Below are positions 1-64,000 of a stretch of 64,000 bases of DNA, in pieces. The position numbers were made by a program, and so were the translations under genes. How positions within the stretch are numbered: the first letter of the stretch is position 1; every line of letters starts with the position of its first letter. Source of the DNA: Candidatus Woesebacteria bacterium GW2011_GWC1_42_9 (lineage in GTDB: Bacteria; Patescibacteriota; Microgenomatia; UBA8517); NCBI GenBank assembly GCA_000995185.1, contig LCET01000004.1, positions 2,630 through 66,629 of the forward strand. Reading direction: 5' to 3'. The notes under the pieces were generated by a model, which had not been told where the DNA came from, made no database searches, and saw only the letters and a program-made list of their open reading frames with translations.

Positions 1-210
1 GGTACCTTTCTACACCTTAATATTTACTATTAAATAGAAAAACTTGGGGTGTAAATAGTCCCGCAAAGCGGGACTGGGTTCTCCCATTTGGAAATCGTCG
101 GATCAAAGCTTTGTGGCAGCTCCCCGGCGCTTATCGCAGCCTTACGCGTCCTTCATCAGCAACTTATGCCTAGGCATCCACTGTTTGCATTAAGTAGACT
201 TTCGGCATTT
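1..210 (-). rRNA. rrl: 23S rRNA, 5' end (partial; continues beyond window start)
   Basis: Reverse complement reads ...GTGGATGCCTAGGCATAAGTTGCTGATGAAGGACGCGTAAGGCTGCGATAAGCGCCGGGGAGCTGCC...AAGCTTTGATCC...AATGGGAGAACCC, matching the universally conserved 5' domain of 23S rRNA. Confidence 0.75.
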
Positions 211-240
211 CTCTTCAGATGTCAAAGTACAATCCGAGAG

Positions 241-315
241 TGGACCCGAGGGGATTCGAACCCCTGACCCCTACATTGCAAATGTAGTGCTCTAAGCCAA
301 CTGAGCTACGGGCCC
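241..315 (-). tRNA. tRNA-Ala (anticodon UGC)
   Basis: RC gives GGGCCCGTAGCTCAGTTGGCTTAGAGCACTACATTTGCAATGTAGGGGTCAGGGGTTCGAATCCCCTCGGGTCCA; cloverleaf with 7-nt loop TTTGCAA and the G3:U70 Ala identity pair; no CCA encoded. Confidence 0.85.
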
Positions 316-502
316 CTGAGCACAGGAATACTAAATGAAGTTAATTAACGAGGCTAATTTCCACAACTGCCCCCTCGTTTATATGTTTGTGGCATATTCA
401 TAAAGTTTCCGAACTCAAAGTTAGTGAAGATTATACTATTATATTTGGGTCTAGTCAAACAACGAGACAGAATGCCCCTCAAACTGATATACTACGAGGC
501 GC

Positions 503-576
503 GGGCTTGTAGCTCAGTTGGCTAGAGCGCCAAACTGATAATTTGGAGGTCCCAGGTTCGAGTCCTGGCAAGCCCA
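503..576 (+). tRNA. tRNA-Ile (anticodon GAU)
   Basis: GGGCTTGTAGCTCAGTTGGCTAGAGCGCCAAACTGATAATTTGGAGGTCCCAGGTTCGAGTCCTGGCAAGCCCA; anticodon loop CTGATAA; canonical T-loop TTCGAGT; opposite strand to the flanking rRNA genes. Confidence 0.85.
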
Positions 577-578
577 CT
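559..578 (+). repeat. Direct repeat copy 0 (T-arm/acceptor 3' end of tRNA-Ile itself): CGAGTCCTGGCAAGCCCACT
   Basis: Same 20-21 nt string recurs at 628-647 and (1-nt deletion) 928-946. Confidence 0.8.
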
Positions 579-627
579 CGCTCTGCTCACAGACTTTCCA
601 GTTCTCGATATCGCTCCTTTGGATCGT

Positions 628-647
628 CGAGTCCTGGCAAGCCCACT
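628..647 (+). repeat. Direct repeat copy 1 of tRNA-Ile 3' end (att-like)
   Basis: tCGAGTCCTGGCAAGCCCACT identical over 21 nt to 558-578. Confidence 0.8.
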
Positions 648-684
648 TGATTTTCAAATCTCAGTTGGATAAATTGATAGTACA

Positions 685-915
685 ATGTCGCTCACCCAAA
701 AAGACTTTGATGAAATCGAACAAGTAGTTGAAAAGGTTGTTAATAAAAAAACAAGCAATCTCCCCACAAAAGATGAGTTTTTTGGTTCTATGGACAAACT
801 AGTGACAGAAATTAAAGCGTCTCGTGAAGAGCAGACCATATTGTCTCACAGAGTCTCTGATCATGAAGATCGGATTGAAAAGATCGAGAATAAGCTTCAG
901 ATACCCTCAAATTAA
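685..915 (+). CDS. Hypothetical 76-aa charged/coiled-coil protein, lying between tRNA-end repeat copies 1 and 2
   Basis: ORF MSLTQKDFDEIEQVVEKVV...; heptad-like K/E-rich sequence; no recognisable family. Confidence 0.4.
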   Translation: MSLTQKDFDEIEQVVEKVVNKKTSNLPTKDEFFGSMDKLVTEIKASREEQTILSHRVSDHEDRIEKIENKLQIPSN

Positions 916-927
916 TTTAGATAAAGC

Positions 928-946
928 CGAGTCTGGCAAGCCCACT
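928..946 (+). repeat. Direct repeat copy 2 of tRNA-Ile 3' end (att-like, one C deleted)
   Basis: CGAGTC-TGGCAAGCCCACT; 19/20 match to tRNA 3' end. Confidence 0.75.
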
Positions 947-1074
947 AATAAATTACTATCTACCCCATAATATTGACTTTTTGGGAACCGATTATTATCT
1001 CGAGTTCCGAGTCCAGCGCGCAGACGACGGGCACTATGAATGTGTCCCAACTGAATAGCGCTGATTAACATCAA

Positions 1075-1105
1075 AGGGTGAACCCTAAAGTTCACCCTTT
1101 TTTTG
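1075..1105 (+). terminator. Rho-independent terminator (AGGGTGAACCCTAAAGTTCACCCT + T7)
   Basis: Perfect 9-bp stem, 6-nt loop, T-run 1099-1105. Confidence 0.7.
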
Positions 1106-1113
1106 TGTATAAT
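1105..1113 (+). promoter_or_regulatory. TG-TATAAT -10 element directly after the T-run; ATG at 1121 is 7 nt downstream (possible leaderless start)
   Basis: gtgTATAAT at 1105-1113; same 'T-run + (G)GTATAAT' architecture recurs elsewhere in window. Confidence 0.5.
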
Positions 1114-1120
1114 AAGCTTA

Positions 1121-3361
1121 ATGCAGAGCCTTGTGACACTTTTTTTGAAAATTCCCAGAGAAACTGAGGTCACTCCGGAGGCCGCCCAAACTTTCCTGGC
1201 AAGCCTCACCCAAATCAATTCTGTTACAAGTTTCCAAAAATTAAGAGGGTTTAGACCACAAGTGCTATCGCTTGAAATTGCCTCCATTAATTCGCAAATT
1301 ATCTTTTTAATTACTTGCGACAAAGAATTGGTCCCGTTTGTGGAGGCCCAAATCCAGTCAAACTATCCGCTCGTCATCATCGAGCGCATCGAGGATCCTT
1401 TGGGGGAACATAAACTCAGCGTCAAAGAACTAACTCTAAGGAGAGGTAACTATTTCCCAATTAACACTTATCCTTTGTTTCAAGATGTTGATCCCTTGTC
1501 TTCAATACTAACTGTCCTAGCAAAGCTAAAAGTCAATGAGTTTGCCATGGTCCAGTACTCTCTTGAATCAATAAGCGGCTCTTGGCAGGGAGGAGGCCAG
1601 CGCTATGCAGAAACCGGCGGGGGAAAAACAGAAGAAGGGGTTTATATTGCCCATCCCGAAGCCGCGATCATCAAAGAAAAAATATCTTTTCCCGGGTTTG
1701 CGGTATCACTAAGATTAATCGGTTCATCCCAAATTACCCTTAACGCCCTTGCCAGTAGCTTTGGGGTATTTGCAAAATCGGACGGAAATTCCCTAGTCTC
1801 CCGCTCAAAAGGAGTATTCGGGCGAAGGTCGCTTATTAATGATGCCCGCAATCGAAGAGTTACCGACAGGCAAATCCTAAATATTTCCGAAATCGCAACC
1901 ATTTGGCATTTGCCAAGCGAGAAAGTAAAAATCCCCTCCATAGTGTGGGGCACTTCAGTCCTTTCCGAAGCCCCTGAAAACTTACCCGTTTCACAAGATA
2001 AAACCGACGAAGAAAAACAAAATATAAATTTTTTTGCCAAAGCTCCTTATAAAAACAAGGAGACGACTTTTGGTGTTTCCTCAAAAGACAGGAGAAGGCA
2101 TATGTGGGTCGTCGGGAAGACCGGCACCGGCAAATCTACCCTTATTGCCAACATGGCCATTGATGACATTAAAAAGGGGCAGGGGATTGCGGTCATTGAT
2201 CCGCATGGTGATCTTTGCGAAACTATTTTGGACTATATCCCAAGCCACAGGATTAATGATGTTGTTTACTTCAATCCCTTTGATCGCGACCATCCGATTG
2301 TCATTAACCCTCTTGAAGTGACAAGTAAAGAAGAGGCGGAGCTCGTGGTCTCGGGCCTCATGAGTATTTTCACGAAAATTTGGGCAAACGTGTGGTCTGC
2401 CCGGATGGAATATATTCTCCGAAATACCCTCCTTACTCTTTCGCAAGTACCGGAGACAACTTTTGCTGATGTCCTTACAATCCTAACGGATAGAAAATAC
2501 AGGGACCGCATCTGTGAAACAATCGATGATCACTCTCTCAAACAATTTTGGATCACAGAATATAATCAAATGCCGGATAGACTTCAAAAAGAGTCTATTT
2601 CACCGATACAAAACAAGGTCGGGCAGTTTGTGACTTCCCCATTAATCAGAAAAGTGATCGGCTCTCCCAAAAGCACTATTCACTTAGATGAAGTAATGGA
2701 CGAGGGCAAAATTCTCCTCGCAAATCTTTCCCAAGGGAAAATTGGCGAAGATAATTCAGCTTTGCTTGGAGCGACTTTGATAACCAAATTACAGCAAGGA
2801 GCGATGCAAAGAGTAAATATCGATGAAGAAAAACGCCGAGATTTTTACCTCTACGTTGACGAGTTCCAAAATTTTGCCACCACAAGCTTTATCAAAATCC
2901 TTTCAGAAGCCCGAAAATACAGGCTTAATTTGATGCTTGCCAATCAGTACATGGCCCAGATCCCGGAGGATGTCCAAAAGGCGATACTCGGGAATGTGGG
3001 GAGCTTGATCTCATTTGGAGTCGGAGCGGAGGATGCTGAAGTAATTCACAAAGAATTTTCAGAAGTGTTTTCGCAAAATGATTTAGTTAATCTTTCAAAC
3101 TTTCAAGTTGCTGTAAAGCTCATGGTTGAGGGGCATGCTTCGAGGCCGTTTTTGGCACATACTCTGCCTGAGCCAGCAAGTAAAAACCAAAATAGAGAGA
3201 CGGTAATTCAAGTTAGCCGAGAGCGCTGGAGCCAAAAGCCGGGGACAGATATCAAAAGCCATGGTCAAAAATATATTGAGCGCCGCGAAGCCGCTCAAGC
3301 CCGCTCCCGAGAACAACAACAGCCCCAACAAAGACAATATCGCCCTCAACATAGAAATTAG
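1121..3361 (+). CDS. Type IV coupling-protein-like ATPase (VirD4/TraG/TraD family; TraG-D_C-like C-terminal domain), paralog 1
   Basis: Walker A VVGKTGTGKST; DPHGD; Walker B/TraG-D_C block RRDFYLYVDEFQNFATTSF...ILSEARKYRLNLMLANQY...GNVGSLISFGVG. Six-frame track begins at TTG 1103, which overlaps the promoter; ATG 1121 preferred. Confidence 0.75.
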   Translation: MQSLVTLFLKIPRETEVTPEAAQTFLASLTQINSVTSFQKLRGFRPQVLSLEIASINSQIIFLITCDKELVPFVEAQIQSNYPLVIIERIEDPLGEHKLSVKELTLRRGNYFPINTYPLFQDVDPLSSILTVLAKLKVNEFAMVQYSLESISGSWQGGGQRYAETGGGKTEEGVYIAHPEAAIIKEKISFPGFAVSLRLIGSSQITLNALASSFGVFAKSDGNSLVSRSKGVFGRRSLINDARNRRVTDRQILNISEIATIWHLPSEKVKIPSIVWGTSVLSEAPENLPVSQDKTDEEKQNINFFAKAPYKNKETTFGVSSKDRRRHMWVVGKTGTGKSTLIANMAIDDIKKGQGIAVIDPHGDLCETILDYIPSHRINDVVYFNPFDRDHPIVINPLEVTSKEEAELVVSGLMSIFTKIWANVWSARMEYILRNTLLTLSQVPETTFADVLTILTDRKYRDRICETIDDHSLKQFWITEYNQMPDRLQKESISPIQNKVGQFVTSPLIRKVIGSPKSTIHLDEVMDEGKILLANLSQGKIGEDNSALLGATLITKLQQGAMQRVNIDEEKRRDFYLYVDEFQNFATTSFIKILSEARKYRLNLMLANQYMAQIPEDVQKAILGNVGSLISFGVGAEDAEVIHKEFSEVFSQNDLVNLSNFQVAVKLMVEGHASRPFLAHTLPEPASKNQNRETVIQVSRERWSQKPGTDIKSHGQKYIERREAAQARSREQQQPQQRQYRPQHRN

Positions 3362-3370
3362 ACCAAAAAT

Positions 3371-3380
3371 AAGGTATAAT
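3371..3380 (+). promoter_or_regulatory. A-run + GGTATAATTTTCCC promoter motif upstream of 3428 gene
   Basis: aaaaataaGGTATAATTTtccc; near-identical to the motif at 6741-6754 (minus) etc; AGGGAG RBS at 3415-3421. Confidence 0.5.
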
Positions 3381-3427
3381 TTTCCCGCACCATAAATCGA
3401 TAAACGAATCCTTATAGGGAGTGTGTA

Positions 3428-3859
3428 ATGAAAATAGCGACGGCTATTCAACTTTTCTTGTCTATCGCCCTAGTTGTAATCTTTTGTCTTGCTTATCTGC
3501 CAGTAACGGGATCCATAGCAGATGAAACGGCACCGATCGAGGAGCCTGCAGAAATGCAAACAACGCAGGAAGTGGCCGTAGAAAAACTGCAAGATCTCGG
3601 CGAATTTCACGCCTTATGGAGCATTAATGACGGCACGGGAGTGCGTTTAGTTGTCACCGGCGGCCCTGAGAGCACTGCAGTCGGACTGCGCTTTGCTGGC
3701 ATCCAATCTGTGAACGTCGTTGAGGACACAGCCGACATGGCTGATCACACAATGTGGCTTATCATTGTCGCCCTGCGATTACAACCAGACAGGGTGTGTC
3801 AAGTGATTATCGGCAACAGTCCCGCGAGCACCGCCTCGTTTGAATGCCCAATCGGCTAA
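3428..3859 (+). CDS. Hypothetical small protein with N-terminal signal peptide/TM helix
   Basis: MKIATAIQLFLSIALVVIFCLAYLPVTGS...; RBS present; followed by terminator. Confidence 0.55.
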   Translation: MKIATAIQLFLSIALVVIFCLAYLPVTGSIADETAPIEEPAEMQTTQEVAVEKLQDLGEFHALWSINDGTGVRLVVTGGPESTAVGLRFAGIQSVNVVEDTADMADHTMWLIIVALRLQPDRVCQVIIGNSPASTASFECPIG

Positions 3860-3879
3860 ATAATAAACAATGTGATACG

Positions 3880-3911
3880 AGCACTTGGAAGCGATTTCAA
3901 GTGCTTTTTTT
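3880..3911 (+). terminator. Rho-independent terminator (AGCACTTG-loop-CAAGTGCT + T7)
   Basis: 8-bp stem followed by TTTTTTT. Confidence 0.65.
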
Positions 3912-4028
3912 GTGGGGGAAAATCCCTCAACACCTAAATATATGACTAGAAGCGGATCCGGTTTAGTAACCCCAAACCGCGAACTTAAAGGGGGGTGTTT
4001 TTGTCCGTCATTCGGACCTTACTCCTTA

Positions 4029-5519
<1,491 letters not shown>

Positions 5520-5752
5520 GTGACGAGTTATAATTGCCCTGACTGCGTGACTTTGCGCGAGCCAGGCTCGCCATTCACGCTTCCAGTCATATATTTAAGG
5601 TGTCAAAGAACATTTTAATCGAGGCAAATGAAAAACCGCCCTAAGGCGGTCACATATAAACGGGCAAGCCCAGTTAATTAATTACCTCATTAGTAGAAGG
5701 AATCATATCATGATAATTAGAAACAATCAAATTGGCTTTAATAACAATTAAA

Positions 5753-5781
5753 TTGACTATTTTACTAACCTATAATATAAT
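5753..5781 (+). promoter_or_regulatory. Consensus sigma70-type promoter TTGACT-N17-TATAAT for the 5885 gene
   Basis: TTGACT 5753-5758, TATAAT 5776-5781 (a second overlapping TATAAT at 5771-5776). Confidence 0.55.
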
Positions 5782-5884
5782 GCTGTACGCGTGCGATTTT
5801 CGTACGGATGATGTACTGAGTTTGTAGACTACTGGTCTTTGGGCTTGTGTCTGCAACTCACTAGCACATTTTAAGGAGAAGGAA

Positions 5885-6265
5885 ATGTCAGCATATAAGG
5901 TAGTTGGGTTAGATGATAAAAATATGTCATCAACCAGTATCGTAGTGCTTATGGGAAATGCGCTCCCCAATAGCTTTGCGGGGGTTGAAGCGTTGCATTC
6001 ATGCCATGCAAATAAAAGTAGCCCAATGACGTACAACGAAAGATCCTCGATCTATGAATGTCAATGCGGTAGAAGAATTGCACTGAGCAATAACCGCAAG
6101 ACCGAAATCTTTCAGGCGCTGTCAAAAGGAGAAATAACGCTCTCACCTTCAAGCTATGTTGGTGACGGCGGCCAAAACATACCTGTGATTTTGATCACAG
6201 AAGAAGACCTAAAAACACGGAACGAGGCCGGTCCGTACGCAATTGCGATATCTGACAACAAATAA
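5885..6265 (+). CDS. Hypothetical protein (126 aa)
   Basis: ORF with GGAGAAGG RBS; no family recognised. Confidence 0.5.
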   Translation: MSAYKVVGLDDKNMSSTSIVVLMGNALPNSFAGVEALHSCHANKSSPMTYNERSSIYECQCGRRIALSNNRKTEIFQALSKGEITLSPSSYVGDGGQNIPVILITEEDLKTRNEAGPYAIAISDNK

Positions 6266-6333
6266 ATTCTCCTGAATTAAACCTCCCGGGGCAAACACAA
6301 AGATTTGTCCCGGAGGTACTACTAATTTCTTCA

Positions 6334-6365
6334 CAAAAAAAGGGGCAAGCCTCAACGGTTACCCC
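6334..6365 (-). terminator. Rho-independent terminator for 6381-6704 gene (minus strand hairpin GGGGTAACCGTTGAGGCTTGCCCC + T8)
   Basis: Plus strand shows A8 then GGGGCAAGCCTCAACGGTTACCCC. Confidence 0.55.
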
Positions 6366-6380
6366 TTACTAGGTAAAATT

Positions 6381-6704
6381 CTAAGCAAAAGCAAATTCTT
6401 TCTCTTTAACCTCAATACCGTATTCGATAAACTCGGCGCTCAGAGCCTGAAAATCTTTCTCGGCAGTGCGCAACAATGGATAGGCACAGTCTTTTGGGAC
6501 GACCCTTGTGGCCTTCGTTACCAGTGAAATGACCTCTGCAATTCTTTCATTTCTACACAGTAACCCCCAAATTATCCGGCCCTTTTTGTCAGCACTTACC
6601 ACCCAGATTGCATCAACACTGTCGCCAAGCCTATCTAAAACCTCGCATGCACACTCGCCACTGCAACCTTCGGCATCGAACAAAACGACACGCAACGGTA
6701 ACAT
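6381..6704 (-). CDS. Hypothetical small protein (107 aa)
   Basis: ORF with GGAGGG RBS; own promoter and terminator. Confidence 0.55.
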   Translation of the reverse strand: MLPLRVVLFDAEGCSGECACEVLDRLGDSVDAIWVVSADKKGRIIWGLLCRNERIAEVISLVTKATRVVPKDCAYPLLRTAEKDFQALSAEFIEYGIEVKEKEFAFA

Positions 6705-6740
6705 TTCTACCCTCCAGCAATATATCGGACGATGGTGCTT

Positions 6741-6786
6741 GGGGAAATTATACCAAAAAAAAGGGTGAACCCAAAAGATTCACCCC
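6741..6786 (-). promoter_or_regulatory. Terminator hairpin + T8 + GGTATAATTTCCCC promoter module (minus strand)
   Basis: Minus strand: GGGTGAATCTTTTGGGTTCACCC TTTTTTTT GGTATAATTTCCCC; terminates 6803-7108 gene and promotes 6381-6704 gene. Confidence 0.6.
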
Positions 6787-6802
6787 TATCTAATCAGGCG
6801 CG

Positions 6803-7108
6803 CTATTCGATAATATTTGCGCCCAGAGCGGCGGCGAGCTCCGCCTTTAATGTTGGTTTATCGCCGCGAAATACCTGCGACTGGAAGACAGAGCTCCCAA
6901 AATGAACGTCCAGCCCGCGTTGAGTCAAAAGTCCCGCATTGATCCTGTCGGCGTCAACATAGTTCCGACAGATCAATATATGGCACACTGTCTCAAATAT
7001 CTTCCAGGGATAGACGGCCACTCCAATGGTGGAATCTTCCTGAATCGCCTTCACTGCTTCCTGTCGCCCATTAAAAAAAGCAACATCCACCCGCAATCCC
7101 ACCGCCAT
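6803..7108 (-). CDS. Hypothetical small protein (101 aa)
   Basis: ORF flanked by terminator/promoter modules. Confidence 0.55.
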   Translation of the reverse strand: MAVGLRVDVAFFNGRQEAVKAIQEDSTIGVAVYPWKIFETVCHILICRNYVDADRINAGLLTQRGLDVHFGSSVFQSQVFRGDKPTLKAELAAALGANIIE

Positions 7109-7155
7109 TTCTTGCTCTCCTTTAAATGTTGGTTATCGATTTCTGTTGCCTGGCA

Positions 7156-7194
7156 ATTATATCAAAAAGGGGCAAAATCCAAAAGATTTGCCCC
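7156..7194 (-). promoter_or_regulatory. Terminator hairpin + T5 + GATATAATTGCC promoter module (minus strand)
   Basis: Minus strand: GGGGCAAATCTTTTGGATTTTGCCCC TTTTT GATATAATTGCC. Confidence 0.55.
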
Positions 7195-7208
7195 TTGTCA
7201 GGCAGTAC

Positions 7209-7490
7209 CTAGATGACCGACACCTGTGATATAAGATCAACAACTGTTTGAGGGTCTGGAACAGTGGTGCGTATAGACGGCCACCGTAAAACCCTGCCGC
7301 TTACCGCATCAGGAAGGACCTCTGCCACTTTATTAAGATCCTCAACATTCTTTGACACCAACACGGCGTAGGGATACTCCTCTCCCTCACACCTAAAGAC
7401 GGCAATGTTGGACGGATTATGTGGATCCATAATCGCCTCAAGTGCCCCAACGAGACTCTCCACGACAGTAACTATCATTTCTTCCTCCAA
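7209..7490 (-). CDS. Hypothetical small acidic protein (93 aa)
   Basis: ORF flanked by the same modules. Confidence 0.55.
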   Translation of the reverse strand: MEEEMIVTVVESLVGALEAIMDPHNPSNIAVFRCEGEEYPYAVLVSKNVEDLNKVAEVLPDAVSGRVLRWPSIRTTVPDPQTVVDLISQVSVI

Positions 7491-7528
7491 AAAAACTCAA
7501 ACGGACGAATGGAAAGAATAAACTAGAG

Positions 7529-7576
7529 GAATTATACCAAAAAAAATAGGCGGACCTAAATAAATAGATTCGCCTA
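7529..7576 (-). promoter_or_regulatory. Terminator hairpin + T8 + GGTATAATTCC promoter module (minus strand)
   Basis: Minus strand: TAGGCGAATCTATTTATTTAGGTCCGCCTA TTTTTTTT GGTATAATTCC. Confidence 0.55.
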
Positions 7577-7597
7577 CCCCGCCGCCGACAAAAAAGA

Positions 7598-8083
7598 CTA
7601 GCTAACCCGCCGAATTGCGAGCTGTTTTTTCAGTTCGCACTCGCGGGATTGCAAAACCTTCCATAAATGGCGCAACCGACCTGAGACTTCTTCGCCTGAG
7701 ATTTTTTGAGGAACTGAAAATTCATTGCCGGCGCAAGTTTTGATTACATCGACGACAATGGTCACCTTTCCGTCCCCTCCTCCGTTTTGGTTCTTGACCA
7801 TAACGGGTTCAGGTTGCCGAAAAAATTGATACAGAAGAACCAAGTTATCGTTGTAAGGAGATGACGCCTTCACCCAATAATGATTGGTTGGCAGATCGCC
7901 ATCAACGGTTGGAATTCCCATACCAAGTTTCCTCTCATTCTCCAGTATTCGAAATACAGATGTCCTGGCCCTTTCAAAGAACCAGTTAATCTCGTCGCGT
8001 CTGTTTGTAAACTTCGGTACTCCGTTGCTCTCATCCTCCGGCCTATTAAAGACGGGGTCTGGATTCTTGCCATCTTGAGACAT
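7598..8083 (-). CDS. Hypothetical protein (161 aa)
   Basis: ORF with GGAGGAAAAATG RBS. Confidence 0.55.
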   Translation of the reverse strand: MSQDGKNPDPVFNRPEDESNGVPKFTNRRDEINWFFERARTSVFRILENERKLGMGIPTVDGDLPTNHYWVKASSPYNDNLVLLYQFFRQPEPVMVKNQNGGGDGKVTIVVDVIKTCAGNEFSVPQKISGEEVSGRLRHLWKVLQSRECELKKQLAIRRVS

Positions 8084-8212
8084 TTTTCCTCCAGTGAGGA
8101 TTTTAAAATATACAGCGTGAGTCGGCGGCTGTTAAAGAACTGATGAAATATACATTAACTATGGGTTAGCTGTCAAGAAATATAGTGGACTCATCCAACT
8201 TAAACCATTATT

Positions 8213-8878
8213 ATGGTACTCATGGACTTTGGATTTGATCTCGCCGAACTAATCAAAACTGTAGGCTATTTCGGGATATTTTTCATAACCTTTGCCGAGT
8301 CTGGCTTGTTTTTTGGCTTCTTTTTCCCCGGCGACTCGCTTTTGTTTACCGCGGGGTTTCTGGCTTCGCAGGGATTTTTAGACATAAGGATATTGGCAGT
8401 ACTTACTGTCATTGGTGCGATCGGCGGAGACTCCGTCGGCTACTTTACAGGCAATAAATTTGGAAGATGGCTCATGCGGCAAAAAGAATCGTTTTTCTTC
8501 AAAAAAGAATATATCGAGAGAGCGCAAGTTTTCTACAACAAGCACGGAGGGAAAACTTTGATCATCGCTCGTTTTATCCCGGCCGTGCGGACATTTGTCC
8601 CTATTGTCGCCGGGATGGCCGATATGGAATATCGGAGATTTATTAGCTTTAATGTCATTGGAGGGCTTCTTTGGGGAGCTGGGATGCCCTTAGCAGGCTA
8701 CTGGCTGGGATCAAAAATCCCAGGGGTCGATAAATACTTACTTCCAATAGTTGCCGTGATTATTTTTATCTCGATTCTGCCGGGGATAATTCATATGAGG
8801 CACGATATCAAAAAAGTAATCACCCACGACAAAGTTTTAGGCCGGCTGTATAAACTAAAAAAGTTTTGGCTAGGCTAA
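8213..8878 (+). CDS. DedA/TVP38 family membrane protein
   Basis: FFGFFFPGDSLLFTAGFLAS... and conserved GG..R motif typical of DedA. Confidence 0.75.
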   Translation: MVLMDFGFDLAELIKTVGYFGIFFITFAESGLFFGFFFPGDSLLFTAGFLASQGFLDIRILAVLTVIGAIGGDSVGYFTGNKFGRWLMRQKESFFFKKEYIERAQVFYNKHGGKTLIIARFIPAVRTFVPIVAGMADMEYRRFISFNVIGGLLWGAGMPLAGYWLGSKIPGVDKYLLPIVAVIIFISILPGIIHMRHDIKKVITHDKVLGRLYKLKKFWLG

Positions 8879-8911
8879 CCTGCTATAATACCAAGCTTAG
8901 TCTTAGTATAT

Positions 8912-8987
8912 GGCCCCATCGTCTAGTGGCCTAGGACGGCGGGTTTTCATCCCGCAAACTCGGGTTCGATTCCCGATGGGGTCACCA
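8912..8987 (+). tRNA. tRNA-Glu (anticodon UUC), CCA encoded
   Basis: GGCCCCATCGTCTAGTGGCCTAGGACGGCGGGTTTTCATCCCGCAAACTCGGGTTCGATTCCCGATGGGGTCACCA; TGCTATAAT -10 at 8881-8889. Confidence 0.85.
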
Positions 8988-9021
8988 AAAGGGAAATCTC
9001 GTTGGATAAAACCAGTGTTTT

Positions 9022-10908
9022 ATGTGTGGAATATCAGGCAAAGTATACTTTGACAGGAACCAAGTCACTCCCCGACAACTGCAATTAATGGCTCTAAAGC
9101 TTTCTGATCGCGGCCCAGATGGTAAGGGTTATTTTATATCAAAAAATAAACAAGTAGGCTTTGCCCACAATCGTCTTTCCATTATCGATCTGACAATCAA
9201 AGGACGCCAACCTATGGTTTACAAAGAGCGGTATGTTATTACCTTCAACGGCGAAATCTATAACTTCAAAGAAGAAAAAGCAAAACTCATTAAAAAAGGA
9301 TACACTTTTCAATCAAACACTGACACAGAAGTCGTCGTCGCCCTCTACTCAGAATACGGCAAGGCTCTCCTTGATCATCTCAGGGGCATGTTCGCTTTTG
9401 CCATCTATGACATAAAAGAGGAACAACTACTGCTTGCAAGAGATAGGATAGGTAAAAAACCACTCAAGTACTATTTAGATCAAAATACTCTTATTTTTGC
9501 ATCCGAACTTAAAGCTATTCTCACCCAGCGGGAAGTAAAGCGAGCTATCGATTACAAAGCAATTCAACTTTATTTAACCTATGGATATATCCCTGCGCCC
9601 CAAACCGGATTCCAAAAAATAAGAAAGCTCGAGCCTGGAAGTTATCTTTTATTCAACTTAAAAACCAAAAAAATAGAGCATCGCCGATATTGGCAACCAA
9701 CGTTCGACCAGAAACTTCAGCTCTCCGAAAGAGAATGGTGCAATAAAATACTTCAAACCTTAAGTGAAGCAACAAAGATGAGAATGTATGCCGATGTCCC
9801 ACTTGGAGCTTTTCTCTCAGGTGGCATAGACTCCAGTAGTATTGTGGCTCTAATGTCCACTTTCTCAAAAAAGCCAGTTAAAACTTTTACCATTACTTTT
9901 GAAGACAAGGATCTAAACGAAGGGCCTTTTGCCCTAAATATCGCAAGAAAATATCATACTGACCATCATGAATTGCTTGCCAAACCCCAATCAGTAGAGA
10001 TACTCCCTTCTTTGGCACATCAATACGAGGAGCCATTCGCAGACTCCAGCACTGTGGTGACTTGGATGATCTCACAGCTGGCGAGAAAACACATTAAAGT
10101 TGTTTTAACTGGAGATGGAGGAGATGAAAATTTTGCCGGTTACCCCAATAGATACCTACGCCTCAAAAGGGATGTTGATTATAATCGCTGGATACAATAT
10201 ATCAGGCCGTTTACGGTTGAGATTCTTAAAGGTTACTGCCAAATAACTGACAATCTGCAGGCAGTAAGGATAAAAAAATTCCTCGAAAAGTCGAGACTGC
10301 CAATCTACGAACGTTTCGCGTCATATAACCAGATATTTAAACCAGAAGAAATTCTCCTTAATGCTTCAGGAGAATTATCTCAAGTAAACAAAAAATATGA
10401 CCCTCATCATATAGTTGAGTCCTGTTTTAATTTGTTTGAGGGCAAAGACTTAAAGGACGCAGGGCTTAAATTTGATCTGTTGTTCTTTCTACCAGACGAT
10501 CTTCTTGTCAAAATGGATATTGCCACAATGGCCATGGGGCTTGAAGCCCGGTCCCCATTCCTCGATCAAGAATTAGTCGAACTTGCCTGCAAAATCCCTT
10601 TTAATCTCAAAGTTAGAAATGGAGAAACAAAATATATTCTAAAAAAGGCCCTACTAGATATTATTCCCAGAGAAAATCTTTACCGACCCAAGGTTGGTTT
10701 TACTATCCCCTTAGGAAAATGGTTTAAACAGGAACTACACCAATATGCCAGCCATCTCCTTCTCACCAAGGGATCCAAAACCAGACATATTTTAAAATAC
10801 AGCTATGTTAAACAAATGGTAGAAAGTAATAATCAAAAGCAGGATTTTGGACCGAGGCTTTGGGCACTAATGTTTCTTGAGCTTTGGATAAGAGAATATT
10901 TTGGCTAA
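9022..10908 (+). CDS. asnB: Asparagine synthetase (glutamine-hydrolysing)
   Basis: N-terminal MCGI (Cys2 Ntn amidotransferase), PP-loop SGGIDSS. Confidence 0.85.
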   Translation: MCGISGKVYFDRNQVTPRQLQLMALKLSDRGPDGKGYFISKNKQVGFAHNRLSIIDLTIKGRQPMVYKERYVITFNGEIYNFKEEKAKLIKKGYTFQSNTDTEVVVALYSEYGKALLDHLRGMFAFAIYDIKEEQLLLARDRIGKKPLKYYLDQNTLIFASELKAILTQREVKRAIDYKAIQLYLTYGYIPAPQTGFQKIRKLEPGSYLLFNLKTKKIEHRRYWQPTFDQKLQLSEREWCNKILQTLSEATKMRMYADVPLGAFLSGGIDSSSIVALMSTFSKKPVKTFTITFEDKDLNEGPFALNIARKYHTDHHELLAKPQSVEILPSLAHQYEEPFADSSTVVTWMISQLARKHIKVVLTGDGGDENFAGYPNRYLRLKRDVDYNRWIQYIRPFTVEILKGYCQITDNLQAVRIKKFLEKSRLPIYERFASYNQIFKPEEILLNASGELSQVNKKYDPHHIVESCFNLFEGKDLKDAGLKFDLLFFLPDDLLVKMDIATMAMGLEARSPFLDQELVELACKIPFNLKVRNGETKYILKKALLDIIPRENLYRPKVGFTIPLGKWFKQELHQYASHLLLTKGSKTRHILKYSYVKQMVESNNQKQDFGPRLWALMFLELWIREYFG

Positions 10909-11795
10909 ACCAATAACCTTCCATAATTAGTGATCTCGATGTCGTGTTCTTCAATAAATTTTTTTAGGCGCGGACTTCGGAGAGCTTTAAATTCAACCCG
11001 CCGTGAAGATTTATTTGTGTAATATTCAAAAAATGGACTGGTATATTTAACTTCTTTTGCAGGGAGGGCGGGGTGAGAAACAATGTCAATAAGAGAATAA
11101 TTCTTTTCTGAAGCGTGCCTCAAAATCCCAAGGATTACTTCCTCGCTCATGTTGTCCGTATGCAAGACCCCAAAGCATGCCTCGCTTTTTTTGAGATAAT
11201 ATTTTCGAAATAGCGGAGTGCACTTTCGGGCGCAAAATTTGAGAATCCCAAACTTAATAATATTTTTATTCAGTAAAGGTCTCGTGTCATTTTTTAAGCC
11301 GCTCGTAAGATAATAATCTTCTTCAGAAAAACGAATATATCGAAGGTGGTATTTTTTAGTTAAGCGCGCAACGATTGCAAAAATGGGCGGGATCATATGA
11401 ATATGATCATGGCCATTAACATGGTCAATTGGTAGCCGCTCCTTTTTTGCAACTTCAAATTGGTGAGAAAGGTCGCGCTCTATGGCTTGAAGAAGAGACT
11501 TAGAATGGAAAACATATAACTCTTGAAAATAATGCTGGAAACGTCTTTTATACAAGCCTTGTTCGTCGGCAAGCTCGCTTGTGACGGTTGGCCCATCCGT
11601 CAAATTTAAATGAAGTCCAAGGCCAATTTTTTTAAAGGACTTCGTCCGAAAAGTGCGAAGGGCATGTTTATGGTCCACACCATTTACAGTGAGAGAAGCA
11701 CTCGAAGTGATTCCAAAATTAACACACTTCGCAATTGCATTTGTAAAGGCAAGATTATGACCAAAATCGTCATTATGAACGATGACTTTCATCAA
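10905..11795 (-). CDS. YdjC/ChbG/HpnK-family carbohydrate deacetylase
   Basis: MKVIVHNDDFGHN..., GLGLHLNLTDGP motifs of YdjC family. Confidence 0.7.
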   Translation of the reverse strand: MMKVIVHNDDFGHNLAFTNAIAKCVNFGITSSASLTVNGVDHKHALRTFRTKSFKKIGLGLHLNLTDGPTVTSELADEQGLYKRRFQHYFQELYVFHSKSLLQAIERDLSHQFEVAKKERLPIDHVNGHDHIHMIPPIFAIVARLTKKYHLRYIRFSEEDYYLTSGLKNDTRPLLNKNIIKFGILKFCARKCTPLFRKYYLKKSEACFGVLHTDNMSEEVILGILRHASEKNYSLIDIVSHPALPAKEVKYTSPFFEYYTNKSSRRVEFKALRSPRLKKFIEEHDIEITNYGRLLV

Positions 11796-12744
11796 TATTT
11801 AGGGTTTCTTTAACGATGTAACTGGGCCTCTTTTTAACCTCACTAAAAATAACGCCAAGATATTCACCGAGGATACTCATATAAATAATAATAAAGCCAT
11901 TGAGAATGATGCTCAAAAACGCCAGGGTTTTGTAGCCTTCAATAATTGGCCGATTTGCTCTGAGGGCCAGCAAAAGATCAAAAAAGAAGACTATCATCGT
12001 GACAATGATAACAACCGAGCCAACAACAAACGCCAAACGAAGCGGTTTCAAACTAAAAGAAACAAATCCCTCAACAAACATGTTGACAAAAGCGCTTAGG
12101 GAATAAGAAGAATTGCCGAAACGCCTTTTGTTTACACGATAAGATATTTCGGTAATATTTTTACCGGCCAAGGAGACCATCCCTCGAAGGAAAAATTTGG
12201 TCTCGTGGGAAGATTTAAGATAAGTAACCACTTCACTTGAGATGAGCCGGAAGTCAGAAACAGCAGGTCTAATGAGTCCGCCAGTTATTTTTTGCCAAAG
12301 AAAATAGCCAATTTTGCGCCCCTGGCGAGTAGCAAAGTCAACACTTTTATCCTCAGCCTTACAGGCGTTCACTACATCAAAACCTTTTTGCCAAAGAGCC
12401 ACAAATTTAGGAATAAGAGTAGGTGGGTGCTGAAAATCGGCATCCATAGTGATAATGGCTACGCCCTTGGCACACAGTAAACCGGCGCGAAGAGCGGCCT
12501 GGTGACCGGACCTTTTATACAAAAAGACTCCTTTAATTTTCTTACTTCGGCGACAAAGATTTGTAATCTCAGAGCGAGTCTTATCTTTACTGCCATCATC
12601 CACACAAATAATTTCGTAGTTAAAACCAGATGGGATATTTTTGATAATCTCGGGGACTAAAAGCTTTATATTTTCTGCCTCATTGTGACAAGGCAACACA
12701 ACACTCAATAACTTTCTCATAAAAATGCTCACCAATGATATCAT
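11773..12744 (-). CDS. GT2 polyprenyl-phosphate sugar transferase (DPM1/ArnC/GtrB-like) with C-terminal TM helices
   Basis: LSVVLPCHNEAENI...VDDGSKDKT...ITMDADFQHPP; two C-terminal hydrophobic helices. Confidence 0.8.
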   Translation of the reverse strand: MISLVSIFMRKLLSVVLPCHNEAENIKLLVPEIIKNIPSGFNYEIICVDDGSKDKTRSEITNLCRRSKKIKGVFLYKRSGHQAALRAGLLCAKGVAIITMDADFQHPPTLIPKFVALWQKGFDVVNACKAEDKSVDFATRQGRKIGYFLWQKITGGLIRPAVSDFRLISSEVVTYLKSSHETKFFLRGMVSLAGKNITEISYRVNKRRFGNSSYSLSAFVNMFVEGFVSFSLKPLRLAFVVGSVVIIVTMIVFFFDLLLALRANRPIIEGYKTLAFLSIILNGFIIIYMSILGEYLGVIFSEVKKRPSYIVKETLNIDESHRS

Positions 12745-12750
12745 TAGAAA

Positions 12751-13824
12751 ATGGAAAAGCGAATCTATATATTTTCCAGGGTTATCTTCTTGTTCTTTGC
12801 GATTATAGCCAGTATTTGGCTCCCTTTAAGAGAGGGGTACATTAACGAAATCTCATCCTGGGCAAATTTTGACGGGCGTCACTACATCACAATTGCCACA
12901 CAGGGCTATGATCGCTTTAATTTTGTCTTTTTTCCCCTATATCCAGGTCTCATATATTTACTTCATAAAATTTTCTCGCTAAATCCAGTTATCGCGGGAT
13001 TATTAATTAGCTATCTGTCTTTTTATGCCGCGCTTGTAGTTTTCAAAAAATTAGGAGAACTGGATTTCAAAAAATCTGAAGTTAAGTGGTCAATGATTTT
13101 CCTAGCTCTTGCACCAACAGCTTATTATTTTCAAGCAGTTTACACTGAGTCGCTGTTTTTACTATTAATCCTTCTTACTTTCTGGTTTGCACGAAAGAAA
13201 AGTTGGTTAATGGTGGGAGTTTTTGGCTTTTTAGTTTGTTTAACCAGGCATAGCGGGATTGCCTTAATTCCGGCTTTAATTGCCGAGTGGTTTTATCAGA
13301 GAAAAGATTCACAAGAGAAAAGAGACTACAAAATAATCCCAGCCATTGGACTAACCATTCTTGGAACACTTTCATTTATGGCATACACCAAAGTTTTCTT
13401 TGGAGACTTTTTCCTTTTTAAGAAATCATTCGCGGCTTGGGAGCGAGACGAAATTATTTTTCCCCTCCAAACAGTCTATCGATATCTTAAAATATTTATC
13501 TTCGTTAATCCGAGACTTTTAGTTTATTGGATTGCCGTTCTTGAATTTATAAGTTTCCTTGCGGCCATAATATTAGGGCTTTACACGACCTTAAAAATTC
13601 GAGTTTCGTATGGAATCCTCATCCTTACGCTTCTAGCCATGGGGTCATTAAGTGGTACATTAATTGGAACTCCAAGATATCTACTACACATGTTCCCAAT
13701 TTATTGGGCAATAACAAATATGACGGCCACTCGAAATAATTTAAGATACTTATACTTAGGCATTTCAATCGCGCTGGGATTTATTTTGACGAGCCTTTTT
13801 GTGAGAGGATACTTTGTATCCTAA
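12751..13824 (+). CDS. Polytopic membrane protein, putative GT-C-type glycosyltransferase (by architecture and context)
   Basis: ~10 predicted TM helices; divergent partner of GT2/YdjC genes. Confidence 0.4.
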   Translation: MEKRIYIFSRVIFLFFAIIASIWLPLREGYINEISSWANFDGRHYITIATQGYDRFNFVFFPLYPGLIYLLHKIFSLNPVIAGLLISYLSFYAALVVFKKLGELDFKKSEVKWSMIFLALAPTAYYFQAVYTESLFLLLILLTFWFARKKSWLMVGVFGFLVCLTRHSGIALIPALIAEWFYQRKDSQEKRDYKIIPAIGLTILGTLSFMAYTKVFFGDFFLFKKSFAAWERDEIIFPLQTVYRYLKIFIFVNPRLLVYWIAVLEFISFLAAIILGLYTTLKIRVSYGILILTLLAMGSLSGTLIGTPRYLLHMFPIYWAITNMTATRNNLRYLYLGISIALGFILTSLFVRGYFVS

Positions 13825-14346
13825 TTAGCTTAAGGCAAGCCTAATTCTCTCCTCCGCCTTCTCTGGAGTTGATTTGCTTACTAAGGCAACCTCTTCCACG
13901 ATCCGACTGATAGCAAGCTTAAGAACCTCATTTTTTGCCCTTGTAAAGCCGTCTCCATCTCTCTCCTTCGCTCTCCAAAATTTCCGGACAACACTTGACG
14001 ACTTTTCTATTTGATTCATATCAAGGACAGACTTCGCCTCAATAACATCAAGGTCGGCCTTATTGCTTGATTTTTTCGAAAAACTCCTTAATATCTCGTT
14101 CAGCTGATTTCTTATGATCGGCTTCCTTATATTGATCATCCCTAAATTCTCCCTGGGAATAGAGCAAGTGTAAGAATTATTTTTAGTCTTTGCGAAGAAT
14201 GGCCGATAGTAAACTTTCTTTTCGTCTACTTTATAAACCTGATACACATCCCCTCTTTCAACAAACTTGCTTCCGACCTTTACTTTGGTTAACAATTGAA
14301 GCTCATTATACCACAAACTTAACTTTCTTAGATTTTTTAAGCGCAC
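13825..14346 (-). CDS. Hypothetical protein (173 aa; GTG start)
   Basis: ORF only. Confidence 0.4.
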   Translation of the reverse strand: MRLKNLRKLSLWYNELQLLTKVKVGSKFVERGDVYQVYKVDEKKVYYRPFFAKTKNNSYTCSIPRENLGMINIRKPIIRNQLNEILRSFSKKSSNKADLDVIEAKSVLDMNQIEKSSSVVRKFWRAKERDGDGFTRAKNEVLKLAISRIVEEVALVSKSTPEKAEERIRLALS

Positions 14347-14377
14347 TTTAGTATAATATCGAAGCCCTCATGCGTTC

Positions 14378-14449
14378 GGGCCCGTAGCTCAATGGTAGAG
14401 CAACACCCTTTTAAGGTGATGGTTGAAGGTTCGAGTCCTTCCGGGCTCA
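14378..14449 (+). tRNA. tRNA-Lys (anticodon UUU)
   Basis: GGGCCCGTAGCTCAATGGTAGAGCAACACCCTTTTAAGGTGATGGTTGAAGGTTCGAGTCCTTCCGGGCTCA; AGTATAAT -10 at 14350-14357. Confidence 0.75.
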
Positions 14450-14454
14450 CTCAT

Positions 14455-14528
14455 TGCGGGATGGTGTAACGGTAGCACGCCTCTCTTTGGAAGAGGAAAT
14501 TGGGGTTCAACTCCCTGTCCCGCAACCA
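14455..14528 (+). tRNA. tRNA-Gln (anticodon UUG), U1:A72, CCA encoded
   Basis: TGCGGGATGGTGTAACGGTAGCACGCCTCTCTTTGGAAGAGGAAATTGGGGTTCAACTCCCTGTCCCGCAACCA. Confidence 0.65.
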
Positions 14529-14529
14529 A

Positions 14530-14913
14530 ATGACTTGCGAAGTTCCTACAGAAGCAAAAGAATCAGACAGGAATCCCCCAATGGTCATAGCGATTTCGTG
14601 GGCGCAATATAAAGAAGGGAAACACATCTTTGGATATTTATTCTCCCAAGAAGCGACGCAACAAATGAGGGAGTGGTTAAAAGACCACAAAGAAGAAGTA
14701 GCCAAAACCAAAACAGGCACGAAGCCCCCATTTAAACTCGATTCTATCTCCCCTAACTTAAAAATAGACTTCCCTTGGGCGCATAGTGCAATCTATCCTG
14801 GTATAACCGTATATGACGAAGAGAACGAATTAAAGCATGAATTAATTCTTCAGGCAATTGAGTCTTTTGGATGGGATAGCGACTTTAAAATAATAAAAGT
14901 CACGCGCTGGTAA
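14530..14913 (+). CDS. Hypothetical protein (track ORF 14500 start lies inside tRNA-Gln; ATG 14530 used)
   Basis: ORF only. Confidence 0.4.
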   Translation: MTCEVPTEAKESDRNPPMVIAISWAQYKEGKHIFGYLFSQEATQQMREWLKDHKEEVAKTKTGTKPPFKLDSISPNLKIDFPWAHSAIYPGITVYDEENELKHELILQAIESFGWDSDFKIIKVTRW

Positions 14914-14921
14914 TTAATATT

Positions 14922-15467
14922 ATGAAAAAATTAAAAGCCAAAGAGTTGAGAGACTCAAATCCTTCACAAGCGGAGCTACTTAAAATTAAGCGTAATCCAA
15001 TTTACTTTGTATTAGATGAAATCTTAGATACTTATAACATTGGATCAATGTTTAGATTGGCAGATGCCGTCGCGGCTGAGAAAATATATCTTTGCGGTAA
15101 AATGGAAACTCCGCCCTCAAGCCGCATCCACAAAGCCGCTATCGGGACCGAAAACTGGGTCCCTTGGGCCGCCGCTGGCTCCGCACAGGAGGCAGTCAGA
15201 GAACTCAAAAAAAATAATATTCAGATAATAGCTATCGAGCAGAATAAAAAATCAATCCCTTATTCACAATTATCCAATAATCTACGCTTCCCGGTTGCCT
15301 TGGTATTGGGGCACGAAACTAAAGGAGTTAATAAAAATGTATTAAAGGAAGCAGACCAAATTGTAGAACTCCCTATGCTTGGAATTAATAATTCATTTAA
15401 CGTTTGGGGGTGTGCCGCCGTGATCGCCTACAAACTGCTAGAGCTACAAGGCCTCCTCGATCACTGA
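14922..15467 (+). CDS. SpoU/TrmH-family RNA 2'-O-methyltransferase
   Basis: SPOUT motifs LVLGHETKGV and LNNSFNVWGCAAVIAYKL. Confidence 0.75.
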   Translation: MKKLKAKELRDSNPSQAELLKIKRNPIYFVLDEILDTYNIGSMFRLADAVAAEKIYLCGKMETPPSSRIHKAAIGTENWVPWAAAGSAQEAVRELKKNNIQIIAIEQNKKSIPYSQLSNNLRFPVALVLGHETKGVNKNVLKEADQIVELPMLGINNSFNVWGCAAVIAYKLLELQGLLDH

Positions 15468-16214
15468 TTTGAGGTTTTCAAACGGGACCGCGCCGGGAAG
15501 AAGCCAGGCCTCGCCGTTTTTATTCACTATAAAACTCCCTGGAGTACCCGTTACTCCCGCCGTCTCTCCAGCCGATTGCTGATCGGCCACTTTGTCTTTA
15601 AACTTTCCGCCTTCCAAGCAAGTCTTCACAGAATCGGAGCTTACCCCTGCCTCACCGGCAATTTTCAAAAACACTTCATTAGAAAGCCCTTGGTCTTGGA
15701 CTGAAAACACTTTATCGGCAAAATTCCAAAAAGCTTTGTCCCCACCTAATTCAAACACACATTCGCTCGCCTCAGCGCCAGACTGTGCATTAGGATGAAG
15801 CGATACTAATGGAAAATGCCGATACACCCAAGCAACTTTTCCGCCATATTCATCTACAGCTTGCTGGGCGGTCGGGTGAAACTTTGAGCAGAAAGGACAC
15901 TCAAAATCCGAATATTCAATCAAAAAAACCTGGGCATCTCGATTTCCTTTAAGATGGTCATCGTCGCCAATAGGAGGAATCCTTTTAGCTTGGTCCTCAC
16001 TCAATTTCCCATTAGGAGGGGCTTGATTCCCCGAATCAGGAACGGTAGGGTCGCCAGCTCCAGCGACTTTCGAAGGAGAACCGCCGGTCTCTAAAATAGA
16101 AACTTTCTGCCACATCACCCCCAAGGCAAAAGCCATTCCAATAACCAGGACTAAAAGTACGGGGACTACCCTATCTGTGAGTTTTATCTGTGGAGTCTCG
16201 GCCATTCGTCTCAA
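15444..16214 (-). CDS. DsbA-like thiol:disulfide oxidoreductase with N-terminal TM anchor
   Basis: DFECPFCSKF (CxxC) in thioredoxin fold; TM helix near N-terminus. Confidence 0.75.
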   Translation of the reverse strand: MRRMAETPQIKLTDRVVPVLLVLVIGMAFALGVMWQKVSILETGGSPSKVAGAGDPTVPDSGNQAPPNGKLSEDQAKRIPPIGDDDHLKGNRDAQVFLIEYSDFECPFCSKFHPTAQQAVDEYGGKVAWVYRHFPLVSLHPNAQSGAEASECVFELGGDKAFWNFADKVFSVQDQGLSNEVFLKIAGEAGVSSDSVKTCLEGGKFKDKVADQQSAGETAGVTGTPGSFIVNKNGEAWLLPGAVPFENLKSVIEEAL

Positions 16215-16240
16215 GAGTATGTATTAATAGATAATTTTTG

Positions 16241-17182
16241 TCAACCCTTTAATTCTTCTAAATATTTCAGGGCATCCATGGCCGCCATGCACCCAAATCC
16301 CGCGGCAGTTACTGCCTGTTTATAGCGATAATCGTGGACATCGCCTGCCACAAAAACACCCGGAGTGTTGATTGGATATTTTGCATACCCTTTCTCATCC
16401 AGATCAATCTTCCCTGAAAATATTTTCGTTGAAGGAGTGTGGCCTATGGCCACAAATATTCCGTCTATAGCCAGTTCAGAAGTTTTTGAAGTTTGATTAT
16501 TTAATAGTTTAACGCCTTCGACTTTTTGATCACCCAAAATCTCCATCACTTCGGTATTCCAAATTATTTTAATATTTTTATTATTAAGAACCTTTTGCTG
16601 CATCGCCTTTGAAGCTTTAAATTGATCCCTTCTATGAATGATTGTCACCTCGGTGGCATATTTTGTGAGGACTAAAGCTTCTTCCATCGCACTATCGCCC
16701 CCACCAACCACTGCGACTTTTTTACCTTTAAAAAAAGGGGCATCACAAGGAGCGCACGAACTTACTCCCCTTCCCAATAGTTTTTGTTCACCAGGTACTC
16801 CAAGCCAACTAATTTCCGCTCCTGTGGCAATAATGACCGATTTCGCTTTATATTTTTTGCCGCCAGCAACGGCCACAAAGGGCTTTGAGCTAACATCAAG
16901 TTCCGTAACATTCTCCTCAATTACTAAAGCACCAAAACGCTCTGCTTGCTTGCGCATTAATCCCATAAGTTCAGGCCCATGAACTCCATCTGGAAAGCCG
17001 GGGAAATTATCAACGGTTGTTGTGAGCATCAGCTGACCACCCCACTTGACCCCTCCAAGAACAAGGGTGGAAGCCGCGCCGCGGGTCGCATAGATTGCCG
17101 CCGTCAGCGAAGACGGGCCGGAGCCGACCAACAATACATCCCAAGCCTCACCTTCTGCAGGTTTCTTTGCTAATTCCATCAT
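16241..17182 (-). CDS. trxB: Thioredoxin-disulfide reductase
   Basis: FAD/NAD(P) Rossmann motifs, redox-active SCAPCDAPFF. Confidence 0.85.
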   Translation of the reverse strand: MMELAKKPAEGEAWDVLLVGSGPSSLTAAIYATRGAASTLVLGGVKWGGQLMLTTTVDNFPGFPDGVHGPELMGLMRKQAERFGALVIEENVTELDVSSKPFVAVAGGKKYKAKSVIIATGAEISWLGVPGEQKLLGRGVSSCAPCDAPFFKGKKVAVVGGGDSAMEEALVLTKYATEVTIIHRRDQFKASKAMQQKVLNNKNIKIIWNTEVMEILGDQKVEGVKLLNNQTSKTSELAIDGIFVAIGHTPSTKIFSGKIDLDEKGYAKYPINTPGVFVAGDVHDYRYKQAVTAAGFGCMAAMDALKYLEELKG

Positions 17183-17439
17183 ACAGCCGGTTTTTCTTCT
17201 GGCTTGTCAGGTTCCATCGGGGCACCTACAGGGGGTGTCCCCATATCTCCTCCCTCCATGGGCTTCTCACCCACAGGCGGAGTCGGGACTACAGGACTTT
17301 CGCCGCCCACTGGAGCCGGGGTTACCGGAACTGCAGGAACTGACGGCATACCTGTTGGCGAAACAGGAGCACTTGCCGGCATATCTGTTGCTGGCGGAAC
17401 TCCCATTCCTGTACCCACTGGTTTGTTTTGGTCATCCAT
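17179..17439 (-). CDS. Pro/Thr/Val-rich low-complexity small protein between trxA and trxB (frame uncertain)
   Basis: 4-bp overlap with trxB start; the opposite-strand ORF 17204-17476 is equally low-complexity. Confidence 0.35.
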   Translation of the reverse strand: MDDQNKPVGTGMGVPPATDMPASAPVSPTGMPSVPAVPVTPAPVGGESPVVPTPPVGEKPMEGGDMGTPPVGAPMEPDKPEEKPAV

Positions 17440-17455
17440 AGTATCACCTCCCTAC

Positions 17456-17800
17456 TTAAATAGCTTTCTTAATTAATTCTTCAAAGGCTTCTTTTCCACT
17501 AAACCCAATTTGACGTCCGAACTCTTTCCCTTCTTTAAAGATGATTGTTGTAGGGATGCTCATCACTCCATACTTACTAGCGACTTCTTGGCTCTCGTCA
17601 ACATTCAGTTTCACTACATTAACTTTACCTGAGTAACTTTCCGCAAGCTCATCTATCACAGGTCCCGCCGTTTTGCATGGACCACACCAAGGAGCCCAAA
17701 AATCAACCAACACAGGAAGTCTCGATTTCAAAACTTTCTCTTCAAAATCAACACCAGTTATATCACTTGCTACCATGCCACCCACTATAGCGTTTGACAT
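17456..17800 (-). CDS. trxA: Thioredoxin
   Basis: WCGPCK active site. Confidence 0.9.
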   Translation of the reverse strand: MSNAIVGGMVASDITGVDFEEKVLKSRLPVLVDFWAPWCGPCKTAGPVIDELAESYSGKVNVVKLNVDESQEVASKYGVMSIPTTIIFKEGKEFGRQIGFSGKEAFEELIKKAI

Positions 17801-17821
17801 ATTGGCTAGTCAACCACTGAT

Positions 17822-18355
17822 TCAAAACAAAAATCCCAAAAATATCAATATCACCAGATTAACAACTAAATAAGCAATCGTCCTCTGTTTGTCAAAAATT
17901 ATTTTTAACTGCCAAAACCAGTTATTCACATTCCCTGTTTCCTTGTAATCAATATACTGGTCAACCAAAAGATGAAGTAAAAATGACAACACGATCCCTC
18001 TCCCTAAAAGACTATCTGACGAACTAATTACATAAAAGGCAAGTATCGTAAATACCATCTGAAACAAGCCGGAGTGAAAAATTAATTGCTTTCTTTCTGA
18101 TCTTGTCTGAGAGAGAAGATTAATGGTCCTTTTATATTCGCTATTTTGCATCATCAAGTCCGCCCGCTGGCTAGTTAGCTCATGCGGCCTTAAAAACTTA
18201 ACGTAAATAAAGTGATCCACGTCAGGGATAATTGTCCCAATAAGGCTCCCAACGACAAACCATAGATAAGTATCCTCAGACCAGCCTTCCGCTAGAAGCA
18301 CGAGTAGAACAAACACTAAAGCCGAGATTAAATGAAAAGCCAGATCCTTTTTCAT
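17822..18355 (-). CDS. Membrane protein, possibly DUF457/YdjM-like metal-dependent hydrolase
   Basis: Four TM helices; IIPDVDH motif. Confidence 0.4.
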   Translation of the reverse strand: MKKDLAFHLISALVFVLLVLLAEGWSEDTYLWFVVGSLIGTIIPDVDHFIYVKFLRPHELTSQRADLMMQNSEYKRTINLLSQTRSERKQLIFHSGLFQMVFTILAFYVISSSDSLLGRGIVLSFLLHLLVDQYIDYKETGNVNNWFWQLKIIFDKQRTIAYLVVNLVILIFLGFLF

Positions 18356-18378
18356 CTACTTCCAGATTACATCGATCT

Positions 18379-18696
18379 TTACAGTACCTGCAAGCGGTGG
18401 ATCGCTAAATCCACTTGCTTTTCGGAAATAAATTTTACGCCCTCACTAACTAACCTTGCCTTTTGCTCCCTCCAGCCGTCAAAAGCAAAATTTTCGGCGA
18501 CCATCCCTTCTTTATTTACCACTCTATGGCAAGGAATTTTGGTTGAAGTATTTGCATGCAGCGCCCAGCCAACTTTGCGTGCATCGCGTGAACCTACCAA
18601 TGCCGCCACCTGTCCATACGTCGCCACCTTCCCTCTAGGAATCTTTTCTACTATCTTATAAACCCTAGTAAAAAAATTACTTCTCCTTTTTAGCAT
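18379..18696 (-). CDS. ogt: Short methylated-DNA-[protein]-cysteine S-methyltransferase (Ogt) DNA-binding domain with active-site Cys
   Basis: IPCHRVVN (PCHR active-site motif). Confidence 0.75.
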   Translation of the reverse strand: MLKRRSNFFTRVYKIVEKIPRGKVATYGQVAALVGSRDARKVGWALHANTSTKIPCHRVVNKEGMVAENFAFDGWREQKARLVSEGVKFISEKQVDLAIHRLQVL

Positions 18697-18958
18697 CTTT
18701 AAGTTGTTTTAATTTCCACATAAAAAGTCTTGCCTTAGATTTAACTTCGTAAGCATCTTTAACAAAATTTTTGGCAATTTCCAAATGCGCTCTTGAAGTC
18801 TCCTTTGCAAGCTTCATATATAAAGCTTTATGTCTGATATCCCCTAATTCTTGGGCTAAATCGTACCCATACTTTTGGAACTCCCTACTAATATATTTAT
18901 CTTTGGTATTCTCAAATCTACCCAGTACCTCGCCGATCTTTTTGAAATCACGCCCCAT
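18677..18958 (-). CDS. Hypothetical small basic protein
   Basis: ORF only. Confidence 0.4.
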   Translation of the reverse strand: MGRDFKKIGEVLGRFENTKDKYISREFQKYGYDLAQELGDIRHKALYMKLAKETSRAHLEIAKNFVKDAYEVKSKARLFMWKLKQLKDAKKEK

Positions 18959-19529
18959 TTTTATTCTCTTTTGCCCATTTCGGGTAATAATTGTCGATCA
19001 ATTCAGCAAAAATTTTTTCCATTACCTCATCTATTTTCTGCCGCTCTTCTTTGGGGAAGTCTTTCAAGACATAATCCTCGCCAGGAATTCTATCTTTTAA
19101 TCCTCGGTTGTCTACCCCTATCCTAATCCTCCAAAAACCGGAAAAGCCTAATTGTTCTTCTATAGAATTCACGCCCTTGTGGTCCTTCGGGCCTACACCC
19201 TCTTGGATTTTATATTCCCCTAACTTTATGTCCAAATCATCGTGCACAACCCAAAGATCGCCAGGTTTAACGTTGTTATATTTAACAAACTTTTTAATGG
19301 CGATTCCGGATTTATTCATAAAGGTTCGGGGTTTAACTAGAGTAATCTGCGGGGACGGCCCAACCTGAAGCGACATATACTTATCAGTAACCGACCAGCT
19401 CTTGACCGATACCTCTAGATGCTCACCCGCTACTCGCTTTGAAAATAAATCCAAAAACACAAACCCCACATTGTGACGGCTAAAAGAACACTTACCGCCA
19501 GGATTCCCAAGACCCACGATAACTTTCAT
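18948..19529 (-). CDS. pth: Peptidyl-tRNA hydrolase
   Basis: MKVIVGLGNPG...HNVGF. Confidence 0.85.
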   Translation of the reverse strand: MKVIVGLGNPGGKCSFSRHNVGFVFLDLFSKRVAGEHLEVSVKSWSVTDKYMSLQVGPSPQITLVKPRTFMNKSGIAIKKFVKYNNVKPGDLWVVHDDLDIKLGEYKIQEGVGPKDHKGVNSIEEQLGFSGFWRIRIGVDNRGLKDRIPGEDYVLKDFPKEERQKIDEVMEKIFAELIDNYYPKWAKENKNGA

Positions 19530-19543
19530 CCAAAAATTATAGC

Positions 19544-19879
19544 TTACTTAAGCAATTTGTGCGCAAATTTCCCGACATAAGGCACTTCCCATTTCTCTCC
19601 TTGCCAGGCTTTAAATATCAAAAGCAGCCATAAAGCAAATCCTACAAGGGATAAAACTGGAACCAGAGGGATAAGAACTATCGTTACTCCCATAACCATT
19701 TGCAATACAAACAATCCTCCAAAAACTAAAATTGATTGCATTGCATGGAAACGGACATAAGCATCCTTCTCAATCAGAAGAAATAATATGCCGGTAATTG
19801 GCCCCAATACATAGCAGAGAGCTCCAAGTGTATTTACAGGAAGACCAGTTGTTGTTTTCTTAGCAGCCATAATTATCAC
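19544..19879 (-). CDS. DUF4870-like small membrane protein
   Basis: LCYVLGPITGILFLLIEKDAYVRFHAMQS pattern plus TM helices. Confidence 0.5.
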   Translation of the reverse strand: MIIMAAKKTTTGLPVNTLGALCYVLGPITGILFLLIEKDAYVRFHAMQSILVFGGLFVLQMVMGVTIVLIPLVPVLSLVGFALWLLLIFKAWQGEKWEVPYVGKFAHKLLK

Positions 19880-19987
19880 CTCCTTCTATTTCAATAGTAC
19901 ACGGAGAAATCGAGAAGCGAAAGATATAAAATTCCAATTAAATATAGAAGTCGTACGGAGGGCTCATTATCCGTACGACGGAAGGAA

Positions 19988-20482
19988 CTAATCATAGCGA
20001 TATGGATGGATAAAGCGGTCTATGGCAAAAAACTCCTCGGCTTCATCCGCATACACTACAAATGTCCCAAGATTTGGGTGGAATTCATCTCCACACGGTT
20101 CGTCATCTCTCAGGACAAAGACAAACTCATCGGCAAGCTCAAAATGCCAAGCCACCCAAATACAAAGACCTTCAATTTCAAGAACCAGGTCATTGTAAAC
20201 AAGGATGTCGCCTTCTTCCGGCTCAAAAACGCCTTGCTCGCCAAAGTCAACTTCCGGACCAACCCCAGCCTCCTGAAGGATCGTCCAGATAGAGTCAGCG
20301 CTATATTCGATCGCGTGGCCCATGACATCGGCATTTAGCCAATACCAATACCAATACGATTCCGAGCCTTGACGGAATTCCATCCAGCCGCTTTCGATCA
20401 CAACCTCTTCTTCCTGTGCTCCCATTGGTGTTACTATGAGCCCAACCAACAGCAGTACTACAACGATTACTTTAAGGCGCAT
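19988..20482 (-). CDS. Hypothetical secreted acidic protein (signal peptide)
   Basis: MRLKVIVVVLLLVGLIVTPMGAQ... Confidence 0.5.
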   Translation of the reverse strand: MRLKVIVVVLLLVGLIVTPMGAQEEEVVIESGWMEFRQGSESYWYWYWLNADVMGHAIEYSADSIWTILQEAGVGPEVDFGEQGVFEPEEGDILVYNDLVLEIEGLCIWVAWHFELADEFVFVLRDDEPCGDEFHPNLGTFVVYADEAEEFFAIDRFIHPYRYD

Positions 20483-20693
20483 CTCTGCACTCCTTTCACC
20501 TATCGTTATCCCATCCTAACACAAATATAGGACAAGTAAATAATTACTTTGAAGTCTAATTTCCCGCTTCAAACCCAGGAAGCACAGTATACCTTCCCAA
20601 GGGATCAACCATATAAAGATTGATTGTGGAGGAAGGGAAGGGTAATGTTTTTTGTTATACTCCCAAACCAAAGCCATACTAAATTATAACCGC

Positions 20694-22406
20694 CTATGAG
20701 TTTTTCTGTAATTTATAGAGACTCTCCAGCTCCTTAAGACTCGTGGCATCACCCACAGACTTATCACCCCGAAAGCGGACCAAGCGCGGGAAGCGAAGGG
20801 CAAGGCCAGCGGTATGCTTTGGAGATTTTGTCACTTCATCCGCGGCAAGCTCCACCACCACTTCCGGCGAGGTCCAAAAATCAGGCTCCAAATCTTTGTG
20901 AACTTCATACTCCTTGGGCTTTTCTTTAACAGTAAGTCTTTTCAAGCGCTTGGCTAATTCGCGAAATTGCTCGTCAGTTAATCCTGTCCCCACTTTAGTA
21001 ACTGTCTTTATTTTTTGATTTTTCCCAGGGTCCACTACTCCTGCCAAAAATTGCCCGATCCCAAACTTCACTCTTTTGCCCTTTCCCTGGGTGTAGCCCA
21101 TGACTACACAGTCAACTGTATCAGCTAGCTTGCCGCGCGCTTCCTCTATCTCCTTCATTTTTACCCAGCGCCAGCCTGTTCTCCCTGAGATATATTTACT
21201 ATCCGCTTTTTTTACAATTACCCCTTCTAGTCCTTGCGAAAGCTCCTCCTTATGTTTATCTTCAATAATCTTTGGGTCATCGGTAACGACGTACTCATCA
21301 ACTTGAAACAACAAATTCTTTTTGATTAACTTCTCAAGTTTCTCCCTCCTTTTAAGGTAAGTTAAATTCATTAAATTATTTCCATTTTCAAAAAGGACAT
21401 CAAAAATTTGAAAGCGAAGGGGGATATCTCCCGACAAACGTTTGATATCGTGCTTCCTTCTCCTTTGCATCGTGTGCTGAAAATCAACCATCTTTTTCGT
21501 TTTTGGATCAAGCCCCACCGCTTCCGAATCAAAAATCACAGACTTTGCCTCTGTATACTTTCCAATTTCCTCAAGCTCCGGAAACATATGGCTCACATCA
21601 TTAAGATTCCTGGTAAATGCCCTCACTTTCTCTCCCCGCTTGAAATGGATCTGGACCCTAAGCCCGTCAAACTTTGGCTCGACTGCCACTTCGCCCATTT
21701 TTTTAATCATTTCCGTTGGACTTTTAAGCCTTTGTGCGAGTATAGGAAGAATCGGTACGCCAAATGTCGGGGAATATTTTTCTGCCTTTTTAACTCCATT
21801 TACTTTGACCCGCGCCGCAAGCTTGCCAACATCAGGGAGCACTTTGTACATTTCCTCAATTTCTTTTTTTCTACTTTTGTCCCCCGACTCCATCACTGAA
21901 AGCGCATCAATTATTGTCTTATCGCTAAACCCAAGCCTTAATCTCCCCAGCGGGATCCTCACAAGAAACTTGGCAGACAACGGGTCAAGTTCTGCCAACA
22001 TTTTTGCTATTCCACTAATTTTTCTTTCCTGGCTTCCTCCTCCTTCATCCTCGGCCACTTTTCTCAAAGAATCATAAATCTCATTAACAGTTGCTTTCGA
22101 ATCATGCCTTCTCGCAAAAGTTTGAGCGACGTTCCCAAGGTCTCCTTTCTCTTTATATAAACTGCGGACCATTTTGGGATCTTTTTTGTAGGCTTCTGCA
22201 ATTGCCAAGATCATCATCCGGTCCGCCAAATTAAAGACTACGTTTTCATAGGCTGGAGCAAGCCTTCCAAGAAGTAAATAAACAGTCTTTTCGATTTCAT
22301 TTTTATCGGCACCCTTAAAAAGCTCTGCCAAAATACGAGTAATCTCATTTCGGGCAGAAGTTTTTTCTAACTTTTCCAAACATATCGCTAAGGTTTTAAA
22401 AGTCAT
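20694..22406 (-). CDS. ATP-dependent DNA ligase
   Basis: KxDG adenylation motif in EPKFDGLRVQIH; ligase motifs. Confidence 0.8.
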   Translation of the reverse strand: MTFKTLAICLEKLEKTSARNEITRILAELFKGADKNEIEKTVYLLLGRLAPAYENVVFNLADRMMILAIAEAYKKDPKMVRSLYKEKGDLGNVAQTFARRHDSKATVNEIYDSLRKVAEDEGGGSQERKISGIAKMLAELDPLSAKFLVRIPLGRLRLGFSDKTIIDALSVMESGDKSRKKEIEEMYKVLPDVGKLAARVKVNGVKKAEKYSPTFGVPILPILAQRLKSPTEMIKKMGEVAVEPKFDGLRVQIHFKRGEKVRAFTRNLNDVSHMFPELEEIGKYTEAKSVIFDSEAVGLDPKTKKMVDFQHTMQRRRKHDIKRLSGDIPLRFQIFDVLFENGNNLMNLTYLKRREKLEKLIKKNLLFQVDEYVVTDDPKIIEDKHKEELSQGLEGVIVKKADSKYISGRTGWRWVKMKEIEEARGKLADTVDCVVMGYTQGKGKRVKFGIGQFLAGVVDPGKNQKIKTVTKVGTGLTDEQFRELAKRLKRLTVKEKPKEYEVHKDLEPDFWTSPEVVVELAADEVTKSPKHTAGLALRFPRLVRFRGDKSVGDATSLKELESLYKLQKNS

Positions 22407-22601
22407 TTAGTTTGTGCCCGCCGAGAAAAAAATAAATATCAAAATAACCACTCCTATAAAAATCATCCCAAAAAGTACGCTAATTAGCCCATACCATTCC
22501 TCGTGAATTACTTTATTAGTGCCTTCCCCAATCAAAGCCAAACCAAACAAAGTTGGCAGAATCAGTATCATATATAATAATTGCGGGCCAGTTACACTCA
22601 T
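22407..22601 (-). CDS. Small membrane protein (64 aa)
   Basis: Two hydrophobic helices. Confidence 0.35.
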   Translation of the reverse strand: MSVTGPQLLYMILILPTLFGLALIGEGTNKVIHEEWYGLISVLFGMIFIGVVILIFIFFSAGTN

Positions 22602-23659
22602 GGTCGTTTCAAGTTATACCGGGCGGCTTTTGTCCTCCCTTCCTTTTCAATTATACCCTTGTTTATTAAGTCAGCGACGTCTCTTAAAATTGTATCATCA
22701 CTAACCATCGTCAATACATTTTTCAGATCGCTCATCGCCGCCTGTTTATTTTCAGAAATATACTCAATAAGCTTCATTTGCCTGGCAGAAAGAGCAACCT
22801 GTTCTCCGATCCGGGCACGAAGCCGAGAATCAACAGAGAGTTTTCTAACTTTCTCTTTTATCTTTACTAGCTCCACCCCAAGAGTTTCCGAAAAATACTC
22901 AATCCAGCTTGTTAAATCCCTCGCGGCGATATCGGTAGATTGCCTATCGACCTCATTAAAGGCGCCATAATATGCATCAAGATCCCGATCAAAATGTTCC
23001 TCCAACGAGAAAAATCGCTTAATGTCATAGCCTTCTTTTAGCATGACAAGGGCCGCATAGGCGCGAGAGGCTCTGCCGTTTCCTTCCACAAACGGATGGA
23101 TCGCAACTAAAACATAGTGGACAATGGCCGCTTTTATCACCGGGTGAATTTCGCGGGATTCTCTCGAGTTAAGCCAATTAAAAAAATCTTCCAGGAGATA
23201 GGGGATTTCCAAAGCCGGCGGAGGAGACAAAATCACCTTTCCGGTCCCCTCTTCCCGGATAACCACCTGAGTACTCCTTAAGACTCCAGACTTTTCTTCC
23301 GGAATTAGCCGGTACACAGTGGCTCTGTGGATCATCAGTAGGGAATCCAAATTGTAAGTATCCTGCTTTGCAAAATCTTCAAGAGTGCGTACGACATGCC
23401 GGTAGTTGATCACTTCCTGGACATCTCGCTCTCTGGCATATACCTCCTGCCCATCCAAAACCTGCTTTGTCTGGTCAAGCGTCAGGGCATTTCCTTCTAT
23501 TTGCGTGCCATGATATACAGTTCTGATAATTGCATCTGATTGAAACTGCTTCTCATAATCCGGTACCAGTGGAGCGTTCTCGATGACTTCCTTAGAAGCT
23601 TCTACTTGCCCAATATTTCGGAGAATTTTGTTGCTAATGATGTATTTTGGTGAATACAT
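22598..23659 (-). CDS. Fic-family protein (canonical motif)
   Basis: HPFVEGNGRASR; N-terminal TQIEGN inhibitory-like motif. Confidence 0.8.
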   Translation of the reverse strand: MYSPKYIISNKILRNIGQVEASKEVIENAPLVPDYEKQFQSDAIIRTVYHGTQIEGNALTLDQTKQVLDGQEVYARERDVQEVINYRHVVRTLEDFAKQDTYNLDSLLMIHRATVYRLIPEEKSGVLRSTQVVIREEGTGKVILSPPPALEIPYLLEDFFNWLNSRESREIHPVIKAAIVHYVLVAIHPFVEGNGRASRAYAALVMLKEGYDIKRFFSLEEHFDRDLDAYYGAFNEVDRQSTDIAARDLTSWIEYFSETLGVELVKIKEKVRKLSVDSRLRARIGEQVALSARQMKLIEYISENKQAAMSDLKNVLTMVSDDTILRDVADLINKGIIEKEGRTKAARYNLKRP

Positions 23660-23668
23660 GCGGCAATT

Positions 23669-24481
23669 TTACCGCATAATCCGCGGTAAAAACAAGCCCA
23701 GCTCGGAAGCTAAATCATCAGCATTGTAGTAACTGCCATTTTTTTTGAAAAGCTCCTCCCCGGCGCGTTTGGCGAGATAGCTTGCGGATGAGGCTGAAAT
23801 AAATCGTCCGTTGCTTGCTAATAACCCCACAACTAGCCCAGCCAATACATCCCCCATACCGCCTTTTCTCATCCCCCAGTTTCCCCCTTCCACTTTGATC
23901 GATTTTGTTGGCGAACAAATAACGTCATATTTCCCTTTTAGTAATATCGTGCAGTTATATTTCTCAGCAATTTCCTGGGGGTCAGCATCCCCAAAAAGCA
24001 TTTCATATTCCCTTTTACTTGGAGTAAGGATCGCTCCTTTAGGGATCCAATTAGGATTCATTAATTGAAGACTTCCGGCGTCTATTACCCACTTTCTATT
24101 TGGGAAATTCTTAAGTAGATTTTCTGTAGTTTCTCTAGTAGATCTACCGGCTTCGTCGCACTCTTTCTTTGATAAATTTTTTTCGCTCTTTGCCCTCATA
24201 AATCCGGGACCAATAAGGACCGCGTCAGATTTTTCAATATAGTCTCCCACTTCCCTCCATGGGATCCATATAAACGAAGACAGCTCCGATTTAAGATGAG
24301 CGGCCACATCACGATGAGATTTTACCGGGGAAGCAAAAAAGACAAGGCTCACAATTCTGGAAGCAACTTTTAAAGATAATAACGGCGCGCCATGGAACAA
24401 GTTCGATCCGCCAATAATTATGACTTGTTTACCCGGCTCAAGAGTAAGCTTGCCTAAATCAGACTCTTTGAAGACTTTCAT
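23669..24481 (-). CDS. nnr: NAD(P)H-hydrate dehydratase (YjeF C-terminal domain)
   Basis: LIGPGF... and GGMGDVLAGLVVGLLA. Confidence 0.75.
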   Translation of the reverse strand: MKVFKESDLGKLTLEPGKQVIIIGGSNLFHGAPLLSLKVASRIVSLVFFASPVKSHRDVAAHLKSELSSFIWIPWREVGDYIEKSDAVLIGPGFMRAKSEKNLSKKECDEAGRSTRETTENLLKNFPNRKWVIDAGSLQLMNPNWIPKGAILTPSKREYEMLFGDADPQEIAEKYNCTILLKGKYDVICSPTKSIKVEGGNWGMRKGGMGDVLAGLVVGLLASNGRFISASSASYLAKRAGEELFKKNGSYYNADDLASELGLFLPRIMR

Positions 24482-24669
24482 TTATCGTACGTTTCATCCA
24501 CCCAAGTAGGCACTTTTTTTGGTGGATTTTTTTTAAATTCTTCCCACCACTGCGGCTTAGCTGGAACGTCTTTTTTTATCTTGGGCTCATTTGGAGGGGA
24601 TTCAGAATCTAAATAAGTTCTTTGCTTGGGTGTATCTTTAGCAGGTTCTGACATAGCTCTTTCGACCAC
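24478..24669 (-). CDS. Hypothetical small K/P-rich protein
   Basis: ORF only. Confidence 0.3.
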   Translation of the reverse strand: MVERAMSEPAKDTPKQRTYLDSESPPNEPKIKKDVPAKPQWWEEFKKNPPKKVPTWVDETYDK

Positions 24670-24680
24670 GTTAGTCTATT

Positions 24681-25754
24681 TTAACCTTTTAATTCGATCT
24701 TTTCTACTCCCTTAAAATTTTTTATAAAATGCGGGTCGGCTGTGGTAATTATCGTCTGGAACTTTTTAGTTGCCAGCTTCACAATTTTCCGGTGAGATTT
24801 ATCAAGCTCAGAAAAGATATCATCCAACAAAAGCAGAGGGTCTTCTTTAGTCTCGCTTTTTATATACGAAAGCTCGGCTAATTTTACCCAAAGCACCCCC
24901 ATTCTCTGCTCCCCTCTACTGCCATAGGCCACAAGCTCTCTTCCCCGCCGCGAAGCCTTACCGGGCTTCACTTTAAATATAAAATCATCCCGGTGCGGCC
25001 CCACTAAGGTCATCCCTGCGGCCACCTCTTCACGGGCATATTGAGCAAGGCGCTCCTCACTTATCCCGCTCAGGTCATATTCAAGATTAAACTCAGTTTC
25101 GTTTAAGGAAGGACTATCATTAATAAAATCAATCAGTTTCTGCCGGGAGGAAGTTAAATAATTTCCATTTTTAATTAAAAGCTTGTCCCAGAATGTTAAG
25201 TGCGTTCTGGGGGCGCCCTCCTCGCGAATTGATATCAAAATCCGGTTTCTCCTTCTCAGTCCTTTCTCGTAAGCCAAGAGAGACCTTCGATATTCATAAT
25301 CAGATTGAGACAACACTGAGTCCAAGAAACGCCTCCTAATGCTTGGGGACTCCAAAACCAAATCTAAATCTTCTGGGCTAAATAAAACAACCCGAAGATT
25401 ACTCGCGAAATCCACCAGTCTTTTGGGGGTGTTATTTACTAAAAGTCTTTTTTTGGGAGCGCGCTCTCCGCTAATTTCTCCCCGAGTTAAGACCACTTCC
25501 AAATCAGTAGAAATATCATTATAAAGGACCCTTCCCTTGGTGTGCGCAAGACCTTTTTTGTAACTTATCATTTCGTCTTCAACTCGGGCTTTAAAACTTT
25601 TACCCACTGACAAAAGATAAATTGCCTCAAGCAAATTTGTTTTCCCACTCCCATTTGGACCAACAACGATGGTTGTGCCATCGGAAAACTCAAACAATTT
25701 TTCACTAAAATTCCTAAAGCCTTGAATCCTAACCTTTTGAAGCAACATTCGCAA
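24681..25754 (-). CDS. recF: DNA replication/repair protein RecF
   Basis: GPNGSGKTNLLEAIYLLS. Confidence 0.85.
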   Translation of the reverse strand: MRMLLQKVRIQGFRNFSEKLFEFSDGTTIVVGPNGSGKTNLLEAIYLLSVGKSFKARVEDEMISYKKGLAHTKGRVLYNDISTDLEVVLTRGEISGERAPKKRLLVNNTPKRLVDFASNLRVVLFSPEDLDLVLESPSIRRRFLDSVLSQSDYEYRRSLLAYEKGLRRRNRILISIREEGAPRTHLTFWDKLLIKNGNYLTSSRQKLIDFINDSPSLNETEFNLEYDLSGISEERLAQYAREEVAAGMTLVGPHRDDFIFKVKPGKASRRGRELVAYGSRGEQRMGVLWVKLAELSYIKSETKEDPLLLLDDIFSELDKSHRKIVKLATKKFQTIITTADPHFIKNFKGVEKIELKG

Positions 25755-25769
25755 ATTATAACCTAAAGA

Positions 25770-26600
25770 CTATTTCTTTTGACAAACGGGACAAATGAAG
25801 GTGCCGCGGCCGCCAACGACTATTCGCTTAATTACACCGCTTTTACACTGAGAACATTTTTTGCCAGACAATGAATACGCCACAAAATGATGATTGTATT
25901 CCCCCTCATCCCCCATCGCCGTTACATAATTTGTCTCACTCGATCCTTTAAGCTTAAGTCCCTTCTTAAGAACCCTAATAATGGCTTTATATAAATAAAC
26001 TGTCTCAGTTTTACTTAAACTATTTGCAGGACGAGCAGGATGGATTTTGGCCAAAAGTAAAGCTTCGTTAGCATAAATATTCCCAATTCCAGATATTTTC
26101 GATTGATCCAAGAGCAACACCTTTATCATTTTTTTGGTTGAAGAGAGAATTTCAACAAACTTTTTCAAAGTCAGGTCCCGCAATGGTTCCGGCCCGAGTT
26201 TTAATACAAAATCACTTTTGACTACCCTAATCCACCCAAAAATCCTCAGATCATTAAAAAATAACTTGCCGTTTTTATCCAGATCAAAAACCACTCTTGT
26301 ATGCTTTCCTGGGGCGCCCCCTGCTCGTGATGCTAATTTGGGGGGATTGCTTAACTTTGGTCCTCGATAAATTAGCTGACCGGTCATTTTAAGATGAATT
26401 GCAAGCGACAACTTATTGTCTAAATCAATTACTAATATCTTTGCAAATCTCCGTACAGACTTTATTTTTGCGCCAACTATTTTTGTCTTATCACCTTGAA
26501 AAATCTTGGCATGAGTTACCGTAACATTGACAATTTTATGCCCCACCAAAAATTTATCTAATTGAATTCTAATTGTTTCTACTTCCGGAAGTTCAGGCAT
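25770..26600 (-). CDS. mutM: Formamidopyrimidine-DNA glycosylase (Fpg/MutM)
   Basis: N-terminal MPELPEVE; C-terminal zinc finger. Confidence 0.85.
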   Translation of the reverse strand: MPELPEVETIRIQLDKFLVGHKIVNVTVTHAKIFQGDKTKIVGAKIKSVRRFAKILVIDLDNKLSLAIHLKMTGQLIYRGPKLSNPPKLASRAGGAPGKHTRVVFDLDKNGKLFFNDLRIFGWIRVVKSDFVLKLGPEPLRDLTLKKFVEILSSTKKMIKVLLLDQSKISGIGNIYANEALLLAKIHPARPANSLSKTETVYLYKAIIRVLKKGLKLKGSSETNYVTAMGDEGEYNHHFVAYSLSGKKCSQCKSGVIKRIVVGGRGTFICPVCQKK

Positions 26601-27711
26601 GGGTATTTACAAACAAACTTATTTTACTAACAAATTTTTCTTTAGAAAACCTTTTAGCGTTATTCTGGAGAGCCCTTTTGCTCCACTTAGTGCGATTAAG
26701 TTTGTTAATCGCTTTTTGAATTGTCTTTGCGTCAGTATCGTCAATTAATATCCCGGTTTTCCCATTTACTACAGATTCCTTAAAGCCCCCACCATTAAAA
26801 GCAATCACCGGGGTCCCAGCGGCTTGGGACTCAACTACGGTCATCCCAAAATCCTCATCACGCGCGAGCGCCACAAAGCCCTTTGCCATGGCATACAATT
26901 TCCACAAAGCGTCGTCGTCAACTCTGCCCAAAAATTCAACATATCCCTCTCCTTGTTTTTCCAAATTACTTTTAATATTTGTGAACCCGGCCGTCCCGCC
27001 AACTATTTTCAGAGGCACTTTTATTTTCTTAAATGCCCGAACAGCCTCTTCTAATCCCTTAGCGCCGGTTATCCTTGAGGCAATTAAAAAGAAATTTTGC
27101 TTTTCAATTCCTTCACTTGCAGTAATAATTTCCGAGACGTTAACAGGGGGATAAATCACCGTGGATTTTTTGTGGTAGAATTTTTGGATTCTTGCACTTA
27201 CGTTTTCAGAGTTTGCGATCCAATGATCAATTTTTTGTGCACTCTTATAATCAAAAATTCTCAAAAAATGGGCAATAATATTGCCATAAATTCTCACTGG
27301 CCAATATTTTTGCCAATCCATCCCAGTTTTGAAACCATATAAAAAGCGCGGCGGGGTATGACAATACGCAATGACTTTGGTCCGACGACTGGCGGATTCC
27401 CCGACCTTAAATCCCCGGGCAATATAATTGGAACAAGAACTAATGACTAAATCATATTTGGTTAAATCATGGCTCTTCCAGATCCACGGAAGCAGGAAAC
27501 GAAGCGGGCTATAGAGACGCCCATGTTTGATTATCAAAGCTAATTTACTTTCGTAAATTGTAAAATTCTTAAATTCGCGGCCAGCATCAGAATTTCTAAT
27601 ATAAAAAGCGGTGTAGATCGGGGCCTTGGGGTAAATCTCAGTGAGAACTTTCAAGACTCTCTCCGCACCTCCGAATTCCTTTATATAGTCATGGACTAAT
27701 GCCACTTTCAT
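26593..27711 (-). CDS. GT4 (GT-B) glycosyltransferase
   Basis: EDFGMTVVESQAAGTPVIA. Confidence 0.8.
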   Translation of the reverse strand: MKVALVHDYIKEFGGAERVLKVLTEIYPKAPIYTAFYIRNSDAGREFKNFTIYESKLALIIKHGRLYSPLRFLLPWIWKSHDLTKYDLVISSCSNYIARGFKVGESASRRTKVIAYCHTPPRFLYGFKTGMDWQKYWPVRIYGNIIAHFLRIFDYKSAQKIDHWIANSENVSARIQKFYHKKSTVIYPPVNVSEIITASEGIEKQNFFLIASRITGAKGLEEAVRAFKKIKVPLKIVGGTAGFTNIKSNLEKQGEGYVEFLGRVDDDALWKLYAMAKGFVALARDEDFGMTVVESQAAGTPVIAFNGGGFKESVVNGKTGILIDDTDAKTIQKAINKLNRTKWSKRALQNNAKRFSKEKFVSKISLFVNTHA

Positions 27712-27757
27712 GACTCAAATTATACTTCATCTAAAAAAATAAAGCCGCTGTTTATCT

Positions 27758-28138
27758 CTAAACGGCGGCCTTGCCAAATATCTCCCTAAGATTTATTTTG
27801 AGAGTTTCCCTCTGGTCACTTTTGATAATGACCCACCACTCCCTATTTCTGGAAGGGCGCATTGACTTTACAAACCCCATCCATGGCCAAGGGAAACTAA
27901 CCCTATGTATTATCCCCCTACCAATAAGAACGACTTCCTCGTGCTTTATCTCATCACCTGGCGACCTTAGCATTACCTCATCATAGGACACTGCATGGAT
28001 GTCCAAACCACCCAAGAAAATACACGAGGCAATTTTAATTCTTATTTCCGTTGAACGAGGACTTGATTCCTTCGACACGTAGTCAATAAATAACTCACGC
28101 GCTTCAGAGTGCAATAGATTCAACATTACAAATTTCAT
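27758..28138 (-). CDS. Hypothetical protein (126 aa)
   Basis: ORF with upstream TGGTATAATTTC motif at 28176-28190. Confidence 0.45.
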   Translation of the reverse strand: MKFVMLNLLHSEARELFIDYVSKESSPRSTEIRIKIASCIFLGGLDIHAVSYDEVMLRSPGDEIKHEEVVLIGRGIIHRVSFPWPWMGFVKSMRPSRNREWWVIIKSDQRETLKINLREIFGKAAV

Positions 28139-28200
28139 CCGAAACGTCTCCCTCTGTTAATGATCAGTCGTAGGAGAAATTATACCAATTTTCCGGGAAA

Positions 28201-29097
28201 TTAGAAGAGAGAGGTCTGAGAGGAAGACTTAATCATGCCATCAATCTTATGTAGCCGCACACTCAAGGTTTTGAAACCGTATTCTCTAAACAAAGCAAGA
28301 GATTTTTCATTTTCCAAGCTTTCTAACTTAGCGCCTTTCAAATCAAACTTTAATTTAACATCGGTTTTTATTTTAGCTAGTTTTTGCGACATTAACGCCG
28401 ATTCTTTATGCTCTTTTAATTTATTTGCTACTCGGAGAGGAATCTTATCGAGATTCTTGTAGATATTATCCAAATTTTTGTATTTACCGATCAAATCAAC
28501 CGCCGTTTTGGGCCCAATCCCTGGGACACCTTTATAATTATCAGAAGGATCCCCCACTAAAGCTTTATAATCAACAATCTGCGACGGGTTAATCCCCAAG
28601 CGCTTCTTAGTTTCTTTCATCCCGATAATTTCTGTGTTGGCCAGGCCCTTAACTGGCAAGCATACTTTTGTTTTGCTATTTATCAGCTGGAAAATATCCC
28701 TGTCGCCGGTCACGATAACCACCTCTTCCACTGCAATCTTTTTAGCAATCGTCCCAATGGCATCGTCCGCTTCCACTCCTGAAATTCTAAATGATGGTAT
28801 GCCTAATGCATCCACTATTTTATAGGCTTTGGAGAATTGGGAAATTAGATCACTGTGAGCTTTGGGGCGCTGTGCCTGGTAATCTTCAAAAATTTCATTC
28901 CTAAATGTGGGACCTTTATGGTCAAAAGCAAATACCAAATGCGTTGGTGATAAATCAGTAATTACTCTAAATAACATTGAAACTAATCCGTAAATCGCAT
29001 TAATTGGTTCTTTTTCCGGAGTGGTTAATGGGGGGAGTGCATGGTATGCCCGGTGCAATACTGCATTCCCGTCAATGATTACTAGCTTACTTGCCAT
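28201..29097 (-). CDS. 5'-3' exonuclease (Pol I N-terminal/FEN-like domain)
   Basis: LVIIDGNAVLHRAYHAL... Confidence 0.8.
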   Translation of the reverse strand: MASKLVIIDGNAVLHRAYHALPPLTTPEKEPINAIYGLVSMLFRVITDLSPTHLVFAFDHKGPTFRNEIFEDYQAQRPKAHSDLISQFSKAYKIVDALGIPSFRISGVEADDAIGTIAKKIAVEEVVIVTGDRDIFQLINSKTKVCLPVKGLANTEIIGMKETKKRLGINPSQIVDYKALVGDPSDNYKGVPGIGPKTAVDLIGKYKNLDNIYKNLDKIPLRVANKLKEHKESALMSQKLAKIKTDVKLKFDLKGAKLESLENEKSLALFREYGFKTLSVRLHKIDGMIKSSSQTSLF

Positions 29098-30934
29098 TTA
29101 CCTTCTTCCCGACAATCTTCTCAAAATCTTCCCGGTCCATCGTCTCCTTTTTCAATAACACTTCAACTACATTATCTAGTAACTTTCTTCTCGACTTAAC
29201 AATTTTTTTGGATTCTACATAGCAACTATCAATAATTTTCTTTATCTCCAAATCAACCTTCTCCTGCAAAGCTTGCGAAATATTGCCGCCCTCAATCCAC
29301 TTCGGCGCTCCATTATCCAAATAAGCTTCATCTTGATTACTCCAATTAATTGGACCCAGTCCACTCATCCCAAGATCTACCACCATGGCGCGGGCAAGCG
29401 TCGTTGCTTGTCTGATGTCATTCCCTGCCCCCGCTGTCATCTCATTAAAAACAACTTCTTCCGCAGCACGCCCCCCAAGCATCGCAATTATTTGCTCCAG
29501 CAAATGAGTTTTGGTTTCATGGGTCCTGTCTGCTGAGGGAGGGATAAGGGTGTGCCCTAAGCTCATCCCGCGAGCGACTATAGAAATCCGATGCACCGGG
29601 TCAGTTTTCGGCAAAAAATGAGTGGCGATTGCGTGGCCGCCTTCGTGGTATGCTGTGATCCTTCTGTCCTCTTCTGATTGCAATTTTTTCTTTGCCGGGC
29701 CAAGTTTTACCTTTGTTGCGGCCTCCTCCACATCGCTCATATTTACATCTGTTTTTCCGCTTCTAGCCGCATAAATTGCCGCTTCATTAAGCATATTTTC
29801 CAAGTCCGCACCGCTAAAGCCTACGGTCCGATCAGCAACCACCCCCCAATTAATCCCACCAACAAACCTTTTCCCCTGAGCATGGATTTTTAGAATCGCG
29901 CTTCTACCGTCTTTATCAGGCATATCTAATACAACTCTTCTATCAAATCGGCCCGGCCGAAGTAGTGCTGGGTCCAAAAGATCTCCCCTGTTAGTTGCGG
30001 CCACAACCACGACATTATCATTTGGAGTAAATCCATCCATCTCAACCAATATTTGATTTAAGGTTTGCTCGCGTTCATCATGCCCTCCGATTATCCCGCG
30101 CCCTCTTTGCCTTCCAATTGCGTCGATTTCATCGATAAAAATAATTGCCGGTGCACTTGCTTTAGCTTGTCCAAACAAATCGCGCACTCTTGAAGCTCCT
30201 ACTCCAACTAGCATTTCCATAAATTCACTTCCAGCGATTGAGAAGAAAGGTACCCCAGCCTCTCCTGCCACAGCTCGAGCCAAAAGGGTCTTCCCTACTC
30301 CCGCCGGTCCCACCAAAAGAGCTCCCTTTGGCGTCCTTGCGCCAATGCGTTTATATTTAGCGGGGCTTTTCAAAAAATCAACCACTTCTTCAAGCTCCTT
30401 CTTGGCTTCATCCACACCAGCAACATCCGCAAAAGTAATGTTTTGTTTACCCTTAGCAAAAAGCTTTGCCCGGCTTCTTCCAAAAGAGAATATCTCTCTG
30501 GCTCCCCTGCTTTGAGAGCGAACTAAAAATAAAAAGAATGCTCCCATCAAAACTACTGGGAGAAGTATCCCTAAAATCTCGCCCACTACCTTGATCACCG
30601 TAGTGTCTACAACAACAAACTCCACACTTAAAGGGTCAATACCTGATTTTTCCAAAAGTTCCGGGAATGTTAATCCGGATTCCTTTGTAGAGATCTTTTC
30701 TTCGCCGCTATTATAAATAAAGGTCAGTTTCTCATCCTCAACTTTTACTTGCCTTACCTCGTCCTTCCTGATATCACCAAGCCCTTGCGACAGATCAATC
30801 CTACTGTCATCAATCTGTGTTTGAAAAAATCCAAGAAGGAATGGAGCGATAATCAATAAAATTATAAACCCATACATCGCCTTTTGAAGATTTATTTTAA
30901 TTTTAAACTGGGCTTTCTTTTCCTTCTTCATCAC
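29087..30934 (-). CDS. ftsH: ATP-dependent zinc metalloprotease FtsH
   Basis: AAA Walker [14 protein letters not shown] zinc motif, N-terminal TM. Confidence 0.9.
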
Positions 30935-30951
30935 AGCGTATTCTACACTAA

Positions 30952-31311
30952 TTACCCGACCCTAGCTCCATTTGAAACTTTTTTAGTGACCTTAAAAAGG
31001 ATAGGTGCGGTCTTCTCATCCTCCTTCGGCACTATCATGATCATCATCCCTTCACTCTCATCCCCCTCCGGCCCAATCTTTTTAGGCGCTAAATTAATGA
31101 TAAATGGATATTGATTGCCGACTAATTCTTTGGGTTCAAAAAATTTCATAATCCCAGCAAAGATCGTCTTTTCCCCTCCGCCAGCTGACGGATCGCCAAA
31201 ATCAACCGTAAGCTTCATCACCCAATGACTCCACTTTGGAACCTCAGCACTTACTATAGTACCAATTCTAATGTCTAATCTTTGAAAATCCTCAATATTT
31301 ATTTTATCCAT
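30952..31311 (-). CDS. tRNA-binding OB-fold protein (Myf/CsaA/EMAP-like)
   Basis: DFQRLDIRIGTIVSAE; next to trpS. Confidence 0.6.
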   Translation of the reverse strand: MDKINIEDFQRLDIRIGTIVSAEVPKWSHWVMKLTVDFGDPSAGGGEKTIFAGIMKFFEPKELVGNQYPFIINLAPKKIGPEGDESEGMMIMIVPKEDEKTAPILFKVTKKVSNGARVG

Positions 31312-32307
31312 CTACAGAAGCCCTATTTTCTTCTTGGCTTCACCTACTGTCCTTGAGGCAATCTTTCGGGCTTTTTTAGCTCCATCGAGAATTACGCCAT
31401 CAACATATTTCGGATCATTCACAAGTTCCTCTCTCCTTTTTTGGATCGGCCCAAGCTCTTTATATATTGCCTCAGCAAGCTCAGGCTTTAGCTCGCTATA
31501 TTTTATCCCTGATTTGGTATATTGGTTTTGATATTTGTCGCGCCTTTCATCACCCAAAAAGAGTCCAATTAAATCAAAGAGGACTTTCACTCCTCCCTCT
31601 TTGGGAACGCTTACCCCTTTCCCTGAGTCTGTGGGAACCCTTGCAATTTTGTCCTTAATAGTATTCAGGTCGTCTGTGAGATTAATGTAGCTTCCCTCAA
31701 TGGACTTACTCATTTTCCCCTCGCCGGTGAGACTTGGGATATACTCGCCCTTTGTAGCAAACCTGGTCGGCTCTGGAAAATCAGTTCCAAACTTGGAATT
31801 CATTTTACGGGCAATCTCCCGCGCTACTTCCAAATGGGGCTCTTGATCTATCCCCACCGGGACTTTATCGGCCTTATAAATCAAAATATCGGAAGCCATT
31901 AAAATCGGATAGTTCAAAAGTGCCATTGTGTTTTCTTTTGGATATTGGGTCACTTTTTCCTTATATGTCGGTAAATGCTGCATTCTGGCAATACTCACCA
32001 CACTGGAAAGTAAAAAGGCTAATTCTGTATGCTCGGGGACCTGAGACTGCACAAATAAAATGCTTTTTTCAGGGTCAAGACCTGCCGCCAAGTAATCTAG
32101 GATCACTTCGCGGGTATTTTGGGGAAGTTTTTTTGGATCATATGGAGTGGTGATCGCGTGAAGGTCTGCCACCATATATAGTGTCTCGTAGTTTGGTCCG
32201 CCAGTCGGCGGATTCTGAAGCTCAAGCATGCCGCGCACTGCCCCTAAATAGTTACCCAAATGGAGCCGCCCTGTTGCACGAATGCCAGATAAAACTCGTT
32301 TCTTCAT
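31312..32307 (-). CDS. trpS: Tryptophan-tRNA ligase
   Basis: HIGH-like GRLHLGNY and KMSKS. Confidence 0.85.
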   Translation of the reverse strand: MKKRVLSGIRATGRLHLGNYLGAVRGMLELQNPPTGGPNYETLYMVADLHAITTPYDPKKLPQNTREVILDYLAAGLDPEKSILFVQSQVPEHTELAFLLSSVVSIARMQHLPTYKEKVTQYPKENTMALLNYPILMASDILIYKADKVPVGIDQEPHLEVAREIARKMNSKFGTDFPEPTRFATKGEYIPSLTGEGKMSKSIEGSYINLTDDLNTIKDKIARVPTDSGKGVSVPKEGGVKVLFDLIGLFLGDERRDKYQNQYTKSGIKYSELKPELAEAIYKELGPIQKRREELVNDPKYVDGVILDGAKKARKIASRTVGEAKKKIGLL

Positions 32308-32420
32308 GGCTCAATTCTAACTCAGTTAACGATTAATTGAAAGCATGTCCTATAATTTGATTATGCTTAAACAATATGCTATATTTCATTCGACAATTCT
32401 AACTTACAGGAGGTTTAGAG

Positions 32421-32630
32421 GTGATTAAAATTCCGAGGCGTTACGATCGTAAAATCGAGAGTGAAATTAAGGAAATGCGTGCCGAAGATAATCAAGCCGC
32501 GGCCGGCGACATTCTTGGCGAGCTTGATGAAGCGCGTCAGCAAATGGAAGCCCGCTGGCAACAATTTCTCGAACAAGAGGAAATTGCTGAAACCTGGGCC
32601 GCCTGCCGGGATTATCCCGAAGTCTTTTAA
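32421..32630 (+). CDS. Hypothetical small acidic protein (GTG start, GGAGG RBS)
   Basis: ORF followed by strong terminator. Confidence 0.5.
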   Translation: MIKIPRRYDRKIESEIKEMRAEDNQAAAGDILGELDEARQQMEARWQQFLEQEEIAETWAACRDYPEVF

Positions 32631-32646
32631 AAATTGTCAGAACCCA

Positions 32647-32680
32647 AATGCCTGATCATTAATTTGCTCAGGCATTTTTT
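32647..32680 (+). terminator. Rho-independent terminator (AATGCCTGA-loop-TCAGGCATT + T6)
   Basis: 9-bp stem + TTTTTT. Confidence 0.7.
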
Positions 32681-32738
32681 ATGGGGTGGAAAGACTCAAA
32701 AATGATATACTTACTCAGATTTCGTATCAAAAATTACG

Positions 32739-32807
32739 TGCGGGGTAGTGTAGGGTGCACGGGAGGCTCATAATCTCCCAGACTAGGTCCGACTCCTAGC
32801 CCCGCAA
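32739..32807 (+). tRNA. tRNA-like gene with CAU anticodon, noncanonical T-loop (TCCGACT) and short D-loop; identity uncertain (initiator/Met/Ile2) or pseudo-tRNA
   Basis: TGCGGGGTAGTGTAGGGTGCACGGGAGGCTCATAATCTCCCAGACTAGGTCCGACTCCTAGCCCCGCAA folds into cloverleaf with 7-bp acceptor (U1:A72). Confidence 0.4.
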
Positions 32808-32812
32808 CATAT

Positions 32813-32885
32813 GGCAGGGTAGCTCAGTAGGTAGAGCACAGGATTCATAAACCTGCGGTCGTGGGTTCGATTCCCACCCCTGCTA
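32813..32885 (+). tRNA. tRNA-Met (anticodon CAU)
   Basis: GGCAGGGTAGCTCAGTAGGTAGAGCACAGGATTCATAAACCTGCGGTCGTGGGTTCGATTCCCACCCCTGCTA. Confidence 0.7.
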
Positions 32886-33263
32886 CTAAAATAACTTGAG
32901 CCACTTTTGCCAATTCTGAAGAGGAATTTCGTTTTCTAATTCACGCTCAATCCTCGGAGATAGCTTTCGAAGTGTTTCACTGTCGGGCAGGACAACGACA
33001 ATTTCCCCCTCCTTCGCGAGACCCAACTTATCGCGCGCTTGCTTTTCGATATAATCCTCGCTTCTCACAAACTTAATTTGGTCGGCCAAATCCCGATTTT
33101 TTTTATCTAATTCTTCCAAAGCAGAATAAGCATCATCAATCGCCCGATTTATCCGATATAATCGCATGACATTTCGAGCCAGCGAAAGCGATAAAACAAG
33201 TAATATTGCCGCCACAAGATACCGAATTAACCTATGTTTTGGCAATTTATCTTTGATACCCAT
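32886..33263 (-). CDS. FtsB/DivIC-like septum formation initiator
   Basis: N-terminal TM, coiled coil, EDYIEKQARDKLGLAKEGE. Confidence 0.6.
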   Translation of the reverse strand: MGIKDKLPKHRLIRYLVAAILLVLSLSLARNVMRLYRINRAIDDAYSALEELDKKNRDLADQIKFVRSEDYIEKQARDKLGLAKEGEIVVVLPDSETLRKLSPRIERELENEIPLQNWQKWLKLF

Positions 33264-33301
33264 AATGTTGACGTCTATAAATCCTGTGATATCATATAGT
33301 T

Positions 33302-34165
33302 ATGTCGAATGAACCACTTAAGACTTTATTGCCTAAGTTTATCAAAAATTTAGAGGAGGCAGGAAGATCACCTTCAACCATCCTCGCCTACCGCTCCGAT
33401 TTGGTGCAATTGATTGACTACCTGGAAAAATTCAGCAAGGTAACCACTGATCAAGTCAAATCGCAAGATCTCGAGGGCTTCCGTGACTATTTACTAAGTC
33501 AGAAATATACCCCAAAGTCTGTATCTAGAAAACTAAATGCTATTAAGACCTTTTTTAGATGGTTGGTAACCAATAGTCTTATAGTCAAGGATGTTTCGCG
33601 TGATGTAGAACATCCTAGAATAGAGGCAACTTTGCCAAAGTTTTTGACCCAACTTGAATATCGCGCTTTAAGGGACGCAGTCCGAGCTGATCAGCGCATT
33701 GCCACGATTGTAGAATTAATCTTACAAACCGGCATGAGGATCTCAGAAATTGCGAATCTCAAAGCAAAAAATGTTCTTCAAAAGGAAATTATCATCGAAG
33801 CTTTCGCCACCCAGCCAGAAAGAAAAATCCACCTTAACGCAACTGCCAAAAAATCAGTCGATGACTATCTGAAAATCCGTCCGGAAACAGGGGAAGAATT
33901 TTTGTTTGTCAGCAAAAACGGGAAGCAACTGGCAGTAAGAAATATCAGGGCAGCGATAGACCGCCATATGCAAAGAGCCGGAGTTCCAAATTACTCTGTA
34001 AATGATCTTCGAACTACTTTTATAGTTGAGAACTTGAAACGAGGAGTGGATTTGGTAGTTATCTCAAAAATGGCCGGCCACAAGCGCCTCTCAACGACAG
34101 AGCGCTACCTTCAGTTGGCCGAAATCTCCGAGCACGGCGGCAAACAGTTAATAGAAGAACTGTAA
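33302..34165 (+). CDS. Tyrosine recombinase (XerC/XerD-like phage-integrase family)
   Basis: Core-binding AYRSDLVQLIDYL; catalytic R (GMRISE), LR box, AGHKRLSTTERY (H..Y). Confidence 0.8.
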   Translation: MSNEPLKTLLPKFIKNLEEAGRSPSTILAYRSDLVQLIDYLEKFSKVTTDQVKSQDLEGFRDYLLSQKYTPKSVSRKLNAIKTFFRWLVTNSLIVKDVSRDVEHPRIEATLPKFLTQLEYRALRDAVRADQRIATIVELILQTGMRISEIANLKAKNVLQKEIIIEAFATQPERKIHLNATAKKSVDDYLKIRPETGEEFLFVSKNGKQLAVRNIRAAIDRHMQRAGVPNYSVNDLRTTFIVENLKRGVDLVVISKMAGHKRLSTTERYLQLAEISEHGGKQLIEEL

Positions 34166-34171
34166 CTCTAG

Positions 34172-34244
34172 TGGGCCGGGAAGGATTCGAACCTTCGACT
34201 TCCAACTTATAAGATTGGCACTCTAACCGCTGAGTTACCGGCCC
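34172..34244 (-). tRNA. tRNA with anticodon UAU (tRNA-Ile(UAU)-like)
   Basis: RC: GGGCCGGTAACTCAGCGGTTAGAGTGCCAATCTTATAAGTTGGAAGTCGAAGGTTCGAATCCTTCCCGGCCCA; anticodon stem CCAAT/GTTGG, loop CTTATAA. Confidence 0.6.
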
Positions 34245-34321
34245 AAGATAATCCCTATTATACCAATATTACTTCTTTTCTTGTGGTGGAGATCCTTTTC
34301 TTTCATTCTGGGGCAATCCTA

Positions 34322-36637
34322 CTATAGCTTCGCGCGTCTGGCAATTTCAGATTCCACGAGCCGTAGGTCCCGCCCATATCGCAGCCTACTCATCTCCCGG
34401 ATGATCCCGGCAATTTTTGGATTTGATCCAGAAATAATCTTTTCAAGATCCATTGTAAGATCAACTGAAAAAGGAGGAACTGGCTCATTGTTCACAATTG
34501 TCTTCATATAAACATGGAAGCGCTCAATATTTAATAAATCATCCTCTTCAAAGCTTGGAACAAACTCGTGGGCTAGATAATTGGCATCCGATACTCCTAC
34601 GCGGTATGAAATCAGTGTCCCCACATTCCCAAAAATCGCATTTTTAATATCTTCATCAATCTGCCCTACAAACTGATTTGCCACTGTCAAGTTTAAGCGG
34701 TATTTCCTTGCTTCAGAGAGAATCTGAGCAAAATCGGGAGTGGCAAAATTTTGAAACTCATCAACGTAAAGATAAAAATCCCGGCGTTTTTCTTCAGGTA
34801 TATCGGACCTGCTCATCGCCGCCATTAAAATTCTTGGGACAAGTATTAATCCCAAGAAATTGGAATTCTCTTCTCCTAGTTCCCCTTTTGCAAGATTTAC
34901 TAAAAGTATTTTCCCTTGATCCATAATTTCCCGAAAATCAAACGACGATTTAGATTGACCGATAATATTTCTGACCATCTTATTGGTAACGAACCTCCCA
35001 AATTTACTGGTGATATAGTCCAAGGTTTCTGATTTGTGGAACTCAGACGTCTGGGCAATTTGATCAGTCCAATAACGCCTGACAATGGGGTCCTGAACTT
35101 TGGGGAGTATTTCACGGACATACTCGGGATCAGTCAAAATCCTCATTACCTCTATAAACGTACTTCCCTCTTCGCTCATGGCCGTAAGCATCGCATTCCT
35201 CACGGCATGCTCAAATCTCGGACCAACTATTCCAGTCTTGTAAGGATCAAAAAGCTTGTACATTAAATTAATAATCGATGTCGTCACGAAGTGCTTTTGG
35301 TCCTCGGTCTGTGCTTCTAAAAGATTTAATCCCATCGGCCTCTCGCTATCACCCGGCCTAAAGTAAATCACATCTTCGCTTCTCTCAGAAGGAATGTAAT
35401 TTAAAATATCCTCAACTGCATCTCCATGAGGATCTATAAAGCACACTCCCCGCCCAGCATTTATATCCTGCCTGATCATGGATTTTAAAAATTCAGTCTT
35501 CCCGGTGCCAGTTTTCCCAATAATATACATATGGCGCTGGCGGTCGCTCTCCGCCATAAATACCGGCCTTCTTACCCCGCGAAAACTACTCACCCCAACA
35601 TAGAGTCCTTCAGTTGGTATTTGTGCGGGCGCTGGCGCACGCTTGGCATGAATCCAATCAATATGGGGAGTGGTAATCGCCTTGTTTGGAAAATGAAAAA
35701 TAGAAGCTAATTCCTCGGAATTTAAAATTGATCGCCGGTTACTACCTAAATGCATTGCAGGCTGATAACGGTAAATAAAATCTTCGACAAAACTTGCTTT
35801 TCTTCTAACTTTTCTCGTGCCAAGCTGATTATGTTCCCCATTAAATTGGGACATTGTTCCCAATATATTTGAAAGGTGCGCTTTAGCCGATTCGCTGTTT
35901 CCCGAAACAACAACAACCCGAATGGAAGTTTCAAATCCAGGCTTTGAAGATTTATTCTCAATCGCTTCAAGGGTTTTTGCGCTTGTTGAAAATTTGGCAC
36001 TTTCAGGGTCAGCTTCCTGTTTTTTGGTGCTGCTGACAAATCCCTTGCCTGCTTTTTGCCACTTACCTTCTGCCGGGGAAATTAATATTTGGACCGCGGC
36101 CGCCTCCCCTTTCCCCATCTTTGCCATGGCACTAGTAAGGGAAGATAGGGGATCAGTGGGCAAATCTTTATAAGTAGTCAGGGGGTAATGATTTTCTTTC
36201 TTTAGTTGTAGGGCGGAGTACGCCACAGACCCCTCCTCTCCAAAAATTTCATACTCCGGGACTTCAAGAATCTCGGCATCTTGATATGCTCCATGGATCT
36301 GCTTTTCGATCATGTCCCGATATTCATTAAATGTCCAGACATAAAACTTTATATCCTCCAGCCTGGCAACAATCTCAAAAGAAATCACCGGCTGAGTGGA
36401 GAAACGCATCTTAAACCCGCCTTTTTTAATGGAATAGAGGGAGGCAATAATCTGCTCCATCGCATCGATCTTCACTTCATTGCTCCGAGATACCTTTACC
36501 AAAAGAAGTGAAGAATTAAGTGACCTTCCTTCTCTGTCATGCAGACGAATTTGACTGATGATATACCAAGCGATTCCAGCTGCAAATATCACGAGAGCTC
36601 CAGTAACGATTAGGGCAATAAACAGTGTCGTTAGCAT
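34322..36637 (-). CDS. Type IV coupling-protein-like ATPase (VirD4/TraG/TraD family), paralog 2, N-terminal TM helix
   Basis: IIGKTGTGKTEF, DPHGD, EEKRRDFYLYVDEFQNFATPDF, ILSEARKYRLNL (blocks identical to paralog 1). Confidence 0.75.
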   Translation of the reverse strand: MLTTLFIALIVTGALVIFAAGIAWYIISQIRLHDREGRSLNSSLLLVKVSRSNEVKIDAMEQIIASLYSIKKGGFKMRFSTQPVISFEIVARLEDIKFYVWTFNEYRDMIEKQIHGAYQDAEILEVPEYEIFGEEGSVAYSALQLKKENHYPLTTYKDLPTDPLSSLTSAMAKMGKGEAAAVQILISPAEGKWQKAGKGFVSSTKKQEADPESAKFSTSAKTLEAIENKSSKPGFETSIRVVVVSGNSESAKAHLSNILGTMSQFNGEHNQLGTRKVRRKASFVEDFIYRYQPAMHLGSNRRSILNSEELASIFHFPNKAITTPHIDWIHAKRAPAPAQIPTEGLYVGVSSFRGVRRPVFMAESDRQRHMYIIGKTGTGKTEFLKSMIRQDINAGRGVCFIDPHGDAVEDILNYIPSERSEDVIYFRPGDSERPMGLNLLEAQTEDQKHFVTTSIINLMYKLFDPYKTGIVGPRFEHAVRNAMLTAMSEEGSTFIEVMRILTDPEYVREILPKVQDPIVRRYWTDQIAQTSEFHKSETLDYITSKFGRFVTNKMVRNIIGQSKSSFDFREIMDQGKILLVNLAKGELGEENSNFLGLILVPRILMAAMSRSDIPEEKRRDFYLYVDEFQNFATPDFAQILSEARKYRLNLTVANQFVGQIDEDIKNAIFGNVGTLISYRVGVSDANYLAHEFVPSFEEDDLLNIERFHVYMKTIVNNEPVPPFSVDLTMDLEKIISGSNPKIAGIIREMSRLRYGRDLRLVESEIARRAKL

Positions 36638-36976
36638 TTACTTTTTAAAAATTACATGAATTCCATCCAGAACCGCCTGTTTAACTCTCCTCAGCCAAAA
36701 CACTCCAAACCAAGTACTAGCTTCATCAACATTACCCTTTGATAACTCTTCCAGCTCACTTTGATTGTCAGCCGGGATATTTGTTACCGCCGGTTTTGGC
36801 GGCATAGGTGCTTGAACTTCTTTTATCGTCCCCCCGATAATTGGTGCAGGCTGGCTACTACTACTCTTCGCTGAAGCAACGCCGACAGATGCTTCTTGGG
36901 ATGGTGTTACCTCCAATTTTGGCCCGCCTTGTTCAGGCGGAGTTTGAACCTCCGGAAATCTCTCTGGCGTGGTCAT
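36638..36976 (-). CDS. Hypothetical P/S-rich small protein, translationally adjacent to the coupling-protein gene
   Basis: Stop abuts ATG of 34322-36637 gene. Confidence 0.45.
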   Translation of the reverse strand: MTTPERFPEVQTPPEQGGPKLEVTPSQEASVGVASAKSSSSQPAPIIGGTIKEVQAPMPPKPAVTNIPADNQSELEELSKGNVDEASTWFGVFWLRRVKQAVLDGIHVIFKK

Positions 36977-36987
36977 GTCTCATTCTA

Positions 36988-37509
36988 TCATTTCCAAATC
37001 TCCTCGGTCACACCGGCTCGGAAATTGGACTCGCGGGCGAGGGTAAACAATAAATCTGAAATTCTATTTAGATATTTTAAAATTCCCGTGCTCACCTTTT
37101 CCCTTTGCGAAAGAGCAACCACCTGACGCTCCGCACGCCTGGAAAGCGAACGGCAGTATTGCAAATGAACGGAAAACTTGGTCCCGCTTGCCAGAATAAA
37201 ATTAGATAATTTTAGAAGAATTTTATCTAGCTCATCAATTTTCTTTTCTAATCTTTTAGCCTTTTCGGTGCCAAACCTAGCCTTATTCCCTGCCAAAATA
37301 GAATTTAGCAAAAATAAATCCCGCTGAAGTGAACTTATAAATTCTTTCGTCTGAGAATTTTCAGAATAGGAAGCCGTCACTCCTAAATAGCTATTTAATT
37401 CATCAACCGCTCCTATGGCGCGGATCTTTACGGAATCCTTTCTAATCCGGTCCTTCGAAGCCAAAGTTCCCGTAGTTCCAGAGTCGCCTTTTTTGGTATA
37501 TATACCCAT
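36988..37509 (-). CDS. ATP:cob(I)alamin adenosyltransferase, PduO-type
   Basis: MGIYTKKGDSGTTG...RAIGAVDELNSYLG. Confidence 0.75.
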   Translation of the reverse strand: MGIYTKKGDSGTTGTLASKDRIRKDSVKIRAIGAVDELNSYLGVTASYSENSQTKEFISSLQRDLFLLNSILAGNKARFGTEKAKRLEKKIDELDKILLKLSNFILASGTKFSVHLQYCRSLSRRAERQVVALSQREKVSTGILKYLNRISDLLFTLARESNFRAGVTEEIWK

Positions 37510-37699
37510 TTCTTTGTTGGTATTCTACCAATATTTTCTATAATCAACAATTTCCCCCCCTCACGGCATCACGGCACCACCTCCCTCCACACAATCTTGT
37601 TTGGAGAGAGGGAGGAAGGGAAATGAAGATAATTGGCAGGATTCATCGTGAATGTTTCCGCAGGATTTGCATTCCCTCCGCCGAGATTGCGGGAGAGGG

Positions 37700-38194
37700 T
37701 TACCCCTGAGAGGGTAACCACTGATCCCAGGGTGGTGAGTGGTTGGTAAACCCCCCATCTGCAAAGAAGATCCCCTGCAAAGAGGTGACTGTTGGGTCAA
37801 CGATGATGTCCCCGCTCACTACAATCAAAAGAAAATCGTTGGCTGTACTGGCCAGAGTGACATTCCCGGTGATTGTGAGGTTCCCCTCCACAAAAAGGAC
37901 CACTTTCCCATTGATGGTGGCATTTGTGAGGGTGAGGTCTCCTGGAGAGGCGAACCATTTGTAGCCGTCAGGAGAAAGAGATCCTCCAGAGAATCCCCCT
38001 GTCCCCATTGTCCCGCTAGCCGCATTGGTGACTGCATCAGAGGGGATCTTTCCCTCAAAGATGGCGTAGTCCAGAGACTCATTCCCGGAGAAAGCGAGAG
38101 GGGCGTCTACTTTCCAAGGGGTATCCCCTCCTCCAAGCCCAAGGTTCCCTGAATACAGGGCAATGGCGGTGGATGAATTGGCATTTGAGGCCAC
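37700..38194 (-). CDS. Beta-helix-like repeat protein (probable C-terminal part of a secreted adhesin-like protein)
   Basis: NLTITGNVTLASTANDFLLIVVSGDIIVDP repeats; start overlaps stop of upstream ORF (TGATG); GC-rich. Confidence 0.45.
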   Translation of the reverse strand: MASNANSSTAIALYSGNLGLGGGDTPWKVDAPLAFSGNESLDYAIFEGKIPSDAVTNAASGTMGTGGFSGGSLSPDGYKWFASPGDLTLTNATINGKVVLFVEGNLTITGNVTLASTANDFLLIVVSGDIIVDPTVTSLQGIFFADGGFTNHSPPWDQWLPSQG

Positions 38195-38652
38195 TAAGTA
38201 GCTGTGCCTCTGACTCTGGCAGTTCCGGGAGTGAGGCCAGTGACATTGGTGGTGTATGAAGGGAGAGTGCTGTCCCTGGTGGGGTTAATGGAAATGCTTC
38301 CGGTGAGTCCCCCGATTGGGGCATTAACGGCAGTGAAATCAACCCACTGGACAGTCCCATTGGCTACCCCCTGCACGGTGGCGGCGACCACCCCCACTGG
38401 CCCACCCACCGAGACAGTGACATCATTCAAGGTGACACCAGTGCAGGAAGCGGCAGGAGCACAGCCTGGACAGCTGGCGTCATTACTGGCACTGCAATCT
38501 GTGTAGCAAACGGTCACATTGTCCACATTACTGCGGCAATACCCGGTTCTTCTCCTGCAAGCTGCACAAGGGAAAGTCGTTGCTTCTGCCATCGGCTCCA
38601 CACAGAGCTGGAGAAGGTGTAGGTGTGGGGGTTGGGGTGGGAGCTGCCGCAC
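38194..38652 (-). CDS. Cys-rich segment, likely frameshifted continuation of 38528-38998 ORF
   Basis: Overlaps 38528-38998 by 125 nt in another frame. Confidence 0.35.
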   Translation of the reverse strand: MRQLPPQPPHLHLLQLCVEPMAEATTFPCAACRRRTGYCRSNVDNVTVCYTDCSASNDASCPGCAPAASCTGVTLNDVTVSVGGPVGVVAATVQGVANGTVQWVDFTAVNAPIGGLTGSISINPTRDSTLPSYTTNVTGLTPGTARVRGTAT

Positions 38653-38998
38653 AAAAGCCTCCGGAGGGCGATCCGGTCCCTAAAGTACAACCAATTTGAT
38701 CCCCTTGACCATCTGTAACAGGGCTACAAGCTGTATTTAGCCAAGCACTCCATGTGCACTGGCCAAAATTCCAATAACAAGATGCATTATGAGTACTTGG
38801 GGTACCTGGACTACAAGATGCGATGTTCTTACGTTTAATCGGGTTATAAGTGTAATTACAGGTATATTGTGTATAGAAATATGTAGTTGAGCCGCAATAG
38901 GCTTGAGCCTTGACAGTTTTATAAGAGGAGAAAAAGGCTGCGGAAGCAAGCAGTAGGGCTCCTGAAATAAGAATGAATTTGGATAATTTCATTATCAT
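38528..38998 (-). CDS. Secreted Cys-rich protein with (TP)n linker (N-terminal part)
   Basis: Signal peptide MIMKLSKFILISGALLLASAAFF; 12 Cys; APTPTPTPTPSP. Confidence 0.5.
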   Translation of the reverse strand: MIMKLSKFILISGALLLASAAFFSSYKTVKAQAYCGSTTYFYTQYTCNYTYNPIKRKNIASCSPGTPSTHNASCYWNFGQCTWSAWLNTACSPVTDGQGDQIGCTLGTGSPSGGFCAAAPTPTPTPTPSPALCGADGRSNDFPLCSLQEKNRVLPQ

Positions 38999-39585
38999 GG
39001 CACTGGGATTGCAATGCTTGTGACCGGACTTACAGTTATCTTTTGGGTTGTTTGAGCTTCACTAATTAGGGATTTAGCAGTAGATTCGTCCATATCGACA
39101 AAGATAATTACTTGGGTGCCGGGCTTTGTGTATTTGGCTATTTCCTCAAAACTCTCAATCCTCCACTCCTGGGTGGGACCGAACTGCCCCCCCCTTAATT
39201 TGAGTGTAAGGAGAGTGCCCGTGGCGGGTTCGTCATTTATTTTCCCTTCTACGGTTGCATTTTGATTATTTTCCATCGGAACAGAGAGAGTGATATTTCC
39301 TCCGGAAGCCAGAGAATCATCAACAACAACTCCGGAGATAACAAGCTTCATTACCGGGTCCCACTCCATTCCCATTTTGTATGCCGCTGGCGTAGAGCTC
39401 TTTAGCGCGGGATTTGGTGCTTGATAAATGGGGACTTTTGCTTTTTGAGACGTATCTATGGCCGTTGAGGCAGGAGTGCTATTTGAGCCGGCCGGCGTAC
39501 CCTGAAAAGTAAAGTACTGGTAAAGTAGAAATCCGGCGGCACCAAGAGTAAGAATAAAAACAATTGCAAGCAGGACTTTCTTCAC
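38995..39585 (-). CDS. Secreted/membrane-anchored hypothetical protein
   Basis: MKKVLLAIVFILTLGAAGFLL... signal/TM. Confidence 0.5.
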   Translation of the reverse strand: MKKVLLAIVFILTLGAAGFLLYQYFTFQGTPAGSNSTPASTAIDTSQKAKVPIYQAPNPALKSSTPAAYKMGMEWDPVMKLVISGVVVDDSLASGGNITLSVPMENNQNATVEGKINDEPATGTLLTLKLRGGQFGPTQEWRIESFEEIAKYTKPGTQVIIFVDMDESTAKSLISEAQTTQKITVSPVTSIAIPVP

Positions 39586-39669
39586 AACTTAAGTATATCT
39601 ATTTTACAACAGAGGAATCAAGGAAACATGGATAAGTTTGCATTAACTGATACTTTTTGATACACTAGT

Positions 39670-39698
39670 TTTGTGACATAGCTAGTCTATTTCACAAA
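39670..39698 (+). promoter_or_regulatory. Inverted repeat TTTGTGA-N15-TCACAAA (candidate operator) upstream of 39728 gene
   Basis: 7-bp perfect arms. Confidence 0.35.
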
Positions 39699-39727
39699 AA
39701 CGTACGTTTTTAGTAAGGAGAGCCATC

Positions 39728-39934
39728 ATGGCCGACAAGGATCCTGGCAAGATTGCCAAGACCAACCTCGCCCGGGATGGACGTCCTGATCACACGACCT
39801 ATTCTTACGGCGGTATTCGTCGAAGCTACGACTCCGATAAGGGAGAAAATCGTCGCAACGAACACTACGCCGAGAATGGTCCTGCGAAGGATGCGAATCC
39901 GGTCGAGCCGTCTGCGCCAACTAAAGGTAATTAA
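39728..39934 (+). CDS. Small hydrophilic protein (68 aa), AAGGAGAG RBS
   Basis: ORF with strong RBS; GC-rich relative to surroundings. Confidence 0.5.
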   Translation: MADKDPGKIAKTNLARDGRPDHTTYSYGGIRRSYDSDKGENRRNEHYAENGPAKDANPVEPSAPTKGN

Positions 39935-40007
39935 AACCAATTGAGTTGACTCAGATGGAGCAATTTGCACGGAGAGTGGGCGGATTTCGAATCATAAACC
40001 ACTCTCT

Positions 40008-40379
40008 GTGTATAATATATTTATGAAAAGCAAGGGATCAGATATGCACTCTTATCGAAAGCAGTTAACTTCGTATTTGAAAAGAATAAAATCTAGCTCT
40101 TCTTTAAAAAATCTTTCGGAAAATGATGTCAAAGAGGTATTTCTCTTAATTAGAAAGGATTTTATTTCCTACAAATTAGACTTAGAAGAATTTGCGCATT
40201 TATGCGATCATTTATGGTCTGAAATTCCAGATAAAGATATGGGGACTCCTTTTGGCTCAATGCTTTTGAGTACAGCGGAATTATCATATTACATTCGTAA
40301 AGCAAATAATGACGAAACAGCAGATATCGTTTCCAGTACTCTAAAGGAAGCCTTAACCTATAAGACGAAAATTGGATAG
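40008..40379 (+). CDS. Hypothetical protein (123 aa), AT-rich
   Basis: ORF only. Confidence 0.4.
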   Translation: MYNIFMKSKGSDMHSYRKQLTSYLKRIKSSSSLKNLSENDVKEVFLLIRKDFISYKLDLEEFAHLCDHLWSEIPDKDMGTPFGSMLLSTAELSYYIRKANNDETADIVSSTLKEALTYKTKIG

Positions 40380-40561
40380 ATAGGCCGTGTTTCAATCTTC
40401 ATGATTTATATCTTGGTGGCTTATTTCCTTTGTCAAGATCGTTCACCACTTCACTAATCAAGTATATTATTGAGGAAGTTCTAGGGTCAATCCTCTACAA
40501 AAAAGTTATGATAAAATATAGTCCAGCTAAATTGGAATGGAATATATTCCCAAAATTATCT

Positions 40562-40768
40562 TTAAACTAGATCTTGATGAAGAGGTGCAAATGCTTTATT
40601 CATGATTTTAACCTCGGGTTGCCAGCCTGCATAAAAACAGTAAGAACAACGAAGGTTACATCCTGCTGACACAACTTTTATGACAGGACTGAAGCGAGAA
40701 TATATCCAGCTAGACATGAGCTTGCCTCTCCTTTTATTTAAACGTGCGTATGTCGAGAATTTTACCAT
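40562..40768 (-). pseudogene. N-terminal fragment of a radical SAM (SPASM/maturase-like) protein
   Basis: VVSAGCNLRCSYCFY (CxxxCxxC) then premature stop after 68 aa. Confidence 0.5.
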
Positions 40769-40802
40769 ATATACGATTTTTTAGCATGAAGGGATTGTTT
40801 TT

Positions 40803-41006
40803 TTACCGAGGTTCACGGCGTGGTAATTGGTGTGACATTGACACATAAGGACTTTTGCGAAGCCCAAATATGTCAGTTTCATGGAGGACAATGTTAGCGA
40901 CAAAGCCACTTGCCGAAGCAAAATGGAAATACCACCATTCAAAGTATCCCGTCGCCTCGCTAAAATGCGACCCATTAACAAGGTTGTGCATACAGACTCC
41001 TTTCAA
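40803..41006 (-). pseudogene. Short fragment with CrtC/hydroxyneurosporene-synthase-like EWWYF motif
   Basis: GYFEWWYFHFASASG; only 67 aa. Confidence 0.3.
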
Positions 41007-41074
41007 TGTGCGATTTGTATACTTTTGGTATACTAAACCCAGTATTGTAAAGTAAAATACTATAAGTAGCTACT

Positions 41075-41479
41075 ATGGTCATAGATAAGGTATTAATTAT
41101 TGCAAGTGCAATTATAAAAAACGGTGAGCAGAAAATACTACTCCTCAAGCGCGGCAAGACAAAAACCTTCCAGGGGAACTGGCAACTTCCAGAAGGGAAA
41201 CTAGAAGTAGGTGAAAAACCCCAAGATGCACTTAGACGAGAGTTAAAAGAAGAACTAGGGGCTGGGGTTGATACTTTAACGCTTGAAAATGTCAGCCAAT
41301 CCACTCTCGAAGCAAAGGGGACAAAGTATCTAGCATTCAGAATAATTTTTAAAGTTAAATTAAAGGAAAACAAAATTACATTGAGTAGTGAACACTCAGA
41401 TTATAGATGGGTCAATACAACAGATATACCTTCTATGGTGCTTCTTCCAGGAACAATGGAAGCCATATCTGGCAACTAA
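41075..41479 (+). CDS. NUDIX hydrolase
   Basis: Nudix box GKLEVGEKPQDALRRELKEELG. Confidence 0.8.
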   Translation: MVIDKVLIIASAIIKNGEQKILLLKRGKTKTFQGNWQLPEGKLEVGEKPQDALRRELKEELGAGVDTLTLENVSQSTLEAKGTKYLAFRIIFKVKLKENKITLSSEHSDYRWVNTTDIPSMVLLPGTMEAISGN

Positions 41480-41543
41480 GCAGATGGCTCTGTGTTAAAA
41501 ATAGTTCATTTCTACCCTTGTGAGGATTTTTAGTAAAGCAAAT

Positions 41544-43028
41544 TTAGTTCTGGGGGTAGGAGGGGGCGACCATCCACTCGGGGAAAGATAGCTCCCCGAT
41601 AGAAGTCAAAAGAATCATTCCGTTTTCGTCTCTGATAATCCCTTCTTCTTGCCCCGTTCTGAGGTATCTAAACACGGCGGAAGCTCTTGAGTAGGACGCC
41701 TCCTCATACAAGATACTGGAGCAAAAAACATCTTGCAGGCACTGCTCTTCATTCATGCCGTACTGTTCTTGAAAAATGTCTAATAATTCTTGCCTGGATG
41801 GGTAGTCATTCATGTCAAAGAAAACTTGGGTTCCAGGAAGCACACTTTCAAATTTTGAAAACATCTCTGGTACGGGAATACTAATGGAACTTCCTCCACT
41901 ACCATGGCCAATCATTGCTTCTGCGGGTATATCTATCCTGATGCGCTCGGTTCCCTGGTTGTTATATGTGGGTACTACCACGATCACGCTATAATAAGGC
42001 AAGCTTTCTCCGAGGATCTCCACGTATCTTATTTCATTATCAACATAAATGGCGGCATTGTCACCAAACATGATAGCATCCCCTACTGTTGACTCAATTC
42101 CAGGGCCTAATGGTAGATAACTCCCTGATATCTGGTAAGTTATTAATGGTATATTATCGACAACGGCGCTCCCTCTACCAATTGAAAGGGTGTAATCTTC
42201 GGCTGGATTGCCTGTACCTCTCCCTGTGGGAACTAGCTGAATATTGTCCCCCGCTTGCCGCTCATATGCTTCCAAAAACTCCCTCATGGGCAAATTCATA
42301 ATTTCTGCTCCTCCCCCTCCGGTCCTCTTCCCCAAAAGCTCACCTGTCCCTTGGGAAGGGTCTTCATTTTCATGGTTTGGGATGGTTATGGTGAGGATCT
42401 CACCGGTGCTTCGGTCAAGAATGTAAATGTTGCCGTCCCACTCTGCTTGGTCTGATTGATACCAAAGGACTGGTGAAATTCGCCCGGTCACTGCATTGTA
42501 TGAGCTCCAGGTGATGTAATTTACACCACCCTGTTCGACGGGGAAATCAAGAAGTTGTTCCCACAAGCCGTCAGTCCCTTGAAAAAATGCTCTTTCCCGG
42601 CCGTCCTCCTCATCGGTATAATAAACCAGGATATTTGAAGAATCACCACTGGTTAACCTAAGAATATTAACGTCCTCATTTGAATTTACCCTGAGCTCAA
42701 AGGGAGCAGTTCCGCCAAAGCTTCCATCTTCGTTAAAGAGGAGCATTGCGGTTGAGAAAGATATTTGGCTAATGATGTCTTCCCGCTCTGCCGGATCTGT
42801 TATCGCCGTGGGCTCAACCTCTGTCCGAGCTGATTCTGGGGTTTGGGGGATTTCAGTTGGGGTGGGGTCTACTTGCCCTGCCTGTTCAGTGAAGGTCACT
42901 CCAAGCTTGCGACGCTGTGCCTCCTCGGGTTGGTCGTGTTTTTCAACATGAACTTCAACTGGCTTAGGTGTTTTGTCTAAACTCTTGAGCGCTTCAGTGT
43001 CAAGGTTTTGCTGATCCATTTCTATCAT
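41544..43028 (-). CDS. Large hypothetical protein (494 aa), acidic
   Basis: ORF only. Confidence 0.5.
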   Translation of the reverse strand: MIEMDQQNLDTEALKSLDKTPKPVEVHVEKHDQPEEAQRRKLGVTFTEQAGQVDPTPTEIPQTPESARTEVEPTAITDPAEREDIISQISFSTAMLLFNEDGSFGGTAPFELRVNSNEDVNILRLTSGDSSNILVYYTDEEDGRERAFFQGTDGLWEQLLDFPVEQGGVNYITWSSYNAVTGRISPVLWYQSDQAEWDGNIYILDRSTGEILTITIPNHENEDPSQGTGELLGKRTGGGGAEIMNLPMREFLEAYERQAGDNIQLVPTGRGTGNPAEDYTLSIGRGSAVVDNIPLITYQISGSYLPLGPGIESTVGDAIMFGDNAAIYVDNEIRYVEILGESLPYYSVIVVVPTYNNQGTERIRIDIPAEAMIGHGSGGSSISIPVPEMFSKFESVLPGTQVFFDMNDYPSRQELLDIFQEQYGMNEEQCLQDVFCSSILYEEASYSRASAVFRYLRTGQEEGIIRDENGMILLTSIGELSFPEWMVAPSYPQN

Positions 43029-43365
43029 AATAGCATAAAAAAATAATTCCTCGAATTATATCCTATAGCCGGTACAAGTCAAGTTTTTTGGCCATAAAAA
43101 AACCCGCCTCAGCGGCGGGGGCAAAAAGCCTCTCTGCCTTTAGCAGCAAAGAGACCAGATATAGTAAGTGCAAGCCTCTCTTTCCTCATTTCCAGGTTTA
43201 TTCTATCATAGCTGTCAAACAGGCGGCAACCCTAGTGTCATCTGGCTTAGTTCACTCACCTACTAATCTAGTCATAATCTTTTCATTTAATGCCTAATTA
43301 ACCTCACAACATAAAGGAAAGACTCTCCTTGACATAAGGATAAGATTACGATAAGTTTAATCAAA

Positions 43366-44322
43366 ATGCCCACGGTTACTTATAATCTTTCAACTAAAAT
43401 AAAGCTCACCATCTCCGAGATTGAGCGTACTCGAGTTAAAATCCTTCTCTATCCCCTTCCGTTTGAAAAAGAGAACAAATTAAAATGGGAAGCCGATATC
43501 TCAAGAGCCTATTGGTCGCTGGTAATTACTGGAAATAAACTTAACCGCAAAAGAATTGCGTCTCTACTCAGTTCCCCGTTTTCCTACAAAACACAAAGCA
43601 CTGAAGAAAGGGACATCCTAAGATACCGGCAAGCCCTTGAATATATTTACTATAACTGGTACGGGTCAGACAAAAGCCTTAATTACAATGTCGTAGCCTA
43701 TTTATACAAAATTGCTTGCCAGCCAACCGACACGATAAAATTTGTCTCTACCCGAGCAAAGACGGATCTTATTAAGACTCTTGAGTACCTAAATCGATCA
43801 AACGAACATCCAATTATTCAAGCTGGGATCGCGCTTATGCAAATGAGGACCTTATCCCCATTCGAAAACTACAACGGCATCGTAAGCCGGCTTGTAAGTC
43901 AACTTTATCTATATAAGGGAGGTTATGATTTTAGAGGTCTTTTGATACTTGATGAATTCTGGCACAAAGACATGGATAACTACCGAAGGCTCGTTAACAC
44001 TGCCAGGCAGACTCAAAACCTGACAAATTGGCTCGAATACTACATTGAGGCGATCAATATCCAGCTAGTCAAGGCCCTTAATAACATGCGCTCATCTAGA
44101 TCACACGAATGGATAGATAATCACTTTTGGTCCCTTAATGAAAGACAAAAGGAAATCCTCTCTATGCTCAAAGATCCCACAGCCACCCTCACAAATCGCC
44201 GTGTCCAAAGGATCTTTAAAATTTCTCAGATCACCGCCAGCCGCGACCTATCGAAGCTTGCTAAGCTAAGACTACTTCTGAGCCACAGTAAGGGCAGGAG
44301 TACTTTTTATACAAAAGTGTAA
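43366..44322 (+). CDS. Fic-family paralog with degenerate catalytic motif and C-terminal HTH
   Basis: LSPFENYNGIVSR in place of HPFxxGNGRxxR; C-terminal ITASRDLSKLAKLRLL. Confidence 0.55.
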   Translation: MPTVTYNLSTKIKLTISEIERTRVKILLYPLPFEKENKLKWEADISRAYWSLVITGNKLNRKRIASLLSSPFSYKTQSTEERDILRYRQALEYIYYNWYGSDKSLNYNVVAYLYKIACQPTDTIKFVSTRAKTDLIKTLEYLNRSNEHPIIQAGIALMQMRTLSPFENYNGIVSRLVSQLYLYKGGYDFRGLLILDEFWHKDMDNYRRLVNTARQTQNLTNWLEYYIEAINIQLVKALNNMRSSRSHEWIDNHFWSLNERQKEILSMLKDPTATLTNRRVQRIFKISQITASRDLSKLAKLRLLLSHSKGRSTFYTKV

Positions 44323-44567
44323 CAATTCCGCTTGCGAGGTGTCGGTCTACTTGTATGGTTTCTCCTTTCAAGGAGAGTCAAAGGAATAAAATTTGTGAAA
44401 GTTAACCTTTTATGGCAATACGTATATAGTTTTTGGGTCATTTTAGGCTTCCTATTATTGATTATCATAAAATTATTAATTTATGAGGCTATAATCTGAG
44501 GACCTTTTGTGTACAAAAAAATTGATTATTAATATTATATTTATAATTTCGATACCTGTAGTTTTTC

Positions 44568-45758
44568 GTGTCATTTTCAGACTTACCTTTAGGCGTGGGT
44601 AAAATAGTACTTGAAGGGTGTCTCCTTTCAAGATACTATGAAATTAGTATGACTGCCAAAAACCTGTCTAGGAGTGTTGTGGGTGGAGCGTATTATTACA
44701 TTCACAATGAGGGGATTGAAAATAAGAACATCTTCAGTGATGAAGAAGACTGCAAAGTCTTCCGAGGGTTTCTTGAGGATTACCTCAGCCCTCAAGAACA
44801 TCCTGAAAAAACAAAAAAGGTCTTTACTGTGCAAGGGCGCTCCTACCGAGGCATCCCCCACCAGCCAAAAAATTACTACGACAAAATCGAATTGACAGCA
44901 TACGGTCTAGCGCCGAACCGTTTCAATTTGCTTCTTCATCACAAAACTGACTCCCCTGAAAGGTTTATAAGATCTTTGTGTACCAGATACTCAATGTACT
45001 TTAATAAAAAATATCATCGCACCGGCTCCCTATTTGATGGACCCTATAAATCAATCACTATAGAGGATAATCTTCGACTCCTGCATTTAACCCGCTATAT
45101 TCATCTACTCTCCACCGACAATTCTTCTTATGAAGAATTCGTTGGCAAAAGGACCACTTCATGGATCAAGCCAAAAATCATCCTGTCTATGTTTGACAAA
45201 CTAAAAACTGATCTTACTGGCGAAGTAAAGAGCTATAGAGACTTCGTAGAGAAATATACCCCAAGCCAAAATGAAAGTACACTACTTGAAGGGATTGTCC
45301 TTGAAAGGAGAAACCATGCAAGGAACATTTCAAAAGACCTTGAAAGCAATGCTATTAAGACATCTTTTGATACCAAAAATCCTAGTAATATAACGCCTAC
45401 TAAATTGGAAGTTTTTACAATTGTCGGAGTATTCCTGCTACTTCTCGCCTTTGGTGTAAGAAATGTAATCATGGCTTCCACTGACAAAATAGAAAGTCCC
45501 GAGCCTTCTCCAACCCCTTTAATGATAGAAACGGTAGAAGTAGAACCAAAAACAATGCTGGAAATAAGGATTACTGACGGAGCAACGAGTGTAAATATCC
45601 GCCAAGAGCCAACAGTCCAATCAAATAAAATCGGCGAAGCCCTAGAAGCTGATACATTTGAATTTACTTCCGCAGACTCGGGATGGTATGAGATCAAATT
45701 GGCCGATGGATCAGCGGGATATATCTCAGAAAGATATATTGAAGAAATAAACAACTAA
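44568..45758 (+). CDS. Hypothetical protein with TM helix and C-terminal bacterial SH3-like domain (start uncertain)
   Basis: C-term VNIRQEPTVQSNKIGEALEADTFEFTSADSGWYEIKLADGSAGYI. Confidence 0.45.
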   Translation: MSFSDLPLGVGKIVLEGCLLSRYYEISMTAKNLSRSVVGGAYYYIHNEGIENKNIFSDEEDCKVFRGFLEDYLSPQEHPEKTKKVFTVQGRSYRGIPHQPKNYYDKIELTAYGLAPNRFNLLLHHKTDSPERFIRSLCTRYSMYFNKKYHRTGSLFDGPYKSITIEDNLRLLHLTRYIHLLSTDNSSYEEFVGKRTTSWIKPKIILSMFDKLKTDLTGEVKSYRDFVEKYTPSQNESTLLEGIVLERRNHARNISKDLESNAIKTSFDTKNPSNITPTKLEVFTIVGVFLLLLAFGVRNVIMASTDKIESPEPSPTPLMIETVEVEPKTMLEIRITDGATSVNIRQEPTVQSNKIGEALEADTFEFTSADSGWYEIKLADGSAGYISERYIEEINN

Positions 45759-46340
45759 ATGCGTAAAATCTTAACTTACTACATTTTTATGATCGCAAGC
45801 CTGGTTGTAATTGCGATGTTTGTGACTGCCACAACCTACGCTCAGCTAGCTATCGGCATTCTTCTTTTCCCACTATTAGTCTATTATTACTTTAAAGTTT
45901 TACCACGCAAGACCGCGATCCAGCCAGCTGTCGTGGAATTACCTAGAAAAGTTGACGAAGACATCCTTGATATCGACAAACGGGCGTTTTTGAAGCTCGT
46001 TGGCGCCGCAGGACTCTCTCTTTTCCTCTCCTCAATTTTCATTAAAAAAGCCGAGGCGGCGTTTTTCGGAAGTGATCCAGGGCAAGTCTCTCTCCAAGAC
46101 GCTTCTGGCAATAAAATCAATCCAGCTGAGCGCCAGCCCACGGATGGATACAGAATTTCTGAGATCGATGATTCTGTGGTGGCATATTACGGGTTTACAA
46201 ATAAGGACGGCGCCTGGTTTATTATGAAAGAAGACACTGAAGCGGGGTCCTTCCGCTATGCAAAAGGAGATTCAAACCTTGCCAGTGTCTGGGATAAGCG
46301 TAAAAATCTTAAGTACGATTACTATAACAATGTTTTCTAG
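45759..46340 (+). CDS. Membrane/secreted hypothetical protein
   Basis: Two N-terminal TM helices, KRAFLKLVGAAGLSLF signal-like segment. Confidence 0.45.
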   Translation: MRKILTYYIFMIASLVVIAMFVTATTYAQLAIGILLFPLLVYYYFKVLPRKTAIQPAVVELPRKVDEDILDIDKRAFLKLVGAAGLSLFLSSIFIKKAEAAFFGSDPGQVSLQDASGNKINPAERQPTDGYRISEIDDSVVAYYGFTNKDGAWFIMKEDTEAGSFRYAKGDSNLASVWDKRKNLKYDYYNNVF

Positions 46341-46357
46341 AACATTGATGTGCTATT

Positions 46358-47008
46358 ATGGGGCGCATGAAAGGCGAATCGTTCTCCCCTAGCAAGTATT
46401 TTAGTTTAATTGCAAAATGTTCGCTTGATTTTATAGATTCCCCTAAATACGAAAAAGTAGTAGAAACACTATTAAAGTGTTATGAAAGAGGCGGGATAGT
46501 ATTTACAATGGGATGCGGAGGATCCGCCTCTACGGCGACCCACTTTGCTGCGGATTTAGCAAAGACAACTGCGGCTAACGACAAAATAGGCTTCAAGGCA
46601 ATCTCGCTTGTTGATAATATTCCTCTTGTCAGCGCTTGGACAAACGATAAGGGCTGGAACACTATATTTGCAGGCCAACTTGAGCAGTGGATCACAAAGA
46701 ACGATGTCTTGGTAGGGTTTTCGGTGCACGGAGGGACCAAGCGAGGTGACGAAGCAGGTCCTTGGTCCCAAAACTTAGTCTCCGCGATGGCGCTTGCAAA
46801 GAAAAGAAAGGCAAAAATCATCGGCTTTTCTGGCTTTGACGGTGGAGCGATGGAAGAGATGGCTGACGTTTCAATAATTGTTCCAACAAGCTCTGAGCTT
46901 TATGGCACTCCCATAGTTGAAGCTATGCATATAGTAATACACCACTCGATAATTTTTGATCTTAAAGATAGAATTAAAAGCACTAATGGCAAAAAGACAG
47001 CCGCTTAA
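46358..47008 (+). CDS. SIS-domain sugar-phosphate isomerase (GmhA-like sedoheptulose-7-P isomerase)
   Basis: GIVFTMGCGGSASTATHFAADL...; SIS fold. Confidence 0.65.
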   Translation: MGRMKGESFSPSKYFSLIAKCSLDFIDSPKYEKVVETLLKCYERGGIVFTMGCGGSASTATHFAADLAKTTAANDKIGFKAISLVDNIPLVSAWTNDKGWNTIFAGQLEQWITKNDVLVGFSVHGGTKRGDEAGPWSQNLVSAMALAKKRKAKIIGFSGFDGGAMEEMADVSIIVPTSSELYGTPIVEAMHIVIHHSIIFDLKDRIKSTNGKKTAA

Positions 47009-47786
47009 TACTTCCGGCATATTTTACGATTCAGCCGATCTAGCGGGCTTAAAAAAATGGTTTGATGCTGGCATCCTTGGAGGGGCAACAACTAACCCTC
47101 TCATCTTACAAAGAGAAGGGGTACTAAATATACCAAAGCATATCTTAAAGATGATTAATATAACAGGATCGGGGTTCCCAATATCTATCGAGATCCCAGA
47201 TTCCGATATGCCAGAGAAAGATATGATTAGCCTGGCCTTGAAATACCATAAAATGTATCCGAAAAATGCTGTGATCAAAATCCCCATGGACCCTAGAGAG
47301 CCCCATAAAGCCTTTGAGGTAATGTATAAACTCGGACAGAAAGGGGTAAGGCTAAACGCCACCCTTGGCCTTGGCATGGGGCAATTAGTCGGAGCCGCTG
47401 AGGCCCTCCGCTTAAGTAATGCCGTTGGCGATAATTACATAAGCTTGTTCTGGGGAAGGCGTGAAGAAGCGAGAGATCAGATAGTAAAAGATATGGTGAG
47501 AGATGGTATGAACCTAAATGATGCACTAGAGAAAGTCCCAGATGCGGCCGCATGTGTAGCTATGACCTTAAGATATCTTGAAAACCATAATCTCTCGACA
47601 CGTGTACTTGTAAGTAGCATTAGAAGCACTGATCAAATCGAAAAAGCCTTCGCCGTGGGGGCAGACATTGTCACTATCCCCCCTAATTTAATCAGTCAGT
47701 GGATGTTTAGCCAAAGAGGAATTGAGACTGTAGAAGAATTTAACGAAGCTTATCGCAGCGTAAAGAACAAAATTACCCTGATTTAA
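46986..47786 (+). CDS. Transaldolase/fructose-6-phosphate aldolase family
   Basis: FYDSADL...GATTNP motif; ATG 46986 chosen (track start 46956 overlaps upstream gene). Confidence 0.7.
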   Translation: MAKRQPLNTSGIFYDSADLAGLKKWFDAGILGGATTNPLILQREGVLNIPKHILKMINITGSGFPISIEIPDSDMPEKDMISLALKYHKMYPKNAVIKIPMDPREPHKAFEVMYKLGQKGVRLNATLGLGMGQLVGAAEALRLSNAVGDNYISLFWGRREEARDQIVKDMVRDGMNLNDALEKVPDAAACVAMTLRYLENHNLSTRVLVSSIRSTDQIEKAFAVGADIVTIPPNLISQWMFSQRGIETVEEFNEAYRSVKNKITLI

Positions 47787-47790
47787 GTAT

Positions 47791-48474
47791 TTATTTCTTC
47801 AGATCAACTTTATCCCACCCAGAATAGATTTCCTGGGCGCCGGCGTCTTTTAGTTTTTTGATAACCTCTTGTGTGTAATAAACAGGCATGCCAATAACAT
47901 GAGCTCCAGCGGCGCGGCCTGCTTGGACACCCCGACCTGAATCTTCAAAAACGATTAAGTTTTTAGGAGCAACCCCTAGTCTCCTGGCGCATTCGAGATA
48001 GATATCTGGAGCGGGCTTAGTATGAACGACATCCTCTCCGGTAACAATCATCTTCTGAGGAAAAAATTCTTGCAGGCCAGCCCTTGCAACGTAATCGTAT
48101 GCCAACTTTTTTTTAATAGCGCTACCAATACTCATCGGAACTCCCTCTCTTTTGACTTCCCCGAGAAAATCAAAGATTCCCGCCCGCGTGGGGAGCTTTT
48201 TTTGTCCTTTAAGCCATTCGGCGAATAATTTATCTTTTAATTCATGTATTTCTTGAGGATTTAGCTTTTTATCACCCAATTCATAAAGGTCCTGAGCAAT
48301 AGCTTCATCAGGACCACCAAGGAAGTGGGGAATTTCCTGGATTGCCTCATCAATGGTCAGAGTCAACCCCACCGCCTCGGCACATTTCAAATGAGCGGCA
48401 TGATGACCGTTTCTCTCAAGGTCAACTACTGGACCTTCCAAATCAAAAGCAAGCCCACTTTTTATCTTTGGCAT
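47791..48474 (-). CDS. HAD-superfamily phosphatase/phosphomutase (beta-PGM-like, capped)
   Basis: LAFDLEGPVVDLE (motif I), VFEDSGRGVQAGRAAGAHVIGM (motif IV). Confidence 0.7.
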   Translation of the reverse strand: MPKIKSGLAFDLEGPVVDLERNGHHAAHLKCAEAVGLTLTIDEAIQEIPHFLGGPDEAIAQDLYELGDKKLNPQEIHELKDKLFAEWLKGQKKLPTRAGIFDFLGEVKREGVPMSIGSAIKKKLAYDYVARAGLQEFFPQKMIVTGEDVVHTKPAPDIYLECARRLGVAPKNLIVFEDSGRGVQAGRAAGAHVIGMPVYYTQEVIKKLKDAGAQEIYSGWDKVDLKK

Positions 48475-49460
48475 TAGCTTGAATAGACAATTGTCGTCCC
48501 ATGATAATCAAATTGCATAGGCATATAGACTAAACCCGCCTTCTCTAAAGAAGAAATCAGTATGTGCGACTTTCCAGGACAATAAAAAAGCAAGAAACCT
48601 CCCCTTCCGGCGCCAACCAATGTTCCTCCAATTGCCCCGTTTTTTAATCCCAGATCATACCAGCGATCAATTTGGTCATTAGTTGGCTCGTCCGGTCGAA
48701 CTCTTTTGATTTGCCAATGTTTATCTAATAATTTCCCAAACAGTAAGCCATCTTTTTTCATAAGTGCGTCCTTCATCTCAAAACAAATTTCCTGTGCTGC
48801 AGAAAAATTACCAACCATCTTTTTATCTTTCTTGAGGTTAAGTTCTTTTTGGATAGTTAGAGTTTTCTTGGATGGACGGCGCAAACGCGTATCAAAAAGA
48901 TAAAGATTCTGCTCAACTTCCCGAGCAATGCCTGCATCAAATTGATCAGCGATAATTTTAACTTTACCCCGGCGATTAATCCTAAAAGCAGTCAGCCCTC
49001 CAATGGCAGTGGCATATTCATCCTGCTTTCCGGCGGGAGACTTTAGAATATCGATATTAATATGGCAAGCCTCTTCTGCTAGTTTAGTCCCAGAAACAGG
49101 CTCCTTTTTGAAATTGTGCAGGGCGTTTAAGAGACCTACGCAAAAGGCGCCCGAGGAGCCAAGGCCCGAATGACTCGGTAGATCAATAAAAGAGATAAGT
49201 TCCAAAGGTTGATCTATTTGCAAAAATTTAAGGCAAGCACGGGTTAACTTATCTTTGATTAGATTGATATTCTTTGCCTCTTGAACCTCAAAATACTTAG
49301 TAACAAAATTTCCATGGTATTTCCGATCGTGGACTAAGACATACATATACTTATCGATTGCTGCAGAAATAAAAAAACTTCCGTACTGAGAGTAAAAAGA
49401 GGGCAAATCCGTTCCCCCACCACCAACCTCTATTCGTAGAGGAGTCCTACTAATAATCAT
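48474..49460 (-). CDS. GHMP-family sugar kinase (HddA/heptose-7-P kinase-like)
   Basis: PSHSGLGSSGAFCVGLL GHMP motif. Confidence 0.7.
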   Translation of the reverse strand: MIISRTPLRIEVGGGGTDLPSFYSQYGSFFISAAIDKYMYVLVHDRKYHGNFVTKYFEVQEAKNINLIKDKLTRACLKFLQIDQPLELISFIDLPSHSGLGSSGAFCVGLLNALHNFKKEPVSGTKLAEEACHINIDILKSPAGKQDEYATAIGGLTAFRINRRGKVKIIADQFDAGIAREVEQNLYLFDTRLRRPSKKTLTIQKELNLKKDKKMVGNFSAAQEICFEMKDALMKKDGLLFGKLLDKHWQIKRVRPDEPTNDQIDRWYDLGLKNGAIGGTLVGAGRGGFLLFYCPGKSHILISSLEKAGLVYMPMQFDYHGTTIVYSS

Positions 49461-49525
49461 GTAGTTATGTTATCTCCTTGATTCACCGCTTGCAATAATA
49501 GGCTACTTAGTCAAGAATATGGCAA

Positions 49526-50827
49526 ATGAAAATTGCTGTCGTTGGGTTATGGCATTCAGGTGAAGTTTATTCAGGGTGTTTAGCAGACTTAGGTAACCAC
49601 ATTATCGGAATTGATAAAAACTCCAAGATCGTCAATAATCTAAATCGCGGGATTGCTCCCCTGGCTGAACCCAAACTGGAAGATATTATTAATAGAAACA
49701 TAAAAAAAGGGCGACTAAAATACATAACTGATTTTAGTACTATTTCCTCATGCGATGCAATTTGGATGACAATAGATACCCCGATAGATAAGGCCGCTCA
49801 TGGTAATTTGAGTAAAATATTTACATATATCAAGAAGTCTTTGCCTTTTATTAAAAACGGGGCGATTTTAATCATATCAAGCCAACTTCCTGTTGGAACT
49901 TCTAAAAAAATTATTAAATTTATTAAAGCAAACAGAAAAAATTTTATGTTTGACTATGCATATATACCGGAAAATTTACAATTAGGTAAAGCTGTAGATA
50001 GTTTCATGAAACCTTCAAGAGTTGTTATTGGTACAGATGATATCAAGCGTTTAGAGGTGATAATAAAAATTTTTGAGAAACTTAAAACAAATATACTTCT
50101 CGTAAACATCGCCTCAGCAGAGATGGTAAAACACGCAACGAACGCTTTTCTGGCTACTTCTCTAAGCTTTATCTATGACATTGCCGATGTTTGCGAAAAA
50201 GTTGGCGCCGATGTCACCGAGGTTTCCCAAAGCCTTCGGGCGGATTCGCGAATTGGCGAGAAAGCCTATTTGGATGCTAGCGCCGGGTTTTCAGGAGGGC
50301 ATCTGGATCGTGATTTACAATACTTAAGAAAAATTGCAAAAGATCAAAAACTAAATTTGCCCGTAATTTCCTCAGTACTGAAGAAAAACAAAAAAAGAAG
50401 CGCAATAGTTTTTGAGAGGATTTCCCCACTTTTAAAGACGTTTCAAGGCAAAACTATAACATTTTGGGGTATAACCTACAAGAGCGGCACACCAACATTA
50501 ACTCATTCGTTGCCGTTAAAGTTGGCCAAGGAAGCGGTGAGCCAGGGCTCAAAAATAAATCTTTGTGATCTCTGGGTAAATAAAGATGACATTAAAGGAG
50601 AAATCAATGGAGAATATGGTTATTTTACCGACCCTTATGAATCAGTTAAATCCAGTAATGCTACTATCTGTATTACTCCCTGGCCAGAACTTAAAAACCT
50701 GAACTTCAAAAAAATTGCCAGATCAATGGCCAACCCAAAGATATTTTTTGATGCCCGCAATTATTTTAACGATGAAAAAAATATAATTGAAAGAGCAGGT
50801 ATAAAATATATAGGAGTCGGACGATGA
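49526..50827 (+). CDS. UDP-glucose/GDP-mannose dehydrogenase-family protein with non-canonical active-site region
   Basis: N-terminal Rossmann MKIAVVGL...; position of GGxCxPKD reads GFSGGHLDRD (Cys to His). Confidence 0.55.
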   Translation: MKIAVVGLWHSGEVYSGCLADLGNHIIGIDKNSKIVNNLNRGIAPLAEPKLEDIINRNIKKGRLKYITDFSTISSCDAIWMTIDTPIDKAAHGNLSKIFTYIKKSLPFIKNGAILIISSQLPVGTSKKIIKFIKANRKNFMFDYAYIPENLQLGKAVDSFMKPSRVVIGTDDIKRLEVIIKIFEKLKTNILLVNIASAEMVKHATNAFLATSLSFIYDIADVCEKVGADVTEVSQSLRADSRIGEKAYLDASAGFSGGHLDRDLQYLRKIAKDQKLNLPVISSVLKKNKKRSAIVFERISPLLKTFQGKTITFWGITYKSGTPTLTHSLPLKLAKEAVSQGSKINLCDLWVNKDDIKGEINGEYGYFTDPYESVKSSNATICITPWPELKNLNFKKIARSMANPKIFFDARNYFNDEKNIIERAGIKYIGVGR

Positions 50828-51828
50828 AAAAAATCCATTTCGCTTTAATAGGTGCCGGGAAAATGGGGACAAGATGGGCACTTGTTCTGCCTAAAAGTAT
50901 CAATGCCACTCTCGATGTGATTGTAAGTATGCATCTGGATAGAGCCAAAGGCCTGGCAAGCCAGATTCCTCAATGCAAAGCCACCAACAATATCGGCGAT
51001 GTACTAAATAATAAGGGGATAGATGCAATTGTAATTGCCACTCCACATAGTTCCCTATCCCTAATCACGAGAATGGCATTTAAAGCCGGCAAACACGTAC
51101 TCTGCGAAAAACCGGGGGCAATACATTCTCACGACATTAAAAAAAATATCGCATTGGCGAAGAAAATGGGGCTTACATATATGATTGGTTATAATCATCG
51201 GTTCCATGATGGCTTTATTAAAGCCAGAAGTCTCTACCAGAAAGGAACAATTGGCAAGATTATATTTATCAGAGCCAGGTATGGTTTTTGTGGCAGGCCT
51301 GGCTACGACAAAGAGTGGCGTCTTGATAGATCAATAAATGGTGGCGGACATTTGATAGATCAGGGTGTGCACATGATCGACTTGGCGATGTCCTTCATCG
51401 GTAAAATCCAAAAAGTTCAGGGGTTTACGAGCGACACCTTCTGGAAGAAAGGCACTGAAGATAATGCATTTGTGCTTCTTCAGGGCAAAAACAAAGTTAT
51501 AGCTTCAATTCATACCAGTTTGACCCAGTGGAAAGCACTCCATAATTTTGAAATTTACGGGACTAAAGGCTACCTATCCATAGAAGGGCTTGGGATGAAG
51601 TATGGTGGAGAAGAAAAGTTGATAATTGGTAAGCGTGCGAAGGACTTTACCGGCGAAGTGAAAGAAAAAGTGATTGCTTGTAATAGTGTTGCCGATGATT
51701 CGTTAGCTTTAGAGCTAAAAGAGTTTATTTCTGCGATAAGGCAAGAGAGATCAACAACTCCCTCTCCCAATGATGCTTACGAAACCCTAAAAATTGTAGA
51801 AAAGATATACAGTGACAACAAACTATGA
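50824..51828 (+). CDS. Gfo/Idh/MocA-family NAD(P)-dependent oxidoreductase
   Basis: IHFALIGAGKMG Rossmann + family core. Confidence 0.75.
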   Translation: MKKIHFALIGAGKMGTRWALVLPKSINATLDVIVSMHLDRAKGLASQIPQCKATNNIGDVLNNKGIDAIVIATPHSSLSLITRMAFKAGKHVLCEKPGAIHSHDIKKNIALAKKMGLTYMIGYNHRFHDGFIKARSLYQKGTIGKIIFIRARYGFCGRPGYDKEWRLDRSINGGGHLIDQGVHMIDLAMSFIGKIQKVQGFTSDTFWKKGTEDNAFVLLQGKNKVIASIHTSLTQWKALHNFEIYGTKGYLSIEGLGMKYGGEEKLIIGKRAKDFTGEVKEKVIACNSVADDSLALELKEFISAIRQERSTTPSPNDAYETLKIVEKIYSDNKL

Positions 51829-52940
51829 AGCGAAAGGAAATAGTCTTAGTCACGGGAGGGGCAGGATTTGTCGGAAGCCATTTAGTAGACGCTCTAATAA
51901 GAGAGGGATACAAAACACGTATCTTAGACAACTTGTCTCCCCCCACGCATGATCGTCATATGCCCGACTGGGTTAACAAGAAAGCTGAGTTTGTAAAAGG
52001 GGACGTAAGAAAGAAAAAGGATTGGGTCAATGCGTTAAGCGGAGTTTCCATTGTGTTCCATTTGGCGGCCTATATGGATTATCACTTTGATTTTAGTCGA
52101 TACGCGGACACTAACGTACGGAGTACCACTCTTTTGTATGAGGCTGCAGTTCAAGCTAAACTCCCCCTAAAAAAGATCGTATTTGCCTCTTCTCAATCAG
52201 TTTATGGAGAAGGAAAGTACTTCTGTAAGAAACATGGAATATTTTATGCAGGACCCAGACCTGAAAGCCAATTAAAAAGACACGAGTGGGATGTTAGATG
52301 CCCGAAAGATCACGCTATTGCAAAACTTCTCCCCGAACTTGAAGCCGACGAATTACACCCACAAATACCCTACGGAATAACTAAAGCCGCATCCGAAAAA
52401 TTATGCCTGACTCTGGGAAAAACATATAACATTCCTACGGTGGTCGTTAGACCTTCAATTATACAAGGGTCAAGACAGTCTATTAGGAGTTTCTCAGGAG
52501 CGTTAAAAGACTTTTGTATTAAAGCTCTGGCGGGTACTCCCATAATGATGTACGAGGATGGAGCCGGTGTTCGTGACTTTGTTAATGTCCACGATGTTAT
52601 TGATGCCTACCTTTTAGTTCTAAAAAACAAAAGAGCCGATTATGAAATTTTCAACGTAGGAAGCGGTAAAAATACATCCCTGATGAAGTTAGCTAAAATG
52701 GTTTTTGCTATCGCCAAGTCACAATCCACTCCTACCGCGACGGGTGAATTTCGAATCAACTCTCCCCGAAGTTCAAAGATGAATATCAGCAAACTAAAAA
52801 AACTTGGCTGGAGGCCCCGGCGCACTTTAAACGATAGCATCAAAGAATATGTGGCCTGGGTAAAAGGTTATCCTGAAGCAACTAAGGCTTGGAAAAAAAC
52901 GTACGAGAAGATGATAAGAAGCGACATATTAAGGAAATGA
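51825..52940 (+). CDS. NAD-dependent nucleotide-sugar epimerase/dehydratase (extended SDR)
   Basis: VLVTGGAGFVGSHLVDAL; YGITKAASEKL (YxxxK). Confidence 0.8.
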   Translation: MKRKEIVLVTGGAGFVGSHLVDALIREGYKTRILDNLSPPTHDRHMPDWVNKKAEFVKGDVRKKKDWVNALSGVSIVFHLAAYMDYHFDFSRYADTNVRSTTLLYEAAVQAKLPLKKIVFASSQSVYGEGKYFCKKHGIFYAGPRPESQLKRHEWDVRCPKDHAIAKLLPELEADELHPQIPYGITKAASEKLCLTLGKTYNIPTVVVRPSIIQGSRQSIRSFSGALKDFCIKALAGTPIMMYEDGAGVRDFVNVHDVIDAYLLVLKNKRADYEIFNVGSGKNTSLMKLAKMVFAIAKSQSTPTATGEFRINSPRSSKMNISKLKKLGWRPRRTLNDSIKEYVAWVKGYPEATKAWKKTYEKMIRSDILRK

Positions 52941-53620
52941 AAGCAATAATACTTGCAGCGGGAGAAGGCAGAAGGATGAGGCCGCTCACAAATAAAAGAC
53001 CAAAACCTCTTCTAAAAATAAATGGGAAACCGATCATTGACTATATTCTGGAATCTTTCCCGACTGAAATTAATGAAGTGATAATTTCGGTTAAATACTT
53101 AGCTGGCCAGATAAAAAAACACGTCAACAAAAAATCAGGATTTAAGGTGAAGTATGTTTTAGGATCTGACAAAGGGTCCGCATATAGTTTTATTGCCGCC
53201 AGGAAGCATCTTTACGATGAGCGATTCTTAGTTGTACAAGGGGATGACATTCCTCACCCTGATGATATCGCCAACTGTCTTAAAAAGGATTTGAGTTATC
53301 TTACTTTTGAATCACATAATCCCCAAGCTCACGGGATAGGTTACTTGCGAAAGGACGGTTCTATTAAAAAAATTATTGAAAAGCCTAAAAAAACTACATC
53401 TACTCTTGGAGTTAATGGGGTAATGGTCTTAAATACAAACATCTTCAACTACTCACCTACTTTGATTCGAGGTGAATATTATTTCAGTACCATGATTGGC
53501 GCATTCGTTCGGGACCATAAAGTATTTCCTGTGAAGGCCAGAGATTTTATCGGAGACATTACCACGCCAGGAGATTTAATTAGAGTTGAAAATATCCTTA
53601 AAAAAAGTCATCATCGGTGA
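52937..53620 (+). CDS. Sugar-phosphate nucleotidyltransferase
   Basis: MKAIILAAGEGRRMRPLTNKRPKPLL; ATGA overlap with upstream gene. Confidence 0.8.
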   Translation: MKAIILAAGEGRRMRPLTNKRPKPLLKINGKPIIDYILESFPTEINEVIISVKYLAGQIKKHVNKKSGFKVKYVLGSDKGSAYSFIAARKHLYDERFLVVQGDDIPHPDDIANCLKKDLSYLTFESHNPQAHGIGYLRKDGSIKKIIEKPKKTTSTLGVNGVMVLNTNIFNYSPTLIRGEYYFSTMIGAFVRDHKVFPVKARDFIGDITTPGDLIRVENILKKSHHR

Positions 53621-53621
53621 T

Positions 53622-54518
53622 ATGGCCATAGATTTATCAGTGGTAATTCCCAATAGAAACTCACAATTTGCAACAAAAACAATCCAAGATTTACTTGAGA
53701 AGGCCGCTACAAATATCGAAGTGGTCGTAAATGTCGACGAGAACTGGCCTGACCCCCTGTTAGACGATAAAAGGGTTACATATATTCATCCTGGAGAGCC
53801 CCGCGGGATGAGATGGGGAATAAATTCATGTGTGGCATTAGCCCATGGCAAATACATAATGAAAACAGACGACCACTGCATGTTTGCCCCTGGTTTTGAC
53901 AAAATCCTCATCAAAAACCATCTCAAGGACAACTGGGTGCAAATCCCACGTCGATATTCTCTCGATGCCGAAAATTGGAAAATAAACGATAGTAGGCCTT
54001 ATCGCGATTATTTATATCTTTGCTTCCCAGAAAAAGGCAAAAAACACGATGACGGTATGCACGGCGTTGAATGGTGGGACAGACAAAGAAAGAGGTCCAA
54101 TCCAAAATACGATATCGATGACACTCCGAGCATGCAGGGCTCCTGCTGGTTTATGACTAAAAACCACTTCAATAATTTTTTACACGGCTTAAGCGAAGAG
54201 GGTTATGGACAATTTTCTCAGGAATCCCAAGAAATTGGCAACAAGACGTGGCTTGGCGGGGGTGCGCTAAAAGTAAATAAAAAAACTTGGTATGCCCATC
54301 TGCACAAAGGAAAGCACTACGGGAGGATGTACCATATTAGCCACGAAGAGAATCAGCGGATGATAGATGGAACAAATTGGTCAGCCAAATATTGGATGAA
54401 TAATCGCTGGAAGGACCGCATTCACGATATTGACTGGCTGGTTGATAAGAAGTTTCCCGGGATGCCAACATGGCCAAAAAACTGGAAGAAAATTTGGGCA
54501 TCTTATGGACAGTCTTAG
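53622..54518 (+). CDS. GT-A-like glycosyltransferase, paralog A
   Basis: LSVVIPNRN...; TDDHCMF; C-terminal KTWYAHLHKG...WP.NW. Confidence 0.55.
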   Translation: MAIDLSVVIPNRNSQFATKTIQDLLEKAATNIEVVVNVDENWPDPLLDDKRVTYIHPGEPRGMRWGINSCVALAHGKYIMKTDDHCMFAPGFDKILIKNHLKDNWVQIPRRYSLDAENWKINDSRPYRDYLYLCFPEKGKKHDDGMHGVEWWDRQRKRSNPKYDIDDTPSMQGSCWFMTKNHFNNFLHGLSEEGYGQFSQESQEIGNKTWLGGGALKVNKKTWYAHLHKGKHYGRMYHISHEENQRMIDGTNWSAKYWMNNRWKDRIHDIDWLVDKKFPGMPTWPKNWKKIWASYGQS

Positions 54519-54522
54519 ATAG

Positions 54523-55434
54523 ATGGCAAAAGTATCAATCATTGTCCCAAGTTGTAATGAAGCCTTTGAAGTTTCACCTGGCGTTACTGTACTCCAAAGA
54601 ACAGTGCAGGAAATTTACGAGAAGGCCACAGGCGACTTTGAGGTTATTGTTGGCTTTAATGGCCCGCCATATCAAAAGTTCCCAGAATATCCAAATTTCA
54701 AGACTGTAAATTTACCTGAGAACGTTGGCATAAAAATGATGGTCAATATCTTGGCGATTATGACAAAAGGAAAATATATTTACAAAACTGACGCACACTG
54801 CATGTTTGGAAAAGGCTTTGATGAAATTTTGCAAGCGGACATGGAAGACAACTGGGTCGTAACTCCCCGATTCTATGTATTAAACGCCAAAGAATGGAAG
54901 TGGCAGGATAATAGACATTACGACTATTTCTATTTATGTTGTCCTTTTACTGATCCCAGAGGGTTTCGATTCAAAGCCGGCGGACATTGGCCGCAAAGGA
55001 CCGCAGAGCGGGAGGGAAACCATAAATACGACATTGATGAAACCCCGCAATTTCATGGGTCGGGCTGGTTTGTGGAAAAAGATTTCTTTCTCAACAAAAT
55101 TGGCGGCTTCCCTTGTCTGGACCCCATGGGACATGCTCAGGAACCGCCGAATATTGGACTTAAGACCTGGCTCGGGCCTTGGGAAGGAAAAGTCATGGTC
55201 AATAAAAAAACTTGGTATGCGCATATGCACCAGGATGGATCAGCCAAAGGTTATCGATACACAAGACAGCAAGAGCGCACCTCATATGATGTATGGGCAA
55301 GGTATTGGATGGGTGACAAGTGGGAAGAAAGGATACATAATATCGATTGGTTCATAGAAAAGTTTATGCCCATGCCCACCTGGCCAGAAAACTGGCGTGA
55401 ACTACTAGAAAATTACCGAAAGAGCAATAAATAG
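54523..55434 (+). CDS. GT-A-like glycosyltransferase, paralog B
   Basis: Collinear with paralog A (TDAHCMF, KTWYAHMHQ, TWPENW). Confidence 0.55.
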   Translation: MAKVSIIVPSCNEAFEVSPGVTVLQRTVQEIYEKATGDFEVIVGFNGPPYQKFPEYPNFKTVNLPENVGIKMMVNILAIMTKGKYIYKTDAHCMFGKGFDEILQADMEDNWVVTPRFYVLNAKEWKWQDNRHYDYFYLCCPFTDPRGFRFKAGGHWPQRTAEREGNHKYDIDETPQFHGSGWFVEKDFFLNKIGGFPCLDPMGHAQEPPNIGLKTWLGPWEGKVMVNKKTWYAHMHQDGSAKGYRYTRQQERTSYDVWARYWMGDKWEERIHNIDWFIEKFMPMPTWPENWRELLENYRKSNK

Positions 55435-55944
55435 ATGGCAACAAAGATGTATGTATCCGGCAAATACGGAACCCACCTCGCACCCCTCATTAAGGCAGTG
55501 TCCAAAACTACCGGCGATATCCTAGAGCTTGGAATGGGAGTATTCAGTACCCCATACTTACACTATCAATGTGTCCTTTCCAATAGAAAATTAGTTTCCT
55601 TCGAGAACTATCCAGATTGGGCACAATTTTTCATCAACTATGGATATAAGCACCCAAATCACGAGATTATTGTTGTCGATCATTATGATAAGGCGGACAT
55701 TGAAAAAGAATGGGACGTAGTTTTAGTGGATCATTCTCCATCCGAAAGAAGGATCGTCGATATCAAGCGCCTGGCCAATTTAGCCAAATACATTATCATT
55801 CATGACTCAAATGGAAGATATGAGAAAATTTACCACTATTCAGAAATATATCCTCTATTTAAGTACCGGACCATCTGGGACAAAGATAGTAATCACGCAA
55901 CTGTGCTCAGTAACTTCATCAATCTCGACAATTTCTGGGAATGA
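55435..55944 (+). CDS. Short TylF/Methyltransf_24-like protein (possibly degenerate)
   Basis: ILELGMGVFST motif-I-like. Confidence 0.4.
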   Translation: MATKMYVSGKYGTHLAPLIKAVSKTTGDILELGMGVFSTPYLHYQCVLSNRKLVSFENYPDWAQFFINYGYKHPNHEIIVVDHYDKADIEKEWDVVLVDHSPSERRIVDIKRLANLAKYIIIHDSNGRYEKIYHYSEIYPLFKYRTIWDKDSNHATVLSNFINLDNFWE

Positions 55945-56615
55945 ACAGCACCATAGAATTAATTGGCAAAAAATTTGGCGTCGATGTTTCAACTAAGTCC
56001 CAAGTAATATTGGGGAAAATCAACCGAACAATTCTGACTCAAACTTTCGCTGAATTGGGATTTAATAAGGGAGCCGAAATCGGAGTAGCCGAGGGTCTCT
56101 ATTCTAAAGTTCTCCTCGATAATATTCCGGGTCTCAAATTATACGGCGTTGACATTTGGAGTAATTATCCTGGCTACGCGGAGTTAAAAGACCCCAAACA
56201 GCTTTACATTGAGGCATTAAAAAGATTAAAACCTTACAACTGCAAACTCATCAGAAAATTTAGCATGGATGCTGTCCTTGAGTTCGCCGACAATTCCTTG
56301 GACTTTGTTTTCATAGACGGCGGGCATGATTTTAAAAATGTTGCCTGCGATATTTGCGAGTGGTCAAAAAAAGTACGTGCCGGGGGCATTGTCTTTGGAC
56401 ACGATTATAAATATCACCAGGCCTATGTGCAAAAAACGCCAGGCCATTACACCAAATATAGACATGCCATTGAAGTAAAAATTGTTGCAGATGCATTCCG
56501 CGATGCAAAAAAAATCCGCCCGTGGTTTGAACTATATCCAGAAATTCCTGACCCTACTTTCGGACGGGATAATCCCTGCTGGATGTTTGTAAGACAAGAA
56601 GGAGACAAGTTATGA
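55941..56615 (+). CDS. TylF/MycF-like class I SAM-dependent O-methyltransferase, paralog 1
   Basis: GAEIGVAEGLYS; FVFIDGGHDF; GGIVFGHDY. Confidence 0.65.
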   Translation: MNSTIELIGKKFGVDVSTKSQVILGKINRTILTQTFAELGFNKGAEIGVAEGLYSKVLLDNIPGLKLYGVDIWSNYPGYAELKDPKQLYIEALKRLKPYNCKLIRKFSMDAVLEFADNSLDFVFIDGGHDFKNVACDICEWSKKVRAGGIVFGHDYKYHQAYVQKTPGHYTKYRHAIEVKIVADAFRDAKKIRPWFELYPEIPDPTFGRDNPCWMFVRQEGDKL

Positions 56616-57424
56616 ACAAAAAGAAGGTAAAAGAGTACTGGGACCAGCGGCCCTGCAACATTCGGCATTCACCTAAACCAGTAGGGACTGTTGAATATTT
56701 CAACGAAGTGGAGGATCGCCGATATTTCGTCGAACCGCATATTCTCCAATTCGCCAAATTTCCTCACTGGAAGGGAAAGCGGGTCTTGGAAATTGGCTGT
56801 GGAATAGGGACAGATATGATACGTTTCGCTCGTACCGGTGCAAAGGTTACCGCCGTCGAGTTCTCCCAAAAGTCTTTAAAAATCGCCAAACAGCGCGCCA
56901 AAGTTTTTAAATTGCAAAATAAAATAAAGTTTTATCAAGGTGACGCCGAGCATCTCACTGATTTTGTCCCTATTGCCCCTTATGATCTCGTTTACTCCTT
57001 TGGCGTCATCCACCATACACCACACCCAGAAAAAGTGATCGAACAAATACGCAATTATGTGCGGCCCGGCACCGTCATCAAACTGATGGTCTATTACCGA
57101 TATTCCTGGAGGGTGTTCTGGATTCTTTTGACCTTTGGCCGGGGACAATTTTGGCGGCTTAACGAACTGGTTGCACGCCATTCCGAAGCGCAGACTGGCT
57201 GCCCCATCACTCACCTTTATTCCCGGCGACAAATACGCAGATTACTTCATGGCTATAAAATTATAGAGATGCATGTTGACCATATTTTTCCGTACCGTAT
57301 CGCCGACTACACTAATTACCATTACCGCAAAGTGTGGTATTTTAGATGGATGCCTGGGCCCATATTTGCGTGGTTGAAACAAAATTTCGGCTGGCATTTA
57401 TTAGTCACTGCCGAGGTATACTAG
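56612..57424 (+). CDS. Class I SAM-dependent methyltransferase (Methyltransf_11/25-like)
   Basis: VLEIGCGIGTD motif I. Confidence 0.7.
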   Translation: MNKKKVKEYWDQRPCNIRHSPKPVGTVEYFNEVEDRRYFVEPHILQFAKFPHWKGKRVLEIGCGIGTDMIRFARTGAKVTAVEFSQKSLKIAKQRAKVFKLQNKIKFYQGDAEHLTDFVPIAPYDLVYSFGVIHHTPHPEKVIEQIRNYVRPGTVIKLMVYYRYSWRVFWILLTFGRGQFWRLNELVARHSEAQTGCPITHLYSRRQIRRLLHGYKIIEMHVDHIFPYRIADYTNYHYRKVWYFRWMPGPIFAWLKQNFGWHLLVTAEVY

Positions 57425-57434
57425 CTAAAGAAAA

Positions 57435-57863
57435 ATGGTGGCTCAAGGATATACAATCATTAATAATATCGACTTTGAACCTGGTGAAGTGGTTATTGAA
57501 ATTGGATCAGAAAGAGGAGAAGGTTCTACTGGATATTTGGACAACTTCGACTGGACATACGAAGGTACTGAGAATATACCACGAGTAAGGCGTTGTGTAG
57601 CGAAGTACAAAGAACTGGGGGTTGATTTGAATAACACAGATAGCCAGAAAGCCCATTTGCAACAATCTGTCCTCGTGTCTGATTATGTTGCTAAAAATGG
57701 CGTTATTCTCTTTGATGATACCTGGCAACCAAGTGAGGGTGTATTTAGCGGGAAGGGTGGCACAGCAGTACCTTGGTTACTAAGCCACGGTTTTGAGATT
57801 TACAAAACGTACAATACACCGAATTTAGAGTGGAACTTCGTATCGGTTATAAAAACATCATGA
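57435..57863 (+). CDS. Short TylF-like domain protein
   Basis: VVIEIGSERGEGST...ILFDD. Confidence 0.4.
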   Translation: MVAQGYTIINNIDFEPGEVVIEIGSERGEGSTGYLDNFDWTYEGTENIPRVRRCVAKYKELGVDLNNTDSQKAHLQQSVLVSDYVAKNGVILFDDTWQPSEGVFSGKGGTAVPWLLSHGFEIYKTYNTPNLEWNFVSVIKTS

Positions 57864-58666
57864 TATACGCCGTCTACCGCTGTTTGTATGGTGAAGATTT
57901 TATCCAAGAATCGATAAGATCAATTAGGGATTATGTCGATAAGATTTTTATATTCTGGGATGACAAGCCTTGGGGAGACATAGAATCATGTATTTATAAA
58001 GGGGAAGAAGTTAAGTTTCCGAAGAAATTCGACAACATTCTTGACAAAATTCAAGAGTTAAACGACCCTAAAGTCGTCTTGATACACGATCATGTTGAGA
58101 ACAACCTTGGACAATTTACCCATCTCATTAATGACATTATTCTTAAGAATTGGCAAAAACCTGACCTGTTTATAGTGATCGAAGTAGACCATGTTTTAAA
58201 ACAATCAGAGATGAAGAGAGCTTTGGGACATATGTCTTCTGGACAAATCAGGCACGCGACCACCAAACCATTAGAATTATGGAAAACATATGAATACAGA
58301 ATACCCGAGAGAAACAGATTAGCAACTGTATTCTGGAATATGGACGGACTAGAACGCTTACCAGATACCGGCAGACAGGCCAACGCTGGACAAACAGCGG
58401 TCTTGCCGGTTTATACTCATAACTTTGGCTTTTGCTTTAATCCTCAGACTATGTATTGGAAACACTTAACAGCGCTGGGTTACGCTAAAAAAATAGGTGA
58501 CCGACTCCCAAATGAGGATTGGTATGATAAATGGTTAAATTGGTCAATCAATGACGATAATAAAGATTTAGAAATATCTAAAGGACGTGAACATACAATT
58601 CCCTATGCCTATCGATATGATGTTAATGAATTGCCTGAGGCTATCAAGGATAAATATAAACTATGA
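57860..58666 (+). CDS. Hypothetical glycosyltransferase-like protein (ATGA-coupled to upstream gene)
   Basis: ATG 57860 overlaps stop of 57435-57863; no clear family. Confidence 0.4.
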   Translation: MIYAVYRCLYGEDFIQESIRSIRDYVDKIFIFWDDKPWGDIESCIYKGEEVKFPKKFDNILDKIQELNDPKVVLIHDHVENNLGQFTHLINDIILKNWQKPDLFIVIEVDHVLKQSEMKRALGHMSSGQIRHATTKPLELWKTYEYRIPERNRLATVFWNMDGLERLPDTGRQANAGQTAVLPVYTHNFGFCFNPQTMYWKHLTALGYAKKIGDRLPNEDWYDKWLNWSINDDNKDLEISKGREHTIPYAYRYDVNELPEAIKDKYKL

Positions 58667-59760
58667 GCAGACACGAAAGATTAACCCAAATATATTCGAC
58701 ATGGGGAGACAAACTCCTCCAACACACCGATGTTCTAAACTCGATTCAAGAGAAAAGACAATTCCAGCCAATTACAATTCAGTTAGCGCCTGTCGAAGCT
58801 TGCGAGAGCGACTGTCCGTTTTGTTCAGTTGCAGCAAGACCAATCAAAAGTTATTTACCTTTTGATCAATTAAGCAAATGTTTGCAAGATTTTAGATCAC
58901 TAGGGGCAAAAAGCCTCGAGATTACTGGCGGTGGCAATCCACTTTTATATCGAGATCGAGAAAACGGAAAAAACATTAATGATGTTGTCCAACTAGCGGC
59001 TAAATTGGGCTTAGATATCGGCATAATCACCAACGGCCACGATTTAAAGGTTCTCAATCCAGGGTTATACGATCAAATCAACTGGATTAGAATTAGTCTC
59101 ATCAAGCTTGACGAAGGAGTAGCCCCAGAAGCTTATGACTTTCACGGCTTTCCTGAGTCCAAACTAGGTTTTAGTTATATAATTTATGAAACGGGCGGTG
59201 TTCCCGATCCCCTTTCCAAAACTGGACGAACATATACAGGTACCACTGCAGAAACAATCCAAAAGATGGCAAGTTTAGTTGAAATGCATCCCGATGTAAA
59301 ATTTGTGAGAATCGCCGGCAACTGCTTAATCAAGGGCAATAACGCAGTTATTCGAGATAAATATAAAGATGTCATTGATGCTGTTGATGAACACGGTAAG
59401 TTCTTCATTAAAGATATTGGCGACAATGATTCTCCGTTCAATGATGGCTGCTATATTGGTATGATCAGGCCTTATGTCGCCCCCTCTCCGACGGGTGACG
59501 GTTACATGGTTTATACCTGCACCAGTCATGTTCTTAATACCCGAACCTATGATCCGGCTTATGCGTTATGTAAAATTGAAGATATAATACCTGCTTGGCA
59601 AAGAATGAATGAAAAATTTGCCACCGATGGCCATCCATATGAGGTAAAAGGCAATGGCGGACATAATTGGTGCCATTCATGCAAATTTTGTTATTACCAC
59701 AATAATAACCAATTATTACACTCTGTGTCTAACGAGATGCCAGACAAGAACTTTCCGTGA
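58663..59760 (+). CDS. Radical SAM enzyme with C-terminal Cys cluster
   Basis: CESDCPFC (CxxxCxxC), GGGNPLL SAM motif, C-terminal CHSCKFC. Confidence 0.7.
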   Translation: MSRHERLTQIYSTWGDKLLQHTDVLNSIQEKRQFQPITIQLAPVEACESDCPFCSVAARPIKSYLPFDQLSKCLQDFRSLGAKSLEITGGGNPLLYRDRENGKNINDVVQLAAKLGLDIGIITNGHDLKVLNPGLYDQINWIRISLIKLDEGVAPEAYDFHGFPESKLGFSYIIYETGGVPDPLSKTGRTYTGTTAETIQKMASLVEMHPDVKFVRIAGNCLIKGNNAVIRDKYKDVIDAVDEHGKFFIKDIGDNDSPFNDGCYIGMIRPYVAPSPTGDGYMVYTCTSHVLNTRTYDPAYALCKIEDIIPAWQRMNEKFATDGHPYEVKGNGGHNWCHSCKFCYYHNNNQLLHSVSNEMPDKNFP

Positions 59761-59775
59761 AAGAAAAAACTTTCC

Positions 59776-60387
59776 ATGAAATACGGCAAAGACTATTTTA
59801 AGAATCTAAATTACACCGACTACCTAGAAAGGCGCGATAAGTATCTCAATCACGCCAAAGAACTTCATGAATTTCTAGGTAGATTAGGACTTATCTCTGA
59901 AAAAAGTTCAATAATGGATTATGGTTGTGCAGTTGGCTTTTTAATGGAGGGGTTTAAGGAGCTTGGGTATCAGAATGTATATGGATACGATATCTCTAAA
60001 TGGGCTGTTGCCCAGGCTAAAGCTAAGGGTTTAAAGATTCTTAATCATATTGATCACCAGTCCTTTGGTGTTATTATTTGTCTTGATGTTTTTGAACACA
60101 TGACTGATCGTGAAATCCATAAGGTTTTTAATCAATATGAATCCAATGTTATGATAGTTAGAATTCCTTGCTCTAGCGATGGGAAACGGTTTATGCTTAA
60201 TATCTCAAACAATGACCCAACCCATAGCAATCTCAAAACTAAGAATGGTTGGCTTAAGTTGTTAAAAAAATTGGGATACACAACCATCCTGCCGTTAAAT
60301 TTACTTACAATTTACGATACTCCCGGAGTGATGTGTGCGCTGGGTTTAAAACCTAAAGCATACTTGAATCACAAATCATCTCTTTGA
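59776..60387 (+). CDS. Class I SAM-dependent methyltransferase
   Basis: IMDYGCAVGF motif I; VIICLDVFEHM. Confidence 0.65.
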   Translation: MKYGKDYFKNLNYTDYLERRDKYLNHAKELHEFLGRLGLISEKSSIMDYGCAVGFLMEGFKELGYQNVYGYDISKWAVAQAKAKGLKILNHIDHQSFGVIICLDVFEHMTDREIHKVFNQYESNVMIVRIPCSSDGKRFMLNISNNDPTHSNLKTKNGWLKLLKKLGYTTILPLNLLTIYDTPGVMCALGLKPKAYLNHKSSL

Positions 60388-60391
60388 AAAT

Positions 60392-62257
60392 ATGATTAGC
60401 GTCATAATCCCAAGCAGAAACAGACCAAATGAATTGCTTATCTCTCTTACGAGTCTAGGACTAGCAAAACATGGCCTGGAAGCCCTTGTTTGGCTCGATG
60501 ATGATGACCCGCAGCTTGATAAATATAAAGAATTTTTTGGATCAGATCCAAATGTCAGACTGTTTATCAAAGAACGGGTTGGCTACAAAAATACTTATGT
60601 GATGCTAAATTTCCTTTGCACTGAAGCCAAATATGATTGGATCCTCCAATTTAATGATGACGCTTACATGGAGTACCCCCACTGGTTTGAAATATTCAAA
60701 GACTTTGTCAGAGAATTTGAGCCCACTAACCAACCAATTGTCATTAACCTTTGGGGGCAGGGGGAAACAATTCTTAATCTTTTCCCACTTGTCAGCAGGA
60801 AATTTATTGACCTGCTTGGCTACTACACCATGTACCCTGTTTGCGATGATTGGATCCGCATGGTCGGCATTAGCGCAAATATTTCATACGACCTAAAAGG
60901 AATAAAACCAAAGCACCGGAAATACGGAGGAGAAGACCAATTAACCGATAAAACTTTTGAAGAAGTTCAAAATGACCGGGGGATGATGAAAAGGACCTAT
61001 GACCACAGGCGCACCCCGTATAGACAGCAGTTGCGGCAGGAAATTTCCAAAATCGTCGATTACAACATGTCCACCGAATCTTGCAGACTTTCCGAAAGAA
61101 TAAAAACTGTCGGCTTTATCGGACTTGGAAAATTAGGTCTGCCGATCGCGGAGGCAATCGCAAAGCGGGGCTTTAACGTCCTTGGGTATGACATTAAAAA
61201 AGTTAAAACCACTCTTCCGCTTGCAAAATCTATTAATGAACTGGTTAAAAAAAGCGACCTTGTCTTTTGTGCAGTACAAACTCCCCACAATCCTCTGTTT
61301 GAAGGCGATAAGCCCCTTCCCAAAAGACGAGCAGATTTCGATTATTCATATCTCGTTAAGGCTGTAAAGGCGGTGGCCGCGGTTAACAAAAGAACAAATT
61401 TAACTGTAATTTCGACTTGCCTGCCGGGTACTTATAATCGCGTTATCAAGCCGCTTTTAAGCGATAAGATTAATTATCTCTATAACCCATTTTTTATCGC
61501 CATGGGCAGAGAGGTAGAAGATTACATGAACCCGGAATTTGTGTTAATCGGCGGGGACGATACCGCGATATTAAAACACTTTTATACCAAGCTTCATGGA
61601 CGCGATAGAGCCTTTGTCACCGACATAACCACAGCAGAAGGGATCAAAGTTTTCTATAACACCTTTGTCACTGCAAAAATAGTTTTGGGAAATATGTACG
61701 GAGAGTTTGCCCATAGGCTAGGGATGAACGTCGATGACATCCATAGTGCCTTAACTAAAGCTACCTTCCGTCTCATTAGCCCTATGTACCTAAAGTCAGG
61801 CGTTGGAGACGGCGGCGGATGTCACCCCCGCGACAATATCGCCCTAAGTTTTCTGGCAAAAAAGATTAATTTAAGCTCTAATTTGTTTGACACGCTTATG
61901 ACCGCACGAGAAAATCACATGGGATGGTTGGGAACCATTTTCAAGGAAGAAATGAAATCATCGGGACTTCCGGGAATAATATTAGGTAAATCTTTTAAAC
62001 CGGAAACTAGCTTGCAAACAGGAAGCCCTGCCATACTCCTGGCAAACATTTTAAAGCGAAAACGCGTAGCTTTTAAACACTATGAATTTGATTATCCAAA
62101 AAAGTTACCGGTTGCAGTCTATCTTCTGGCAACCCAACACCCCCAATACCGAGAGTTAGGGTATCCAAAGGGCAGTATTGTTATTGATCCCTTCAGGTAT
62201 ATCAACAAAATAAACGGTGTAAAAATTATCGCAATTGGTAAAAAATATGAAATTTAG
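60392..62257 (+). CDS. Fusion: N-terminal GT-A-like domain + C-terminal nucleotide-sugar dehydrogenase (UDP-glucose/GDP-mannose DH family)
   Basis: N-term MISVIIPSRNRPNEL; C-term VGFIGLGKLGLPIA Rossmann and GDGGGCHPRDN catalytic-Cys motif. Confidence 0.65.
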   Translation: MISVIIPSRNRPNELLISLTSLGLAKHGLEALVWLDDDDPQLDKYKEFFGSDPNVRLFIKERVGYKNTYVMLNFLCTEAKYDWILQFNDDAYMEYPHWFEIFKDFVREFEPTNQPIVINLWGQGETILNLFPLVSRKFIDLLGYYTMYPVCDDWIRMVGISANISYDLKGIKPKHRKYGGEDQLTDKTFEEVQNDRGMMKRTYDHRRTPYRQQLRQEISKIVDYNMSTESCRLSERIKTVGFIGLGKLGLPIAEAIAKRGFNVLGYDIKKVKTTLPLAKSINELVKKSDLVFCAVQTPHNPLFEGDKPLPKRRADFDYSYLVKAVKAVAAVNKRTNLTVISTCLPGTYNRVIKPLLSDKINYLYNPFFIAMGREVEDYMNPEFVLIGGDDTAILKHFYTKLHGRDRAFVTDITTAEGIKVFYNTFVTAKIVLGNMYGEFAHRLGMNVDDIHSALTKATFRLISPMYLKSGVGDGGGCHPRDNIALSFLAKKINLSSNLFDTLMTARENHMGWLGTIFKEEMKSSGLPGIILGKSFKPETSLQTGSPAILLANILKRKRVAFKHYEFDYPKKLPVAVYLLATQHPQYRELGYPKGSIVIDPFRYINKINGVKIIAIGKKYEI

Positions 62258-62358
62258 TCCCGGCTATGGCAGTCATTTGCCAGTCTTAGTAAAAGACAAA
62301 AACCATACACATCGTTACCAAGAAATTTTATAGATCCTCTCTATGTTCTATCGCAAAT

Positions 62359-63078
62359 ATGAATGATTTAACCATACTTTATTACACTGCCAACACTATC
62401 CCTGACATTCCTGGGCAGAGAATAAGAGACTACCTTCAAAAAATCATTCAAAATAAATATCCGATAATTAGTGTTTCCCAAAAACCTATCAATTTAGGGA
62501 AAAATATTTGCGTGGGTCAAATCGGCAGATCGAAATACAATGAGTATAAACAAATATTGATTGGTGCCAGAGAAGCTAAAACAAAATATATAGCAACTGC
62601 TGAAGATGACACACTCTATTCGGCAGATCACTTTACCTTCCGACCAGCAGATGACTATTTTTATTATGAAACAAATATGTGGCTAGCTCGCGAAGAATAC
62701 TTCTGGCGGATGGAAAATGTAAATGCCCGTTTTGGTATGTGGGGGTGTATGGCAAGGAAAGATATTCTAGTGAAAAACCTAACCCAAAGATATTCACTAT
62801 TTCCCACTGATCCGTTACCAAAAAGTGATAAAAATAATTCTAAATATCGTAGTCTGAGGTGGGGTGAACCAGGTACACACGATGAACAATTCGGTATGGA
62901 AAATAAACGAAAATTGTTTACATCCAAAGAGCCAACCATAACCTTTATATACAAACAATCAATGGGCGGAAGGCACTTTCTGGGGCGCTATGGTAATAGC
63001 AATCCTGAAAATACAGCAAAAAAAATAAAGAAACACGGAGAATCCAAAAAATTATGGAAAACTTATTGGATAGACTAA
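62359..63078 (+). CDS. GT-A-like family paralog C (shorter)
   Basis: KYIATAEDDTLYSADHF aligns with TDDHCMFAPGFD of paralogs A/B. Confidence 0.4.
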   Translation: MNDLTILYYTANTIPDIPGQRIRDYLQKIIQNKYPIISVSQKPINLGKNICVGQIGRSKYNEYKQILIGAREAKTKYIATAEDDTLYSADHFTFRPADDYFYYETNMWLAREEYFWRMENVNARFGMWGCMARKDILVKNLTQRYSLFPTDPLPKSDKNNSKYRSLRWGEPGTHDEQFGMENKRKLFTSKEPTITFIYKQSMGGRHFLGRYGNSNPENTAKKIKKHGESKKLWKTYWID

Positions 63079-63116
63079 TTAATCCAAATAAATCATAATC
63101 AAGTATTAAAATACTC

Positions 63117-63749
63117 ATGAATTCAGCACTACAATACATCAAAAATAAATATAATCTCGACTATAATATAGAATCTCCCATCACTCTAGCTCCGTTTCAT
63201 CGTTACCACCAGTTAGTTGATTTATTTAGAGAACTTGAATTCATCAAAGGAGCAGAGATAGGCACTGCAAGAGCAGTATATGCAGAAATCCTTTGTAAAG
63301 GGATACCTGATCTAAAACTATACTGCGTCGATCCATGGCTAGCTTATGATGAATACGACGAAAGATGGGCACAAGAACAGATAGAAATGGATAGGATATT
63401 TGAAGAAGCAAAAAACAAACTGTCAAATTATAATTGCGAAATCATCAAAAAGACTAGCATGGAAGCGTCCAAAGACTTCAAACCCAACAGCTTAGATTTT
63501 GTTTTCATAGATGGAAACCACGATTTCGAATATGTAGTCAACGACATAATTGCTTGGATGAAAATTGTAAAACCAGGTGGAATAATATCGGGTCATGATT
63601 TCACCACAAATGTAGTCAAGGGAACACACTTTCAAATTCCCTACGCTGTGCGAGCATATGCACAGGCCTACGACATACATCCCTGGTTTGTATTGCATCA
63701 CAGTGGCACCGTTGATTGTTGGATGTGGGTAAAACCAGACAAAACTTGA
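63117..63749 (+). CDS. TylF/MycF-like class I SAM-dependent O-methyltransferase, paralog 2
   Basis: GAEIGTARAVYA; FVFIDGNHDF; GGIISGHDF. Confidence 0.65.
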   Translation: MNSALQYIKNKYNLDYNIESPITLAPFHRYHQLVDLFRELEFIKGAEIGTARAVYAEILCKGIPDLKLYCVDPWLAYDEYDERWAQEQIEMDRIFEEAKNKLSNYNCEIIKKTSMEASKDFKPNSLDFVFIDGNHDFEYVVNDIIAWMKIVKPGGIISGHDFTTNVVKGTHFQIPYAVRAYAQAYDIHPWFVLHHSGTVDCWMWVKPDKT

Positions 63750-63780
63750 CAATAGAAATTAAATATTTCAAGATGTTTAC

Positions 63781-64000
63781 ATGAGAAGCATAAAGCTTCA
63801 AATATCTTTTACTATACTTCTCTCTTTGATTTTTCTTTTATCCACTCCCACTGAAGCTTCTGCAGTAATTCAAAACCTAAACGGTGCAACTGGACAAACT
63901 CAAACTTTCCAAAACGATTCAAATGTAACTATAAATTCAAACAACGACGTCCACTCCTTGGGTTGGACAGGATTCCTACCTGCCTCCAGAGGTGGAACAG
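63781..64000 (+). CDS. Secreted protein, N-terminal part (runs off window end)
   Basis: MRSIKLQISFTILLSLIFLLSTPTEASA signal peptide; no stop before 64000. Confidence 0.45.
   Translation, partial: MRSIKLQISFTILLSLIFLLSTPTEASAVIQNLNGATGQTQTFQNDSNVTINSNNDVHSLGWTGFLPASRGGT

Follow-up and report, generated by a model that had tools for sequence, protein, structure and literature searches.

The window analyzed here, a stretch of 64,000 nucleotides, comes from a groundwater Woesebacteria genome. Close to its left edge lies a split rRNA operon, in which 3.7 kb separate the 3' end of the 16S rRNA gene from the tRNA-Ala gene and in which the 3.45 kb between the 3' end of tRNA-Ile and the 16S gene are protein-coding DNA on the plus strand. 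The tRNA-Ile gene, inverted relative to the rRNA genes, has the same orientation and position in four relatives. The features that matter for what follows are these:

1-204, minus strand: 5' end of the 23S rRNA gene, cut by the window edge (Rfam LSU_rRNA_bacteria, 100 bits)
240-315, minus strand: tRNA-Ala(TGC), co-oriented with the rRNA genes (ARAGORN and Rfam)
503-577, plus strand: tRNA-Ile(GAT), the intact presumed target, inverted relative to the rRNA operon (75.8 bits; end at 577 by ARAGORN and 576 by Rfam)
558-578, plus strand: repeat copy 1, in the tRNA (T-loop 557-563, T-stem 3' strand 564-568, acceptor 3' strand and discriminator 569-576)
579-626, plus strand: spacer of unit 1, 48 bp, no ORF
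627-647, plus strand: repeat copy 2, identical to copy 1
647-675, plus strand: promoter-like element TTGATT-17 nt-TAAATT, read from the sequence upstream of the ORF
685-915, plus strand: 76-aa gene, the only ORF between repeats; predicted two-helix coiled-coil product with the conserved motif LSHRVSDHEDRIEKIE
928-946, plus strand: repeat copy 3, with a 1-nt deletion
947-1099, plus strand: strain-variable segment (pairwise blastn), with a terminator-like hairpin at 1073-1100 (terminator scan)
1108-3361, plus strand: TraD/VirD4-like ATPase gene with its -10 box (TGTGTATAAT at 1108-1113; ATG at 1121)
4030-5519, minus strand: 16S rRNA gene (Rfam SSU_rRNA_bacteria, 1349.8 bits)
33302-34165, plus strand: Xer-like tyrosine recombinase gene (Pfam Phage_integrase and SAM_1; NCBIfam XerC, XerA, and XerD matches below the equivalog cut-offs)

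The 3' end of the tRNA-Ile gene occurs three times in this region, as the initial annotation had reported and as sequence comparison confirmed. The 21-nt sequence TCGAGTCCTGGCAAGCCCACT, which forms copy 1 inside tRNA-Ile(GAU), recurs exactly (21/21 identical) in copy 2, and copy 3 lacks one C of it. That C is deleted in the window strain; copy 3 of the sister strain (L007/L009) is free of the deletion and has a substitution. The 13-mer TGGCAAGCCCACT occurs 3 times in 64 kb, where 0.05 occurrences are expected, and none of 100 shuffled sequences contained it three times. All copies share one register relative to the tRNA: each begins inside the 7-nt T-loop (the left edge of the identity block falls on T-loop base 2 for copy 2 and base 3 for copy 3) and stops 2 nt past the discriminator, covering the T-stem 3' strand, the acceptor 3' strand, the discriminator A576, and 2 trailer bases. 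The DNA on either side of each copy shares no similarity among the three. Such unrelated flanks, together with a block of identity that has sharp edges and begins within the T-loop, are the behavior of att cores.

The repeats delimit units of 69 bp and 299 bp. Copies 1 and 2 are separated by only 48 bp (579-626), and the 76-aa ORF at 685-915 on the plus strand, correctly recognized by the initial annotation but placed between copies 1 and 2, belongs to the 280-bp unit (648-927) that separates copies 2 and 3. Likewise, copy 3 ends about 162 bp, not 169 bp, upstream of the -10 box of the downstream gene. A possible fourth copy at 1194-1209 on the plus strand (a 12-nt exact match, or 16 nt with one indel) lies within the ATPase coding region and was judged coincidental, since it encodes FLASLTQ, a stretch conserved at the protein level in relatives that use other codons, and carries a substitution in L007. 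No similar duplication of a 3' end was found at the other 7 tRNA genes of the window or at other tRNAs of the CPR loci that were fetched.

The gene downstream of the array had been described as a coupling protein gene, which would make it a marker of a conjugative element (ICE). Its product has the Pfam domains TrwB_AAD_bind, DUF87, and TraG-D_C, and 7542 homologues at E<1e-30, 60-70% identical, are spread across Patescibacteria. Moreover, its placement after tRNA-Ile within the split rRNA operon is conserved among relatives. This distribution and this synteny with tRNA-Ile and the rRNA genes speak against its use as an ICE marker, and the ATPase gene is instead a core gene of Patescibacteria, the ancestral neighbor of tRNA-Ile, lying outside the insert.

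Three relatives (L025/26, L027/28, and L114/115) have tRNA-Ile only 21-33 bp from the ATPase start codon, with a single tRNA 3' end and no repeats. These empty-site relatives are distant, with ATPases 68-69% identical at the amino acid level, and their repeat-free junctions indicate that 578-1120 (543 bp) is a lineage-specific insertion. Within the population, assemblies from JGI, ENA, and NCBI provided 13 loci, and these do not differ across the 620 bases running from where tRNA-Ile begins to where the ATPase gene begins. The units showed no presence/absence polymorphism among more than 20 contigs, none of which lacked a unit, no excised form turned up, and the exact cassette was seen at this locus only. 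Pairwise blastn gave 98.4% identity to the sister strain L007 over 240-945 and again from 1100 onward. Its homology to the window ends at the last base of copy 3, and there follow 764 bp that are unrelated to the 154 bp found in the window. This 764-bp segment carries a 160-aa orphan ORF that had no homologue among 5.8 billion proteins and that is unrelated to another 160-aa ORF, found at the corresponding junction of L112. The L112 insert, 679 bp long, occupies the same tRNA-Ile/ATPase junction and is free of the repeat, which means that insertion at this junction does not always leave the scar seen here.

The 76-aa protein has 22 homologues, at 41-73% identity with 7 invariant columns. Comparison with strain L007 revealed 5 synonymous and 0 nonsynonymous differences, a pattern that marks this as a real gene under purifying selection. 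An AlphaFold2 model (pLDDT 88) places helices at residues 5-23 and 29-70, and searches of Pfam, NCBIfam, PHROGs, and PDB sequences, and of the PDB with Foldseek, returned no family or fold match. The promoter-like element upstream was not listed by a consensus scan; the last base of copy 2 is the first T of its putative -35 hexamer, and homologues of the gene are preceded by a similar TTAAATA(N4-9)ATG. The GC content of the unit is 0.35, compared with 0.42 for the window.

The initial annotation had suggested looking for a cognate integrase and for further copies of the repeat. When window ORFs of at least 120 aa were scanned against Pfam, the only recombinase recognized was the Xer-like protein, encoded 32 kb from the array, which is a candidate trans-acting enzyme only. 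No integrase lies within or beside the array, where the 76-aa gene is the sole ORF between repeats. There is also no IntI in the window, the Xer-like protein scoring far below the IntI cut-offs. Exact scans of IMG/VR with a 20-mer and a 17-mer gave chance matches only, inside high-GC coding DNA, and the 20-mer had six single matches in GTDB genomes, three of them in ordinary, single tRNA-Ile genes of further Patescibacteria (L019, L021, and L022) and three in unrelated taxa, none representing a donor. The insert and its ORF had no match in phage and plasmid collections and none in IMG/VR at the protein level, and neither an attP-bearing donor nor a related larger element was found in the viral, genome, phage, and plasmid collections.

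On balance, and with modest confidence, we favor the interpretation that the array arose by site-specific insertion in series, the crossover lying in the T-loop, and now consists of remnants that have no recombinase, like CIMEs or the ssrA repeats of Dehalococcoides. The T-loop of tRNA-Ile(GAU) would have received at least two insertions in succession, with a tyrosine- or serine-type recombinase as the likely maker of the junctions, and each incoming DNA would have brought its own T-loop-to-3'-end tRNA segment as the att core. Recombination in the T-loop would keep the tRNA intact and shift the earlier 3' end downstream, giving the order tRNA-Ile, 48 bp, att, 76-aa gene unit, att, variable segment, and ancestral ATPase gene. 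The units would later have shrunk to 69 and 299 bp in a small genome, with one selected cargo gene kept and no recombinase encoded, and would be equivalent to very small CIME-like remnants. Several features of an integrated island are indeed present, namely, direct repeats of the tRNA 3' end on its distal side, an intact tRNA, and an empty site in (distant) relatives, and, as in CIMEs, the repeats bound units with neither a recombinase nor a transfer gene; an integrase gene inside the element is lacking. The earlier proposal that the repeats are the footprint of repeated integration at a tRNA is partly upheld by the att-like edges, by the empty site, and by the break in L007 homology at copy 3 and is weakened by the lack of an adjacent integrase, of a donor, and of polymorphism of the units. 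In addition, units of 69 and 299 bp are far below the size of any autonomous element, a double-stranded circle of only 69 bp would hardly serve as a substrate for recombination, and no further repeat follows the segment 3' of copy 3, so that a simple model needs an extra deletion or replacement. Overall, the 543-bp insertion is probably a small, decayed example of the well-known scars of integration at tRNA genes.

The closest parallel is found in Dehalococcoides, where ssrA islands are accompanied by 20-bp direct repeats of the 3' end of the tmRNA gene (McMurdie et al. 2011, PMC3146451). There, too, an essential RNA gene present in one copy has its 3' end, some 20 nt long, repeated directly several times behind it, and the insertion point is placed in the T-loop. 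The Dehalococcoides units are kilobase islands, 16 of which have a serine recombinase module beside attL, and some units that have no integration genes are read as cis-mobilizable or as fixed remnants (PMC3146451). The Woesebacteria units differ in being only 69 and 299 bp long, in having no linked recombinase, and in lying at a tRNA target in a split CPR rRNA operon. Decay and accretion of CIMEs at att sites have been described for, e.g., the ICESt1-related elements of Streptococcus thermophilus, where tandem structures are explained by integration, decay, and new integration (PMC5704250). CIMEs by definition descend from an ICE or IME, with demonstrated cis-mobilization; the units described here, CIME-like in structure, are one to two orders of magnitude smaller. 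The array also resembles the islands and prophages of tyrosine integrases with a T-loop crossover, in that the block of identity runs from the T-loop to the tRNA 3' end and would reconstitute the tRNA, but it has no integrase beside the tRNA, lacks an attP donor, and contains nothing large enough to be plausible as an autonomous element. Sublocation classes for tRNA-targeting integrases, T-loop crossover among them, were reportedly set out by Williams in 2002 in Nucleic Acids Res.

The distribution of the 76-aa gene family suggests another way of reading the locus, to which we assign a low probability. The units may be functional mini-cassettes, the T-loop-to-3'-end block being a reusable site for a trans-acting recombinase, either Xer-like or encoded elsewhere; equally doubtful is the corollary that promoter-bearing single-gene units are stacked upstream of the ATPase gene in the manner of integron cassettes or pdif modules. 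Mobilization in trans is a low-probability reading that we retain because the gene family shifts between contexts and, at other loci, sits in attC-like hairpin arrays. Soil loci with homologues of the gene contain same-orientation arrays of an imperfect hairpin repeat of ~57 nt (z, -6.5 to -7.1), spaced 440-1070 bp apart, with 4 repeats each in L048 and L072 and some in about 15 more loci, and the right-hand box of these arrays, GTCAAGT, fits the attC R' consensus GTTRRRY at 6/7 positions. In L098, L046, and L047, a family member lies between unrelated direct repeats of 20-35 nt; ORFs of the family that are 92-100% identical occur in differing flanks (L049, L053, L055, L057, L066, and L070); and the units are alike in size across contexts (299, 349, and about 370-460 bp). 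Also in favor of this reading are an imperfect 40-nt hairpin at 598-637, formed by spacer 1 and part of copy 2 (DNA fold of -12 kcal/mol; z, -3.2; 0/200 shuffles equally stable), and the slot 3' of copy 3, which differs between strains that are 98% identical. The 76-aa gene may then, though we think it improbable, be one of a class of mobile cassettes the size of a gene, widespread in Patescibacteria and soil bacteria and inserted and exchanged in trans at the tRNA-Ile block; a further tentative suggestion is that such cassettes would travel among intergenic sites of several kinds, attC-like hairpin arrays and tRNA ends included, and that direct repeats of 20-35 nt would often mark their passage. 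The array shares with integron cassettes and CALINs (attC arrays with no integrase) its single-gene units of a few hundred base pairs in one orientation with short sites between them, besides the hairpin arrays around the homologues, but its repeat is a tRNA 3' end and not an attC hairpin, its ORF has a promoter-like sequence, copies 2 and 3 lack R''/L''/L'/R' boxes with an R' of GTTRRRY, and the window contains no IntI or attI. The soil arrays themselves depart from integrons in having GTCAAGT instead of GTTRRRY and in that IntI was not seen; their short contigs yielded no integron integrase, only IS transposases. Elements of the IMEX/pdif type borrow the host Xer recombinase, and the array resembles them as a set of small recombinase-less modules with repeated flanking sites in a window whose sole recombinase is Xer-like, but the repeat does not resemble a dif site of 28 nt, and there is no link between it and the Xer-like protein. 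No recombinase is linked to the array, only 3/80 homologue loci have a tRNA within 200 bp, and the one clear filled/empty site, L055 versus L057, has no flanking repeat. A general link of the family to tRNA ends was rejected on the same 3/80 count. Finally, no excision polymorphism was seen in the species, the exact cassette is confined to this locus, and the ongoing decay of copy 3 speaks against a recombination site that is being maintained.

The duplications might also have arisen as side effects of illegitimate recombination or of the repair of double-strand breaks, at a tRNA gene that is fragile and often attacked, although we regard this as unlikely; small GIY-YIG homing endonucleases would be the probable trigger, and filler DNA would have been captured between duplicated target ends, a detail that we hold to be just as questionable. 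GIY-YIG genes do adjoin tRNA-Ile in L027 and L029, in the latter between tRNA-Ile and a partial pseudo-tRNA, and the 23S gene of this population contains a polymorphic GIY-YIG gene. The tRNA-Ala/ATPase junction is rearranged in almost every relative, tRNA-Ile being inverted in L111, and the window contains an ATP-dependent DNA ligase gene. However, GIY-YIG enzymes leave 2-nt overhangs, which do not match staggers of 21 nt, and near-identical left and right boundaries in three copies are hard to obtain by untemplated repair. The pattern in L029 is a different one, since its duplication covers most of the tRNA and has diverged, and no GIY-YIG gene lies at tRNA-Ile in the window. It is very improbable that the copies descend from tandem tRNA-Ile genes or from a local tandem duplication and that only the 3' ends escaped decay, an idea that was already disfavored. 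A loose alignment had hinted at tRNA-like remnants in 983-1030 (15/500 shuffles scored as well), and spacer 1 contains a CCAGTTC motif. Stricter scoring gave no significant similarity of the flanks, spacer 1 included, to tRNA, and cmscan found no partial tRNA in 579-1125; the supposed older tRNA remnant in 983-1030 and the T-arm remnant in spacer 1 were dropped. Neutral decay, moreover, would not yield 21/21 identity beside wholly unrelated sequence, and the sequences 3' of the three copies are mutually unrelated. A role of the repeats as RNA or DNA signals (processing, termination, or regulation) acting on expression of the tRNA or ATPase gene has an equally slight chance of being correct. 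The hairpin at 598-637 lies just 3' of the tRNA, and the repeats are on the transcribed strand between the tRNA and a gene whose 5' leader is very short or missing, but they are wholly absent from relatives, the two strains have different changes in copy 3 (a deletion in one, a substitution in the other), neither copy 2 nor copy 3 has a T-arm partner, no fold was found for copy 3, and there is no Rfam match. Least credible of all is an assembly artefact, which the initial annotation had considered. The 13 identical loci come from different samples, assemblers, and data centers, the sister strain has the same array with its own substitutions, and both the reads and the k-mers used in assembly (k127/k141, according to the record names) far exceed the 21 nt of the repeat in length.

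Read as the scars of serial insertion, the locus is a tidy, well-documented case of a known phenomenon, with no new mechanism. Little has been charted of the mobile elements of the ultra-small CPR/Patescibacteria genomes, or of the scars that such elements leave, and the single tRNA-Ile gene in an unusual split rRNA operon emerges as an insertion hot spot in Woesebacteria. Streamlined genomes, too, retain att-like scars together with a small cargo gene under selection. Should the cassettes prove to be mobilized in trans, this locus would represent natural gene capture on a very small scale and would offer a handle on a widespread, uncharacterized family of proteins of 76-90 residues.

The 3' end of tRNA-Ile(GAT) is present in three copies, as the initial annotation had proposed, and the att-like scar that they form at this tRNA gene is genuine and reproducible. 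The array lies within a split, minus-strand rRNA operon, on whose opposite strand tRNA-Ile is encoded.

Features around the array
204 (start), minus strand: 23S rRNA gene
315 to 240, minus strand: tRNA-Ala
503-577, plus strand: tRNA-Ile(GAT) (ARAGORN, Rfam)
1121-3361, plus strand: TraD/VirD4-like ATPase gene, 746 aa (Pfam TrwB_AAD_bind, DUF87, TraG-D_C)
5519 to 4030, minus strand: 16S rRNA gene

The 21-mer TCGAGTCCTGGCAAGCCCACT at 558-578 (copy 1) recurs exactly at 627-647 (copy 2) and, with one C absent, at 928-946 (copy 3). For its 13-nt core, 0.05 occurrences would be expected in the window; there are three, a count that no shuffle attained. The 280-bp ORF-bearing unit (648-927) that had been placed between copies 1 and 2 is real but is bounded by copies 2 and 3, only 48 bp separating copy 2 from copy 1. 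Relative to the T-loop (TTCGAGT, 557-563), the repeat block starts at base 2 in copy 2 and at base 3 in copy 3, and it spans the 3' strands of T-stem and acceptor, the discriminator and two trailer bases, while the flanks of the three copies are unrelated on either side. An imperfect 40-nt palindrome (598-637; CCAG..CTCGA...TCGAG..CTGG) is formed by the first spacer and the initial 11 bases of copy 2; its stability significantly exceeds that of its shuffles (fold z -3.2), and it may be a recombination site, a terminator or chance. An assembly artefact, the danger raised at the outset, is highly improbable: the 13 loci of the window strain that could be read are all identical over 620 bases, from the first base of the tRNA to the following gene, and the exact 76-aa and 143-aa proteins of the region are encoded on >20 contigs (JGI, ENA, NCBI, Logan). 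No duplicated 3' end was found among the other seven tRNA genes of the window or the other tRNAs of the fetched CPR loci. The 20-mer scan also brought up an unrelated tRNA-Leu(TAA) from an uncultured gammaproteobacterium (L023, about 2819-2906), the 16-nt 3' end of which is copied again 111 nt downstream, an ordinary att-type duplication.

Downstream of tRNA-Ile come the insert, the ATPase gene and a 143-aa ORF, and the junction between tRNA and ATPase was compared with that of relatives.

The tRNA-Ile/ATPase junction in the window and relatives
Window, 578-1120: 543 bp, three repeat copies
L025/L026: 21-bp gap, single 3' end
L027/L028: 33-bp gap, single 3' end
L114/L115: 26-bp gap, single 3' end
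L112/L113: 679-bp insert with an unrelated 160-aa membrane ORF, tRNA-end repeat absent
L029/L030: GIY-YIG gene flanked by tRNA-Ile and a diverged partial pseudo-tRNA
L111: tRNA-Ile oppositely oriented, intervening 109-aa ORF

The three empty junctions (L025, L027, L114) identify the 543 bp as an insertion specific to this lineage. Most other lineages, too, have a rearranged junction; the site is a hot spot in general, and what is particular to this species is the repeat scar. In the sister strain (L007/L009), identity with the window is 98.4% over 240-945, copy 3 is intact, and homology stops at its final base, after which 764 unrelated bp in L007 stand opposite 154 bp in the window before identity at the 98.4% level resumes from 1100 onward. 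The two segments share only a 41-nt terminator-like stretch, and the 160-aa ORF of the L007 segment has no homologue that we could find anywhere. So exact a breakpoint at the edge of copy 3 is the expected outcome of recombination at the repeat. The sister strain also has about 60 extra bases of inverted-repeat character (CCTACGCCAAGGCTACGGATTGCAGGCAAAAACTTGCCCGCCGGCCGAAGTTTCAACGTAGGC) between the 23S 5' end and tRNA-Ala (L007 1963-2025 and L009 166-228 versus window 233-240). In L111 (1-46; 71% ATPase identity), tRNA-Ile(GAT) is reversed relative to the ATPase gene, implying at least one tRNA inversion within the clade, and the 109-aa ORF between them is an orphan.

The gene order 23S(-), tRNA-Ala(-), tRNA-Ile(+), ATPase(+) is shared by L025, L027 and L114. 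Downstream, L025 and L027 also have a minus-strand 16S gene, and L112 shows the tRNA-Ile(+), ATPase(+) portion of the order; the ATPases of these four relatives are 68-69% identical to that of the window. About 3.7 kb, holding the inverted tRNA-Ile, the ATPase gene and a small ORF, separates the 16S 3' end from tRNA-Ala. This shared order indicates that the inversion of tRNA-Ile and the presence of protein genes between 16S and 23S are ancestral and unconnected with the repeats, and it makes cotranscription of 16S and 23S improbable in this clade. The ATPase, initially called a coupling protein, was rejected as a marker of a conjugative element because it has 7542 homologues (E<1e-30) across Patescibacteria, typically 60-70% identical. 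In the window (1100-1123) and in L025 (7980-8003) and L114 (5975-6003), a TATAAT box (TGTGTATAAT in the window) lies only 6-7 nt 5' of the ATPase ATG, and the gene has no Shine-Dalgarno sequence in the window or relatives; these sequence features suggest a leaderless mRNA that would start right behind the tRNA.

The ORF at 685-915 is a real gene, differing from its L007 allele by five synonymous and no nonsynonymous changes. Its 76-aa product has 22 homologues, 41-73% identical, in which an SDHEDRI-type motif is invariant; relatives are encoded at at least 150 JGI metagenome loci, and an AlphaFold2 model (pLDDT 88) consists of helices 5-23 and 29-70; family, sequence and fold matching gave no functional clue. 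The unit is somewhat AT-rich (GC 0.35 versus 0.42 for the window), and a promoter-like TTGATT-17 nt-TAAATT, read by eye and unlisted in the consensus scan, has its first base in common with the end of copy 2. General linkage of the family to tRNA genes was rejected, only 3 of 80 loci having a tRNA within 200 bp.

The family is conspicuously mobile. Members with ORFs 92-100% identical to one another occur within differing flanks, and an intergenic site filled in L055 is empty in the related L057, with no flanking repeat. In L057 itself (4001-4219), a GAA-to-TAA change has put an in-frame stop into the conserved HEDRI motif of one copy; the intact copy of L055 lies about 800 bp off, at the site vacant in L057. 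In L098, L046 and L047, the gene lies between unrelated direct repeats, 20, 27 and 35 nt long, and shuffled controls almost never score as high. In about 19 soil contigs, the gene is accompanied by an imperfect hairpin repeat of about 57 nt, AAATAGCACTTGATGGGCGTGCC(N10-12)GGCACGCCAGTCAAGTTC, arrayed in the same orientation in several of them (L048 243-2010 and L072 155-2700; also L079, L082, L085, L088, L094, L100, L102 and L104). In both L048 and L072 there are four copies, at intervals of 440-1070 bp (fold z -6.5 to -7.1). The hairpins separate single-gene units, one of which is the 76-aa gene homologue, and IS4/5 transposases lie nearby. These arrays look like integron attC/CALIN arrays; their right-hand box is GTCAAGT rather than GTTRRRY; no IntI was seen in these short contigs. 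IMG/VR and the phage and plasmid collections contain no member of the family.

Pfam scans of window ORFs of at least 120 aa found no recombinase within or adjoining the array, and yielded a single recombinase elsewhere in the window, a Xer-like gene.

Features around the Xer-like gene
33302-34165: Xer-like tyrosine recombinase gene
34171-34244, minus strand: tRNA-Ile(TAT)
34322-36637, minus strand: second TraD/VirD4-like paralogue

With these neighbors, both tRNA-Ile genes of the window adjoin a TraD-like ATPase gene; two tRNA-Met genes complete the cluster (32739-36637). Scans with the 20-mer and a 17-mer for further copies gave no donor carrying the site, the matches being ordinary single tRNA-Ile genes of other Patescibacteria, single matches in unrelated taxa and chance matches in high-GC viral contigs.

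On how the array arose, we lean, with moderate confidence, toward site-specific recombination, favored because the boundaries are sharp and registered to the tRNA, the flanks are unrelated, relatives have empty sites, and the strains diverge at copy 3; crossover would lie in the T-loop, and integration, decay and a new integration would give the tandem structure. The geometry is that described for the ssrA islands of Dehalococcoides, with 20-bp repeats at their ends (PMC3146451), and the tandem structure fits the scheme by which CIMEs arise through integration, decay and re-integration (PMC5704250). To this extent, the proposed footprint of repeated integration and excision is partly supported. 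Against it, no linked recombinase, donor or excision polymorphism was found, the units are tiny (69 and 299 bp), and the variable segment has no repeat behind it.

That the units are working mini-cassettes mobilized in trans is unlikely, though the behavior of the 76-aa gene family and the hairpin at 598-637 point that way. We give an equally low probability to by-products of break repair tied to GIY-YIG endonucleases, which accompany tRNA-Ile in relatives. Remnants of decayed tandem tRNA genes and functional RNA signals are both very improbable sources of the copies. Small GIY-YIG genes (89-92 aa) lie on the 5' side of tRNA-Ile in L029 (1-366) and L027 (7625-7967); in L029, the 5' end of a decayed partial tRNA overlaps the stop codon and the functional tRNA-Ile forms the other flank. 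Just beyond the window, an 89-aa GIY-YIG gene sits in the 23S gene in L002 (8609-8878), L004 (1962-2231) and L007 (about 1080-1320) and is missing from L001 and L003, a presence/absence polymorphism of a homing-endonuclease-type insert in the same population.

Overall, an att-like scar at a tRNA gene is a known phenomenon, found here in an under-studied lineage and an unusual genomic setting. The more interesting reading, that the units are live single-gene cassettes, is less probable.

Follow-up and report, generated by a model that had tools for sequence, protein, structure and literature searches.

The locus described here raises the question of what two ATPases of the type IV secretion coupling-protein (T4CP) family do on a bacterial chromosome where no conjugation machinery adjoins them. 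The genes, referred to as paralogue A and paralogue B, lie in a 64,000-nt stretch of Woesebacteria DNA (the window), and their coordinates are given in Table 1 with those of the surrounding features. An earlier note on the sequence saw no relaxase, VirB4 or other type IV secretion system (T4SS) gene in the window and regarded the pair as possible "orphan" coupling proteins. The absence holds: a scan of 20 otherwise unannotated window proteins gave no match to a Pfam family of T4SS proteins or relaxases, nor did the precomputed Pfam hits of genes up to 10 kb outside the window on either side contain one, with the proviso that several small window ORFs match no Pfam family and that very divergent components may escape such a scan. 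The word "orphan" has to be given up, as a T4SS is encoded elsewhere in the genome (see below).

Table 1. Positions of paralogues A and B and of neighbouring features in the window.
Feature	Position (nt)	Strand	Remarks
23S rRNA gene, 5′ end	1-204	-	
tRNA-Ala(UGC)	240-315	-	
Divergent promoter-like sites	430-493		consensus matches only
tRNA-Ile(GAU)	503-577	+	strand opposite to rRNA genes
tRNA-Ile 3′-end repeats	558-578, 627-647, 926-946	+	three direct 21-nt copies; span 558-946
76-aa ORF	685-915	+	bracketed by tRNA-Ile 3′-end repeats
Terminator-like hairpin and T-run	1073-1100	+	20 nt upstream of A start codon, then TGTATAAT
Paralogue A	1121-3361	+	KKS98834.1, UV74_C0002G0054; 746 aa
DUF8128 N-domain of A	about 1121-2029	+	
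T4CP-type ATPase of A	from about 2030	+	
Walker A of A	2114-2137	+	GKTGTGKS
Walker B of A	2855-2863	+	VDE
143-aa ORF downstream of A	3428-3859	+	hydrophobic N-terminal segment
Terminator-like hairpin	3879-3906	+	closes A transcription unit ahead of convergent 16S
16S rRNA gene	4030-5519	-	
DivIC/FtsB-type septum protein	32886-33263	-	conserved neighbour, 28 loci
Xer-type tyrosine recombinase	33302-34165	+	convergent with B
tRNA-Ile(UAU)	34171-34244	-	immediately downstream of B
Paralogue B	34322-36637	-	KKS98874.1, UV74_C0002G0095; 771 aa
T4CP-type ATPase of B with all-alpha insertion	34448-35602	-	residues about 346-730
Walker B of B	34757-34765	-	
Walker A of B	35495-35518	-	
DUF8128/VirB4-NTD-like domain of B	35603-36532	-	residues 36-345
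Predicted N-terminal TM helix of B	36545-36637	-	residues 2-31
Small partner of B	36638-36976	-	112 aa
PduO-type cob(I)alamin adenosyltransferase-like gene	36988-37509	-	conserved upstream of partner-B pair, 21-23 loci

A and B are true, ancient paralogues of the type IV secretion coupling-protein ATPase family. Their products share 35% identity over 710 aa (BLASTP, E 4e-138) and are collinear from the N-domain to the C-terminus. The blocks on which the earlier note had based their kinship (EEKRRDFYLYVDEFQNFAT, ILSEARKYRLNL, GKTGTGK and DPHGD) are all present, as is the N-terminal pair LNISEIATIWHLP/LNSEELASIFHFP. The longest ORF for A opens at a TTG codon (position 1103), and the ATG at 1121 is considered the true start because all A orthologues begin with M-x(3-5)-TLFLKIPR. 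In an alignment of 33 sequences of A and B type, the motifs GKTGTGK(S/T), DPHGD, YVDEFQNFAT and SEARKYRLNL..ANQ show no variation. Given that the Walker A, Walker B, RK motif and sensor Q are thus unchanged in both paralogues, A and B are probably both active ATPases.

Profile searches place the motor half of both proteins in the VirD4/TraG/TrwB coupling-protein branch, in agreement with the original proposal, and not with HerA or FtsK. TrwB_AAD_bind of Pfam scores 42 and 29.5 bits for the two paralogues (gathering score 20.5; residues 363-660), and TraG-D_C scores 32.7 and 23.6 bits (gathering score 22). Against PDB sequences, the family profile detects TrwB (7e-5), DotL (2e-4) and, marginally, HerA (0.04), while VirB4 (TrwK) goes undetected. 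In structural comparison by Foldseek, the match to the whole of TrwBdeltaN70 extends over about 430 columns (TMt 0.57-0.65), and in the AF2 model an all-alpha insertion made up of nine helices (residues 445-574) separates Walker A from Walker B. None of the NCBIfam T4CP models comes near its cut-off (e.g., conju_CD1115 48.5/250, SXT_TraD 56/366). The signatures of VirB4-type C-terminal ATPases are likewise missed (Pfam AAA_10, 14.8 bits vs. 27.5; P-loop_TraG, 18.2 vs. 25.8; NCBIfam VirB4_CagE, 14.7/643), and hhalign to the VirB4-type ATPase of plasmid pBM69 gives a probability of 1.8%. With respect to HerA, DUF87 passes weakly (38.7 and 28.2 bits), helicase_HerA reaches 13/970, no NurA or other nuclease partner occurs in 160 related loci, and a fold search with the N-domain returns VirB4 rather than HerA.

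The canonical T4CPs TrwB (R388), VirD4, TraD and DotL have in common with A and B the DPxGD, DE-Walker B and RK...Q motifs and the all-alpha insertion. They differ in that a membrane domain of two helices leads straight into the motor, and a VirB4-like N-domain is absent. Neither A nor B has a membrane domain of that kind; instead, B is composed of one TM helix followed by a 300-aa domain, and A has no TM helix. The variable, low-complexity C-terminal tail of A (Q/R/P-rich) is distinct to that paralogue, whereas the C-terminal helices of B are basic and conserved.

The N-domain, DUF8128 (~300 aa), is predicted to have the fold of the VirB4 N-terminal domain, set before a TrwB/VirD4-like motor. 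When modeled in isolation (pLDDT 86, pTM 0.86), its top 13 PDB matches are all to the TrwK/VirB4 N-domain (E 1.4e-8 to 2.4e-6, TMq 0.44-0.52), and the next unrelated fold follows at E 2e-5 with a TM of 0.29. The best Foldseek matches of the full-length model are also to TrwK, over about 850 columns. VirB4/TrwK of R388 has the same two-domain layout, with an N-domain match (E 1e-8) that is a likeness of fold only, at a TM of about 0.5, and with no similarity to A or B in sequence beyond the P-loop; sequence profiles do not detect VirB4. The order of TM helix and N-domain in B resembles that of VirB3-VirB4 fusions. No mention of DUF8128 was found in the literature searched.

Close kin are found among plasmid proteins. 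For instance, the relaxase-adjacent "DUF87" ATPase of Bacillus methanolicus pBM69 (WP_003349917.1) is a full-length homologue of 833 aa (vs. 746-771 aa) with the same motor motifs; hhalign aligns the CPR family to it over 657 columns, DUF8128 included (probability 100%, E 1.3e-45). Related haloarchaeal plasmid proteins are grouped with it, and the N-domain alone matches 51 Bacillaceae and haloarchaeal plasmids. The pBM69 protein is encoded by a single-copy gene at the head of an operon with genes for Replic_Relax, TcpC, TcpE and an AAA_10 VirB4-type ATPase, a gene order that points to the coupling-protein position in a Tcp-type conjugation module. In contrast, the CPR genes are duplicated, chromosomal, unlinked to a T4SS and without a relaxase. 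The VirD4 of pLS20 is of a different, canonical type.

A second parallel is found in archaea, where CedB and CedD form a co-occurring pair of paralogues, each consisting of an optional TM segment, a VirB4-NTD-like domain and an ATPase of the HerA/VirB4 superfamily. The two are relaxase-independent, are proposed to act jointly, and are both needed for DNA import. This likeness is architectural only. The N-domain of CedB and that of CedD correspond to complementary portions of the VirB4 NTD, which every CPR N-domain spans in full; the Ced motors belong to the HerA clade and are not T4CP-like; and CedB and CedD replace VirB4, while CPR bacteria keep one.

Chromosomal ATPases of this family are present in nearly all CPR/Patescibacteria. 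Homologues of the two paralogues number over 7,900 and over 6,800, and these ATPases retain 45-75% identity across classes. Both types occur on the same long contigs or in a complete genome. In the phylogeny that the earlier note had called for, the B clade is monophyletic (80 of 80) and the A-like copies are its complement (63 of 63). Seven loci in distant CPR lineages carry B and A in tandem, in that order. Four of the tandem loci also have an ORF of ~170 aa ("IEGIFDGE") between the ATPases, which was rejected as a component of the pair, being confined to these few loci and absent from the window. A TM helix is present in 75 of 80 B-like copies vs. 1 of 44 A-like copies (at 42% identity or more); B-type proteins are thus predicted to be anchored by one N-terminal TM helix, and the A-type appears to have lost it in the Microgenomates and to be soluble there. 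A and B are therefore ancient paralogues, inherited vertically as core chromosomal genes of CPR bacteria.

The surroundings of A had been described as the inside of an rRNA operon, and the gene does sit between the 16S gene and the 5′ end of the 23S gene. It runs on the opposite strand, however, and has promoter-like and terminator-like sites of its own, so that it lies within the rRNA spacer but outside the rRNA transcript. Of the two promoter-like sites, which are consensus matches only, the one on the minus strand (TTGACT-17-TATAAT, 11/12 match) faces tRNA-Ala and the 23S gene, and the one on the plus strand (a TG-extended -10) is directly 5′ of tRNA-Ile. Relatives also have a tRNA-Ile(GAU), 25-75 bp upstream of the A orthologue. 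A position between 16S and 23S is seen in the window and in three further loci (L002, L004 and L006), and among metagenome loci, rRNA adjoins the A-type gene in 14 of the 24 whose identity reaches 53% but in none of the 56 below that value. It is thus a trait of the Woesebacteria clade, and a general functional tie of A to the rRNA operon was rejected in favor of clade-specific synteny.

Each ATPase had also been said to be paired with a small protein. This is physically correct for both and, as a conserved family, correct for B alone. Upstream of A, the 76-aa ORF has no homologue at any related locus and lies within the array of tRNA-Ile repeats, which is probably an old integration scar; downstream, the 143-aa ORF is not conserved in related loci, where a convergent ORF of 353-371 aa takes its place. 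Both were rejected as partners of A. The stop codon of the small partner of B, on the other hand, abuts the start codon of B, and the two are translationally coupled. In the partner, the N-terminal part is disordered and rich in P/S/Q, while the helix at the C-terminal end (...KG...S.TWFGVFWLRRVK...) is conserved. The status of the partner as a family is based on a local iterated HMM, which takes in the window ORF at E 1e-9 and in which 32 of 37 members immediately precede a B-type ATPase in the same orientation; a large-database search with the partner returned near-identical copies only.

B does lie beside a tRNA and a tyrosine recombinase, as first described, but both are part of conserved chromosomal synteny rather than of an integrated element, and the recombinase is not the integrase of a mobile element. 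A relative at 73% identity has the same genes in the same order (cob(I)alamin adenosyltransferase, partner, B, Xer, DivIC, TrpRS, FtsH and beyond), and this order recurs across the Microgenomates. In 160 related loci, the neighbours of both copies are housekeeping genes, and no T4SS or mobile-element genes are enriched among them. Both A and B are accordingly in conserved housekeeping synteny and not on a mobile element; an origin from one was rejected on the grounds of this synteny and because the tRNA-Ile scar encloses the 76-aa ORF only.

A T4SS is nevertheless present in the genome, at a distance. Table S3 of Quiñonero-Coronel et al. 2025 (Microb Genom, PMC12102498) includes KKS98834.1 and KKS98874.1, the accessions to which A and B were matched, for Ca. 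Woesebacteria GW2011_GWB1_43_14 as "T4CP, not near virB4", both having been recognized by the CONJScan t4cp1 profile. In the same 904-kb genome, that table records a chromosomal T4SS cluster (genes 888-902) with seven VirB2-like pilins, TrsD (KKS98992.1) and a separate, bona fide VirB4 (KKS98993.1); among the rows of the table covered here, none is a relaxase. Across Patescibacteria, the survey reports about two T4CP genes per genome and almost no relaxases, with 5,565 of 5,713 T4CP genes not near virB4. T4CP homologues were found in 2,918 and VirB4 in 2,417 of 3,035 genomes, and hence at least about 500 genomes have a T4CP without a detected VirB4, a count confounded by the incompleteness of MAGs. 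Transposon sequencing of S. epibionticum, as cited in the survey (Wang 2023), showed the T4SS genes to be essential and a t4cp homologue not to be, and within the T4SS cluster Wang et al. recognised no coupling protein. The observation of two coupling proteins is therefore correct but already known from the 2025 catalogue. The suggestion that they have been repurposed for something other than conjugation is plausible in a phylum so poor in relaxases, and it too is in print, as exaptation, for exactly these proteins (PMC12102498). What is added here is the VirB4-NTD-like fold of DUF8128, the homology of the whole architecture to the relaxase-adjacent Bacillus ATPase, the split into A and B clades with its tandem ancestry, the partner proteins, the missing TM helix of the A-type, the housekeeping synteny of both genes and the clade-specific place of A among the rRNA genes.

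Taking the identity, architecture, paralogy and synteny of A and B together with the existence of a distant T4SS cluster, we infer by analogy a mechanism that stands about an even chance of being right, namely that the two form a paired, substrate-feeding motor for a relaxase-less chromosomal T4SS. The two would form assemblies at the membrane, probably a joint one in which B anchors A; a joint assembly is suggested by the VirB4 hexamer of dimers and by archaeal CedB/CedD, and the evidence for an interaction comprises co-occurrence, tandem ancestry and complementary anchoring. Through the use of ATP, they would recruit a substrate and push it into the T4SS (VirB2-like pilin array, TrsD, VirB4), working like coupling proteins in a machine for host interaction or DNA exchange rather than plasmid conjugation. 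Counting against this reading are the distance of A and B from virB4, here as in most of the phylum, the genomes that have a T4CP but no detected VirB4, the non-essential t4cp homologue of S. epibionticum, the T4SS cluster in which Wang et al. recognised no coupling protein, the likeness to VirB4 in fold only, and the low NCBIfam scores. A broader and more tentative proposal, which we would not expect to prove correct in full, is that DUF8128 ATPases represent a third lineage of T4SS motors, in which a VirB4 N-domain rides on a coupling-protein motor, possibly as an intermediate between VirB4 and VirD4, and that A and B form a hetero-oligomeric "hexamer-of-dimers" in CPR bacteria for relaxase-less transport of DNA or protein. 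Here, B would be anchored in the membrane with its partner, A would be recruited to B, and the machine may feed the essential epibiotic T4SS or act as a Ced-like importer.

Several other explanations compete with the paired, T4SS-feeding motor. The best of them, though still improbable, is that A and B are a membrane motor in their own right, a T4SS-independent translocase for relaxase-independent DNA import or exchange like that of CedB/CedD in Crenarchaeota, which might work in concert with type IV pili or ComEC, bringing DNA or nucleotides to an auxotrophic cell. CedB/CedD, both required for import, are the closest architectural analogue, and weak NCBIfam matches to the two exist; these equivalog scores (CedB 24.5/700, CedD 34.8/600), however, are far under the cut-offs, and a CedA/VirB6-like channel gene is linked in none of the 160 loci. 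The greater abundance of T4CP homologues than of VirB4, the near-absence of linkage between them, and the dispensability of t4cp beside an essential T4SS in S. epibionticum would all fit an independent translocase, as would a sigma70-r4/HARE-HTH DNA-binding protein that precedes A-like copies in 16 loci and, in one locus (L146), a type IV pilin-like gene that separates the two ATPases. On the other side, the full-length Bacillus homologue belongs to an export (conjugation) module, and in S. epibionticum ComEC-dependent transformation already has its explanation.

Less probable again is that A and B, without interacting, serve two unrelated functions; B might, for example, be a membrane coupling protein and A a soluble DNA- or protein-handling ATPase. 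In Woesebacteria, 33 kb separate the genes, whose neighbours and partners differ; the proteins are just 35% identical, and A has its own low-complexity tail and no anchor. Such independence is difficult to reconcile with their near-constant co-occurrence at about two per genome, with the B-then-A tandems of seven loci in distant lineages, and with the retention of the same domain set and invariant motifs in both.

An FtsK-like role, in which B, beside Xer and DivIC, would pump DNA at the septum and activate Xer recombination, is very unlikely. Within their ATPase superfamily, the T4CPs form the sister clade of FtsK, a kinship that lends the idea some appeal, and the region downstream of B contains Xer in 36 of 80 loci and DivIC in 28. 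Yet Xer is convergent, not co-oriented, in 34 of these 36, its linkage is restricted to the Microgenomates (tandem-pair lineages have SecDF there instead), the Pfam matches to FtsK_SpoIIIE are weak (13.3 and 18.2 bits vs. a cut-off of 24), and the structure model contains no gamma/winged-helix C-terminal domain. In addition, the full-length homologue of the family is a conjugation ATPase and, as weak evidence, TM7x has a separately annotated ftsK. Finally, the view that the genes were left behind by a phage or conjugative element that had integrated, or that they encode a HerA-type ATPase for defence against phages, is largely refuted and hardly credible: the tyrosine recombinase and tRNA beside B, the integration scar beside A, and matches to phrog_5156 (333 bits), PADLOC mad8 (60 bits) and HerA (up to 42 bits) are outweighed by gene order conserved with housekeeping genes across species and classes around both copies, by phylum-wide, vertically structured clades, and by a scar that holds the 76-aa ORF and not A, while the phage and defence readings were themselves rejected, the former as the eight homologues on viral contigs (ATPase-only, like those on plasmids, at about 410-430 aa) lack DUF8128, and the latter as the PADLOC matches are weak and NurA, Sir2, nucleases or other defence partners are linked in none of the 160 loci.

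Much of bacterial diversity belongs to the CPR/Patescibacteria, which depend on host cells. In the one genetically tractable species of this group, the T4SS is essential, and what is at issue is the power source and the cargo of a machine that operates without a relaxase. Few genes of the phylum that still lack an explanation are as strongly conserved as those of the A and B ATPases, of which a genome has about two. Three features make the question more testable, namely the union of a VirB4-like N-domain with a coupling-protein motor, a stock common to the conjugation ATPases of Gram-positive bacteria and archaea, and an ancient pair of which one member appears to be anchored and the other soluble. 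Together they yield a concrete model, that of a joint A-B motor, which is open to experiment.

The open reading frames of the two paralogous ATPases, A (1121–3361, + strand, 746 aa) and B (34322–36637, − strand, 771 aa), were confirmed, and all motif blocks named for them in the earlier note were found in their BLASTP alignment (710 residues aligned, 35% identical and 55% similar, E = 4e-138). Collinearity begins near residue 5 in A (residue 39 in B) and extends to the C-terminal region, and both proteins keep the full set of catalytic motifs. Precomputed Pfam hits identify the N-terminal domain of the family as DUF8128 (PF26449). In Candidatus Woesebacteria bacterium GW2011_GWB1_43_14 (GCA_000999115.1), the proteins matching A and B at 100% identity are KKS98834.1 (UV74_C0002G0054) and KKS98874.1 (UV74_C0002G0095), respectively. 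GenBank calls are short at the N-terminus (A, 699 aa, omitting 1121–1261; B, 756 aa, omitting 36593–36637), dropping the conserved DUF8128 start from A and half of the transmembrane (TM) helix from B. The ATG at 1121 is the correct start of A, since five of five orthologs open with M-x(3-5)-TLFLKIPR and the 746-aa call recurs in other assemblies.

Profile searches support, at the family level, the assignment of A and B to the coupling proteins (T4CPs) of type IV secretion systems (T4SSs). The Pfam models TrwB_AAD_bind (42 and 29.5 bits), DUF87/HerA central domain (38.7 and 28.2 bits), and TraG-D_C (32.7 and 23.6 bits) scored slightly above gathering, FtsK_SpoIIIE, AAA_10, and P-loop_TraG fell under it, and every NCBIfam match was far under its cut-off. 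Against all PDB sequences, a 33-member family profile best matched TrwB (7e-5) and DotL (2e-4), with HerA at 0.04 and VirB4 absent from the matches. Neither A nor B has the two-helix membrane domain that immediately precedes the motor in canonical T4CPs.

The comparison with plasmids is decisive for family placement. The ATPase half alone matched 737 plasmid records at 27–34% identity. Among these records is Bacillus methanolicus plasmid pBM69, an 833-aa protein of which aligned with the Patescibacteria (CPR) family profile over 657 columns (probability 100%, E = 1.3e-45), spanning family residues 62–733 versus 35–729, whole N-domain included. Its gene heads a Tcp-type conjugation module with Replic_Relax (relaxase-type), TcpC, TcpE, and an AAA_10 VirB4-type ATPase, the last giving only a P-loop match to the CPR family (probability 1.8%). 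The N-domain alone was found by plain tblastn on 51 Bacillaceae and haloarchaeal plasmids. These matches and pBM69 place A and B in a coupling-protein lineage that serves conjugation in monoderms and archaea, consistent with the proposal that CPR VirB4 is of MPF-FATA ancestry (PMC12102498). Viral contigs, as well as many plasmids of the non-mobilizable class (for example a Sulfitobacter plasmid, E = 6e-71), carry short, ATPase-only homologs (395–432 aa, without DUF8128, 28–43% identity). The related locus L170 (GC 0.42) is possibly a CPR phage, and B scores 333 bits against the PHROG family phrog_5156.

DUF8128, of which the literature searched made no mention, is invariably N-terminal in full-length proteins of 800–1,100 aa; a DUF8128-only search of 1.84 billion representatives returned 2,041 clusters. 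When the full model of B was compared with the PDB (Foldseek), R388 TrwK/VirB4 ranked first (E = 1.6e-16, ~850 columns) and TrwB second (7e-12, ~430 columns, TMt 0.57–0.65), followed by HerA and Cag-beta. For the N-domain modeled in isolation (pLDDT 86, pTM 0.86), the best 13 matches were all to the TrwK N-domain (E = 1.4e-8 to 2.4e-6, TMq 0.44–0.52), and matches beyond TrwK were unrelated folds (E at least 2e-5, TM ~0.29). With TrwK N-domains as the top structural matches, DUF8128 is a VirB4-N-domain-like fold on a coupling-protein-like motor, a likeness confined to the level of structure. By homology, both T4CP and VirB4 ATPases are hexamers associated with the membrane, and R388 VirB4 is a hexamer of dimers whose N-domain docks on VirB3 and VirB8.

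A-type and B-type genes occur together in the same genomes (a 925-kb contig, a 545-kb contig, and the complete genome CP055307). The phylogeny that the earlier note had proposed, here a neighbor-joining tree built on 147 ATPase-domain sequences, gathered 80 of 80 B-like copies in one clade, with 63 of 63 A-like copies as its complement. Tandem ATPases were found at seven loci from distant lineages, always in the order B then A. Co-occurrence, clade split, and tandems together indicate a duplication older than the sampled CPR radiation, and the two genes probably formed an operon in the past. An N-terminal TM helix is present in 75 of the 80 B-like copies, in only one of 44 A-like copies at least 42% identical to A, and in 16 of the 21 A-like copies that are more distant, a distribution that points to loss of A's anchor in Microgenomates.

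In the window and three related loci (L002, L004, and L006), the A gene occupies the 16S–23S interval on the strand opposite to the rRNA genes, immediately 3′ of a + strand tRNA. Among 80 metagenome loci, rRNA adjacency was observed at 14 of 24 with at least 53% identity to A and at none of the 56 below, and is thus clade-specific synteny. In a Woesebacteria clade (window 1–5519; L002, L004, L006; L088–L139), the 16S–23S gap of 3.8–12.5 kb carries opposite-strand protein genes, with an A-type ATPase and an inverted tRNA-Ile always present. Judging by a sigma-70-like promoter (11/12 match, 458 to 430, − strand), transcription of tRNA-Ala and 23S appears to be separate from that of 16S. Three direct copies of the 21-nt tRNA-Ile(GAU) 3′ end are present (558–578, 627–647, and 926–946, the third with a 1-nt deletion), and a fragment of the tRNA's D-loop is repeated at 660–671. 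The repeats (558–946) resemble a scar left in the tRNA by an old site-specific integration. Copies 2 and 3 flank a 76-aa coiled-coil ORF. The window 16S (1,490 bp) is without a LAGLIDADG insertion of the kind that relatives carry beside or within their rRNA genes.

Coordinates of features in the window, the model of B, and related loci (L handles)
Feature	Location	Remarks
B model, part 1	residues 2–31	single N-terminal helix; AlphaFold2, pLDDT 84
B model, part 2	residues 36–345	alpha/beta domain; AlphaFold2, pLDDT 84
B model, part 3	insertion, residues 445–574	RecA-type motor with all-helical insertion; AlphaFold2, pLDDT 84
B model, part 4		C-terminal helices; AlphaFold2, pLDDT 84
Promoter-like sites, divergent	430–493	both strands
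Hairpin and T-run	1073–1100	then TGTATAAT just before A's ATG
Terminator-like hairpin	3879–3906	precedes convergent 16S gene
LAGLIDADG homing-endonuclease gene	L002:13542–14039	just 3′ of 16S
LAGLIDADG homing-endonuclease gene	L004:13758–14228	just 3′ of 16S
LAGLIDADG homing-endonuclease gene	L006:5636–6151	inside 4-kb 23S span
Sigma-70 region 4/HARE-HTH protein	L154:1199–2251; L146:8689–9717; 14 further loci
ATPase-only homologs	L170:9938–11236; L172–L174; L178:7971–9158
Fic/DOC-domain protein, 353 aa	22598–23659	Pfam 62 bits; amid housekeeping genes
Two adjacent tRNA-Met(CAU) genes	32739–32886
Long overlapping ORFs, many	37561–38998	both strands, without Pfam match; gene structure ambiguous; includes secreted-looking 156-aa protein with PTPTPTPTP linker

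All proteins of 160 related loci were clustered for neighbor analysis. Neighbors of B include Xer at 36 loci (34 convergent, downstream of B), DivIC at 28, Cob-adenosyltransferase at 21, ribonucleotide reductase at 19, and NrdR at 17; VirB3, VirB6, VirB8, pilin, and relaxase families are not enriched near A or B in these loci. The earlier note had paired each ATPase with a small protein; as a conserved pairing, this holds for B only. BLAST alone detected a small ORF upstream of B at 24 loci (22 same-strand, median gap 2.5 bp), and an iterated HMM of it recovered the window's 112-aa ORF (36638–36976, − strand; E = 1e-9). This HMM family, whose members have a C-terminal helix motif in common, numbers 37: 32 immediately precede a B-type ATPase and zero are in A-type loci. 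The 76-aa ORF was ruled out as a partner of A, as it lies within the tRNA-Ile repeats and has no homolog in related loci. Outside Woesebacteria, 16 loci have a ~350-aa same-strand protein immediately upstream of the A-like ATPase (median gap 66 bp); it has an N-terminal sigma-70 region 4 and a HARE-HTH (RNAP delta-like) domain and is a likely DNA-binding operon partner. SecF and SecD (Pfam-confirmed in L144) are convergent just past the B-then-A tandem at five independent loci (L140, L143, L144, L146, and L147). The B-type and A-type ATPases of L146 are separated by a type IV pilin-like gene (N_methyl motif, 7266–7832). In the window, B adjoins a tRNA-Ile with anticodon UAU (TAT in DNA; 34171–34244), which implies that AUA codons are read without a lysidine-modified CAU tRNA.

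That A and B are coupling proteins, perhaps repurposed, is already in print. A survey of 3,035 Patescibacteria genomes reported 5,713 VirD4-type T4CP homologs, spread over 2,918 genomes and in only 148 cases near virB4, together with only 109 relaxases, and its authors wrote that t4cp exaptation “cannot be ruled out” (Quiñonero-Coronel et al. 2025, PMC12102498). Repurposing is a plausible idea with a prior publication. Rows KKS98834.1 and KKS98874.1 of Table S3 in that paper give T4CPs not near virB4 (gene indices 756 and 796), and further rows for the same genome give seven VirB2-like pilins (genes 888–896), TrsD (901), and VirB4 (902); by these rows, the label “orphan” is wrong at the genome scale.

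The most economical model would have B anchored in the membrane through its N-terminal helix, modulated by its small partner, and recruiting soluble A, such that the pair would feed substrate into the chromosomal VirB4/TrsD/pilin apparatus. B's anchoring helix and N-domain recall VirB3–VirB4 fusions. The main rival is a T4SS-independent translocase resembling archaeal CedB/CedD, a paralog pair with a VirB4-NTD, both of which are required for relaxase-independent DNA import. In its favor, A/B-type genes are more widely distributed than VirB4 and consistently apart from virB4, and the t4cp homolog of S. epibionticum is dispensable whereas other T4SS genes are essential there (PMC12102498). The additions made here are modest but useful: the VirB4-like fold of DUF8128, the full-length homology of A and B with conjugation ATPases of Bacillaceae and haloarchaea, the A/B clade split and tandem ancestry, the small-partner family of B, and the Woesebacteria-specific placement of A in the rRNA spacer.

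What the first reader, a model, noticed from the sequence alone, without database searches (positions are those of the whole stretch)
33302..36976. Recombinase - tRNA - coupling protein block: integrative-element remnant or chromosomal Xer?
The Xer-like tyrosine recombinase gene ends 7 nt from the 3' end of the UAU tRNA. Immediately beyond is coupling-protein paralog 2 with a co-transcribed small protein. Integrase next to a tRNA 3' end next to conjugation machinery is the classic ICE/IME layout. The recombinase could alternatively be the single chromosomal XerC/D of a small genome.
Basis: inference. Interest (0 to 1): 0.55.

Follow-up and report, generated by a model that had tools for sequence, protein, structure and literature searches.

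The report
Conserved chromosomal Xer-like block, not ICE
The recombinase, tRNA and "coupling protein" genes are not the remains of a mobile element: the same gene order is inherited in at least 20 related Woesebacteria genomes, so the layout is ordinary, although the Xer-like recombinase has an unusual active site.

Summary
A 287-aa tyrosine recombinase gene (33302-34165, +) stops 5 nt before the 3' end of tRNA-Ile(UAU) (34171-34244, -). Next come a 771-aa VirD4-like ATPase (34322-36637, -) and an abutting 112-aa ORF.

The ICE/IME reading fails every test I could run:
- The tRNA 3' half is not repeated anywhere in the 64 kb.
- No relaxase, VirB4 or other transfer gene lies within about 30 kb either side.
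- GC content does not shift.
- The order tRNA-Met x2, DivIC, recombinase, tRNA-Ile(UAU), ATPase, small ORF recurs in 20 other Woesebacteria genomes and in a Curtissbacteria contig.
- Recombinase and ATPase co-diverge with FtsH (Mantel r about 0.8).

The window comes from Ca. Woesebacteria GW2011_GWB1_43_14. Published work already reports about two chromosomal, relaxase-less T4CP homologues per Patescibacteria genome.

The recombinase is best read as the lineage's Xer-type protein, with XerC, XerA and XerD as closest families. It falls below every curated Xer threshold. I found no dif site. Its clade lacks the beta-hairpin lysine and has Asn in place of the first catalytic His.

The main finding is of low interest. 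The active-site variant is a modest lead.

The parts
32739..32886 (+). Two tandem tRNA-Met(CAU) genes (32739-32808 and 32813-32886). They are the upstream anchor of the conserved block.
   Evidence: ARAGORN and Rfam. The pair is found next to divIC and xer in Woesebacteria, Curtissbacteria and Pacebacteria, and next to xer in WWE3.
32886..33263 (-). divIC/ftsB-type septum-formation gene (125 aa), transcribed divergently from the recombinase gene.
   Evidence: Pfam DivIC, E 1.6e-18. The divIC and xer pair sits head-to-head in all Woesebacteria loci and in the Curtissbacteria and Pacebacteria loci.
33268..33295 (+). Promoter-like site for the recombinase gene (TTGACG, 16 nt, TATCAT, with a TG extension).
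   Evidence: Consensus scan. The same ATAAT-R-TTGAC ... TGnTAT(C/T)AT layout is seen by eye upstream of xer in most of the 21 related loci. Function is inferred.
33302..34165 (+). Xer-like 'simple' tyrosine recombinase, 287 aa, with a non-canonical catalytic set: R146, no hairpin Lys, N234, R237, H260, Y269.
   Evidence: Pfam. NCBIfam best hits are XerC, XerA and XerD at about 150 bits, below their cut-offs. PDB sequence hits are XerA and XerD. The AF2 model has pLDDT 92 and its best Foldseek hits are XerA. Catalytic alignment.
34171..34244 (-). tRNA-Ile with anticodon UAU. Its 3' end faces the recombinase stop codon.
   Evidence: ARAGORN and Rfam at 73 bits. It occupies the same slot in 21 Woesebacteria loci and in Curtissbacteria, on the opposite strand in L016, L025 and L166.
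34256..34264 (-). Extended -10-like element (TGGTATAAT on the minus strand) 11 nt upstream of the tRNA-Ile 5' end. Probably the tRNA promoter.
   Evidence: Read directly from the sequence. Function is inferred.
34322..36637 (-). VirD4/VirB4-superfamily ATPase, 771 aa ('T4CP paralogue 2'). It has an N-terminal TM helix, a DUF8128 domain and a P-loop ATPase with an all-alpha insert.
   Evidence: Pfam and precomputed DUF8128. NCBIfam hits to TraD and VirD4 families all fall far below their cut-offs. AF2 model pLDDT 80. Foldseek hits: TrwK/VirB4 over the full length, then HerA, then TrwB. More than 7,800 homologues, the top 120 at 70-76% identity. phrog_5156 at 333 bits.
36638..36976 (-). 112-aa ORF abutting the ATPase start codon. 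It has a Pro/Ser-rich N-terminus and a conserved C-terminal stretch of about 40 aa. No family match.
   Evidence: ORF list. No Pfam, NCBIfam or PHROG hit. A tblastn match or a called ORF of similar size lies just upstream of the ATPase gene in most relatives examined.
36988..37509 (-). PduO-type cob(I)alamin adenosyltransferase gene, 11 nt upstream of the small ORF. Probably the first gene of the same minus-strand operon.
   Evidence: Pfam Cob_adeno_trans, E 4.7e-46. The position is conserved in Woesebacteria, where it often follows class II RNR and NrdR genes.

Best explanation
This is an ordinary, vertically inherited stretch of a Woesebacteria (Patescibacteria/CPR) chromosome, not an integrative element.

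- The recombinase is the lineage's conserved Xer-type 'simple' tyrosine recombinase. It is expressed from its own promoter, head-to-head with the division gene divIC. Its most likely job (inferred, not shown) is site-specific resolution of chromosome dimers at an unidentified dif-like site at cell division.
- The tRNA-Ile(UAU) is a housekeeping tRNA that happens to sit in the convergent gap.
- The 'coupling protein' belongs to the chromosomal VirD4-like ATPase family with a DUF8128 domain. Patescibacteria carry about two copies per genome without relaxases. Here it is co-transcribed with a small partner ORF and probably a cobalamin adenosyltransferase gene. Its substrate is unknown.
- The three genes are neighbours because of conserved gene order. 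They are convergently transcribed, and nothing indicates that they work together.
For: Shown:
- Organism and contig identity.
- Order FtsH, tRNA_bind, TrpRS, tRNA-Met x2, DivIC, Xer, tRNA-Ile(UAU), ATPase, small ORF, CobAT in 20 other Woesebacteria genomes. The core of this order recurs in Curtissbacteria, and the DivIC-Xer pair recurs in Pacebacteria.
- Xer is 53-69% identical and the ATPase 68-77% identical across these genomes, compared with 66-73% for FtsH.
- Pairwise distances co-vary: Xer with FtsH r=0.78, Xer with ATPase r=0.81, p=0.0005.
- 116 of the 120 closest Xer homologues are 286-289 aa long.
- No second copy of the tRNA 3' half in 64 kb, and no second tyrosine recombinase in the window.
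- All neighbours over 0-56 kb are housekeeping genes, with no relaxase, VirB4 or other transfer genes.
- GC is 0.41-0.45 through the block and its flanks.
- The best family and structure matches are XerC, XerA and XerD.

Literature:
- 5,713 VirD4-like T4CPs were found in 2,918 Patescibacteria genomes. Only 148 lie near virB4, and relaxases are nearly absent (PMC12102498).
- A 'Cand' subgroup of Xer-related recombinases in candidate phyla is thought to stand in for Xer (PMC8138268).
Against: - No dif-like site was found. The canonical dif consensus gives 2 matches with 2 mismatches against 4.1 expected by chance. No conserved non-coding 12-mer lies near xer in 24 loci.
- The protein scores about 150 bits against cut-offs of 220-335 for the XerA, XerC and XerD equivalogs.
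- Its clade lacks the beta-hairpin Lys and has Asn for the first catalytic His, so catalytic competence is unproven.
- I could not scan a whole Woesebacteria genome. 'Only recombinase in the genome' and 'FtsK present' therefore remain untested.
- In some relatives the gaps around the tRNA hold variable cargo. One relative (L009) has IS, toxin-antitoxin and serine-recombinase insertions there. Another (L018) has a 24-nt duplicate of the tRNA 3' end. The site can therefore receive DNA in other genomes.
Confidence: 0.8

Rival explanations
1. ICE/IME remnant: a tyrosine integrase that inserted an element into the 3' end of tRNA-Ile, with the coupling protein as a surviving piece of the conjugation module.
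For: - The layout superficially matches integrase, tRNA 3' end, then T4CP.
- In relative L018 a 24-nt exact duplicate of the tRNA-Ile 3' end lies 172 bp away.
- L009 carries mobile-element genes around this tRNA.
The tRNA has therefore served as an insertion point in other genomes.
Against: - No repeat of the tRNA 3' half in the window.
- No relaxase or T4SS genes within about 30 kb.
- No GC anomaly.
- The block is present and syntenic in all 20 relatives and in Curtissbacteria, and it co-diverges with FtsH.
- The ATPase sits in an operon with a metabolic gene.
- The tRNA orientation flips in L016, L025 and L166.
- The recombinase has no arm-binding domain.
- Relaxase-less chromosomal T4CPs are the norm in Patescibacteria (PMC12102498).
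Confidence: 0.03
2. The recombinase is conserved but is not a conventional dimer resolvase. Its altered active site (no hairpin Lys, Asn for His-II) could mark a different role: a slow or specialised site-specific recombinase acting at another locus, or a mainly DNA-binding or regulatory protein.
For: - The R-x-N-R-H-Y signature is invariant in the 120 closest homologues and in the named Microgenomates and WWE3 relatives. Most of the closest representative clusters carry Asn at His-II and no hairpin Lys.
- In the alignment, a few representatives show Phe or Ile at the position of the nucleophile Tyr (P0134, P0140, P0143, P0161, P0166).
- No dif site was found.
- The gene content immediately downstream of xer varies between species.
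Against: - Both Arg, His-III and the Tyr nucleophile are retained under strong purifying selection, which suggests catalysis is kept.
- The two-domain Xer fold is predicted with high confidence.
- The pairing with divIC fits a division-time function.
- The variable cargo has no flanking repeats and consists of ordinary metabolic genes.
Confidence: 0.14
3. Functional module: the neighbouring membrane-anchored DUF8128 ATPase acts as the DNA translocase that positions or activates the Xer-like recombinase at the septum, as an FtsK surrogate. DivIC would tie the module to division.
For: - The DivIC, Xer, (tRNA), ATPase neighbourhood is kept in Woesebacteria and Curtissbacteria even though other neighbours change.
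- The ATPase belongs to the FtsK/HerA/VirD4 superfamily.
- It is as conserved as FtsH.
- The T4CP homologue was reported as non-essential for the T4SS-dependent epibiotic growth of a Saccharibacterium, and its exaptation to another function was suggested (PMC12102498).
Against: - The genes are convergently transcribed and are not an operon.
- The adjacency is lost in Pacebacteria and WWE3, which keep the same Xer clade.
- The FtsK_SpoIIIE match covers only the P-loop, at 18 bits and below the cut-off.
- No gamma-like winged helix was identified.
- TM7x, another CPR bacterium, has FtsK (papers listed).
- Homologues of the ATPase occur in large Bacillus phages.
Confidence: 0.05

Closest known systems
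Xer chromosome-dimer-resolution recombinases (bacterial XerC/XerD, archaeal XerA, single-recombinase XerH and XerS)
   Same: - About 290 aa with two domains (core-binding plus catalytic) and no arm-binding domain.
- The best HMM hits are the XerC, XerA and XerD models.
- The best PDB sequence and fold hits are XerA 5hxy/4a8e and XerD 1a0p.
- Inherited across the lineage at a fixed chromosomal locus.
   Different: - Scores are about half the curated cut-offs.
- The catalytic set is R-x-N-R-H-Y instead of R-K-H-R-H-Y.
- No dif site has been identified, and none is adjacent to the gene as it is in XerS/difSL.
- Whether it works alone (like XerA, XerH and XerS) or with a partner is unknown.
'Cand' subgroup of simple tyrosine recombinases (Smyshlyaev, Bateman and Barabas 2021, PMC8138268)
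   Same: Described as Xer-related recombinases from 'Candidate' phyla that may compensate for Xer function. This matches the taxonomy and the simple architecture seen here.
   Different: Membership could not be tested because the subgroup HMM is not available here. The paper's text does not mention loss of the hairpin Lys or the His-to-Asn change.
Chromosomal VirD4-like T4CP homologues of Patescibacteria (Quinonero-Coronel et al. 2025, PMC12102498)
   Same: - About two copies per genome; two are present in this window.
- Not next to virB4, and no relaxase.
- NCBI names the relatives 'type IV secretion system DNA-binding domain-containing protein'.
   Different: - This protein has an N-terminal DUF8128 domain.
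- In the predicted fold its whole length aligns best with VirB4/TrwK rather than with TrwB.
- Its strongest profile hit is a phage family of unknown function, phrog_5156.
tRNA-integrating ICEs/IMEs and genomic islands (e.g. ICEclc, PAPI-1; from general knowledge)
   Same: A tyrosine recombinase gene lies next to a tRNA 3' end, with a T4CP-like gene nearby.
   Different: - No att direct repeats, relaxase or mating-pore genes.
- No arm-binding domain on the recombinase.
- No patchy distribution among relatives.
- The genes follow host phylogeny.

Membership tests
ICE/IME integrated at a tRNA gene | Element bounded by a direct repeat of the tRNA 3' portion (attL/attR) | tested here: not met
   The 22-nt tRNA 3' half, searched with up to 3 mismatches, matches only itself and the 3' end of tRNA-Lys in 64 kb.
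ICE/IME integrated at a tRNA gene | Relaxase and/or mating-pair-formation genes (VirB4 etc.) within the element | tested here: not met
   Precomputed Pfam hits for all called genes across window 0-56 kb show only housekeeping families plus the two T4CP-like genes.
ICE/IME integrated at a tRNA gene | Patchy presence among relatives and a phylogeny decoupled from the host | tested here: not met
   Present at the same locus in 20 of 20 Woesebacteria loci long enough to judge, and in Curtissbacteria. Mantel r=0.78-0.81 against FtsH and between Xer and the ATPase.
ICE/IME integrated at a tRNA gene | Compositional deviation from the flanking sequence | tested here: not met
   GC is 0.41-0.45 from 31 to 37 kb, the same as the flanking housekeeping genes.
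Xer dimer-resolution recombinase | Simple two-domain tyrosine recombinase whose closest relatives are Xer proteins | tested here: met
   Pfam SAM-like plus Phage_integrase domains. XerC, XerA and XerD are the top NCBIfam hits. PDB hits are XerA and XerD. The AF2 model's best Foldseek hits are XerA.
Xer dimer-resolution recombinase | Reaches the curated equivalog score for XerC, XerD, XerA or XerS | tested here: not met
   154.7 bits against a cut-off of 335 (XerC), 153.4 against 220 (XerA), 150 against 330 (XerD), 68.8 against 267 (XerS).
Xer dimer-resolution recombinase | Canonical catalytic residues R-K-H-R-H plus the Tyr nucleophile | tested here: not met
   R146, H260, R237 and Y269 are present. 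The hairpin reads YATQPER in place of GKGNKER, so no Lys aligns with XerD K172. N234 replaces H244. This holds in all 120 closest homologues and across the named Microgenomates and WWE3 relatives.
Xer dimer-resolution recombinase | Inherited across the lineage at one chromosomal locus | tested here: met
   Single copy per genome was checked only within the 64-kb window.
Xer dimer-resolution recombinase | Cognate dif site (28-31 bp imperfect palindrome) near the terminus or next to the gene | tested here: inconclusive
   No canonical dif in the window. The palindrome scan gave only terminator-like hits and one operator-like site at 39670. No conserved non-coding element lies near xer in 24 loci. 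The terminus region was not available.
Xer dimer-resolution recombinase | Only Xer-type recombinase in the genome, and FtsK-type activator present | not testable with these tools
   Whole Woesebacteria genomes (for example CP055307.1 and CP066693.1) could not be scanned.
Type IV coupling protein (VirD4/TrwB/TraD) | TrwB-type P-loop NTPase domain with Walker A and B motifs | tested here: met
   TrwB_AAD_bind 29.5 bits (cut-off 20.5) and TraG-D_C 23.6 bits (cut-off 22). GKTGTGKT and VDEFQ motifs are invariant. Foldseek against TrwB gives TM-score (target-normalised) of about 0.6 over roughly 430 columns.
Type IV coupling protein (VirD4/TrwB/TraD) | Reaches a curated conjugative T4CP family score | tested here: not met
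   SXT_TraD 56 bits against 366, CD1115 VirD4-like 46 against 250, TOL TraD 37.5 against 648.
Type IV coupling protein (VirD4/TrwB/TraD) | Genetic linkage to a relaxase or T4SS channel genes | tested here: not met
   None in the window. This agrees with what PMC12102498 reports for Patescibacteria in general.
Patescibacterial chromosomal T4CP/DUF8128 ATPase family | DUF8128 N-domain plus T4CP-like ATPase, conserved across CPR genomes with a paralogue | tested here: met
   PF26449 is recorded for this gene and all its orthologues. More than 7,800 homologues exist. The paralogue at 1103-3361 is 35% identical.
'Cand' subgroup of simple tyrosine recombinases | Match to the subgroup HMM of Smyshlyaev et al. 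2021 | not testable with these tools
   The HMM is not available. Only the taxonomic and architectural description fits.

The most novel reading that the evidence does not exclude
The Microgenomates/WWE3 Xer clade is a mechanistically distinct tyrosine recombinase. It would resolve chromosomes without the 'universal' beta-hairpin lysine and with Asn in place of the first catalytic histidine. In Woesebacteria and Curtissbacteria its conserved neighbour, the membrane-anchored DUF8128 VirD4/VirB4-like ATPase, would serve as its septal DNA translocase and activator in place of FtsK.
Probability: 0.06. Interest if true: 0.65.

Novelty: new member of a known kind. Interest (0 to 1): 0.2.

Why it matters
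For genome annotation, this is a warning. In CPR/Patescibacteria the trio of integrase, tRNA and T4CP is not diagnostic of an ICE. VirD4-like ATPases there are chromosomal core genes, and the Xer-like recombinase sits in a conserved housekeeping neighbourhood. Automated mobile-element callers that key on these markers would produce false positives across thousands of CPR genomes.

The one point of wider interest is the active site. The conserved Xer-type protein of a very large bacterial radiation lacks two residues regarded as part of the invariant catalytic pentad. If the protein is active, that bears on how tyrosine recombinases protonate the leaving group. If it is not, it raises the question of how these tiny genomes resolve chromosome dimers.

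Tried and rejected
1. Repeat of the tRNA 3' half. A local search with 3 mismatches found nothing relevant. Exact 22-mer scans of the viral and metagenome collections returned mostly unrelated tRNA-Tyr genes, so they say nothing about att sites.

2. dif search.
- The generic XerCD dif consensus gave fewer hits than chance.
- An 11-nt-arm palindrome scan gave terminators and one operator-like site at 39670-39698, which lies at a divergent rather than convergent gene switch.
- A 12-mer conservation scan across 24 loci found only tRNAs and coding motifs.
- Inspection of the sequences upstream of xer showed a conserved promoter, not a dif site.

3. Origin or terminus inference. The GC-skew and gene-orientation switch near 40-49 kb looks origin-like, but no dnaA is present. 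I did not pursue it.

4. Second, canonical Xer in Woesebacteria. I searched with P0144, the nearest canonical RKHRHY representative. The only named close relative is a Thermoflexales bacterium, and the named CPR hits were again the Asn-type clade. This does not settle whether a second Xer exists.

5. Flanking direct repeats around the variable cargo in relatives. None were convincing, apart from the tRNA-end duplicate in L018. The cargo is ordinary metabolic genes.

6. Literature on FtsK or dimer resolution in Microgenomates. Nothing specific was found.

Full report
**Observation**

The window comes from Candidatus Woesebacteria bacterium GW2011_GWB1_43_14. The recombinase is 100% identical to the protein annotated 'Tyrosine recombinase XerC' on contig LCFQ01000002.1.

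- A 287-aa tyrosine recombinase ORF at 33302-34165 (+), with a Phage_integrase catalytic domain and an N-terminal SAM-like core-binding domain.
- tRNA-Ile(UAU) at 34171-34244 (-).
- A 771-aa ATPase at 34322-36637 (-). It passes Pfam's cut-offs for TrwB_AAD_bind, DUF87 and TraG-D_C. It is 35% identical to a paralogue at 1103-3361.
- A 112-aa ORF at 36638-36976 (-) whose stop codon abuts the ATPase start codon.

The gap between the recombinase stop codon and the tRNA 3' end is 5 nt, or 6 by Rfam's boundary, rather than 7. A PduO-type cobalamin adenosyltransferase gene lies 11 nt upstream of the small ORF. The minus-strand unit is therefore probably cobA, small ORF, ATPase.

**Test of the ICE/IME reading**

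Each defining feature of an element integrated at a tRNA was checked, and none was met.
- *att repeats.* The 22-nt tRNA 3' half, searched with up to three mismatches, has no second copy in the 64 kb. The only other hit is the 3' end of tRNA-Lys itself.
- *Transfer genes.* Precomputed Pfam assignments for every called gene from about 0 to 56 kb show FtsH, TrpRS, a tRNA-binding protein, DivIC, Fpg, a 5'-3' exonuclease, a RecF-like SMC_N ATPase, DNA ligase, thioredoxin-system genes, NUDIX and sugar-nucleotide and glycosyltransferase genes. No relaxase, VirB4, other T4SS component or second recombinase appears.
- *Composition.* GC content is flat at 0.41-0.45 through the block and its flanks.

**Synteny**

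Twenty other Woesebacteria genomes carry the same order: FtsH, tRNA_bind, TrpRS, tRNA-Met x2, DivIC, recombinase, tRNA-Ile(UAU), ATPase, small ORF, CobAT. Three of them lie on contigs of about 0.9 Mb.
- Across these genomes the recombinase is 53-69% identical to the window protein and the ATPase 68-77%. FtsH is 66-73%.
- Pairwise distances among 15 species co-vary strongly. Recombinase against FtsH gives r=0.78, recombinase against ATPase r=0.81, and FtsH against ATPase r=0.78, all with Mantel p=0.0005.
- A Curtissbacteria contig keeps tRNA-Met x2, DivIC, recombinase, tRNA-Ile(UAU), DUF8128 ATPase and small ORF, even though CobAT is replaced by a malic-enzyme gene there.
- A Pacebacteria contig keeps tRNA-Met x2, DivIC and the recombinase, with an inverted TrpRS-FtsH segment and no ATPase.
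- WWE3 keeps FtsH, tRNA-Met x2 and the recombinase.
- The tRNA-Ile lies on the opposite strand in L016, L025 and L166. The 'integrase faces the tRNA 3' end' geometry is therefore not conserved.

These patterns are those of vertically inherited core genes, not of a mobile element or its remnant.

**The insertion-prone gap in relatives**

The gaps on either side of the tRNA vary between relatives. The recombinase-to-tRNA gap ranges from 5 bp to 5.8 kb, and the tRNA-to-ATPase gap from 17 bp to 1.4 kb.
- Most of the inserted cargo is ordinary: a P-type ATPase, a histidine kinase, UDP-glucose-dehydrogenase-like genes, an ABC1 kinase and an M48 peptidase. None has flanking repeats.
- L009 (CP066693.1) has a large serine recombinase block, an RHH/PIN toxin-antitoxin pair and an IS110-like transposase in this region.
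- L018 has an exact 24-nt duplicate of the tRNA-Ile 3' end 172 bp from the gene, which looks like a small integration scar.

The site can take up DNA in other genomes. In the window the gaps are minimal (5 nt and 77 nt) and hold nothing foreign.

**What the recombinase is**

Its best family matches are the XerC, XerA and XerD equivalog models at 150-155 bits. All are well below their curated cut-offs of 220-335 bits. The best named PDB sequence matches are XerA (5hxy, 4a8e) and XerD (1a0p). An AlphaFold model built from 32 sequences is confident (pLDDT 92). It shows the two-domain clamp without an arm-binding domain, and XerA is its best Foldseek match.

The gene has its own promoter-like site. 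The same layout, ATAAT-R-TTGAC, a spacer of about 17 nt and TGnTAT(C/T)AT, can be seen upstream of the gene in most relatives. The gene is head-to-head with divIC/ftsB in Woesebacteria, Curtissbacteria and Pacebacteria. Smyshlyaev et al. (PMC8138268) describe a 'Cand' subgroup of Xer-related simple recombinases from candidate phyla. They suggest that such class-specific groups compensate for Xer function.

I therefore read this gene as the lineage's Xer-type recombinase, most likely used for chromosome dimer resolution. That function is inferred and has not been shown.

**Caveats on the Xer assignment**

*No dif site was found.* The canonical consensus gives fewer hits than chance. The palindrome scan gives terminators. 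No non-coding element near the gene is conserved across 24 loci, so there is no gene-linked site of the XerS/difSL kind. The terminus region was not available.

*I could not count tyrosine recombinases or look for FtsK genome-wide.*

*The active site is non-canonical.* I aligned the protein to E. coli XerD, whose catalytic residues are R148, K172, H244, R247, H270 and Y279.
- The Woesebacteria proteins keep both Arg, the second His and the Tyr.
- The beta-hairpin reads YATQPER where Xer proteins have GKGxKER, so no Lys aligns with K172.
- Box II reads V-N-D-L-R, so Asn replaces His-II.
- All 120 closest homologues have N-D-[LI]-R, and 119 of 120 lack a GKGxK motif.
- In a search of 1.84 billion representative proteins, most of the closest clusters have Asn at His-II and no hairpin Lys. 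Canonical RKHRHY sequences become the rule only beyond about E=1e-32. The main exception is a small canonical group around P0144.
- The only named close relative of P0144 is a Thermoflexales bacterium. The named Pacebacteria, Curtissbacteria and Microgenomates hits in that search are again the Asn type.
- In the alignment, a few distant representatives show Phe or Ile at the Tyr position.

The paper text I could read does not mention this feature for the 'Cand' subgroup. Whether the enzyme is active, and what replaces the general-acid Lys, cannot be decided here.

**What the 'coupling protein' is**

The label is only partly earned.
- The protein has a TrwB-type P-loop domain with invariant Walker motifs.
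- It scores far below every curated conjugative T4CP family.
- Its precomputed Pfam annotation includes an N-terminal DUF8128 domain.
- The AlphaFold model (pLDDT 80) shows an N-terminal helix, an alpha/beta N-domain and an ATPase with an all-alpha insert.
- By Foldseek the whole length aligns best with TrwK/VirB4, then HerA. TrwB and Cag-beta match only the C-terminal half.
- Its strongest profile hit is phrog_5156, a phage family of unknown function, at 333 bits. Homologues at 21-25% identity over about 85% of its length occur in Bacillus phage G and in other large Bacillus phages.
- It has more than 7,800 database homologues. The top 120 are 70-76% identical and 756-793 aa long.

This matches the published picture. 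Quinonero-Coronel et al. found 5,713 VirD4-like T4CPs in 2,918 Patescibacteria genomes. Only 148 are near virB4, and relaxases are almost absent. They raise the possibility that the protein has been exapted to another function (PMC12102498).

**Is there a functional link between the recombinase and the ATPase?**

They are convergently transcribed. The adjacency is kept in Woesebacteria and Curtissbacteria but lost in Pacebacteria and WWE3. An FtsK-surrogate role for the ATPase is not excluded. It has no positive support beyond neighbourhood and superfamily membership, and I give it about 5%.

**Verdict**

The ICE/IME interpretation is rejected. The 'chromosomal Xer' interpretation is favoured but incomplete. 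Both gene families are already described in general terms for CPR bacteria, so the block is an ordinary new member of known kinds. The conserved loss of two pentad residues in the CPR Xer clade is the only feature that might repay follow-up.

Noticed in passing
window 37560-39000 (minus strand): A GC-rich (0.49) gene for a secreted or surface-type protein. It is a single 544-aa ORF in another assembly (L004). In the window it lacks 16, 160 and 29 bp, none a multiple of 3, and splits into three ORFs in three frames. About 25 substitutions cluster in roughly 190 bp beside the 160-bp gap, while the rest is identical. Eight other assemblies break inside or just before this gene. It is either a strain-variable gene or an assembly collapse.
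   Followed up: partly
window 1-5519: The rRNA operon is interrupted. The 16S gene (4030-5519, -) and the start of the 23S gene (1-204, -) are separated by T4CP-like paralogue 1 on the opposite strand (1103-3361, +), tRNA-Ile(GAU) (503-577, +) and tRNA-Ala (240-315, -).
   Followed up: no
window 34171-34244; L007-L029, L166: A tRNA-Ile with a UAU anticodon is conserved in all Woesebacteria loci and in Curtissbacteria, beside two tRNA(CAU) genes. Most bacteria read AUA with a lysidine-modified CAU tRNA, so these lineages may lack TilS.
   Followed up: no
window 33302-34165 and homologues P0001-P0387: The whole Microgenomates/WWE3 Xer-like clade has R-x-N-R-H-Y. The hairpin Lys is absent and Asn replaces the first catalytic His. 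The clade also has an invariant VRNIR motif and, in Woesebacteria, a conserved C-terminal GKKQxLEEL tail. In the alignment, a few distant representatives show Phe or Ile at the Tyr position.
   Followed up: partly
L018 7637-7660 and 7809-7832: An exact 24-nt direct repeat of the tRNA-Ile 3' end lies 172 bp from the gene, with a further degenerate copy between the two. It looks like a decayed integration scar at this tRNA in a relative.
   Followed up: partly
L009 (CP066693.1) 6700-13200: In this genome (a 916-kb single contig) the same neighbourhood has acquired a 657-aa large serine recombinase with small ORFs upstream of xer. An RHH/PIN toxin-antitoxin pair and an IS110-like transposase lie between xer and the ATPase gene.
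   Followed up: no
L022, L024, L025, L026, L029, L030, L032 (TrpRS position): The TrpRS gene at the conserved position is only 32-39% identical to the window's enzyme in these seven genomes, against 60-69% in the others. FtsH and Xer identities are similar in both groups. This suggests in-place replacement by a distant TrpRS type.
   Followed up: no
window 34322-36637; phage records H1-H15: The DUF8128 ATPase matches phage family phrog_5156 (unknown function) at 333 bits. It has homologues covering 75-86% of its length in Bacillus phage G (gp156) and other large Bacillus phages such as CampHawk, Shanette, JL and CP-51. IMG/VR contigs also hold relatives at 28-43% identity. The family is therefore not confined to conjugation systems.
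   Followed up: partly
window 39670-39698: A 29-bp near-perfect palindrome (TTTGTGACATA GCTAGTC TATTTCACAAA, 10 of 11 arm positions matching) lies in the intergenic region where gene orientation switches from minus to plus. It is more likely an operator than a dif site.
   Followed up: no
L007-L009 downstream of CobAT: In three relatives examined (L007, L008, L009) the cobalamin adenosyltransferase gene is followed by ribonucleotide reductase large-subunit genes (probably class II, B12-dependent) and nrdR, a sensible functional cluster. In the window that position is taken by the variable surface-protein gene.
   Followed up: no
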